Shown: positions 1 to 32,000 of the stretch, in pieces
How the letters are laid out: every line of letters starts with the position of its first letter
How positions within the stretch are numbered: position 1 is the first letter of the stretch
Origin: Chlamydiota bacterium
Lineage (GTDB): Bacteria > Auribacterota > JACPWU01
NCBI GenBank assembly: GCA_016196885.1
Contig: JACPWU010000003.1
Coordinates: forward strand, 1 to 32,000
Length of the DNA stretch: 32,000 nucleotides
Direction: 5' to 3'
Made by a program: the position numbers and the translations under genes
The notes under the pieces: generated by a model
The model's input: the letters and a program-made list of their open reading frames with translations, nothing else
What the model was told of the DNA's origin: nothing
Database searches by the model: none

Positions 1-10
1 ACGGGGAGGG

Positions 11-48
11 ATTCTGGCCATGAATCTGAAGACCGCCCTGGCCAGAAT
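11..48. repeat. Perfect 10-bp inverted repeat ATTCTGGCCA / TGGCCAGAAT with an 18-nt loop. Probably a member of the dispersed ATTCTGAGG...GAAGAATC hairpin repeat family.
   Basis: Arms read directly at 11-20 and 39-48. The motif resembles the repeats starting at 1246, 15374 and 16253. Confidence 0.4.
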
Positions 49-192
49 ATGAAAAAGTAAATTAAAGGTATTGTCCAGAACAAAAAATAAATGCTCTGAA
101 TTTTTCTAAAACGATCGAAACCTTTTATCAGCAGACCCTACGTAAGATCTATAAAGATTTCTCGAAAAAGAAACTTGGTTAATTAGTTAACA

Positions 193-385
193 ACGTCCCC
201 TAAAATAAACGTCCCTAAATACTACGTCCCCTAAAAATAAACGTCCCCTAAATACTAAATGATAATAAACATAAAGTTAACACGTCCCCTAAATAATAAC
301 TAAACGTCCCATAAAGTTAACAACGTCCCCTAAAGTTCAACGTCCCCTAAACCTACAACGTCCCCTAAACTAAACGTCCCCTAAA
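193..385 (+). repeat. Iteron-like array of ten same-orientation copies of ACGTCCCCTAAA (two degenerate) in non-coding DNA.
   Basis: Copies start at 193, 209 (ACGTCCCTAAA), 224, 241, 282, 304 (ACGTCCCATAAA), 323, 340, 358 and 374. Spacing is 15-22 nt with one 41-nt gap. AT-rich DNA at 60-190 lies next to the array. Confidence 0.85.
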
Positions 386-468
386 TCACTCATTAAACTT
401 GTTTGAAAGTTCTCATGGTCCTGATAAAATGTAGGCATGAGAATATTTTTCGAAAAAAGGTTATTCAA

Positions 469-759
469 ATGACGCGAGACGGTATCTTAAATTTCCTTCG
501 TTTGCATAAAACCGAACTTAAAAAAAAATATGGGGTTGTTAAAATCGGATTGTGTGGTAGCTATGCGAGAAGAGAAGAGAATGAGAAAAGTGACATTGAT
601 CTTCTGGTTGAGATAACAAGTTCCAACAAATTTAGAAGTTTTTTTGACTTATCAAGTTTCCTTGAAACTCAATTTAAGAAAAAAATAGATTTAGGTCTTG
701 AATCCTCTCTTAAAGAATTTATCCGTCGTAGAATCAAGCAAGATGTGATCTATGTCTAA
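469..759 (+). CDS. mntA: Minimal nucleotidyltransferase (MNT/MntA-type) antitoxin.
   Basis: Carries the GLCGSYARREENEKSDIDLLVE motif (GS...DxD of the pol-beta-type NTase fold). The protein is about 96 aa from the ATG at 469, with AAGG upstream. The track ORF (403..759) starts at an upstream TTG. The stop overlaps the next gene by 8 nt. Confidence 0.8.
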   Translation: MTRDGILNFLRLHKTELKKKYGVVKIGLCGSYARREENEKSDIDLLVEITSSNKFRSFFDLSSFLETQFKKKIDLGLESSLKEFIRRRIKQDVIYV

Positions 760-1198
760 TCGTGATATTGAACACTACATTGTTGATCTTGTTGTTGCGA
801 TTTTTAAGATCAATTACATGGTTCAAGATTTTCGATCGGAAGGTGATCTTTTAAAGGATTTTAAATCGTATGATGCCGTGCTTCGGGAGCTTCAAATTAT
901 TGGTGAGGCCATTGGGAATCTTCTCAAGAACTCAATACTGGATGAGCAATATCGTAAAATAGTTGATTTTAGAAATAAAATTACCCATGAATATTTTGGA
1001 GTTGATATTGAAATTGTCTGGGCTGTTCTTAAAGAAGAGATACCTTTGCTTGATAAAATGCTATTTAAGCTAAGCAAAGGTTACTCCGAAAAGACCAAGT
1101 TAATCGAAGCGGTTGATTGTGCCTTGATTGATCATCAACGAATAAAACAGAAAGTTGTTGAAGACTTTCTGAAAAAATTTAGAAAGAACCTCATTTAA
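752..1198 (+). CDS. hepT: HepT / DUF86 HEPN-domain RNase toxin.
   Basis: Contains RNKITHEY, which fits the HEPN Rx4-6H motif. Its ATG overlaps the mntA stop (ATGTCTAA), the typical MntA-HepT operon layout. Confidence 0.8.
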   Translation: MSNRDIEHYIVDLVVAIFKINYMVQDFRSEGDLLKDFKSYDAVLRELQIIGEAIGNLLKNSILDEQYRKIVDFRNKITHEYFGVDIEIVWAVLKEEIPLLDKMLFKLSKGYSEKTKLIEAVDCALIDHQRIKQKVVEDFLKKFRKNLI

Positions 1199-1219
1199 AA
1201 GCAAGATCCAACGCTACAA

Positions 1220-1345
1220 CCCAGGATGACAACCCCTCCGCCTACGTCATTCTGAGGAGGGTTTTATCGGCGAAGAATCCGACGCAAGGCGTCCTCCTGA
1301 ACCCTTCGCTTCGCTCGAGGGCAGGCTCCGTGAAGGATCTCATCC
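1220..1345 (+). repeat. Dispersed hairpin repeat, copy A (GTCATTCTGAGG...CGAAGAATCCGACGCAAGGCGTC..TCCTGAAC...GTGAAGGATCTCATCC).
   Basis: Near-identical blocks are shared with 16253-16333. Related copies occur at 15374-15493 and, in frame, at 2465-2532. The flanking CCCAGGATGACAA motif is also seen at 15441-15493 and 16206-16217. Confidence 0.75.
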
Positions 1346-1481
1346 TTTTTTTATCCTTTCTTTTAATTCCTTTTTACAATCCTGGCACCCAATGTGTCTT
1401 TAATAGCGAAGGGGGCTGTCTAGCCAGACATTTCATCTAAAAATAGTCTTTAGTTGTTCTTATACAATAAGTTATGATGAC

Positions 1482-1530
1482 TTGTAGTCGCCCGATTCAT
1501 CGGGCAGCCCCATAAATGGGGCGACTACAA
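1482..1530. repeat. Compound hairpin repeat with outer arms TTGTAGTCGCCC / GGGCGACTACAA enclosing two small palindromes.
   Basis: Read directly. Outer arms are at 1482-1493 and 1519-1530. Inner palindromes are GCCCGATTCATCGGGC (1490-1505) and GCCCCATAAATGGGGC (1507-1522). Confidence 0.6.
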
Positions 1531-1558
1531 GGGTGATTTTCATCCCCCTTTGTGACCA

Positions 1559-1647
1559 GTATGTTGAGCGTGGCCAACCGAGTCTGCACGGAGAGACGAG
1601 GAGGATTTGGCGCTCACAGCAGAAATCTGATGAGAAATGCGGGCTAG
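1559..1647. repeat. Composite repeat shared with 22245-22367, which lies inside the giant gene 2 coding sequence.
   Basis: The 26-mer GAAATCTGATGAGAAATGCGGGCTAG is identical at 1622-1647 and 22342-22367. The 28-mer at 1559-1586 is the reverse complement of 22245-22272, with 2 mismatches. Confidence 0.7.
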
Positions 1648-1664
1648 GCGCTTGTTAGCGAAAT

Positions 1665-1693
1665 TTGAGAAAGTCGTAACTTGCTGCTATATT
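1665..1693 (+). promoter_or_regulatory. Candidate sigma70-like promoter for giant gene 1 (TTGAGA-N17-TATATT).
   Basis: The hexamers are at 1665-1670 and 1688-1693 with a 17-nt spacer. AGGA at 1701-1704 and the ATG at 1710 follow. This is motif matching only. Confidence 0.25.
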
Positions 1694-1709
1694 GATAATT
1701 AGGACGATT

Positions 1710-3330
1710 ATGTTTATTAAGAAACTGATTTCCATTATTACTTTAATCGCCTTTGGTACCCTGGATGAGGCTCTGTTGTGGGCCTCTATTTCGTCCAACC
1801 CCTTTAAAGTTGTAAGTCCTTCTCAAACAGTATGTTTCGATATATTTATTCCAAAGGATTTGGGCAGCGTTGTTGAGAAATACCAATCCCCCGGCTCGGA
1901 TCATACCGTGGTTCTCTTTCAGGACATTCACGCTAACAGTGAGGCTCAAAGGAGCACTTCTGAGCTTTTAGAATACCTTTCTCGCAAATATGGCTTAAGG
2001 CTGGTGGCCATGGAGGCCGCTTCAGGCAAGATTCCGACAGAGCTTTTTAAGGACTTCCCGGACAAGGAGGTGCTTCGGGAGGTGACGGATTTTTATGTGG
2101 GCTTGGGCCAAATGACAGGCGCTGAGTTTGCAGCTTTAAATGGAGCTAAAGACCTTGAGCTTTTTGGAATCGAGGACATGGATCTCTATGGAAAGAACTT
2201 TTCTGTTTATTTGGACACGCTCCTCTTAAGAAAAGAAATCAAGGAACAAATCTCTAAGATCAAACATTGGCTTTCGCTCTTGAAGGATTATATTTTTTCG
2301 CGCGACATGAATGATTTTGCACGTCAGTTTGAAGATTATTCACAGAATAAAATGGATCTTGAAAGGTTTGCTCCGGTTTTGGAGAAGTGGGTGGAAAAAT
2401 TAGAAGTAACCCCCCTAGCCCCCCTTAAAATAAGGGGGGGAAAACTCTCCATGAGGGGAGAAAATCCCTCCCCTCGTCATTCCGAGCCCTCTCCCCGTCA
2501 TTCTGAGGGAGTCGGGGCGACCGAAGAATCTCGTTTTTCTCATTTCCCCGAATTCTCAACCTATCTCAAAATTTTAGAGCTCAAGAAAAAAGTGGATTTC
2601 AAAAAGCTTCATGAGGAAATGGCGAAGCTTCTTATTTCCATGAGTGGAAAAGTGAGTGGGGAAGAGCTTGGAAAATTCTTAGAGAAGACATTGGCCTTTC
2701 GATTGAATGAGGTTTCGGATCGGGACTTTTATGAATTCGTCAAAAAGTTTTCTGAAGAACAGGGAACGGGAGTTGAAAAATATCCAGCCATTCAAAATTA
2801 CATGGCCTATCTGGAAGAGGACATGAAAGTGAATGACCTGCAACTCTTCGAAGAGGTTGAAAATCTCTCTTCTCAGACGCTTCTTTCGCAGTGCGAGACT
2901 CCGGAGCAAAAATCCCTTTGCGAATATATTTTTTACGCCGATCTCCTCAGCCGCGTTGCAGATTTTGGCGTGAAGCGTTCTGAATATGAGTCTTATCTCT
3001 CCAAGAAGAAAGAAAATATTTCCAAGATGATTCGGTTCATTCAAAAGAAGGCGGACACTTATTTTAGTGAGGGAACCGTTGGGAAAATAAAAGGGCATTT
3101 GGATCAGGAGTTATTGAAGCTTCAGGTCTACTATGAATTGGCTCTGAAGCGGGATCGTCAGATGGGTGTTCATGCACTTGAAAAATTAAAGTCCGCGGGC
3201 CCGGGGGTGAGTGCCTTGATCGTAGGAGGATTTCACACGGAAGGCATTGCCAAAATTTTGAAAGAGAGGGGTTATTCTTATTGGGTCGTGATCCCTCATG
3301 TTAAGGATATAACGGGTGACCATTATGAAG
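1710..3330 (+). other. N-terminal module shared by both giant proteins. A tentative fit is the Tiki/TraB/ChaN/EreA-like fold.
   Basis: VVLFQDIHANSEAQ...GLRLVAMEAASG...ALIVGGFHTEGIAKILKERGYSYWVVIP aligns with VILFQDVHAQREAQ...GLRLVGMEAASG...ALIAGGFHTQSLTQALKDAGYSYQVVIP in giant 2. The paired N-terminal xxH and C-terminal GGxH motifs recall that superfamily. I did not run an HMM. Confidence 0.35.
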
Positions 3331-6300
3331 AGGTGATGCTGAGTCAAAGGACATCCGCTTCTACCTTTTCTTCCGCTCAGGATGAAAGACCCCTCCCACG
3401 CGTTATTCGCAAGATGACTGAGGAATCCGGTTTTTTAAAAGGGAGTTCTCATGAAAATTTGGCTCCGCAGCCCATGCTCTCTCGACCTGGAGGTCCTGAG
3501 ACACTGGCCAGGCGTTTGAATATGGTTTTGGCTCGGGTAAGAGCTGCTCAACCGGTTGTGACGAGGGCCGTACGTCCACCCGAAGCGATTTTGAGTTCTT
3601 TGCTTTTGGCTTCTCTTGCGGAACTGATCGTCTATTTTGTGGCGGGGGGACAGCAGGGCGGTGGGATGGCAATGATTTTAATGGGGTGGCCACAGTGGTG
3701 GTCTAAGTGGTTTGGAAAAACAGTTTCCCAAACAGGTGCCCCCGAAGTTCTAGTCAGGGAAGTTCCCCCGGCTCCCTGGGAGGAGGGATCCCCGACTCCA
3801 GGGGTAGAGTCTCGCGGAGAGCCTCTAAAGGGGATTTCTCACGTTCCGTGGGAGGAGGTTCGAGGGGCTCCCTCTGATCTTTTTGAAACTTTCATGGCTC
3901 GACAGACGCGCCTTTCTCCAGAAGATCTCACTTCTTTTCGTGGAAGCGTTTTTGGAATGATCGAGAGCGCCATTGGGCAGGGTGATTTTCGAACGGCTAC
4001 CTCTATTCTCATAGAGATTCAATCTTTATCTCAAAGAGTTGTTCAACCTTTGGCGAAACCTTCTTTTGCTCAAGTATTGAATAAGGTTGCTTTAAGGAAG
4101 GCCTTTGCTGAGGGTTTAGCTTTGGGTGTTCAAGAGGCGATTAAAGCTAGAAACCCGCTTGTTATCAGGGAGGTGTACCAGACTCTTTCAGCGTTCTCTT
4201 CAGATGTTTCTTCTCTGGAAAGTATTCAGAATCAAATCATGGGGACTTTGAGGGGTCTTCTTCGGGATGCTTTTGAGGCGATTCAAACAGGAGATTTGGC
4301 TCGAGCCAGACAACAGATGTCTTTGTTTAATGGCATTTGGGATTTGTCTGTAACTTTTGAAAGGTCTGTTCGGGATAAACGGCAAAGGGAATTGAGCGAC
4401 GGAAGGGCAAGAGCAGAAAAAATCTTAAGGCTGTTACGCCCCGAAGAGGTGCCAGTCTATCAAGCATTTTATAAAGTTCTTCAGGTAGATAGAGGGACTC
4501 TTGGGAGAGACTACCCTCTGGCTCGGTTAGAAGGGCTGTATCAAAACTTGTCTTCCTCTTATCGGAGTCTGAGCCCTGAACTTCAGGGTTTACTGCGTCA
4601 TGATTTTGAAATGATGCAATCTTCCATTCAAGGAATCATTGTGATTAGGTTCAATGCTGCGAATGAATTATTGGAAAGGGAGGTCTATCGAATCAATCAA
4701 GGAGACAACATTGAAGTTGCTGAAATTTATAAGATGTTACATCACTTAAGCACTGTGTATGAACGGATTTTAGCGATGGGGGAGGTGATAAGGGATGTGC
4801 ATTATGAGGGAAGAATCATCGGGAAGACGGGAAAAGATTATGAAGAGAGAGAGATGTGGGCAGGGGATAGGGCAAGACAAAAATCGAAAGAAGTGCAGGA
4901 GGCAGCTCGGGAATCAAGGCTTCGCGTTCGTTTAGAGGGAGAGTTGAGGCCTGTGATTGATCCATCCTTAAGGCCTGGCTATGAAAGGGAATTGGAAGAG
5001 GAATTAGGGGGATCTGGCTTGGAGCCGGGAAGCCGAGAATACCATGTGCTTCAAAGAAGATTGAGAACCCGGTTGGAAGATCAGATGACCCGTGCTGTGT
5101 TGGAGACGGTAGGAGAAGTGCTAGAAGGGAAGGCTTCTCGAGAAAGAGAAGCTCGGGTGAGAGCTCTGATAGAGGGGCAAGATCAATCTCTTCAGAGGGA
5201 ACGTGCTCAAAATACGCTTACGGGCGCTCTTCAAAGGGCATTGGATGTTGTGAGCGAGCTCTATGTGAGAATGTATTCTTCTTCTCAGTTGTTAGAAATT
5301 TTTACACAGGCCTCTATCCCAGCGGATGTTTTAAGGGCTTACATTGATATTTTTAGACAGAGTATTTTAGGGAGAGATATTCATGAAATCATAGGCGAAG
5401 TGGCCCCGACCAATGAATCTTCTCGAAGTGAATTGCTGACGCAAGTGGATGGGTTGAGAAGGGGGTTCTTAGCCAAGTTATATCCTCAGGCAACGTTGGA
5501 TGTTCTTTGCATGACTTTGAGTCGTCTTGCCCAGAGAGAGGAAGAAATGCTTGAAGAACGTGCCCGCCTTGCGAGGGAGAGTCTATTGAGTCCCTCTCGT
5601 TTGGCGGCTATGCCGATGCCTTCTCTCGAAGAGCTGCTTCCCGGTTCTGAAATGATGGGGCAGGCCCTATCCCCTGAGGAAATGGCGGCGGCCGCCGCGT
5701 TAGTTCCTAGACTGTGGGAAAAAACAGGTGATTTGGGCCCAGAAGTTTCAACTTCTTTTCAAAGCCAGCCAGGAATGCCTCCTGAAGAAGTGTTGAGGGC
5801 AGATTTACCGGAGACATCAGAGACACCAGGTGCCCCCCCTGCCCCAGTAGATCTTTTATTGAAAGGGGAGGGTCTGTCATTGCCCCCTGAAGGAGAGACA
5901 GCTCGAGAGGGGTTTTTTGTCTCTCATATTCATGACGTCGTTGATTTGGGAGGGGTCCCTGATGTAATAATTCAGGCAGTCGCAACAGATATTCCTGCAC
6001 AAGGTGCTATTGTAGAAACTTTGGAAGCGGAAGAAGAAGCGGAAGAGGAAGGAGTGGACGAGCTAACAGAAGTGGTTCCACCCAGAGGTGCTGGACTGGC
6101 CGAAGCGGAAACAGAGAAAACGGTACTGATAGCAAGAGCCCCTTCTATTTCCATGCCCAATCTTGCTGAAAATTTGCAAGGTCGGGTTGAAGCACAGGAA
6201 GAGGGCGAACGGATTGATTTGGGAGAATTGTTAAAAGAGGAAGGTCTGCCAGAATTTAATGTTGCTGACATCTCCAAAAATCTTAAATTTGCTGAGGCTC

Positions 6301-9300
6301 AAAGTGCTTTAGATAGCTTTCGTTATGACCAAGCAGGTGCCTTTTTTGCAGAGTGGTTACTTTTGGGAGAAAGTTCTGAGGAAGTCTCTGAGATGGCCGG
6401 TCGTCTTTTGAGCCCCTTTCAATCTCTCTCTGGAGAAAATGGGACGACTGTTTGGAAAAGTTTTTGTGTTCAGCTTGTAGAGGGTTTAAATGAGGAGAAT
6501 ACCTCTCATAAGTTTCCCTGGGTTTTTCGTGCTTTATCTTCCCTAGATTCAAATTTCCCGGAGCGCTTGCAAGAGGCTGCTACAGAAAGTTCAGCTGTTT
6601 TTATTCTGGAGAAAATTCTTATTCGGAGGCTTTTGGATGTAGGACAAGATGGCCTCGATGCTGTTTGTAGAGGCGTCTTATCGGATATCCATTTACTGAC
6701 GGACGATGATTCCAAGAGATTTGTTTTGCAGGGGATTAAGGGAAACAGTCGAGTGATGGAAAAATTAGATCGGGCATTTTCTGCTAATTCATCTCTTGAA
6801 ATAAATAAACTTCTTGATCAGGTTCGTCTTCTTGATTTAGAAGAGGGGGATGTTTTAATTCCTGATTCGACTTCGCGGAGTGGTACGGGTGGCTCTTCTA
6901 ACCATTTTTCCCTTTCGAGCGTTTCTCCAGCCATCATTTTACTTGTTTTTGCACTTGCAGGGGTGATGGCATCTTTGGCCCGTCATTCATTTTCATCTGT
7001 TGAACCTCAGGCGGCTGGGATGTTGCTCTTTGCGGGTCCTTCCTTGCTTCTTTTGGGCCGGAGAATCGGCCCCTGGCTTGCCTCCCTTTCCGAGGCTCTT
7101 TGGCGTCGAATGGTGCGAGTGGATGGGGGTGGAGAAAGCCTTGTCGGGATGAATCAAGCGGCCTCCTTTTCTGACGGTCAGAATCTAGGGGTTTTTGATG
7201 GGATGAATGGGGCTGCCAGTCGGGCTGCAAGCGGGGCCATTTCTCATGCAATGGCTTCCTTGCCTCGGGATGCTTCTGAAGAAGACATTGAAGCAGGCTT
7301 GAAGGATGCGTATGCCCGCGCTAGTCTTCAATTCGGTGAGACGATGGCTGCGACGGCCCGGTTGTTCACGGATCGGTATGGGGTTCAAAGAGTTGCAGTC
7401 GCAAACGTGGGAGACACCCGCGCGTATTTGATTCGGGGGGGTAGGCTCCTTCGATTGATTGAAGAGGCCCCTGATCAGCCTTTGAGATTTAAACAAGAAG
7501 GAATGACAGGCGTTCCTCAAATCAGCATCCATGTTCTTCAGCCTGGGGATGTTCTCTTTCTTTCTTCTCCGGGCCTTCATCAGGGTCTTTCTGATGAAGA
7601 TATTCTAAAAATAGCTCAACGCCGTTTGAAAAGCTCCCATCTTTTGGCTCAGGAACTCGCTCGTAGCGCCTTCGTGCAGGTCTTAAAATCCCGGTACACT
7701 CAGGATCCAGAGATGCTGAGAAGGGTGATGGATCAGTATCAATGGAATTTTGCCCGAGCAAAGGACGATCAGAGACTGAGTTCTGCTGTTCAAGAGGGAA
7801 ATCCTGTTAGGGTACCTGATGTAACGGTGGAAGTCGTAACCTTCCCTGCGTTTGGTGGGTGGAAGCGATTTTTTACAGAATTTGTTTTGGGACTGAGACT
7901 TTATTTTCTCTCAAGGGATTCTCAAACCGCTCCCTCGCTAGAAGTGATTCAATCGGCCATCCGTTTGCTTCAAGTTTCGAACCTGCCCATGGTTCGGGGT
8001 TGGGCGGGGAATATCTTGTATCACATCTTGTCAACCAGAATGAAAAACATGCCTTCAAATATGAGACCTCTTCTGGGATTTTCTCAGTCCATGTTTGCAA
8101 TAAGCGGTTCTCTTCGTGATTCTGGGGTGTTATCAAAAATGCCTGAAGCGCCCAGGGAAGCCTTGGAGGACGTTCTTAACCGTTATGATGATGAAGTGAT
8201 GGAAAAAGTGAAGGGATTGAATCACCTAGGTGCTATTGAAGATCTTCTGCGGTTATTGGATGAGCGAAGGCAATATCCCTATCCATTAGAAAAAATTATT
8301 TCTTTTCTGCAATACCATTTACGAGAAGCAGCCTCTTTAACTTTTCGAGATGTCGGCCAGCAAATGAATCATGAGCTTTATTTACTGGGAGTTTGGGAGG
8401 AGCTTCATTCTGCGATTGCTTCAAATCCTCTTCTTCAAGTCTCGTCCACCGCAGCCTTTTTTAGGGAAGCCTATGCTCCACAAAGGGGAAAGTTAGTGGC
8501 TACTGTTGAACCTTTAGTGAAGGAAAGGCTGTCCGAGCTGGAAGGTTTGAGAGATCAGCTGAAAAATCGTGTGAGCGTAGAGAACTGGGATGCTGCGGGG
8601 GGTGTGTTAGAACAAGTTCAGGCTTTGCAATGTGCCATTCAAGCGATGAATCTTGCGACCTTGCTCCCTCCGTTGGCAGGCCGATGGGTAGAGGTTTCTC
8701 AAGTACTGGCGCAGTTGGAAAGGGTCGAGAACGAACTAGAGAACCTCCGTGGCCATTTGGAGGACGCTCGTGTCTATGTAGAGGGGAGAAATTGGCCAGA
8801 GGCTCAAAAATCGCTTGAAGCGGCGAGGCGTTTGGCAACAGACATTGAAGCGCTGAATTTGAACCATTTAATCCCTCGCGTTTATCAAGATTTGTCTCGA
8901 GAGATTGAGAATCATTTTAATCAGGTGCAAGAAGCAGAAGCAAAATTGACCGAGCTTGAAGCTTTGCTGACGCAAATAGAAGATCTTCTCAAAAGAGGAA
9001 AAACACAAGAAGGAAATGTTATGACTGTTGCTGAAGGTTTATTGGAGCAGGCTAAGCAGATAGAAAGGGGTTTGTCAAACAACGGTTTGGGGACCAGTAT
9101 TTCTGAGAGATTGATTTCTACCAGCGGACGTATCAGGAGGGCTGACAAAACTATTCGTATGGCTCATGAAACCTCTCTCCGCTCATCCGTTTCGGCTCAA
9201 TCTGCTACGGGGGTTGTGTCTAAAAGCGATCGAGAAGAAGCGTCGGAAGATTTAAAGCCAGTTCTGAAGGATATATTCTCTTTTGGGTTTAGGAATTTGA

Positions 9301-16384: not shown

Positions 16385-17930
16385 ATGAAGATGGTTAATT
16401 CTTTTTTAAAACGTGTGATTTCTTCCATTACTCTCCTGGCCTTTTTGTGTATGGATGAGGGGTCTCTTTTTGCGTCTACGCTTGCACCTCAAACTCATGT
16501 GACTGACGTCCCTTTGCAACTTTCATCTGATATTTTTATCCCCAAAGAATTGGCAAGTGTGGTGGAGAAATATGAGGCTTTGGGGGCTCATCATACTGTG
16601 ATTCTCTTTCAGGATGTTCATGCCCAAAGAGAGGCTCAGAAAAGTTCGGCGGCGACCCTGGATTATTTAGCTCAAAAATATGGATTACGCTTGGTAGGCA
16701 TGGAAGCTGCCTCGGGAGCCGTGGACGTGGCGTCTTTTAGAGATTTTCGGGATAAGAATATTCTAAAGAATGTAACAGAAAAATATCTGGGTCGGGGAGA
16801 GCTTTCAGGGGCTGAGTTTCAGGCGATCAATGGGGCGCAAACCTTTGAGCTTTACGGGATTGAAAATCTTGAAGCCTACCTTAAGAATTATCATGCCTAT
16901 AGAGATTCTTTTGCCTTACGTCAAGAGCTGAAGGAAAAAATTCAGGGCTTAAAAGATTTTCTTTCTCGCATTCAAGAGTATGTTTATTCCTCAAGCGTTC
17001 AGGCCTTTGCCAAGAAATTTCAGGATTATGGAGAGCATAAAATTAATTTGGAAAAATTTATTCCTTTTTTAATGAGCGAGGCCCAAAACGCTGGGGTTCG
17101 TTCAGACTCTTCATCGTTATTAACTTTGTATTTGAAAGTTCTAGACGCTAAAAAGAAAGTAGATTTTAAAGCCCTTCACGACGAAATGGCCCAGCTTCTC
17201 GTTTCCCTGCAAGGTAAGGTAGATGAAGACGAGCTCTCCAAATTCTTAGAACTCACGTTGACTTATCGGCTGAATGAGATCTCGCCTTTAGAATTTTATC
17301 AAACAGTTAAAAGATTGATGGATAACTCACGACTCACGACACACGACTCACAACTGCCTTATCCCAACATTCAGCATTACATGGAATACCTAGAACTGGA
17401 TTTGCAGGTAAATGATTTGCGCCTGTTTGATGAGATTCGGTCTTTGAGTGAAAAAGTTTTGATTGCCAAGTGCCAAACTGATGAAGAAAAGCTTTTGTGT
17501 CGTTATGAGATGTTTGTGAGCATGCTCACACGGGTAGCCGATTTAGCTCTTTCCAAGTCTGAATATGCAACTTATGTTGCCGGTCACGGAAAATTAATTC
17601 CAGAGATGATTCATTTTATTCGCAAAGAGGCGGATGAGTATTTGATGGATCAAAATCTAGAAGCATTGAACTATCCCTTTGAAGAAAAGCTTTCAAAGGT
17701 TGAGACCTATTATCAAGCGGCTTTGGAGAGAGATGAAGAAATGAAAGCGCGTTTGATAGATCGCCTGAAAAATGAAAAGAGCGAAGTGAGTGCCCTTATC
17801 GCCGGAGGTTTTCATACGCAAAGCCTGACTCAGGCGCTTAAAGATGCAGGCTATTCTTATCAGGTGGTGATTCCCACTTTTGATGCAACGAAACCCGATC
17901 ATTATCAAGATGTGATGATGGGGAAAAAGA
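16385..17930 (+). other. N-terminal module paralogous to 1710-3330.
   Basis: See the alignment blocks listed for 1710-3330. By eye, roughly half of the residues are identical across the conserved blocks. Confidence 0.7.
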
Positions 17931-20900
17931 CCCCGTTTGAAAAGTGGCTGTATGACAATGTCATACAGCTAACTCCCCCTACCCCTCTTACTTTAAGAGG
18001 GGAGAAAAACACGGATGTTCATTTCGAAGTGAGCGGGGGAAGAGGCCGCGTCAGCAATCGAAGTTTTCTGACAAAGGGTGCATCTCATGTCACGCGCGAC
18101 GGGCTCTTGATGACACCTTCCATGCTCGTTCGATATGGGGATGAAGAGGTTGATGCTCAAGGATATCTTCGAGAATTGTGTATGCACTTAGAGATGTTGG
18201 CAGGTTTAATCAAAGCCCGTTTCACAGACGAGGGAGAAGCGCTTGATCTAGAACGCTTGAGAAGCGATTTAGCTTTTTCTTCCCCCTCTTCCGAAAGTCT
18301 CGTATTCCCCTCCCTTGATGGGAGGGGTAAGGGGAGGGTGGTCTCAAATCCTCCCCCTAATTTAAGTTCATCCTCTTCTTCCCCCTCTAATTTAAGTTCA
18401 TCCTCTTTTTCCCCCCTTAATTTAAGGGGGGCTAGGGGGGTTATTCACCCTTTAGCTATCCTCGACTTCACTCACCTTAGCCTACGCACAAGTGGAGCAT
18501 CAAGACAAATCCTCGTCCCCATCAGAAATTCTAATCGTGTCCTTGTTCTGGATCCTGCTGGATTTATTGTAGAAGAGAATGGAGATTTTAAGGGGCTGGC
18601 GGTGGAGCTTTTAACGCAATTGAAGTCGCGCATTTTTAGACGAAGATCAGCCGTTTTAGGTCTAGGCCTTTTGGGGCTTATTGCGGTGAATGTGGTTCGA
18701 GCCGAGGGGTTGCCGTCGGCTCCTCCTTCCGGAACAGTGCAAAAGATAGGTGGGGAATCGGAAGGAGCTGCTGATCAACTGGTAAATGAGAGAGCTGATC
18801 TGGCTAAAATTGAGCGAATCCTTCGTGCAACTGGACTGAAACAAAGTGATTATGATTCTGCGATATCCAAGCTTAGGGATTTAGTTAACAATCATTCTGA
18901 AATCATTACTGCTTCAACATTAGATGCTCTTTTAAGCATGCCCCCGGATGTGTTGAAAAAAACTGATTCTCCATATTTCACAGAGTTTTTTAAAAATATC
19001 CTTCAGCGTAGACAAGATTTTGCGAATGAAGCTCTCCTTCAGAAACTTCTCTCCAATTATGATAAAGGTCTGAATGAGAAAAAAGTGGAAGAAGAACCTT
19101 ATTTAGAAGTTGATATTCGGAGCATGTGGGCCTATACGATTCATATTTTAGGGGAGATAAAACCTGATTTGATTGTGGACGGGACGCTGCCCTATTTTAT
19201 GAAATCTATACCGCCCTCTGTTTTAGGGAGTGGTTTTGTTCAGAGACAATTTTATTTCAGTCCTGCTTTTACCCGTCTTACTGAAAATAGGTCCGATGAA
19301 GTTAAATATTCTTTGTCGCTTTCGGCCTACTTATTTTTAACACGGGGAGGCTACCCCTTGAATGAAAACAATATCGAAAAGATGGTTCAATTTTTGATTG
19401 AGAAACGCGAGAGAATGGCTGAGGATGTTGTTCTAGGCCCAGCACACACGGTCATTGGTGTGGTCAACAACACAGTAGGGGCGGGCGCAGAATATGTTAT
19501 AGAAAATCTTGCAGGTTGGGCAAAGGTCCCCCATAACTCAGTTCATTCTTTTCGCGTAAGTCCTTTGTGGTGGGATTTAATTTCAACTAAAATGTGGCTT
19601 GCCAATCAAATTATTAAAAATCAGGGCCCGCTCTTTGTAAATCTTTATTTTCATGGGAATGATCATGAATTGGAGGTGGGTGTTTATGAGGGGCTCTTGG
19701 GTGGCGTGAAAGCCGTCTATTTGACAGACCAGGAATTAGCTGAGGCCTTAAAGGCAAGGGAGAAAAGTGGCAAAAGAGTGGATGAGGTTGTCTTTTTTTT
19801 AAATGCCTGCGAAGGGCGTTTTGGTGCAAATTTAGAAATGGATCTCTCTCGTTTAGGGGTGAAAACATATCCCAAGATATTGCAAGCGGCTCATTATGAC
19901 TCTTTTGCTTCATCGGGTGTTTTTTCTGTTCCCTTTCATGAAATCAGTGTGAAGCATCCAGATATTGATGGTTTGAAAGTCAAATATGTTTATGAGGCAG
20001 CAGAATATGCTTTTCAACAGGGAGAAGATTATTTATTCCTTGTCTCCGTTCCTGAAGCGGATGTTGATAGATTAAAAGCTTCTTTAACGCAAGATCCTGT
20101 CCCTGCGTCCTCTGTTACATTACCCTTTTTCCCTACGGTACCACCGGCTCTTCCTGACGGTGTCATTGAACTAGGTTCTCTGGTTTTACCCTCGGTTAAA
20201 TCCACTCCTACTCAGACGACAAGCCTCGCCTCCAGAATTTCCAGTCCCCTAGGTATGGCCCTTCTTTCTCAACCCCTCATTCTACTTCTAACCACTTTGC
20301 CTGCGGCGGCAAGAGGGCTTGGAGAGGGAATTTTCAAAGATGGAAGTTTTATGACATCTCTTTCGCCTCTGGAGATTTTCCTTTCCTGGTGGCCGCTTGT
20401 TATTTTGGGTGGCTCTATAGGAGCGGTGATGTTTTACCGATATTACCGTCCCCAATTAAAAGAGATTTCTGAACGTGTTGGCAGGTGGAAGAGTCAACTC
20501 ACATTTGGATCGCCATTAGCAGATCTCGGAAAATGTGTCACAGCGGACACCCTGTTGCCAATCTTGAGAAAGCGAGGGGCTATAGGTTTGGATCTGGGAG
20601 AAAAAGAAGAGACTGAACTGTATTATTCAGAAGTCATCCCGATCGTCCAAGTCCGTTCTGGCGATTATGTCTATTCTCTCAATGAAGGCACGGGCCAGGT
20701 TGAGCCTCATCGCATTGTGGGACTCCTCGATATGGGGATTAAGCCCGTGTTTAAGCTTACGACTGAGAGCGGTAGAAGCATCAAGACGACAGCGAATCAT
20801 CCTTATTTAAAGAAGTTAGGGGCTGAGGGCTGGGGGCTGGGGGCAAAAAATAAGTTAGGGGCTGGAAGATCGAATCAGGTAGATACCGCGCGGGATCATT

Positions 20901-23900
20901 TTTTACACTTGAGAGAGCAAACGGAAGTATTCCGCCCGCGAGATACTGGCAACTTTCAGATTGTTCAAGATGATAAAGACGGGAATGGCCTTGTAGCGTG
21001 GAATGACCAGAGGACGAAGTGTGCCTGGCTTTGTATAAATCCTGTGATCCCCTTCTTCTCGGGAGAGCTGAAATCCAGCCCGTTCGAAGACACGGCAGAG
21101 CACTTGATAGGAAATAGGTGTGATTTTAGAATACATGTGGACGCATCAGAGAGCGACCTGACTATGTTCAGTGACGATCAGGGGAGGCGCGATCCATTCT
21201 TTTCTGGAAGAATCTTTCTCTATGAATCCATCTTCACGGAGAATATCCTCAAGGGTGCCCATGCGTTTGCTTTCCTCGAGGAAAAGTCTGACGGCTTCCT
21301 TGCCTCTTTCCCTGGCTTCGTCCACGCTATCCCCGCAACTGGTGACAGAAAGCTCAGGGCAAAAGCTAACGTAGGTCTTCCCCTCTTTAAACACCAGCAA
21401 AGTGAAATCAAGTCTCATCATGGATCCATTGTAGCACACCCTTCTGAGAAAATAAAACGCCAAAGTAGAAGGATCAAGACGACAGCAAATCATCCGTATC
21501 TTAATAAAATGGATCGTGGATCGTGGATTCTGGATTGTGTCTCTACGTATTTTCCATCATCCATCATCCATCATCCATCATCCTTTTCAAAGTGGACCAA
21601 AGTCAGCGCTCTTCAGGTGGGCGATGAGATTGCGGTGTCCAAAGAAAAATTACCTTCTTCGATAAGCGTCCTCTCGAGCGTCAACGCCATCAATGATAAT
21701 TTTTGCGAATTCAATGTAAAAGAGAATGCGATATTTACCGAATTTGGAAGTCACTCAAACATCCTCTGGGACCCCATTGTCTCCATTGAGTCAGTGGGTT
21801 TTGAGCATGTCTACGATATTGAAGTAGAGGGGACGCATAATTTTGTTGGAAATGGAATTTTTGCACATAATACGGCGATATTCGCAACCCCCACCCCACA
21901 GACCCTAAGCCAGGCAACGAGCAATATTGTGGGTGAAAAACTTTTGGATGAATTTGAGAAGTTAAATGGGGATAGGCCTCTTCAAGAAATTTCTATTTCT
22001 GAAAAATCGGGTCAAGTGCTTGAACCGTTAAGACAAGCTTTAGAGGGACATGAGGATGCCAAGTACATGATGGTTCGCATCGATGTTGAACTTTCACAAG
22101 GGGTGGTTAATCATGTCATCGTTATAGATACCGTAGAAAACTTGCGAAGGGATGTTTTGCAGTTGACCCAAGGTTCTCTTGATCTAGCCCGCATTTCTCA
22201 TCACATTTCTGCTGCGAGTGCCAATTCTGCCTCGTCTGCGTCGTCAGACTCGGTCGGCCACGCTCAACATATTGCAAAGTATGCCTCGCATGGCCTCGGT
22301 CGTCTTCCTCGCATCCAAGGCAGACCTGACGCTCTCGCGACGAAATCTGATGAGAAATGCGGGCTAGAAGGTTTTGAGTTTATTCTCAATTACAGCGAGC
22401 ATGGAGCGAGGGAAGAACAAGGTGTTGGAGAAACTTTGGTGTTCTTGCATAACATAACGCTGGGCACGTCTGGACAGTCTCTTCTGCGTGGACGAGGTCT
22501 GATGTCGAGTGTCATTTCTCAGTGGGCACGGTATTTGGCTGAGTCAACGTTGAGTGGTAGACTCACCTTGGCCACCGATGCAAAACATCCAGCCACCATC
22601 TCTTTATTTAAAAAACATTTTCTTGCGCATGCGCCCTCTGATCTTGAGAAAATAAGTTTGAAAGACCGTTTTAAAGTGGATGTTGAATACACCACTGTTC
22701 ATCCCTTGTTTGGAAGTTTACCCATTGGTCTTCGTGACGCGCAACGTCCAGTGAAGATTAAATCGCTGGGAGAAATTAAATTAGTTAATGGGACTTATGA
22801 AGTGGAAATTCCTTCTGGGGTGCTTCCAGAAAATCAGGAGGGAAGGATTGTTACTGAAATCAATGAAACCTTAAGAGATGTTTCTGATTGGCTCAAGCAA
22901 TCCACCCTGTCTCGAATTTCAGGTTTTCGTATGCCTGAAACTTTAGACTTAAGTGTGGCAAGTTTTTTTGAAAGTTTAGCGGGTTCAACACCCGAGCGTG
23001 GAGAACAAAGGGCGGGTCTTATTTTGGCTCGAGAGCTTTTAGCGATTCAAGATCCTCAAGGAAGAAGGCAGTTGATGCGTCTTGCGATTCTTCACGAGTT
23101 AGCTAGCTTGATTTGGCCTTCATTGATATGGCCCGAGCATAGGAGAGGCCGCTCAGGCGATATTTTAATGGAGGTAGATGCGCATTATCTTGCAGACATG
23201 ATGTCCGGTGAGAGTGGTGACGCATCTATTCAAGCGATTCATGGAGTTCTTTCATCCTATGCTGAAGGACAAACGATTGTACGGGACCGTGTCTATGCCT
23301 CAAAAAATCCCATTGATGTGGCGATTTACGATTATTATCAATTTACACAGTTGGTGAGGGAGTTTCGAAGTCAAATCATTTCAAATCAACCTGTTCCAGA
23401 ATTAATCAGTTATGCGCGTTTCATGACCTCACGTCGTAAAGATATGGATGCCAGATCCGTGGTGGACGAGCGGGTAGAGAGAATTAAGACGGGTCAGAAT
23501 CTTTCCTCCGATGATCCCTCTCGAATTAAAGATCGCTTGAATGCACTGGTTCGTGAGCTAGAGTCGGATGATGCATTGGCCTTGTTAGACAGAAAACTTG
23601 AGGTGGGAGATGATGTGGTCAATTTCTATTGGCGGGGGACAGGCGATGAGGAAACGATAGGGTTGAAACAGGCTAATGATGAAATATGGGGATATGGTTT
23701 AACCAATCAATTGATCAGTGTGGTACAGAAAGGTGCTTTGACGCTCATGGAGGAGAGTGGGCTCGTAGAGCTCACCCTAGAGACAGATGATAAAGGTGTG
23801 CTTCATATCAAAAACGGCAGAGACTTGATTCGAAAAAATTATAAATCTACTGTTTTTCGTGTTGCGCAAGATCGCAGGGTTGGAGATTATGAATTGAGAT

Positions 23901-26900
23901 TAGGAAATATACAACTTCAGTTAAACGATGCACTCAATCGCTATGTGCGAGGGGAGGAAACAGCTCTTTTAGGTAAGCCTGATGAAGCGATTGTAAGTCG
24001 CTTCCATCAAAGTGTTCGCGATCCTAAGAAGAAAATTCAAATTGATTTTGGAATAGGGACCGTTCGTGGCGGAGATTTAAGATCCAAGGTGGAAGCCGAC
24101 TCCGAAGCGATTAAAGCCGCGATTATGGCGCATCACAGTGAAGCAAGAAGATTTGATCAGGAGACGTTCGAAGCGGGTATTGAAGAAGCTGTAAAAATTA
24201 AGAATATTTTGATAGAGGCACGGTTTTCTCTTTTTACAGCTTCAGGTGAACTTGATTCAGACACGTTTGATCATTTAAGGAAGTGGGAAAAGTTTGAAAA
24301 ATCTCAGCATGATACTTGGAGTGGAGTTCTTGGTCAATCCTCCATGACGTTGACTGATGTCCAGAGTTCCGTTTCAGAGGGAATGAGCTACCCAGAATTT
24401 CTTGAATCGAGAAACGCATCGGGATTATTGCAAAACCATTTGCTTCGGAAACTTTATCATTATCATTTGGCCAAGCACTTTTTTGAGTGGGTAGGGATTG
24501 TAGATTATATTAAAGAGTGGCAGAGTGATGCATTAAAGGCACAAGAGAGATCTCGACAGGTAAATGACGCTTTGAAGTACATTCAGGAAAATCGCTCTGA
24601 ATATGAAAAGATTATTGGAAAATTATCTGAAGGAGTTCCATCCCTCGAAACCCATGAAGCGTCTTTACGAGAGAGTATGGAAGAAAAGATTCGTTTAGCT
24701 CAAAGCCTTCTTTCCTCCGATCGAAAAATTCCCGGGTGTACCTCCAGAAGAGTTTTTGACGCTCGGGCGTTTAGCCATTCAGAAAAAGGAATGGTTTTTA
24801 TCAATTTGGATGTGAAAGGCATGGGGCGGGAGAACTTTAAGGATTTTCTGAAGCGTGTAGAGAAAATTCATGAACTGATTCAACAGAAGAAATCAAATCC
24901 TTCCCTGACAGAGACAGTCAATGAGCAAATTCTCTCCCAGACATTGATTGCAGGGGATACGGTCACAGAAAATTTTGTTAAAGTTGGGAAAAAGGCAGTG
25001 GGTGTGATAGCAGAGCGATTAAAAGAGAGGCCAGATTTATTGAATCAAATGGGAATTTTCTTAAATTCCGATGGTTCTATTGATGAAGAAAAGACCTTAA
25101 ACTTGGTTGAAGTGGGCGGCGATGAACTGACGTTTGCGATTCCCCAAGAGGCTCTTCAATTGATTGGAGAAGAGGGCCTTTCTCAGATTCAAGTTGAGGC
25201 GGGCACGCGAATGATGGTGAGTCCCGTGGAAAAGGAAAGAGTAGATCGTCGAGACGAGGTTAATTACGGATTGGCAATTGCAAAGCTTGATGAGGGAACA
25301 GCCTTGGCAAAAGAGTTGGAGGCGCTTGGATTTAAGGATTTTTTTGTCCGACGTCTTTTTGATGAGACAACTAAAGAATATTTCTGGAAGGCTTTTTTTA
25401 GAAATGCCGAAGGGAATATTGAAGAACGTGAAATGGGTTGGAGGCCTGACATGGCTCGAGGAGATGTGGGACATGGAATGCTTGCCATGAGACCCTACCA
25501 GATCACACGATTTCAGGAGCATCTTCGATCTCCTCGGACGCCGATGTTTGATGCAGCTCAATATCTTAAAGGGCTTCTCTCTGATTCAGGTTACTCAAGC
25601 TCGGTTGTGTCTCTTTCTTCCGAAGATTTTCGTTCGTTGATGATGGAAATAGAAAATGGAATTTTTCAGGCGGGTTACTTTGTCCCTGGTTTTGATTTTG
25701 GGGATGAAGATAGGCTTAGGCAGTTGAAATCTTTAAAGAGCGAAGTTGTGAGAGTACGGGGCGTGAATAGAAATCTCCCTCCTGAAGGGGTTGAGGTTAA
25801 AAATATAGAAGCTGCCATAGATCAATTGGTGAATGACATTGTCCAACACCCTGAAGTTAACCTGCTTATTATTACCGGTGTTCCCGGTGCTGGGAAAGGC
25901 GTATTTTCAAAAGCATTAAGACAAAGACTTGAATCGACACTACAATCAATAGGCTCAGATAGAACAGTTCAATTAATCGAGCGAGATAAATGTTTTAGTC
26001 CTTCCGGTGGATGGTATCGTGCAGAAGAGGAATATGATCCAGACACGATTTATGATGTGGAAGGACCCGTGTTTGCTGGGGAAATGATAGAAGAGTTTAG
26101 AACTCACATGGTCAATGGGGTTCCTCCGCTTCGAGCTGAACAAATTCGAAGAATTGGCATTTTTGCTCCCATCGATCAAATTCGCGGCCAATTGGCAGAG
26201 CGCGGTCGTACCTTAGAAGTAGACCATACAACGGATGTACAACTTGCGGCCGAACTTGACACCCGTTTCGATTATTGGTACTTCGGCGAGGATTTTTCGA
26301 AATATACTCTCATGGTAGATAATACCAGAGCCTCTGGATCGACAGGCGAAAGTGGACATGAAGGGGGGTCAGGGGCAGAGACCCTGGGTGAGACCCTCTC
26401 GAGAGGTATCCCCACTGAAACCGTGGCCGGCGCGCATCCGGTGAGTACGCCTCAAAACCGAGGAGCGAGTTCCAAACTTAATTTGTCGGCTTCTACCCCC
26501 GCCATTCCTAAAGAGGCGCGTCACGGCAAACCAGGCAAAGAACCTCAAAAAGGTTTTGCCATGATAGAAACCTTTGTTCGGGCTCTTTCGGGTGGAAGCG
26601 CTGTGATGTTTTTTGTTTTTCTAGGCTGCTTTGGTTCTGCGTTATCTGTCTTGGTTGGTGGAAGAAGTAATATGCCTACAAATACCAATATTGAGGATAT
26701 CACCTTTCAAAACCGAGGAGCGAGTTCCAAACGAGGATCTATCAGTCTTGATGAGAGAGGAGGGGTCAGACCCTTAACACGCACAACGACAATCGGACGA
26801 TTGGGTTCACGCTCATGGCTGAATCTGGCCAATGCCATACTCTCTTTGTTATATTCAGGGTTGTCTTCGATTTGGAAGACGATCAATGCCTCATTCGGCA

Positions 26901-29900
26901 CTTTTCCAGCCAATTTGTCGTCACTCAACATGAGTTTACTCCACTCTGTCGTAAGTTCTATGGTCTTGTGGGTAAAGCTCTCTTCACGCATCATAATTCA
27001 TCCGCTCCTTAATGTATCGGTCTCGGTAGAGGCGCCAGTTGATTTTAAGATCTTGTTCAGCAATCGTCAGGGCTTCGTTCAAGTCAACCAACCCCATGGG
27101 CGTTTTTTCGACGGCACGGCCAGGCCGGTACAGGTCACGATGGGCGAAATCGTGCGCCGTGTCATAACGAACGATTGGCTCCCAACCGTTCCCACTCCAA
27201 TACTCCAATTGTACCACAAATTCCACGACTTGCTTTCCAAATCGCTGGTGCCAATGTCTCAATCGGCAATCCCTGGGCAAGAGGTCGACCACGAAGCTGC
27301 GAATCTGAGCCATCCGCTAAGTCTATCGCATGCCCCAGGATATGTCAATGAGGCCGGGCGAGATCTATTGACTTCCACTTCCACCAAAGCCGCGGGCGGG
27401 ACACATCCTCTTTCTTCAAACAGAGTCACCGAAATTTTGGGCAAGATGAAGGAAAGGGGAATTCAAGGACGGGTGATCGCCAGAGATGATTCTCGCTTTA
27501 AGGGCATCGAATCTAAAACGGATGATTTCTTAAGACCTTTAGGTCTTGCAGGTGAAGGAAACAAAGGCTTGGAAAGCATGACGGTTTTTGACGAGGTGGA
27601 TTTGTCTTACACCTCGACGGATGGAACCGAAGTGCATGTGAGCCTCAAGAAAGGCGATTCTGTTTTCACAGTGACAGAGACCCAAAAGGGAGAATCTCGA
27701 ACGACCCAAATCGTTGCTTTTAGAGATGATGAAGGCGGCGTTTATACAACAGCAAGATTTTGGGATCAAGCGTCTGACGAGGCTTGGGTCGAGCTCTGTG
27801 TTCATGAAATCAGCGAAGTCAATGCGAAGACGAACCAGAAAATTATTTCTGCGCTTAATCAAATTCAAGTGGATTCCACGGGTCCCGATGCTCGAGTCGA
27901 GTTTTTTAAGCGATTTTATGTTTCTCTAACAATTCAAAACAATCAGATCACGAGTCTTAAATCTTCTAATGAATCCGATCCGGCTCACGTTCTAGCTGAG
28001 TTTCTGGAGGTGGTCAGGACGTTACAAGTTTTGAGGCAACCCATCACGACAGAAAATGTATTAAGGACGGTCAGCGTTTTGGATCAGAATATAGGAGGCC
28101 TGTCTCAAGGTTTGTCTAAAAATCCTCTTGTGGGACAAGAGCCTACCCATCGGTTTTCAAATTCGAATGCAGAGTTTGTTGATTCAGAGAAGTTGAAGAG
28201 ATTAAGAGGATTGGCGGAACTCTTTTATGAGGCTTATACAGATGCTTTTGAAGCCAATAGACTGAGTCAGGGTGAAGCCAAGTGGACCGAAAAGGATATC
28301 TTCATTACAGATCCGCTCACGAATCAAAAAATGACCATTCAGGATCTTGAAAATATTGAACTTCAATTAAGCGTTGGAGAAAAGAAAACAGAGGCTATTC
28401 AAGGAGAATATCGTCCCTATAGAAGACGCATTGCTAATCTTAAAGGTGTTAAACGTTTAAGTCTCCAAGATGCTTATGGTCCCATGCTTAGAAAAGTTCA
28501 ATCAGAGTTAAGTCAGGGTAAGCAATCTGTGGTTTTGCGCATTGGAGGACGAAGTGGCACCGGCAAAACAAGTATTGCGGATGAGATGGGTAAGTGGGGA
28601 CTGGGCCCTATTTTACCATCAGAAATTTCTGTCTTGCATGCGGATGATTTAGTTGGTTTTGACTCTATGCGGCTTGCTGTTGAGGTCGAGAAGAAAAAGG
28701 GAAAGAAGTTGATTATTTTAGAGGGAACTTATTCATTGCGTGGGAGAGAAATGATTTTTGAAGAGAATGCTCCTGAAATAGAAGCGGACGTTCAAGTTTT
28801 TGTGGAATTACACGAAGATACCCGCGTTCAGCGTCTTTTTGAGAGAGCTCATTTTCGTGATAGATCCTGGATTGCCTATATGGATCGAGTGATCAAGGAT
28901 CGAGAGGATATTCTTCGGGTTGCAAGCAGATACTTGCCTGAGTCCTTAGAAAAAAGGATTGTGGATACAGTCCAACAGGTAGATGGAGAAAAAAATGTTG
29001 CAAAGGCAGGTGGGTATTATAAAGCTGCAAAGAAACTACTCTTAGAACATCTTTTAGCTGTTAGAACACAAGGTGCAAACTCGATGTTTGATTTTGCGAG
29101 AGTAGAAAATCTAATCGATCGCTATACCATTGATCAGGAACGAAGAACAGCGGACATTATTATCAAAAATGATCAGTATAATACCGGATTAGGTGTTCTT
29201 GCTGACAATCAAAGCCTCATTTTTAGAGACTCTTTGAAGCGACTTTCCAGTTTACTTCCTTCAATACAGAAAAATAAAGATGAGATTGTGACCCTTATCA
29301 TCACACTTGTTAGAGATTTTTCAAGCAACCCTATCATTTTAGGAATAGAAGACTTGTTTCAACAAGAAGGCACGACACAAAGACTTACAACAATGAAAAC
29401 AGATCCATTAAGGAAATGGGTAGAAAAATTCTTAATTTTACCTGCTCATGTTTCTCAGCTCTCAAGGTTGGTAAGAACCAGCTTAAGAGAGACCTCTCGA
29501 AATCCCAGCTTTCTCCACTCTACCCTGGGCGATAAGCCTAGAGATGAGGTGAAGCGATGGATTGATCAAAATGCTGACTTCGTAGAGCGATATGCTCCCA
29601 TCAGGCGCGGCTTGTCACAATTTATGCGCCGTTATTCTTTGGGTGCTGCGAATATATTGGGTGGCTTAAGTGTGGGTTTCTCAAGAGAGACGTGGTATCG
29701 AATTTTTGCGATTGGGTTTGTGGGATCTTTGATCAGTGGGATGGCCGCATTTGTTTTATCTCTTTCTTCAGATCGACTTGGCTTTGCAATATTGTCAGGT
29801 CTTGCGATCACTTTATTAACCTCAGTTGTTGTAGATGATATGGCCATGAGTTTTGCAGAGGCACATTATGTAGTAACGAGTGAGAATTATTTGGCAGGAA

Positions 29901-32000: not shown

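Follow-up and report, generated by a model that had tools for sequence, protein, structure and literature searches.

Giant 2, whose reading frame occupies the second half of the 32,000-nucleotide stretch of DNA analysed here (the window), is probably a member of the family of giant multi-enzyme membrane proteins of Omnitrophota, with a frame that is a mosaic of host domains and selfish DNA. Frame 2 is stop-free from nt 16370 to 31999 (5,210 codons), with ATG codons at 16385 and 16391. An exhaustive search of representative proteins returned the full product, a protein of 6,014 aa that starts at nt 16391 (P0010, MVNSF), so that the ORF ends about 2.4 kb past the window. Such an ORF cannot have arisen by chance. 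Giant 2 is known from one metagenome-assembled contig, JACOUD010000054.1 (GCA_016178005.1), whose bases 1-32000 make up the window, and no close orthologue was found in any searched collection: its C-terminal 1,211 aa gave zero matches in a word-indexed protein database, a C-terminal peptide found no relatives in genome, metagenome, or viral contigs, and a phage megablast returned nothing. Giant 1, hicA, and full-length Giant 2 were likewise absent from the collection used for exact-product look-up. The features discussed below are collected in Table 1.

Table 1. Features of Giant 2 and its surroundings, in window coordinates (nt)
Feature	Coordinates	Strand	Basis
Giant 1, N-module paralogue in tandem	1692..15335	+	Shared N-module
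Giant 2 ORF, truncated by the window	16385..32000	+	Database start 16391
N-terminal signal/anchor-like hydrophobic segment	16415..16471	+	Kyte-Doolittle; conserved in Giant 1
N-module, family-defining, ~500-550 aa	16502..17959	+	Homology to Giant 1 and nine Omnitrophota proteins
Small C6-TTAA-G6-type palindromic repeat, in frame	18406..18443		Reverse-oriented copy in Giant 1
Predicted TM segment	18647..18703	+	Kyte-Doolittle
His/Cys module, candidate clan CD peptidase	19457..20149	+	Weak profile matches
Predicted TM pair immediately 5' of intein	20255..20311 and 20375..20431	+	Kyte-Doolittle
Class 1 intein, 446 aa	20534..21871	+	Profiles, motifs, fold
Direct repeat copy 1, encodes block B	20772..20814	+	43-bp duplication
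hicA toxin gene, antisense, codon-aligned phase	20903..21136	-	Pfam HicA_toxin
hicB-like antitoxin gene, antisense, upstream of hicA	21146..21421; alternative ATG 21493	-	Pfam HicB_lk_antitox
Direct repeat copy 2, 86% identical	21465..21507	+	43-bp duplication
GNAT-like region, motif only (RGRG 22486)	22022..22729	+	None
Near-perfect palindrome, 186 nt, MITE/RPE-like, in frame (62 codons)	22183..22368		Hairpin
GGDEF-like/palm-like candidate (LDVKGMGREN, AGD, VGGDELTF)	24737..25399	+	Motif conservation
P-loop module 1 (GVPGAGKG)	25787..26374	+	KTI12, AAA_18
26-nt exact direct repeat, copy 1	26452..26477	+	Exact match to copy 2
Strongly hydrophobic segment between the 26-nt repeats	26573..26656	+	Kyte-Doolittle, codon usage
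26-nt direct repeat, copy 2	26707..26732	+	Holds last 7 codons and stop of DUF5647
DUF5647 gene, antisense; AAGGAG upstream of ATG	26707..26997	-	Pfam
DUF7718 gene, antisense	26987..27316	-	Pfam
Promoter-like TTGACA-17-TAGACT, directly upstream of DUF7718	27320..27348	-	Consensus match only
P-loop module 2 (GRSGTGKT ... LIILEG ... RVQRLFER), Udk/PRK-like	28472..29149	+	NCBIfam, Pfam
Bundle of four predicted TM segments	29702..30130	+	Kyte-Doolittle
HEFGH module, zincin-like candidate	30737..31564	+	Motif conservation
Predicted TM segment	31592..31648	+	Kyte-Doolittle

Evidence for family membership comes from the N-terminal module, which is 40% identical between Giant 2 and its tandem paralogue Giant 1 (E 8e-133) and recurs in nine proteins named Candidatus Omnitrophica or Omnitrophota. 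The cargo that follows differs among these homologues (Fic, SecA-DEAD, Pkinase plus Metallophos, or AMP-binding), and in Giant 1 comprises one Ser/Thr kinase domain together with two phosphatase domains of the PP2C/SpoIIE type. The module, predicted by AF2 with a pLDDT of 87, is a small alpha/beta core with a large helical insert. Its invariant residues are D-x-H, Q, E, E, R, and GGFH, with D-x-H, both E, R, and GGFH invariant in 9-11 sequences. The hallmark of the Tiki/TraB/ChaN proteins is a conserved His/Glu/Arg set and a C-terminal G-x-x-H on an alpha/beta core. The N-module probably belongs to the Tiki/ChaN superfamily; the match to Pfam PF04187 covers R...GGFH and is sub-threshold (E 0.003-0.006), and Foldseek against the PDB gave no significant match, with EreC ranking 42nd (E 1.6). 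The homologous genes lie in chromosomal contexts, in one case adjoining another giant gene. Scans of genomes, metagenomes, and viral contigs by N-module alignment found no relatives, and no hicA, hicB, DUF7718, DUF5647, or intein homologues were found in the loci of three N-module homologues.

Downstream of this head, the original prediction had placed a series of catalytic motifs between membrane segments. All of its motif coordinates were verified in frame 2: the His at 19652 (YFHGN), the Cys at 19808 (LNACEG), intein Cys1 at 20534, and the terminal Asn at 21871 followed by Thr, together with RGRG (22486), GGDEL (25115), GVPGAGKG (25877), GRSGTGKT (28544), and HEFGH (31103). A Kyte-Doolittle scan revealed hydrophobic 19-mers at every proposed TM position. 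Since several such short motifs could occur by chance, with about 0.2 HExxH and 0.2 Walker A sequences expected in 5,200 residues from residue frequencies, they need independent support, and significant profile or structure support is absent for five of the seven catalytic calls. The broader picture of a single ORF in which numerous catalytic modules take turns with membrane segments was right and matches the published architecture of Omnitrophota giant proteins. Part of the inter-domain sequence in which no motif had been recognised has a different explanation, in that it translates palindromic repeats and the strand opposite the inserted operons.

The candidate modules differ in how far homology bears them out. 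The proposed His-Cys peptidase shows the motif order His-Gly ... Ala-Cys, which clan CD peptidases (caspase/legumain/CPD) carry on a caspase-like alpha/beta fold, and two weak, concordant clan CD matches over the catalytic stretch, Pfam Peptidase_C13 (E 0.17) and PDB legumain 9va4 (E 1.1), but neither is significant; no homologue was found among 1.84 billion representatives, and the AF2 model of the module (pLDDT 30-50) is uninformative. Two P-loop kinase-like modules had been called, and both have sub-threshold profile matches only. Module 1 matches KTI12 and AAA_18 (E about 1e-3), with PDB matches at the Walker A level only, and has a paralogue of 33% identity near the C-terminus of Giant 2, past the window. 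Module 2, described earlier as Udk-like, matches NCBIfam uridine kinase PRK05480 (E 3.5e-4, about 20 bits vs a cut-off of 180), PRK06547 (E 1e-3, far under cut-off), and Pfam PRK (E 0.31); a generic P-loop nucleoside/nucleotide-kinase-like module stands, but the uridine kinase/PRK family cut-off is missed.

For the GGDEL and HEFGH assignments, support comes from conservation of the motif in one distant homologue each, P0011 and P0012, respectively, but a profile match is lacking. Canonical GGDEF palms combine a GG(D/E)EF hairpin with an upstream metal-binding Asp on a beta-alpha-beta-beta-alpha-beta fold. In the Giant 2 candidate, GGDE is modelled at a beta-hairpin turn (pLDDT 82-91) with a spacing from Asp to GGDE of about 100 aa vs the usual 45 or so; neither Pfam at E 10 nor PDB profiles gave a match. 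Zincins are recognised by HExxH and a third zinc ligand on the zincin fold. The HEFGH module shares HExxHN, a downstream E, and ARAQL with its homologue, is all-helical in the AF2 model (pLDDT 40-74), and matched no profile at E 10. The GNAT assignment is unsupported: Pfam gave no match at E 10 with the palindromic insert kept or removed. As a GNAT motif A, RGRGLM misfits the G-x-G/A spacing of R/Q-x-x-G-x-G/A.

Taken with the N-module, these features suggest a family design in which lineage-specific cargo would come after an N-terminal signal/anchor and a Tiki/ChaN-like head. The cargo of Giant 2 would comprise a candidate His/Cys module of clan CD, a GGDEF-like palm, three small P-loop kinase-like modules, HExxH modules and, past the window, an LMW-phosphatase-like module, set apart by some ten predicted TM helices. 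Giant proteins rich in TM helices and in divergent enzyme domains, GGDEF and AAA among them, have been described from Omnitrophota (10.1101/2023.11.21.568195; 10.64898/2026.06.07.730766). Giant 2 resembles them in its Omnitrophota origin, very long single ORF, N-terminal signal/anchor, many TM helices, unrelated divergent enzyme domains, large unannotated stretches, and tandem arrangement of giant genes. It differs from them in its size, 6,014 aa vs the >30,000 aa of the core set, and in that profile searches detected no SecA-DEAD, C39/S8 peptidase, or dockerin domain. The definition of an 'Archaeovorin' sensu West-Roberts (>=30,000 aa, SecA-DEAD, numerous TM helices) therefore does not apply to Giant 2 apart from the TM helices, and the protein fits only the broader class of long multi-enzyme proteins with signal peptide and TM segments. 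The Tiki/ChaN-like head module is absent from the descriptions in both papers, in which the term intein has 0 occurrences.

Class 1 inteins are defined by an N-terminal Cys or Ser, a block B T-x-x-H, a C-terminal His-Asn, and a Cys, Ser, or Thr at +1. The intein announced for Giant 2 is confirmed, with Cys1, block B TTANHPYL in two copies, a terminal His-Asn (...FAHN), Thr at +1, and scores above cut-off for Pfam Intein_splicing PF14890 (66.7 bits vs 35.8) and NCBIfam TIGR01443 (36.6 bits vs 15.6) and TIGR01445 (24.9 vs 24.5). The AF2 model was built from an 11-row alignment and joined the intein, His/Cys, palm, and HEFGH regions in one chimeric chain, in which confident folding is confined to the intein and a portion of the palm; within the intein, the N and C parts are confident and the insert has a pLDDT of about 30. 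Foldseek superposes this DnaB-type Hint fold on the Ssp and Npu DnaB mini-inteins (1mi8, 4o1r) with probability 1.0 and TM 0.80-0.87, spanning the insert. The intein owes its large size to a 693-bp insert, flanked by a 43-bp duplication, that carries hicB and hicA in antisense; in insert-free relatives, TTANHPYLTKxGWxKV is uninterrupted. Splicing would yield the predicted junction peptide ...FGSPLADLGK-TAIFATPTPQTL..., a direct proteomic readout of one-chain synthesis of giants, though splicing competence is not assured because block B is duplicated.

A nested homing endonuclease of the LAGLIDADG or HNH type is typical of inteins and not obligatory. The 226-aa insert of the Giant 2 intein matched nothing in Pfam at E 10. 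Searching the window and the intein region for Rfam families and tRNAs was likewise negative, so that no known intron or ribozyme accounts for the insert. The homing-endonuclease insertion site in inteins is conserved (PMC6801210), and the hicB-hicA insert occupies this usual position. The Giant 2 intein shares with the DnaB mini-inteins Cys1, T-x-x-H, His-Asn, the +1 nucleophile, the Hint fold, and extra DNA at the canonical endonuclease site after block B. It departs from them in that it sits within a linker in a giant membrane protein, an opposite-strand hicBA replaces the sense-frame endonuclease, and the block B duplication flanks the insert. Its closest intein relatives reside in repeat-rich surface-type proteins of Patescibacteria, and in a related intein from Parcubacteria the variable insert contains no antisense ORF. 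The intein site is a low-complexity linker, not a conserved catalytic site, which is atypical among inteins.

The modular layout also invites another reading, that Giant 2 is an autoprocessed MARTX-like polyprotein or multi-effector which is exported or inserted and then cut between its modules by the His/Cys module as an internal clan CD cysteine protease, so that kinase, phosphatase, and cyclase-like effectors would be freed to act on a host or prey cell; HExxH modules and Hint-domain cleavage may contribute. MARTX toxins join several effector domains and an autoprocessing cysteine protease domain (PMC6315884), and Giant 2 resembles them as a giant polypeptide that links unrelated effector enzymes and may hold an internal cysteine protease of clan CD. 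Proteolytic cleavage of Omnitrophota giants has been proposed by West-Roberts et al. (10.1101/2023.11.21.568195), the only matches of the His/Cys region are to clan CD legumain over the catalytic stretch, the constant head with differing cargo among family members recalls polymorphic toxins, the kinase and PP2C domains of Giant 1 are eukaryote-like, and Omnitrophota are reported as host-dependent or predatory. However, the legumain matches are non-significant and the model of the His/Cys region is of low pLDDT, and the roughly ten interspersed TM helices argue for retention in the producer membrane rather than delivery. Moreover, neither RTX-type repeats nor a secretion signal or neighbouring secretion genes, such as a type I secretion context, were seen in the window, and the intein, complete in its splicing residues (His-Asn and Thr+1), does not show a cleavage-only Hint/BIL signature. 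Autoprocessing is considered unlikely.

In the favoured reading, that of a membrane-retained family member, Giant 2 would be made as one polypeptide and placed in the membrane, the intein would excise itself and take along the 231 meaningless residues opposite hicBA, the remaining insertions would persist as tolerated linkers, and the enzyme modules would work as a tethered array. The selfish insertions, none of which breaks the frame, comprise the DnaB-type class 1 mini-intein, the hicB-hicA insert inside it, the DUF7718-DUF5647 operon, and the MITE-like palindromes.

Both antisense gene pairs are intact. In the intein, the two 43-bp repeats lie 693 bp (3 x 231, or 231 codons) apart, and the four nucleotides at which their 10 core codons differ are all synonymous changes. 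Between them, hicA exceeds the Pfam HicA_toxin cut-off (35.8 bits vs 27, E 8.6e-9), and the hicB-like gene, with a sub-threshold HicB_lk_antitox match (E 0.008), lies 10 nt upstream on the same strand, the arrangement of HicAB operons, with TACAAT 7 nt ahead of its ATG. Literature searches found no toxin-antitoxin genes within inteins. The second pair scores 109.9 bits vs a cut-off of 25 for DUF7718 (E 6.9e-32, profile positions 7-102 of 104) and 49.6 bits vs 27 for DUF5647 (E 3.5e-13); the two genes overlap by 11 nt and are therefore regarded as an operon, and no literature on either family was found. Between the 26-nt repeats, the strongly hydrophobic segment may be a native TM helix, as codon usage is host-like there. 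No Pfam match came from the further antisense ORFs of Giant 2 that were searched.

Keeping the giant frame open across these genes is improbable by chance. Synonymous resampling gave probabilities of an open frame of 0.037, 0.015, 0.042, and 0.086 for the individual antisense genes, or about 2e-6 jointly, and across the inserts the codon usage of the plus frame falls 3-4 sd short of that elsewhere in Giant 2. In the three codon-aligned nested genes, TTA, CTA, and TCA are absent vs 4.2% of host codons, which is compatible with constraint on both strands. It may tentatively be proposed, with the odds against it, that giant genes and the endonuclease site of the intein are safe harbours for intact antisense TA-type operons. 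Both strands would be under selection in such harbours, with the nested genes shunning TTA, CTA, and TCA, whose complements are stops for the giant gene, and the intein would remove the resulting nonsense peptide by splicing. A TA module would sit inside an intein inside a giant gene, a selfish element nested in three layers, and as an addiction module may stabilise the intein in place of a homing endonuclease.

A rather improbable alternative is that the nested genes are non-functional relics evolving as linker, the frame being open since selection purged frame-breaking insertions, or that Giant 2 itself is decaying and no longer one protein. Read in their own frames, the nested genes have weak codon usage that is not host-like either, the HicB-like match is sub-threshold, the exact products are absent from the collection, and in-frame MITE insertions in genes are known without implied function (PMC10969869). 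All four nested ORFs, however, are intact with start and stop codons, and the second operon retains its 11-nt stop/start overlap and a nearly full-length DUF7718 of 110 bits. In addition, -10-like or AAGGAG elements lie immediately 5' of the starts, and the missing TTA, CTA, and TCA codons fit dual-strand constraint. A decaying Giant 2 is incompatible with a 15.6-kb open frame at 45% GC. That the inserts are chimeric joins at short repeats is very improbable: although the source is a metagenome-assembled genome and both cassettes are flanked or adjoined by direct repeats, the 43-bp repeats, only 86% identical and with short exact runs, offer an assembler little on which to collapse its graph, and chimeric joining should not, on four occasions, retain both a length divisible by three and a frame without stops (about 2e-6). 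A second, independent assembly, Logan SRR12113387, does not include Giant 2 but has the neighbouring HEPN gene, whose product is identical.

Giant 2 is one instance of the recently described, still unexplained class of multi-enzyme, multi-TM giant proteins, to which it adds a sequence-defined sub-family with a conserved Tiki/ChaN-like head and swappable cargo, the head module being a handle for cataloguing giants and studying their targeting. More unusual are the complete antisense operons within an unbroken ORF, one of them in place of the homing endonuclease of a structurally intact intein. Were both strands expressed, the locus would provide bacteria with a clear natural example of long antisense dual coding at one and the same site and would reveal a new route for intein persistence, and the 'dark' sequence of giants, possibly including 'TM helices', may partly be translated selfish DNA.

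Smaller, palindromic insertions also lie in frame. The 186-nt palindrome folds into a hairpin of -94.7 kcal/mol (z -8.3), and a partial copy lies upstream of Giant 1 (1557-1647). These elements resemble Rickettsia palindromic elements and intragenic MITEs (PMC10969869), in which in-frame short palindromes add a peptide, the ORF survives, and copies occur between genes too and in both orientations. They differ in phylum and repeat sequence and in having giant genes as hosts, and tolerance in Giant 2 extends to whole antisense operons. The antisense ORFs within Giant 1 look by eye like ordinary shadow ORFs. A reverse-oriented copy of the C6-TTAA-G6 repeat (2407-2444) lies in Giant 1, within a 41-aa insert (nt 2409-2531) that is missing in all homologues.

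A single giant plus-strand ORF in which many enzyme-like modules alternate with TM segments, as claimed in the original prediction for the ORF referred to as Giant 2, proved to be real. Frame 2 is free of stops for 5,210 codons, all listed motifs were found in place by direct check, and a Kyte-Doolittle scan revealed strongly hydrophobic 19-mers at each claimed TM position. When 1.84 billion representative proteins were searched exhaustively with HMMER, the product came back at full length (P0010), comprising 6,014 aa with an MVNSF start at nt 16391, which places the end of the ORF about 2.4 kb beyond the window. The architecture is of a known kind: two preprints on Omnitrophota giant proteins describe products of a single ORF that start with a signal peptide and are rich in TM helices and in enzyme domains unrelated to each other and highly divergent, and they leave the cleavage of these proteins undecided (bioRxiv 10.1101/2023.11.21.568195; 10.64898/2026.06.07.730766). 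Giant 2 matches this general description in its single ORF, TM helices, and divergent enzyme domains, but is small for the class and, by profile searches, lacks SecA-DEAD, C39/S8, and dockerin domains.

Its upstream tandem paralogue Giant 1, a second giant ORF, shares 40% identity over the first 600 residues (E 8e-133). The family-defining head module is also N-terminal in nine other proteins (E 2e-43 to 1.5e-15), whose named sources are Candidatus Omnitrophica or Omnitrophota; their genes sit amid housekeeping genes, one of them directly 3′ of another gene of >3,384 aa. Since the Pfam content after the head is Fic, SecA-DEAD, Pkinase plus Metallophos, AMP-binding, or nothing depending on the homologue, and a Ser/Thr kinase with two PP2C/SpoIIE domains in Giant 1, the head is constant while the cargo is variable. 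Invariant positions of the head are D-x-H, Q, E, E, R, and GGFH, and its predicted structure (pLDDT 87) combines a small alpha/beta core and an extensive helical insertion. Kinship with Tiki/ChaN is graded as probable only, because the Pfam profile for ChaN, a Tiki superfamily family (PF04187), hits the R...GGFH segment of two members at E 0.003-0.006, and Foldseek comparison of the model with the PDB gave no significant match, the erythromycin esterase EreC appearing only at rank 42.

The cargo labels fared unevenly, several of those based on motifs being unproven. For the putative His/Cys peptidase, exactly two matches emerged across all searches, PDB 9va4 (E 1.1) and Pfam C13 (E 0.17); both are clan CD legumains aligned over the catalytic stretch, suggestive of a legumain-like candidate, but neither is significant. 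The structure model of this region is uninformative, and no homologue was found in the representative library (1.84 billion proteins). The candidate GGDEL palm has no Pfam or PDB profile match, but its motifs D-x-x-x-M-G-x-x-N, AGD, VGGDELTF, and KLD-GTA-AKELEALG are kept in one distant homologue from the representative-protein search (P0011, E 1.5e-4), and AlphaFold, with no homologous row in the alignment, places GGDE at a beta-hairpin turn (pLDDT 82-91) as in GGDEF domains. The putative HEFGH zincin likewise lacks a profile match, but HExxHN and a downstream Glu are kept in a single distant homologue (P0012, E 3.1e-4). The GRSGTGKT module, labelled Udk-like, stands as a P-loop small-kinase-like module but misses the uridine kinase family cut-off by a wide margin, its two sub-threshold matches complementing each other: positions 100-166 of the uridine kinase profile (E 3.5e-4) and 6-61 of PRK06547 (E 1e-3). 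The first P-loop, GVPGAGKG, matches at the Walker A level only, and the GNAT-like RGRG call, with no profile match, is unsupported. Past the end of the window, the last 800 residues (P0010 ~5200-6014) contain a second HExxx motif (HEFGx); a 33% identical paralogue of the first P-loop module (GIPGSGKT...YWYLAEDFSQY) and an LMW-phosphatase-like CX5R motif, CRANIFRS (LMWPc E 8.6e-4, just below cut-off), also lie near the C-terminus.

We consider it reasonably likely that Giant 2 is a one-chain, membrane-tethered enzyme array and that selfish DNA is tolerated in frame within its gene and builds up there. It would be translated as a single membrane-tethered chain of enzymes, and intein splicing would remove one selfish insertion at the protein level. 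A MARTX-like autoprocessed multi-effector, in line with the polyprotein or multi-effector originally suggested, is doubtful; a dyad resembling that of clan CD and cargo that can be swapped keep it in consideration, but TM helices are interspersed among the modules and no secretion context was found, both of which speak against delivery.

Among the insertions attributed to selfish DNA in the array reading, the intein was fully borne out. The Intein_splicing profile of Pfam and the two TIGR intein models score over cut-off, every catalytic position is present, and in an AlphaFold2 model based on an 11-row alignment of relatives the N and C parts (pLDDT 75-90 and 74-92) form a Hint fold. Foldseek matched this fold to the DnaB mini-inteins of Ssp and Npu (probability 1.0; target-normalised TM 0.80-0.87, with alignments across all 446 residues). 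A homing endonuclease was ruled out as the cause of the intein's size; the extra length is a segment holding hicBA ORFs on the minus strand, unstructured in the model (pLDDT ~30). Each flanking repeat encodes block B (IKTTANHPYL), and related inteins read TTANHPYLTKxGWxKV..L..GD.IAV continuously, without insert. The position immediately after block B is the conserved nesting site of homing endonuclease domains (PMC6801210), whereas here it is filled by antisense hicBA. The HicA toxin ORF scores 35.8 bits (cut-off 27), and the HicB-like antitoxin ORF directly upstream on the same strand E 0.008. Homologues of the nested genes or of the intein were found at none of three N-module homologue loci, and the insert of a related Parcubacteria intein has no antisense ORF. 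The nearest intein relatives (P0013, P0016, P0017, P0020) reside in Patescibacteria-type repeat proteins with exteins GNVGIGTT..KLHV.G, some with tandem inteins 20-80 aa apart, and have inserts of their own after block B, which vary and are unrelated; in two of these inserts, a GGIEPP or EAPG-type peptide looked like translated structured-RNA DNA.

A second minus-strand operon encodes DUF7718 (109.9 bits, E 6.9e-32, profile covered almost in full) and, with an 11-nt overlap, DUF5647 (49.6 bits, E 3.5e-13), a pair that may be toxin-antitoxin-like. The promoter-like site directly upstream is the best sigma-70-like match in the 7-kb region scanned (20500-27600), and AAGGAG precedes DUF5647. The 229 nt between the adjacent 26-nt repeats encode the hydrophobic segment originally called a TM helix; its codon usage is host-like (0.20), so the helix may be genuine.

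The Giant 2 frame is uninterrupted across all four antisense genes. In the three of the four that lie in codon-aligned antisense phase, TTA, CTA, and TCA are absent; these codons would read as plus-strand stops and account for 4.2% of codons in the giants. By synonymous-codon resampling, the probability of an open frame is 0.037, 0.015, 0.042, and 0.086 per gene, and ~2e-6 jointly. Read in the plus frame, the inserts score 0.04 and -0.03 log2 units per codon for codon usage, lower than all clean 100-codon windows of Giant 2 (mean 0.27, sd 0.07, minimum 0.115), indicating foreign DNA read through rather than native domains. That the nested genes are relics is unlikely, as their ORFs are intact, which is hard to reconcile with decay, and they avoid codons that are stops on the other strand. 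An assembly chimera is highly improbable given four independent stop-free, in-phase read-throughs.

Coordinates of Giant 1, Giant 2, and the elements within and around them
Feature	Position	Strand	Remarks
~70-nt direct repeat	185-386		three overlapping copies, 78-88% identical; start of contig
Nucleotidyltransferase (MNT) + HepT/HEPN toxin-antitoxin pair	403-1198	+	directly upstream of Giant 1
~60-nt common sequence	1245-1302; 16252-16314		81% identical; upstream of both giants
Related partial palindromic copy	1481-1647		intergenic, upstream of Giant 1
Giant 1	1692-15335
In-frame insert, Giant 1	2409-2531		41 aa; includes small palindrome
Retropepsin-like aspartyl protease ORF and overlapping 85-aa ORF	15507-16119	-	Asp_protease_2 (Pfam) E 6.6e-7; between giants
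Giant 2 open frame	16370 to window end	+
Small C6-TTAA-G6-type palindrome, Giant 2	18406-18443		CCCCCCTTAA..AAGGGGGG
Intein	20534-21871	+	446 aa
Intein insert	20815-21507		693 bp (231 codons) between two 43-bp direct repeats, 86% identical
hicB-like, hicA	20903-21421	-
Perfect 14-nt tandem duplication	21553-21580		TCCATCATCCATCA; in extra ~25-aa stretch between second block B copy and WTKV strand
Near-perfect MITE/RPE-like palindrome	22183-22368		186 nt, in frame, exactly 62 codons; terminal repeat CTAGCCCGCATTTCTCATCA
Exact 26-nt direct repeat	26452-26477; 26707-26732		copy 2 = last 7 codons + stop of DUF5647
Hydrophobic segment	26573-26656
DUF7718-DUF5647 operon	26707-27316	-
Promoter-like site	27348-27320	-

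The in-frame insertion of palindromes in the giants resembles the behaviour of Rickettsia palindromic elements (PMC10969869). The larger one sits midway through the GNAT-like region of Giant 2 and forms a hairpin of -94.7 kcal/mol (z -8.3). The small palindrome recurs in opposite orientation in Giant 1, within an insert in the conserved N-module that is missing from all eight other N-modules.

The head-module family and an intein within an Omnitrophota giant protein are new here, neither being described in the giant-protein preprints or other literature found. New above all are the intact antisense operons within the ORF, one at the intein endonuclease site; literature searches yielded no description of antisense operons embedded in a giant ORF or intein.

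In the flanking DNA, an 85-aa ORF with no family match overlaps the aspartyl protease ORF upstream on the minus strand. A second assembly (Logan SRR12113387) encodes an identical HEPN product. The ~60-nt sequence preceding both giants may have a shared regulatory role.

Follow-up and report, generated by a model that had tools for sequence, protein, structure and literature searches.

Inteins of the homing-endonuclease type (PI-SceI/VMA1 type, with LAGLIDADG or HNH enzymes) carry a selfish cargo in a loop of the Hint domain, the canonical endonuclease site being between the N4 strands and block F; the cargo is spliced out of the host protein and maintains the intein in populations. Toxin-antitoxin (TA) modules are also carried by plasmids, by chromosomal integron cassettes and, in the case of mosAT, by the ICE SXT. 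Tn3-family transposons carry them as cargo as well (PMC7157771), and in such mobile elements a type II pair, from one of several families that share the same slot, lies in non-coding or dedicated space inside the selfish element, whose loss it is presumed to penalise. Two functions have been overlapped by design in the synthetic sequence entanglement of Blazejewski et al. 2019 (as cited in PMC12455656) and in STALEMATE, where an immunity/toxin function is overlapped with an intein-containing meganuclease, which makes indels and insertions strike both genes and buffers the module against mutational loss (PMC12455656). Embedded antisense overlapping genes, with coding potential on both strands of one locus, have been proposed in E. 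coli (bioRxiv 10.1101/2020.11.18.388249).

Within the window, which is the whole 32,000-nt stretch of DNA analysed, a giant ORF contains a mini-intein that is interrupted by a hicB-hicA operon on the opposite strand, and a literature search returned no precedent for an antisense TA operon nested in an intein. We consider it probable that the insert is a selfish, self-expressed type II TA cassette through which the intein is retained in the genome, much as it is by the endonuclease in homing inteins. We call it ORF-transparent, a term coined here for a coding strand purged of TTA, CTA and TCA, the reverse complement of which is devoid of stops, so that the host ribosome can read through it. The antisense orientation is the only one that allows the cassette to keep its own stop codons without truncating the host. 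In contrast to homing-endonuclease inteins, the cargo is a two-gene operon of the opposite strand with a promoter of its own, coding for a predicted RNase TA pair that could stabilise the intein but not make it home, and the in-frame peptide is a meaningless read-through product. Unlike the TA genes of other mobile elements, the operon is wholly antisense to a translated ORF, and the requirement for an open opposite strand shapes its choice of codons. The synthetic designs are same-strand +2 overlaps in which both proteins are functional, whereas the present overlap is natural, antisense, and has one frame that has only to remain open. The embedded genes of E. coli are short, family-less and of debated coding status, whereas those described here belong to well-known families, are under clear purifying selection, and have an opposite strand whose openness is established statistically and comparatively.

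The host gene, giant ORF 2 (16370..31999, plus strand), is open in plus frame 2 for at least 5,210 codons, past the end of the window, and the intein is the only Pfam domain detected in it. This class-1 mini-intein (20534..21871, plus strand; Pfam Intein_splicing, E = 1.3e-20) comprises 446 codons with the insert counted in, and both its N and C parts are matched by HMM. It starts with Cys1 at 20534 (CVTADTLLPIL) and contains the TxxH of block B, the N4 strands (WTKVSALQVGDEIAV, 21587..21643, plus strand; Mid HMM match, pLDDT ~95) and blocks F and G (ILWDPIVSIE...VYDIEVEGTHNFVGNGIFAHN, 21758..21871, plus strand; C-part HMM, E = 3.3e-26). Block G ends in AHN, directly followed by the Thr+1 extein residue (21872-21874). 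A Pfam search of the intein gave no LAGLIDADG or HNH endonuclease match. In the AlphaFold model a confident Hint fold (intein residues 1-100, 347-377 and 401-446) is built around the low-confidence insert.

The insert (20810..21502, plus strand) occupies the loop that leads from block B (N3) to the N4 strands. It is bounded by two direct repeats spaced by exactly 693 nt (20772..20814 and 21465..21507, plus strand), which duplicate block B, the motif TTANHPYL being encoded at 20786-20809 and again at 21479-21502. The preliminary description had placed an in-frame insert of 693 nt (231 codons) after block B, with the giant frame running through it, and we reproduced both: the host frame has no stop across the insert, as opposed to 14 stops in one of the remaining plus frames and 17 in the other. 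The imperfect direct repeat that it reported is also present, but measures 43 nt (37/43 identities, 86%) rather than 38. Its placement of the TA module where a homing endonuclease usually sits is not correct, since the B-N4 loop is not the canonical site. Within IKTTANHPYL, the repeat copies differ only by synonymous changes; the first is used in the predicted Hint fold (pLDDT >90, residues 85-92), whereas the second is unused by it and lies in a region of low pLDDT (around residues 316-323). The 231-aa plus-strand peptide (KKLGAEGWGLGAK...RRIKTTANHPYL) has no Pfam family match and is predicted to be disordered (pLDDT <50, intein residues 101-346). In relatives, the B-N4 loop also holds sense-encoded NYN domains and other cassettes (L031, L040 and L056), which indicates that it tolerates insertions in this intein family, and it is a permissive surface loop of the mini-intein.

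On the minus strand, hicB (21146..21421) and hicA (20903..21136) were recovered as ORFs at the coordinates first proposed. The two genes share one frame, with hicB 9 nt upstream of hicA, and their codon alignment to the host frame, also claimed previously, is exact (the offsets 20903-16370 and 21146-16370 are divisible by 3). HicA is a 77-aa predicted toxin of the HicA mRNA-interferase family (Pfam HicA_toxin, E = 8.6e-9; 35.8 bits against a Pfam cut-off of 27), with the conserved motif GDHRIYTKPG, of which G-x-H-R-x-Y is kept in the alignment to PDB 1whz. HicB is a 91-aa single-domain predicted antitoxin. Of the profile matches expected for the two proteins, that of HicA was obtained, while HicB scores below the gathering threshold of HicB_lk_antitox (E = 0.0046); yet its homologues, named HicB family antitoxin by NCBI, are 57-72% identical, and the first PDB fold matches of its AlphaFold model (pLDDT 93.8) are the HicB structures 6g26, 2yzt and 6g1c. 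The canonical HicAB systems of E. coli and Burkholderia pseudomallei (PDB 6g26) have the same order of adjacent genes, the same dsRBD-like fold with a conserved His in HicA, and the same partial RNase-H-like fold at the N-terminus of HicB. In contrast to them, the present HicB is short, like T. thermophilus TTHA1756 (2yzt), and consists of the N-terminal fold alone, with no DNA-binding RHH or HTH domain, and the same-frame gene pair is free of TTA, CTA and TCA. The missing DNA-binding domain, which makes autoregulation less certain, and the sub-threshold Pfam score count against our preferred reading.

A promoter of the operon, as suggested in the preliminary description, is supported by an extended -10 element read from the sequence (TGCTACAAT, 21428..21436, minus strand), which lies 6 nt ahead of the start codon of hicB, a spacing that implies a leaderless or near-leaderless transcript. 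The GTGnTAyAnT box is conserved at this distance in an alignment with L080-L083, and in five homologues a conserved extended -10 precedes the hicB start codon by 6-12 nt; a generic two-hexamer promoter scan did not flag the hicB element. No intrinsic terminator was found downstream of hicA, and antisense transcription may for this reason enter the intein and could act by itself. It is conceivable that the operon serves the host, either by regulating the giant gene in antisense (transcriptional interference or an RNA duplex) or as a HicAB stress/phage-defence module whose position is incidental. The convergent transcription units and the base composition downstream of hicA, with C enriched on the minus transcript and G on the plus strand, would fit such a role. 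We regard it as improbable, because relatives carry TA genes of unrelated families, as well as small membrane proteins, in the same slot, pointing to interchangeable selfish cargo and not to a tuned regulator, because PADLOC gave no defence-system matches, and because close hicBA homologues occur free-standing beside unrelated genes. The sequence also yielded nothing specific to a regulatory role of antisense transcription.

We favour stabilisation, together with a safe harbour, as the putative function of the cassette. The host ribosome would translate the 231 meaningless codons into a disordered loop, around which the Hint domain would fold with the first copy of block B, and protein splicing would then remove the intein, and the junk peptide with it, leaving the mature giant protein unaffected. 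From the other strand, the extended -10 promoter would give a leaderless hicB-hicA transcript for an RNase toxin and a labile antitoxin, so that cells deleting the intein or the cassette would be poisoned by post-segregational killing, and the TA module would stand in for a homing endonuclease as the intein-retention device. Since the same nucleotides carry both frames, an indel that killed the toxin would at the same time throw the giant gene out of frame, which amounts to sequence entanglement arising in nature.

This mechanism requires an open complement, and hicA and hicB contain 18 Leu and 14 Ser codons, none of which is TTA, CTA or TCA; the earlier count of 32 was exact, as was the remark that TTA and TCA are common in the surroundings (in the host genes TTA makes up 20.5% and CTA 4.8% of Leu codons, and TCA 15.4% of Ser codons). 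For 0/32, host codon usage gives a probability of 5e-4, the third-position composition of the cassette itself 1e-3, and the most conservative of the models 7e-3. When the insert's 48 non-hic codons are shuffled, 7.4% of the shuffles remain open; the whole insert was open in 0/5000 dinucleotide shuffles. The openness of the antisense frame thus exceeds chance, and selection to keep the giant frame open across the insert is supported. These shuffles, the strong family and structure matches of HicA and HicB, the intact catalytic blocks of the intein and the recurrence of the nested architecture in dozens of MAGs and metagenomes, independent of one another and obtained in separate studies, effectively refute a split or pseudogene giant ORF, an accidental open frame, a misassembly or spurious minus-strand ORFs. 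Gene-call databases have no exact copy of HicA or HicB. This could be taken in favour of an artefact, but such an absence is what one would expect, since gene callers discard any gene that lies within a longer ORF.

HicBA operons from metagenome loci served as a natural control. In the close clade (at least 60% identical to that of the window), 14/16 operons have no TTA, CTA or TCA, compared with 3/56 distant operons (mean 3.3 per operon; Fisher p = 2e-10) and with 3/24 distant operons matched for GC3 (p = 3e-6). Local codon usage predicts 1.8-6.9 of these codons per operon in L080-L083. The HicA of the window is 64-73% identical to those of the close clade (pN 0.21-0.26, pS ~0.8), and clade members compared pairwise have saturated synonymous sites (pS 0.7-0.9) with pN 0.16-0.26. 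This indicates that HicA and HicB are under purifying selection and that the lack of stops has to be actively preserved. Free-standing copies of the clade also lack the three codons, so that the lineage appears to have been pre-adapted to antisense nesting before insertion. Selection on both strands, as first proposed, is upheld to this extent, but the avoidance of stops is not solely an adaptation that followed the insertion.

The core of the preliminary interpretation is upheld and gains much weight from the relatives. The case of the window is not a one-off, as roughly one third of related inteins carry comparable operons: among 72 intact inteins from Omnitrophota and Patescibacteria MAGs, 27 have antisense TA-type operons, with Pfam counts of 18 for DUF433, 16 for DUF5615, 7-8 of 10 for ParE/RelE-type and 2 for HicA. 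Over 24,162 nt the host frame has 0 stops, whereas 446 and 598 occur in the two other frames. The nested genes are in frame relations rel0 (36) and rel2 (23), the antisense relations in which stops are most easily avoided, and never in rel1 (0). In-frame inserts flanked by duplicated host sequence also recur; their spacings (693, 579, 774, 711 and 729 nt) are each divisible by 3. By family and site, independent captures number roughly at least 8, far below 27, and many of the nested cassettes may go back to a few captures that were spread along with the intein. Within the same ORFs, intein DNA is ~24x denser in cassettes than extein DNA, for families ascertained mainly in inteins.

This pattern could also arise if an ordinary selfish TA had landed where insertions are harmless, without helping to stabilise the intein or gene, the observed cases being survivors among in-frame, stop-free antisense insertions and the enrichment in inteins reflecting tolerance and co-propagation with intein copies. 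The mixed cargo (DUF433/DUF5615, ParE-type, HicAB, DUF5647 and small membrane proteins) is in line with this, as are double cassettes that resemble recombination or duplication products and an in-frame stop that interrupts the nested hicA of L080, which shows that some nested copies decay. We consider this possible but rather unlikely, since survivorship is insufficient to explain a stop-free state that persists over saturated synonymous sites, in free-standing members too, since purifying selection on toxin and antitoxin means that the proteins do something, and since TA modules stabilise other mobile elements (PMC7157771). The harmless-landing explanation draws further support from cassettes of giant ORFs outside inteins: those of the same hicBA clade lie antisense in the intein-free giant ORFs of L086, L129 and L080, so that tolerance does not depend on an intein, and the case for a TA that works on behalf of the intein is correspondingly weaker. 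Giant ORF 2 itself has a second antisense two-gene cassette (26707..27313, minus strand), near which Pfam detected no intein domain. It consists of a DUF7718 gene (26984..27313, minus strand; E = 6.9e-32) and a DUF5647 gene (26707..26994, minus strand; E = 3.4e-13), in frame relations rel0 and rel2 to the host, whose frame is open here as well.

The plus-strand frame 2 of the window contains no stop codon from 16370 to the window end (5,210 codons, giant ORF 2), and all the elements of a class-1 intein are present within it in one open frame, with 0 stops. The translation reveals Cys1 (CVTADTLLPIL, from 20534), block B with its TxxH motif (TTANHPYL, 20786-20809, with TTANH at 20786-20800) and the C-terminal junction, in which the terminal His-Asn of ...GIFAHN is followed by Thr+1 (21854-21874). 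The N4 strands (WTKVSALQVGDEIAV, 21587-21643) were located by a profile match, and blocks F and G (...VYDIEVEGTHNFVGNGIFAHN, ending at 21871) by both translation and profile match; the Pfam family Intein_splicing is matched in the intein with an E value of 1.3e-20. No LAGLIDADG, HNH or other endonuclease domain was found with Pfam in the 446-residue intein or in the 231-residue read-through peptide, so that the in-frame endonuclease between the splicing subdomains, which defines homing-endonuclease-bearing inteins, is absent. An AlphaFold model of the 446-residue intein, built with a 34-sequence alignment, shows confident Hint elements (pLDDT >90) for residues 1-100, including the first block B, 347-377 (N4) and 401-446, and a pLDDT below 50 for residues 101-346, which comprise the insert, the second block B copy and the native linker. 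The model is consistent with a splicing-competent domain bearing a long disordered loop, without being proof of it. In the native linker between block B and N4, the 14-mer TCCATCATCCATCA occurs twice in perfect tandem (21553-21580), encoding ...SSIIHHPSS.... No close orthologue of the giant gene, either with or without the insert, was recovered.

The insert is bounded by a direct repeat that duplicates block B with a spacing of exactly 693 nt, as the preliminary description had it; its length is however 43 nt rather than 38 nt (20772-20814 and 21465-21507), with 37/43 identities (86%). This spacing places an in-frame segment of 231 codons (20810-21502), with a second block B copy, between block B and N4. 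The two copies differ at four nucleotides within IKTTANHPYL, all four synonymous, which suggests that both encoded a working block B during their divergence. At four further loci, cassettes are flanked or separated by duplicated stretches of host sequence, with a repeat of 111 nt (92% identity) spaced by 579 nt in L036, 49 nt (94%) by 774 nt in L019, 79 nt (91%) by 711 nt in L052, and a 28-nt palindromic repeat by 729 nt in L001 (all loci of related inteins); at all five loci the spacing is a multiple of three. The repeat of the window may have originated by recombination between two paralogous inteins, or by integration through homology. A transposase target-site duplication is an unlikely source of the 43-nt repeat, given that the duplications of the relatives range from 28 to 111 nt and that the block B copies differ only synonymously in the motif.

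The toxin-antitoxin (TA) module had been placed where a homing endonuclease usually sits. It is indeed an antisense cassette within an intein, but in the window, as in L031, L040 and L056, it lies between block B and N4, whereas in most relatives the cassette follows N4, the classical endonuclease site. The loop between block B and N4 tolerates inserts, since in three intein relatives (P0027, P0030 and P0055) it carries a sense-strand, in-frame NYN domain (NYN/LabA-like PIN-fold nuclease, PF01936), which takes the place of the homing endonuclease there.

On the minus strand, the insert carries ORFs encoding 91 residues (hicB, 21146..21421) and 77 residues (hicA, 20903..21136), whose common frame has its codons aligned with those of the plus frame; hicB ends 9 nt before hicA. 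The preliminary assignment to HicA and HicB holds for HicA by Pfam and for HicB by homology and fold only. The 77-residue HicA matches PF07927 (E 8.6e-9, 35.8 bits for a cut-off of 27, profile positions 4-56 of 58), and its EGDHRIYTKPG segment aligns to kGgHRlYthP of the HicA structure 1whz, with G-x-H-R-x-Y kept; the Gly-x-His catalytic motif of the dsRBD-like fold is kept in every close homologue. The 91-residue protein scores below threshold against PF15919 (E 0.0046, 17.5 bits for a cut-off of 27) and has no NCBIfam match. Despite this score, we assign it to HicB on the basis of its homologues and structural neighbours: it is 57-72% identical to proteins of Omnitrophota metagenome-assembled genomes (MAGs) listed by NCBI as HicB family antitoxin, and its AlphaFold model (pLDDT 93.8), which has the partial RNase-H-like N-terminal fold of HicB, has as top PDB matches 6g26 (HicAB complex), 2yzt and 6g1c (HicB N-terminal domain), with probabilities of 0.97-0.99. 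In the model, one domain and a short tail account for the 91 residues, and the C-terminal RHH/HTH DNA-binding domain is absent. The window HicB is therefore of a short single-domain subtype, as in 2yzt, unlike the canonical two-domain HicB.

Comparison of HicA and HicB with their homologues gives nonsynonymous differences of 0.16-0.26 per site, far below the saturated synonymous value of 0.7-0.9, which indicates that both proteins are under purifying selection. An addiction role (post-segregational killing) is suggested by family membership; purifying selection is consistent with such a role without being specific to it, and the main rival explanation makes the cassette a passenger that is wholly neutral. 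Neither PADLOC nor NCBIfam matched HicA, HicB or a second antisense pair in the same ORF (DUF7718/DUF5647, see below), and a regulatory or defence role, against which the lack of a PADLOC match speaks, is possible but unsupported. No match to HicB was obtained by tblastn in plasmid and phage collections, and scanning the entire window for Rfam families and tRNAs returned nothing, so the region is not explained by a known RNA element.

A promoter of its own had been predicted for hicB-hicA, and this is supported by an extended -10 box (TGCTACAAT, 21428-21436, minus strand) located 6 nt before the hicB ATG; in the alignment, a GTGnTAyAnT box also precedes the ATG by 6-12 nt in four homologous operons. 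A generic sigma-70 scan did not flag this promoter, and the call relies on the conservation of the extended -10 box. The arrangement suggests that the promoter is cassette-borne and that the message would be leaderless. The terminator scan detected no intrinsic terminator after hicA. Immediately beyond the hicA stop, G is very abundant on the plus strand, which is G-quadruplex-like there (GGGGCTGAGGGCTGGGGGCTGGGGGC, 20809-20864), with a 17-nt repeat (AAAGAAGTTAGGGGCTG / AAATAAGTTAGGGGCTG) in the same interval, where the hicBA transcript is C-rich and unstructured; this C-rich region could be a Rho-type termination region, or the end of the cassette.

In the aligned frame, a plus-strand stop requires TTA, CTA or TCA on the hic strand. 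Our recount agrees with the 32 Leu/Ser codons reported before: hicB and hicA contain 18 Leu and 14 Ser codons, and none is TTA, CTA or TCA, while in the host genes TTA and CTA account for 20.5% and 4.8% of Leu codons, respectively, and TCA for 15.4% of Ser codons. The probability of this absence is 5e-4 with host codon usage, 1e-3 with the third-position composition of the cassette itself, and 7e-3 when the TTR/CTN/TCN/AGY split is kept. The 48 non-hic codons of the insert stay open in 7.4% of shuffles, the whole insert was open in 0/5000 dinucleotide shuffles, and the other two plus frames contain 14 and 17 stops across it. The permutation and shuffling check that had been proposed thus places the open frame beyond chance, and chance or artefact is excluded as an explanation.

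The relatives of the cassette provide a natural control. The DNA of the closest HicB relatives was fetched (L080-L083), and a metagenome scan with a HicB alignment gave 80 loci. None of the three codons occurs in the operons of the window and L080-L083 (5/5), nor in 9/11 of the metagenome operons with a HicB at least 60% identical to that of the window, compared with 3/56 of the more distant operons (mean of 3.3 such codons per operon) and 3/24 of those distant operons matched for GC3. Pooled, 14/16 close operons are stop-free vs 3/56 distant ones (Fisher p = 2e-10; 3e-6 against the GC3-matched set and 1e-5 after near-duplicates were collapsed), and in L080-L083 local codon usage predicts 1.8-6.9 of these codons per operon. 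Some members are nested in antisense within long ORFs, namely the hicBA operons of L086 (ORF of at least 2,343 codons) and L080 (at least 542 codons, running to the contig end), and a hicB remnant alone in L129 (at least 1,854 codons). Free-standing members that are equally stop-free include L081, flanked by a response regulator and other genes, L082, which belongs to a HepT/MNT island, and L098. It follows that the cassette lineage itself maintains stop avoidance, and we reject adaptation after insertion as the sole cause. Intein HMMs run on both strands of 86 hicBA loci gave one match (L097), out of frame with the cassette, which indicates that most close hicBA copies do not reside in this intein family. 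In L080, the closest relative (HicB identity 72%), the nested hicA (~2400-2640) has an in-frame stop (..PCY*AIPVF..), reflecting either a decaying toxin or a sequencing error.

The intein family itself harbours many antisense cassettes. The relatives of the window intein carry long, odd-looking inserts, and in two of them, where the intein frame is open, the DNA encodes minus-strand pairs of DUF433 and DUF5615 (PIN-like) proteins. When GTDB genomes were scanned with an alignment of de-inserted inteins, 77 loci were obtained, most of them from Omnitrophota and Patescibacteria MAGs, a set of MAG and metagenome contigs that is fragmentary. In 72/77 pairs, the N-part and C-part share a frame that is free of stops from block B to block F. 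Minus-strand genes of TA type occur in 27/72 of these inteins, a count that includes the window and one near-identical pair. The Pfam counts for these genes are DUF433 18/18, DUF5615 16/16, ParE toxin 7/10 plus one Gp49/RelE-like, HicA 2 and DUF5647 1. In L024 a second, unrelated hicAB (HicA E 1e-18) adjoins a DUF433/DUF5615 pair, and two modules each are also found in L019, L040 and L052. At least 12 further inteins carry the gene of a small two-TM protein on the minus strand. Over the 27 inserts (24,162 nt), the host frame has 0 stops vs 446 and 598 in the other frames. Among the three antisense frame relations, 36 of the 59 nested genes are codon-aligned, 23 are in rel2 and none in rel1. 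The absence of rel1 is expected under stop avoidance: an offending codon can always be exchanged for a synonym in the aligned frame, and in rel1, by our reasoning, a stop cannot be avoided wherever Phe precedes a codon that begins with A.

The selection on both strands that the preliminary description proposed is thus observed in the same nucleotides, as expected for overlapping antisense genes: pN is far below pS on the minus strand, and the plus strand is stop-free by the codon probabilities, the shuffles and the clade- and family-level counts. Family and insertion site point to about eight independent captures as a minimum, the exact number being uncertain, and many of the 27 cassettes probably spread together with their intein. 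Within the same ORFs, the density of cassettes of these families is ~24 times higher in intein DNA than in extein DNA, a ratio subject to ascertainment, as the families were found mainly in inteins. The Ser/Pro-rich antisense ORFs of L070-L077 (cluster 6) were left out of the count, as they appear to be spurious and to mirror a genuine domain of the plus strand.

In the two-cassette inteins (L036, 594-704 and 1173-1283; L019, L052 and L040), a duplicated intein piece of 49-111 nt, either block B plus N4 or N4 alone, lies between the cassettes with 91-94% identity; L052 and L040 look like tandem duplications of a unit made of intein piece plus cassette. The two-TM proteins (66-85 residues, motif FIAK..DLGK....GLASYFF.(K/E)F, no Pfam match) are the second commonest antisense cargo of these inteins, and their genes are antisense to the host ORF in L003 (4768-4968), L020 (2711-2911), L021 (1816-2046), L036 (802-1023), L042 (4537-4749), L064 (673-873), L001 (2427-2684) and others.

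Antisense cassettes also occur outside inteins. A second pair is present on the minus strand of giant ORF 2 at 26707-27313, with the host frame open: DUF7718 (26984..27313, Pfam E 7e-32) overlaps by 11 nt DUF5647 (26707..26994, E 3e-13), and no intein is recognisable around this interval. In addition, L001 (Omnitrophota MAG, JACPAX010000075.1, 1-3239) has three antisense cassettes in one open plus frame: a hicAB in the N-extein (255-813), in a 729-nt insert flanked by the palindromic repeat GCCARAGGGGTCAGACCCCYCTGGCACC, a DUF5615/DUF433 pair in the intein (1397-1976) and the small TM gene in the C-extein. Inteins are therefore a preferred harbour for these cassettes, and not the sole one. DUF5647 is also found in antisense in the intein of L007. 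In the window, the nested DUF5647 gene has as its 3' end the second copy of a perfect 26-nt direct repeat (26452-26477 and 26707-26732, 255 nt apart), which points to a recent duplication or insertion beside this cassette. The palindromic repeat of L001 recurs near its other cassettes.

The explanation we favour is that of a selfish TA cassette parked in an intein loop and ORF-transparent, i.e. with a complement that contains no stop and is readable by the host-gene ribosome. The host ribosome would read through the insert, protein splicing would erase the read-through peptide from the product, and the cassette would be expressed from its own promoter on the opposite strand. The antisense orientation is logically required, since a sense cassette would put its own stop codons into the host frame. 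Two processes may stabilise it: TA addiction, and an entanglement by which indels in the toxin gene would also frameshift the giant gene.

Taken together, the data can be read, with what we judge an even chance of being correct, as an unrecognised class of ORF-transparent cassettes (TA operons, perhaps also genes of small membrane proteins), which have evolved coding strands free of the three stop-making codons and colonise other genes in antisense. They would prefer mini-inteins of Omnitrophota, Patescibacteria and neighbours, where splicing erases the peptide, and also settle in tolerant stretches of giant proteins; the TA module would have taken over the persistence role of the homing endonuclease, and the overlap would be a natural entanglement guarding the toxin gene. 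This layer would be missing from databases because gene callers discard nested genes. The exact HicA and HicB sequences of the window are absent from a gene-position index (153 billion gene calls; elsewhere given as a 15-billion-protein collection), probably because gene callers suppress genes nested in a longer ORF, and such cassettes are likely to be systematically unannotated.

Endonuclease-bearing inteins follow the same cargo logic, but strand, cargo type and site differ here. The other closest analogues are the TA modules carried by mobile elements such as Tn3 transposons (PMC7157771), synthetic sequence entanglement (PMC12455656) and the debated antisense overlapping genes of E. coli (bioRxiv 10.1101/2020.11.18.388249). 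In the literature covered, which includes Omnitrophota giant-gene preprints and excludes subscription-only papers, neither TA modules within inteins nor giant genes with nested antisense operons are described, and we provisionally consider the arrangement new. If our reading is true, inteins can carry opposite-strand cargo and can themselves be maintained by addiction rather than homing, a possible solution to the long-standing puzzle of how mini-inteins survive without an endonuclease, and TA systems have a new niche inside coding sequences, enabled by codon-level adaptation. The window would then hold the clearest natural bacterial long antisense overlap with both strands demonstrably constrained, and a natural counterpart of the entanglement designs built by synthetic biologists for biocontainment. 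Part of the giant-gene length in Omnitrophota and CPR would be read-through parasitic DNA, and the TA and defence inventories of these phyla would be underestimated, as these operons escape standard gene calling.

The minus-strand giant ORFs of L086 (1241-8269) and L129 (2609-8170) have a motif [G/A/S]-A-R-L-A every 100-400 residues, with variable codons, and the nested hicBA cassette lies between two such motifs; like an intein, the motif might serve to release the junk peptide, in this case as a site of processing. Between the two giant ORFs of the window, an ORF on the minus strand (15507-15905) encodes a 132-residue retropepsin-like aspartyl protease (Asp_protease_2, E 7e-7), and in L002 similar protease genes accompany PIN and DUF5678 genes in the neighbourhood of the intein-bearing gene.

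Follow-up and report, generated by a model that had tools for sequence, protein, structure and literature searches.

Inteins with a homing endonuclease are selfish DNA inside a host gene that is made harmless by protein splicing. The stretch of DNA analysed here (32,000 nt; hereafter the window) contains a giant reading frame, giant 2, in which two pairs of small genes lie on the opposite strand (Table 1). The initial annotation of this DNA had recognised both pairs but had missed that the first one, the HicA and HicB-like genes of cassette 1, lies in an intein, where it occupies the endonuclease position. The second pair, cassette 2, resembles an intein in that a foreign module in a large or important ORF persists since the host product survives. 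It differs in that no Hint or intein domain surrounds it, in that the cargo is encoded by the opposite strand and has a promoter of its own, and in that it would be harmless through a stop-free antisense frame, not through demonstrated excision. No Intein_splicing, Hint or protease match was found around cassette 2 (26120-28600) even at E ≤ 5, and the translation of giant 2 there shows no C/S...HN-C/S/T junctions. Cassette 2 was rejected as intein-hosted cargo because the splicing blocks A, B, F and G, which are present for cassette 1, were not found. The intein would thus provide an excision route for cassette 1, and cassette 2 appears to have none.

Chromosomal type II toxin–antitoxin cassettes, as known from HicAB and from superintegrons, are similar to cassette 2 in their overlapping small co-directional genes with their own promoter, in their patchy spread over many phyla and in the ParE, HTH and HicBA genes found next to free-standing copies. 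True toxin–antitoxin families (HicAB, DUF433, DUF5615 and PIN) are nested antisense in the same way, in equivalent positions. The cassette 2 proteins differ from them in matching no known toxin or antitoxin family or fold. In the searchable literature, no description was found either of toxin–antitoxin loci antisense inside another intact coding sequence or of an antisense module inside a giant gene whose frame stays open.

In antisense overlapping ('nested' or 'shadow') genes, as in cassette 2, opposite-strand frames share DNA in the codon-aligned −1 register, the register most tolerant of double coding. Cassette 2 differs in that a whole promoter-bearing operon, not a single ORF, is embedded and in that the protein of one strand is conserved and the other strand is merely kept open; nested cassettes also recur over many genomes and in several cassette families. 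Integron arrays place small modules of discrete lengths, often toxin–antitoxin genes, between short repeated junctions, as is seen in one related locus (L015, below), but the nested cassettes have their own promoters and the array forms a single open reading frame throughout. The junction motifs and repeats fold no better than shuffled sequence, so no attC-like structured site was found, and no integrase is present among the part of the window ORFs that was scanned. Cassette 2 was rejected as an integron gene cassette because of its own conserved promoter, the lack of an attC-like fold and the lack of an integrase in the scanned ORFs. The 'archaeovorin'-type giant genes of Omnitrophota (West-Roberts et al. 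2023, bioRxiv 10.1101/2023.11.21.568195) resemble giant 2 in their multi-kb ORFs with many TM segments and large unannotated stretches and in their kinase, phosphatase, P-loop and sugar-metabolism enzyme domains. The Omnitrophota giant proteins have been proposed to be cleaved after translation (10.1101/2023.11.21.568195), and neither this study nor a 2026 preprint on Omnitrophota (10.64898/2026.06.07.730766) refers to antisense or nested genes, or to inteins, in giant genes.

Table 1. Positions of giant 2, its two nested antisense cassettes and associated elements in the window
Feature	Position	Strand	Remark
Giant 2	16370..31999	+	stop-free frame of 5210 codons from a frame scan; runs past the window end
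Intein in giant 2	20534..21871	+	446 aa
43-nt direct repeats	20772 and 21465		flank the HicA/HicB-like pair
HicA gene (cassette 1)	20903-21136	-	nested in the intein
HicB-like gene (cassette 1)	21146-21424	-	nested in the intein
Giant 2 spacer	26339..27400	+	non-conserved, ~350 codons, no Pfam match; cassette 2 antisense inside
26-nt direct repeat, copy 1	26452..26477		duplicate of the last 26 nt of the DUF5647 gene, stop codon included
Segment between the 26-nt repeats	26478..26706	+	229 nt; giant frame encodes a basic stretch, then one TM helix
26-nt direct repeat, copy 2	26707..26732		native 3' end of cassette 2
DUF5647 gene (cassette 2)	26707..26994	-	95 aa, ATG start; Pfam PF18882 match
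DUF7718 gene (cassette 2)	26984..27313	-	109 aa, ATG start; Pfam PF24839 match
Promoter TTGACA-N17-TAGACT	27320..27348	-	sigma-70-type; 10/12 consensus match

The minus-strand gene pair and its promoter

The two minus-strand ORFs of cassette 2 are present at the positions and with the 11-nt overlap first reported, and this overlap, in which the start of the DUF5647 gene lies over the stop of the DUF7718 gene, suggests translational coupling. The initial annotation could assign neither protein to a family, but both can now be placed in Pfam by full-length matches above the gathering score: DUF7718 (PF24839) with E = 6.9e-32 and 109.8 bits against a cutoff of 25 over profile positions 7-102 of 104, and DUF5647 (PF18882) with E = 3.4e-13 and 49.6 bits against a cutoff of 27 over profile positions 2-75 of 79. 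The invariant motif of DUF7718, RYDTAH-FAHRD, is present in the window copy, which agrees with a 22-sequence alignment at each of its 18 invariant columns. The nearest DUF7718 homologues show 76-80% identity, and the AF2 model of this protein has a pLDDT of 93; 13 close homologues were found for DUF5647. The DUF5647 gene is located downstream of the DUF7718 gene in all homologous loci examined except L089, where HicBA is found instead of DUF7718. The relatives of the pair in GTDB species genomes (282, from many phyla) are mostly free-standing and patchily distributed.

Substitutions among the copies of the window, L001 and L002 number 18, 10 and 63 at codon positions 1, 2 and 3 of DUF7718 and 28, 10 and 58 at those of DUF5647. 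Since the substitutions sit at third codon positions of the small genes, the comparison indicates that both ORFs are real genes under purifying selection at the protein level. Amino-acid identity among the same three copies is 82% for the small genes versus 38% for the giant frame.

The sigma-70-type promoter was found as initially proposed, with the −35 box TTGACA at 27348..27343 and, after a spacer of 17 nt, the −10 box TAGACT at 27325..27320. The ATG of DUF7718 is only 6 nt past the −10 box, and therefore a near-leaderless mRNA is predicted. The architecture TTGAC-N17-TAnAnT-N6-8-ATG is kept in seven of eight nested homologous cassettes, but the surrounding giant-frame peptide is not.

These features bear on whether cassette 2 is a decaying relic, that is, a dead toxin–antitoxin remnant whose small ORFs are intact by chance and of which only the giant frame is functional. 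The window's pair is missing from a public collection of 15 billion proteins, having been left uncalled by its gene caller, and neither family has a known function, both of which would suit a relic. Such a relic is nevertheless highly improbable, since both ORFs are full-length and keep all family-invariant residues, the third-position bias shows that selection acts on the proteins of the minus strand but not on the plus-frame peptide, the promoter is kept across deeply diverged nested copies, and thirteen further nested copies are all intact.

The pair has the organisation of a type II toxin–antitoxin system, with two small co-directional coupled genes that are kept as a pair and patchily distributed. 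On account of this gene organisation and by analogy with HicAB, DUF433/DUF5615 and PIN, DUF7718 and DUF5647 probably form a toxin–antitoxin-like addiction or defence module. No similarity to a known toxin or antitoxin family was found in Pfam beyond the two DUFs, in NCBIfam, in PADLOC or among PDB sequences, and neither protein has a DNA-binding antitoxin domain recognisable by Pfam. Foldseek, which the initial annotation had recommended, returned no match at E ≤ 0.001 for either protein; the best structural neighbour of DUF5647 is the T. thermophilus hypothetical protein TTHC002 (2dbs), with TM scores of 0.58/0.68 and an E-value that is not significant.

The open frame of giant 2 across the cassette

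The plus frame had been described as crossing the 607 nt of the cassette without a stop, and the frame scan confirms this from nt 16370 to the window end. Giant 2 has an N-terminal signal/TM region in common with giant 1. On the upstream side of the cassette, a P-loop kinase-like domain extends to WYFGEDFSKYTLMVD (about nt 26338), and the spacer that follows is stop-free with an unconserved amino-acid sequence. DUF7718 is in codon-aligned antisense register (frame −1) to giant 2. In this register giant-frame stops arise only from TTA, CTA or TCA codons, and the DUF7718 gene is without any of them because the aligned antisense frame is open.

The test of stop avoidance proposed in the initial annotation gave a significant result: when synonymous codons were resampled under host codon usage, only 0.26% of the trials left the giant frame open over the two genes (P = 0.0026). 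The same resampling gave P values from 5e-5 to 0.04 in 10 other nested loci, and naive multiplication over the 11 nested loci gives a combined P of about 1e-30. Both strands are thus open beyond chance, and amino-acid conservation of both products was not found: the giant frame is kept open across the cassette under selection without conservation of its amino-acid sequence.

That the open frame is merely a 'shadow ORF' effect of frame −1, or that the contig is a mis-assembly of unrelated pieces, is extremely unlikely. Frame −1 is inherently stop-poor, and the aligned antisense frame of the DUF7718 core is stop-free in 12 of 74 free homologues; its median is, however, 2 stops in these 74 non-nested sequences, none of which has a long open frame over the whole cassette, and antisense open stretches in free-standing homologues are mostly ~90-700 nt. 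Besides the joint openness measured by resampling, the open frame extends on both sides of the cassette over 5210 codons, and the same architecture recurs in assemblies made independently from other sites, which argues against an artefact.

The spacer also contains a perfect 26-nt duplication, which was confirmed together with its reported spacing and the TM-coding segment that it brackets. TCAAAACCGAGGAGCGAGTTCCAAAC occurs exactly two times in the window, at 26452 and 26707, 255 nt or 85 codons apart, and the peptide of copy 2 is also kept in L001 and L002. The bracketed segment encodes the hydrophobic 19-mer AVMFFVFLGCFGSALSVLV (mean Kyte-Doolittle value 2.37) and has no paralogue in the window by BLAST. 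TM helices also adjoin the cassette in L001, L002 and L089. In the giant protein the filler, which includes a TM helix, is ~290 aa long. The repeat brackets this neighbouring segment and does not flank the cassette, an arrangement unlike a simple target-site duplication. The cassette itself has only a weak 19-nt inverted repeat (74% complementary).

Recurrence of the nesting and its origin

The cassette is antisense in stop-free frames of at least 13 other loci, mostly from Omnitrophota MAGs (L001-L003, L011, L015, L016, L018, L020, L022-L024, L027 and L089). The frames over the nested copies are 1.5-10.5 kb long, and 5-10 kb where the contig suffices, and they are always codon-aligned to DUF7718. 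The nested cassettes group together in the family tree. The initial proposal of a recurrent process, not chance, is therefore borne out by the same cassette lineage.

It is probable that cassette 2 is a functional minus-strand operon with its own promoter in a spacer of a genuine giant ORF, and that it arrived by in-frame insertion or recombination. The region 26707-27348 would be a DUF7718-then-DUF5647 operon, transcribed independently from the near-leaderless minus-strand promoter, in a non-conserved inter-domain spacer of giant 2. The giant protein would translate it as ~214 codons of sequence-unconstrained filler that selection holds free of stops, DUF7718 being held in the codon-aligned antisense register without TTA, CTA and TCA, and codon junctions that would create stops being avoided in DUF5647. 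The cassette would come from a DUF7718/DUF5647 lineage specialised for giant ORFs of Omnitrophota and related PVC bacteria; the conserved unit is 642 nt, or 214 codons. Consistently, the homology of the giant frames of the window and L002 begins precisely at the cassette stop codon and stops at the −35 box (nt 26708-27349). The giant ORF may act as a safe harbour, in which imprecise loss of the module would truncate the host gene, and the module could, for its part, make it costly for the host to delete this region of the giant gene. Tolerance or removal of the filler, and any benefit to the host, we infer.

The N-terminal ~520 aa of giant 2 are homologous to those of the cassette-bearing giant ORFs of L020 and L027, yet the cassette lies 3445 aa from the ORF start in the window, 1906 aa in L020 and 682 aa in L027, and its immediate flanks are non-homologous among the three. 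The GC content of cassette 2 is 0.50 versus 0.43 in its flanks, and cassette GC also differs from the flanks in L011. Several loci have direct repeats on either side of a cassette or of a cassette island. The initial annotation had proposed insertion of selfish or defence-type modules that preserve the giant ORF; frame preservation and recurrence are upheld, and insertion itself we infer from the differing positions in giant genes with a shared N-terminal domain, the GC offset and the flanking repeats. An orthologous giant gene with an empty cassette site was looked for and not found.

The same positions, flanks, GC offsets and repeats, and the clustering of the nested cassettes as a lineage, weigh against absorption, by which the giant ORF would have grown by in-frame gene fusion through stop-codon loss and swallowed an opposite-strand cassette that had sat between two plus-strand genes, with selection for read-through then purging the antisense stops. 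Absorption is rather unlikely as the origin, although several observations fit it. One stop-free frame in L015 joins a PGI C-terminus, a 2-hydroxyacid dehydrogenase and a complete PEPCK, with a short junction motif between them. Only one homologue, P0039, could be detected for the domain that precedes the cassette in giant 2; it stops ~20 residues past that domain (the record is partial), and a former gene end at about nt 26340 is therefore suggested. A 37-nt stretch from just upstream of the giant 1 start recurs within giant 2 (22342-22378), and free-standing cassettes are commonly found among other small genes. Absorption and insertion are compatible, and the locus would look the same today after either.

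In L015, modules that include its two nested toxin–antitoxin cassettes are bounded by CGCTCCGAAGCGCGG, of which there are 10 copies. This junction sequence, read as RSEAR, is found in L015 and L020, and another, GCCTCCTCGCCGGTG, read as ASSPV, is found in L011, L022 and L024; the window itself contains no recurrent junction motif. A tentative and rather doubtful extension is that the giant ORFs of Omnitrophota-type bacteria are in-frame cassette arrays, whose modules, both whole sense enzymes and promoter-bearing antisense operons of toxin–antitoxin type, are captured and shuffled at short conserved junctions. The junction sequences could then be recombination sites, proteolytic cleavage sites of a polyprotein, or both. 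Dedicated 'translationally transparent' antisense cassettes would ride in such arrays and may protect them from deletion; cassette 2 would be such a passenger, with its 26-nt repeat as a junction scar.

Consequences for giant genes

These sequence comparisons suggest that a gene can house small selfish or defence-type modules and still keep its reading frame intact. If so, this would be a third way for such DNA to reside in an intact gene, beside self-splicing introns and inteins: the module's own reverse strand is stop-free, and the host ribosome reads through. Gene callers would then systematically miss genuine genes within giant ORFs, and antisense filler, not structure, may make up some of the 'unannotated' bulk in bacterial proteins of record length. 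The junction motifs in related loci would provide a testable handle on whether and where giant Omnitrophota proteins are cut, and giant genes may be safe harbours for toxin–antitoxin modules or may be stabilised by them.

Identity and conservation of the cassette 2 genes

Cassette 2, a two-gene pair lying antisense within giant 2 (the second of the two very long plus-strand frames of the window), was reproduced with its two minus-strand ORFs and their 11-nt overlap, and the distinction drawn in the initial annotation between these ORFs and antisense junk is borne out by Pfam, in which both are full-length members, of DUF7718 and DUF5647, respectively (see the table). The "His-rich motif" noticed in the upstream ORF is RYDTAH-FAHRD, which lies among the 18 invariant columns of an alignment of 22 family members. 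The nearest DUF7718 proteins in a collection of 5.8 billion proteins are 76–80% identical, and an exact-sequence look-up returned no database record of the DUF7718 protein of the window. No close relative of the cassette is present in the genome collection, the best being 55% identical. A DUF5647 gene lies next to and overlaps DUF7718 in every locus fetched for DUF7718 matches, and the pair is widespread, with 282 relatives from many phyla among the GTDB species genomes; JGI metagenomes contain over 486. Free-standing pairs have unremarkable small genes as neighbours, among them ParE and HTH genes. Searches of NCBIfam, PADLOC and PDB sequences with the small proteins gave zero matches, and no papers on DUF7718 or DUF5647 were found. 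The AlphaFold model of DUF7718 (pLDDT 93) has six strands and a long helix, and a structure search found no fold neighbour in the PDB. The sole resemblance of the DUF5647 model (pLDDT 79) is to TTHC002, an uncharacterised protein of T. thermophilus.

Features of the window that are discussed in the text (aa, amino acids; nt, nucleotides)
Feature	Position	Strand	Description
Motif ACGTCCCCTAAA, 12-13 nt	173-385		about ten close-set copies
MNT/HepT (nucleotidyltransferase/HEPN) toxin-antitoxin pair	403-1198		downstream of the ACGTCCCCTAAA copies
32-nt element	1271-1302 and 16283-16314		97% identical; upstream of both giants
37-nt sequence	1622-1658 and 22342-22378		86% identical; contains GAAATCTGATGAGAAATGCGGGCTAG
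Giant 1	1692-15335	+	4547 aa; protein kinase and PP2C/SpoIIE domains
Aspartyl protease ORF	15507-15905	-	132 aa; retroviral-type domain (Asp_protease_2, E 7e-7)
Giant 2	16370 to window end	+	5210 codons without a stop
Intein in giant 2	20534-21871	+	446 aa; Pfam Intein_splicing, E 2e-18
43-nt direct repeat	20772 and 21465		flanks the HicA/HicB-like pair; 86% identical; spacing 693 nt
HicA/HicB-like pair (cassette 1)	20903-21136 and 21146-21424	-	inside the intein; both codon-aligned antisense to the intein frame
Heptamer TCCATCA	21553-21580		four in tandem within the intein region; translated SSIIHHPSS
26-nt repeat TCAAAACCGAGGAGCGAGTTCCAAAC	26452 and 26707		exactly two occurrences; spacing 255 nt = 85 codons
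DUF5647 gene (cassette 2)	26707..26994	-	95 aa; full-length PF18882, E 3.4e-13
Unit similar to L002	26708-27349		642 nt, 214 codons
DUF7718 gene (cassette 2)	26984..27313	-	109 aa; full-length PF24839, E 6.9e-32; score 109.8 bits, cutoff 25
Promoter TTGACA-N17-TAGACT	27348..27320	-	6 nt ahead of the ATG

The promoter described ahead of the small ORFs was recovered as well. The architecture TTGAC-N17-TAnAnT, followed after 6–8 nt by ATG, is kept in seven of eight deeply diverged nested copies (copies lying antisense inside a long stop-free frame), which argues for an autonomous, near-leaderless cassette transcript. No convincing terminator was found 3' of cassette 2. The nested homologous loci closest to the window, L001 and L002 (from a JGI metagenome contig and from Hainich groundwater, respectively), were compared with it at about 71% nucleotide identity. 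The differences fall at small-gene codon positions 1, 2 and 3 as 18, 10 and 63 in DUF7718 and as 28, 10 and 58 in DUF5647, and over the same DNA the small proteins are 82% identical whereas the giant-frame peptide is 38% identical. Because of this codon-position bias and difference in identity, the minus-strand proteins are, as judged from the alignments, under purifying selection, and the plus-strand peptide varies freely but never gains a stop.

The open giant frame and its recurrence

The plus-strand giant frame runs without a stop across the whole of cassette 2, in agreement with the initial annotation. In a codon-aligned antisense register, giant-frame stops arise solely from TTA, CTA or TCA codons; the DUF7718 gene, which is codon-aligned antisense to giant 2, contains none of the three. 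The proposed stop-avoidance test was carried out by resampling synonymous codons with host usage (TTA/CTA, 29% of Leu; TCA, 18% of Ser), and the giant frame stays open in 2.2% of trials for DUF7718, 10% for DUF5647 and just 0.26% for both. In ten other nested loci the corresponding fractions range from 5e-5 to 0.04, and the log10 values summed over the 11 loci amount to -29.9, the loci being treated as independent though some are closely related. Of the 74 homologues that lack a long antisense frame, none has its cassette covered by a long open frame; in the aligned antisense of their 90-codon DUF7718 core the median number of stops is 2, and 12 homologues have no stop there. L012 and L019 are borderline, with open stretches of 600–700 nt barely spanning the cassette. 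These two loci, from Elusimicrobia MAGs, have low-GC cassettes (0.30–0.37) belonging to the nested clade, and may be either former residents of giant ORFs or carriers of an intrinsic "transparency".

Nested cassettes with a stop-free antisense frame are present in L001, in L002/L003 from Hainich groundwater, in six Omnitrophota MAGs (L011, L016, L020, L022, L023 and L024), in unclassified bacteria (L015 and L018) and in a MAG labelled Planctomycetia (L027). Where the contigs are long enough, the open frame covers 5–10.5 kb or the entire locus. In 13 of 13 nested loci DUF7718 and the giant frame are codon-aligned, and the frame of the second gene varies. Four further nested candidates were found in JGI data on short contigs. 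A neighbour-joining analysis of the family groups the nested cassettes together, with a few free copies interspersed. Other toxin-antitoxin families are likewise antisense in giant frames: that of L015 also holds a nested HicA (E 4e-16) with a HicB-like gene, that of L016 holds DUF5615 (3e-19), DUF433 (3e-17) and a PIN domain, and that of L027 holds DUF433 (4e-25). Arithmetic on the coordinates places most of these additional genes in the codon-aligned register. The nesting is therefore recurrent rather than due to chance, as had been claimed. In L089 (ENA ERZ21828376 contig-100_3612), a giant antisense frame crosses the entire 10.4-kb locus without a stop and extends past it, the giant gene being called at 5045 aa. 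At L089:9396-10288, HicB-like and HicA genes precede DUF5647 in place of DUF7718, all three antisense to the giant frame, and this DUF5647 is a close relative of that of the window, an arrangement that suggests an exchange of modules between nested cassettes. Cassette 2 is thus probably a live, self-transcribed two-gene module that occupies, in antisense orientation, a spacer between domains of a real giant gene, and selection, chiefly on synonymous sites, would keep the giant frame open through it.

Origin of cassette 2 and the repeats around it

The similarity between the giant frames of the window and L002 extends exactly from the cassette stop codon to the -35 box, and the flanks beyond this unit are unrelated. 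The cassette lies 682 aa from the giant start in L027, 1906 aa in L020 and 3445 aa in the window, and over its N-terminal ~520 aa giant 2 is homologous to the N-terminal parts of the giant ORFs of L027 (E 2e-33) and L020 (2e-20). The GC content of cassette versus flank is 0.50 versus 0.43 in the window and 0.41 versus 0.50 in L011. The sharp 642-nt unit, unrelated flanks, differing positions and GC offset favour a cassette lineage that would be mobile among giant genes having a common N-terminal domain. No orthologue of the giant gene with the site empty was found: the search of 5.8 billion proteins gave one distant match, and a metagenome scan with the domain upstream of cassette 2 gave nothing. 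The insertion of cassette 2 is accordingly an inference from these comparisons. An intergenic cassette might instead have been absorbed as neighbouring genes fused in-frame, a route that several findings genuinely support. In L015 a single stop-free frame passes through a PGI C-terminus, a 2-hydroxyacid dehydrogenase and a complete PEPCK (L015:1529-9679, minus frame); the domain that precedes the cassette in the window has a sole homologue, which terminates just past that domain; and a 37-nt stretch from just upstream of the giant 1 start reappears inside giant 2, within a junk-like translation. This stretch, which has no Rfam match, might be what is left of an earlier gene boundary. Set against the evidence for mobility, such absorption is considered unlikely.

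The 26-nt repeat was confirmed as a perfect duplication whose copies enclose a TM-helix segment. Copy 2 is the native 3' end of cassette 2, and the matching peptide is conserved in relatives; the enclosed 229-nt TM-coding segment, which has no paralogue in the window, lies beside the cassette and is not the cassette itself. The repeat could be a scar left by deletion of a second copy of the cassette, or a target that was duplicated in a later insertion which kept the frame. The window contains no second, degraded cassette copy, and the hexapeptide QVTMGE shared with giant 1 is a chance match. In L016 two cassettes form an island enclosed by a 66-nt direct repeat (97% identical, spacing 2028 nt), and short lineage-specific motifs lie on either side of the cassette in L015, L020, L011, L022 and L024. 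All measured spacings of repeats and motifs are multiples of three. The 15-nt CGCTCCGAAGCGCGG, named RSEAR by its peptide reading, occurs in ten copies in L015 with an almost invariant nucleotide sequence and marks the borders of the PEPCK module and of both nested antisense toxin-antitoxin cassettes; GCCTCCTCGCCGGTG (ASSPV) is used in L011, L022 and L024. Predicted folding of the 26-nt repeat and of the RSEAR-type motifs is no stronger than that of shuffled sequence, and the giants of the window have no recurrent in-frame junction motif besides the 26-nt pair. A more radical reading would make giant ORFs arrays of in-frame cassettes delimited by junction motifs; its probability is low.

Host genes and possible fate of the nested cassettes

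Since giant 1 and giant 2 share the 32-nt upstream element and homologous N-terminal signal/TM sequences (1692-1800 and ~16420-16500, respectively), the two genes are paralogous and have a leader in common. Through its HepT gene, the window was matched to the initial 32 kb of NCBI contig JACOUD010000054.1 (86.8 kb; assembly GCA_016178005.1). The window contains no Rfam families or tRNAs. The intein of giant 2 begins with Cys1 in CVTADTLL, has block B as TANHPYL and ends with GIFAHN/T. Cassette 1 occupies the usual position of the homing endonuclease, and the 43-nt repeat around it duplicates block B (IKTTANHPYL). Because the HicA/HicB-like pair lies inside a predicted intein, the filler of cassette 1 (the giant-frame peptide read across it) can be spliced out of the protein. 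Around cassette 2, neither an intein nor another self-excising domain was detected even at E<=5.

In view of how it is organised, of the genes found around it and of the HicBA swap in L089, cassette 2 might tentatively be assigned, at a little under even probability, a role in addiction or defence resembling that of a toxin-antitoxin module. Targeted literature searches found no paper in which toxin-antitoxin genes lie within giant ORFs or are carried by inteins, and titles and abstracts gave no description of a HicA pair as intein cargo. Antisense genes, nested genes and inteins are unmentioned in the two preprints on Omnitrophota giant genes (10.1101/2023.11.21.568195; 10.64898/2026.06.07.730766). 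The components are known, and no earlier description of the arrangement or of its recurrence was found. Proteolytic processing of giant Omnitrophota proteins has been proposed, the cleavage points being not known (West-Roberts preprint, 10.1101/2023.11.21.568195), and such processing could plausibly also remove the filler of cassette 2. As candidates for the cleavage or recombination junctions of these proteins stand the RSEAR and ASSPV motifs, and the aspartyl protease ORF between the two giants may be of interest if giant proteins undergo processing.
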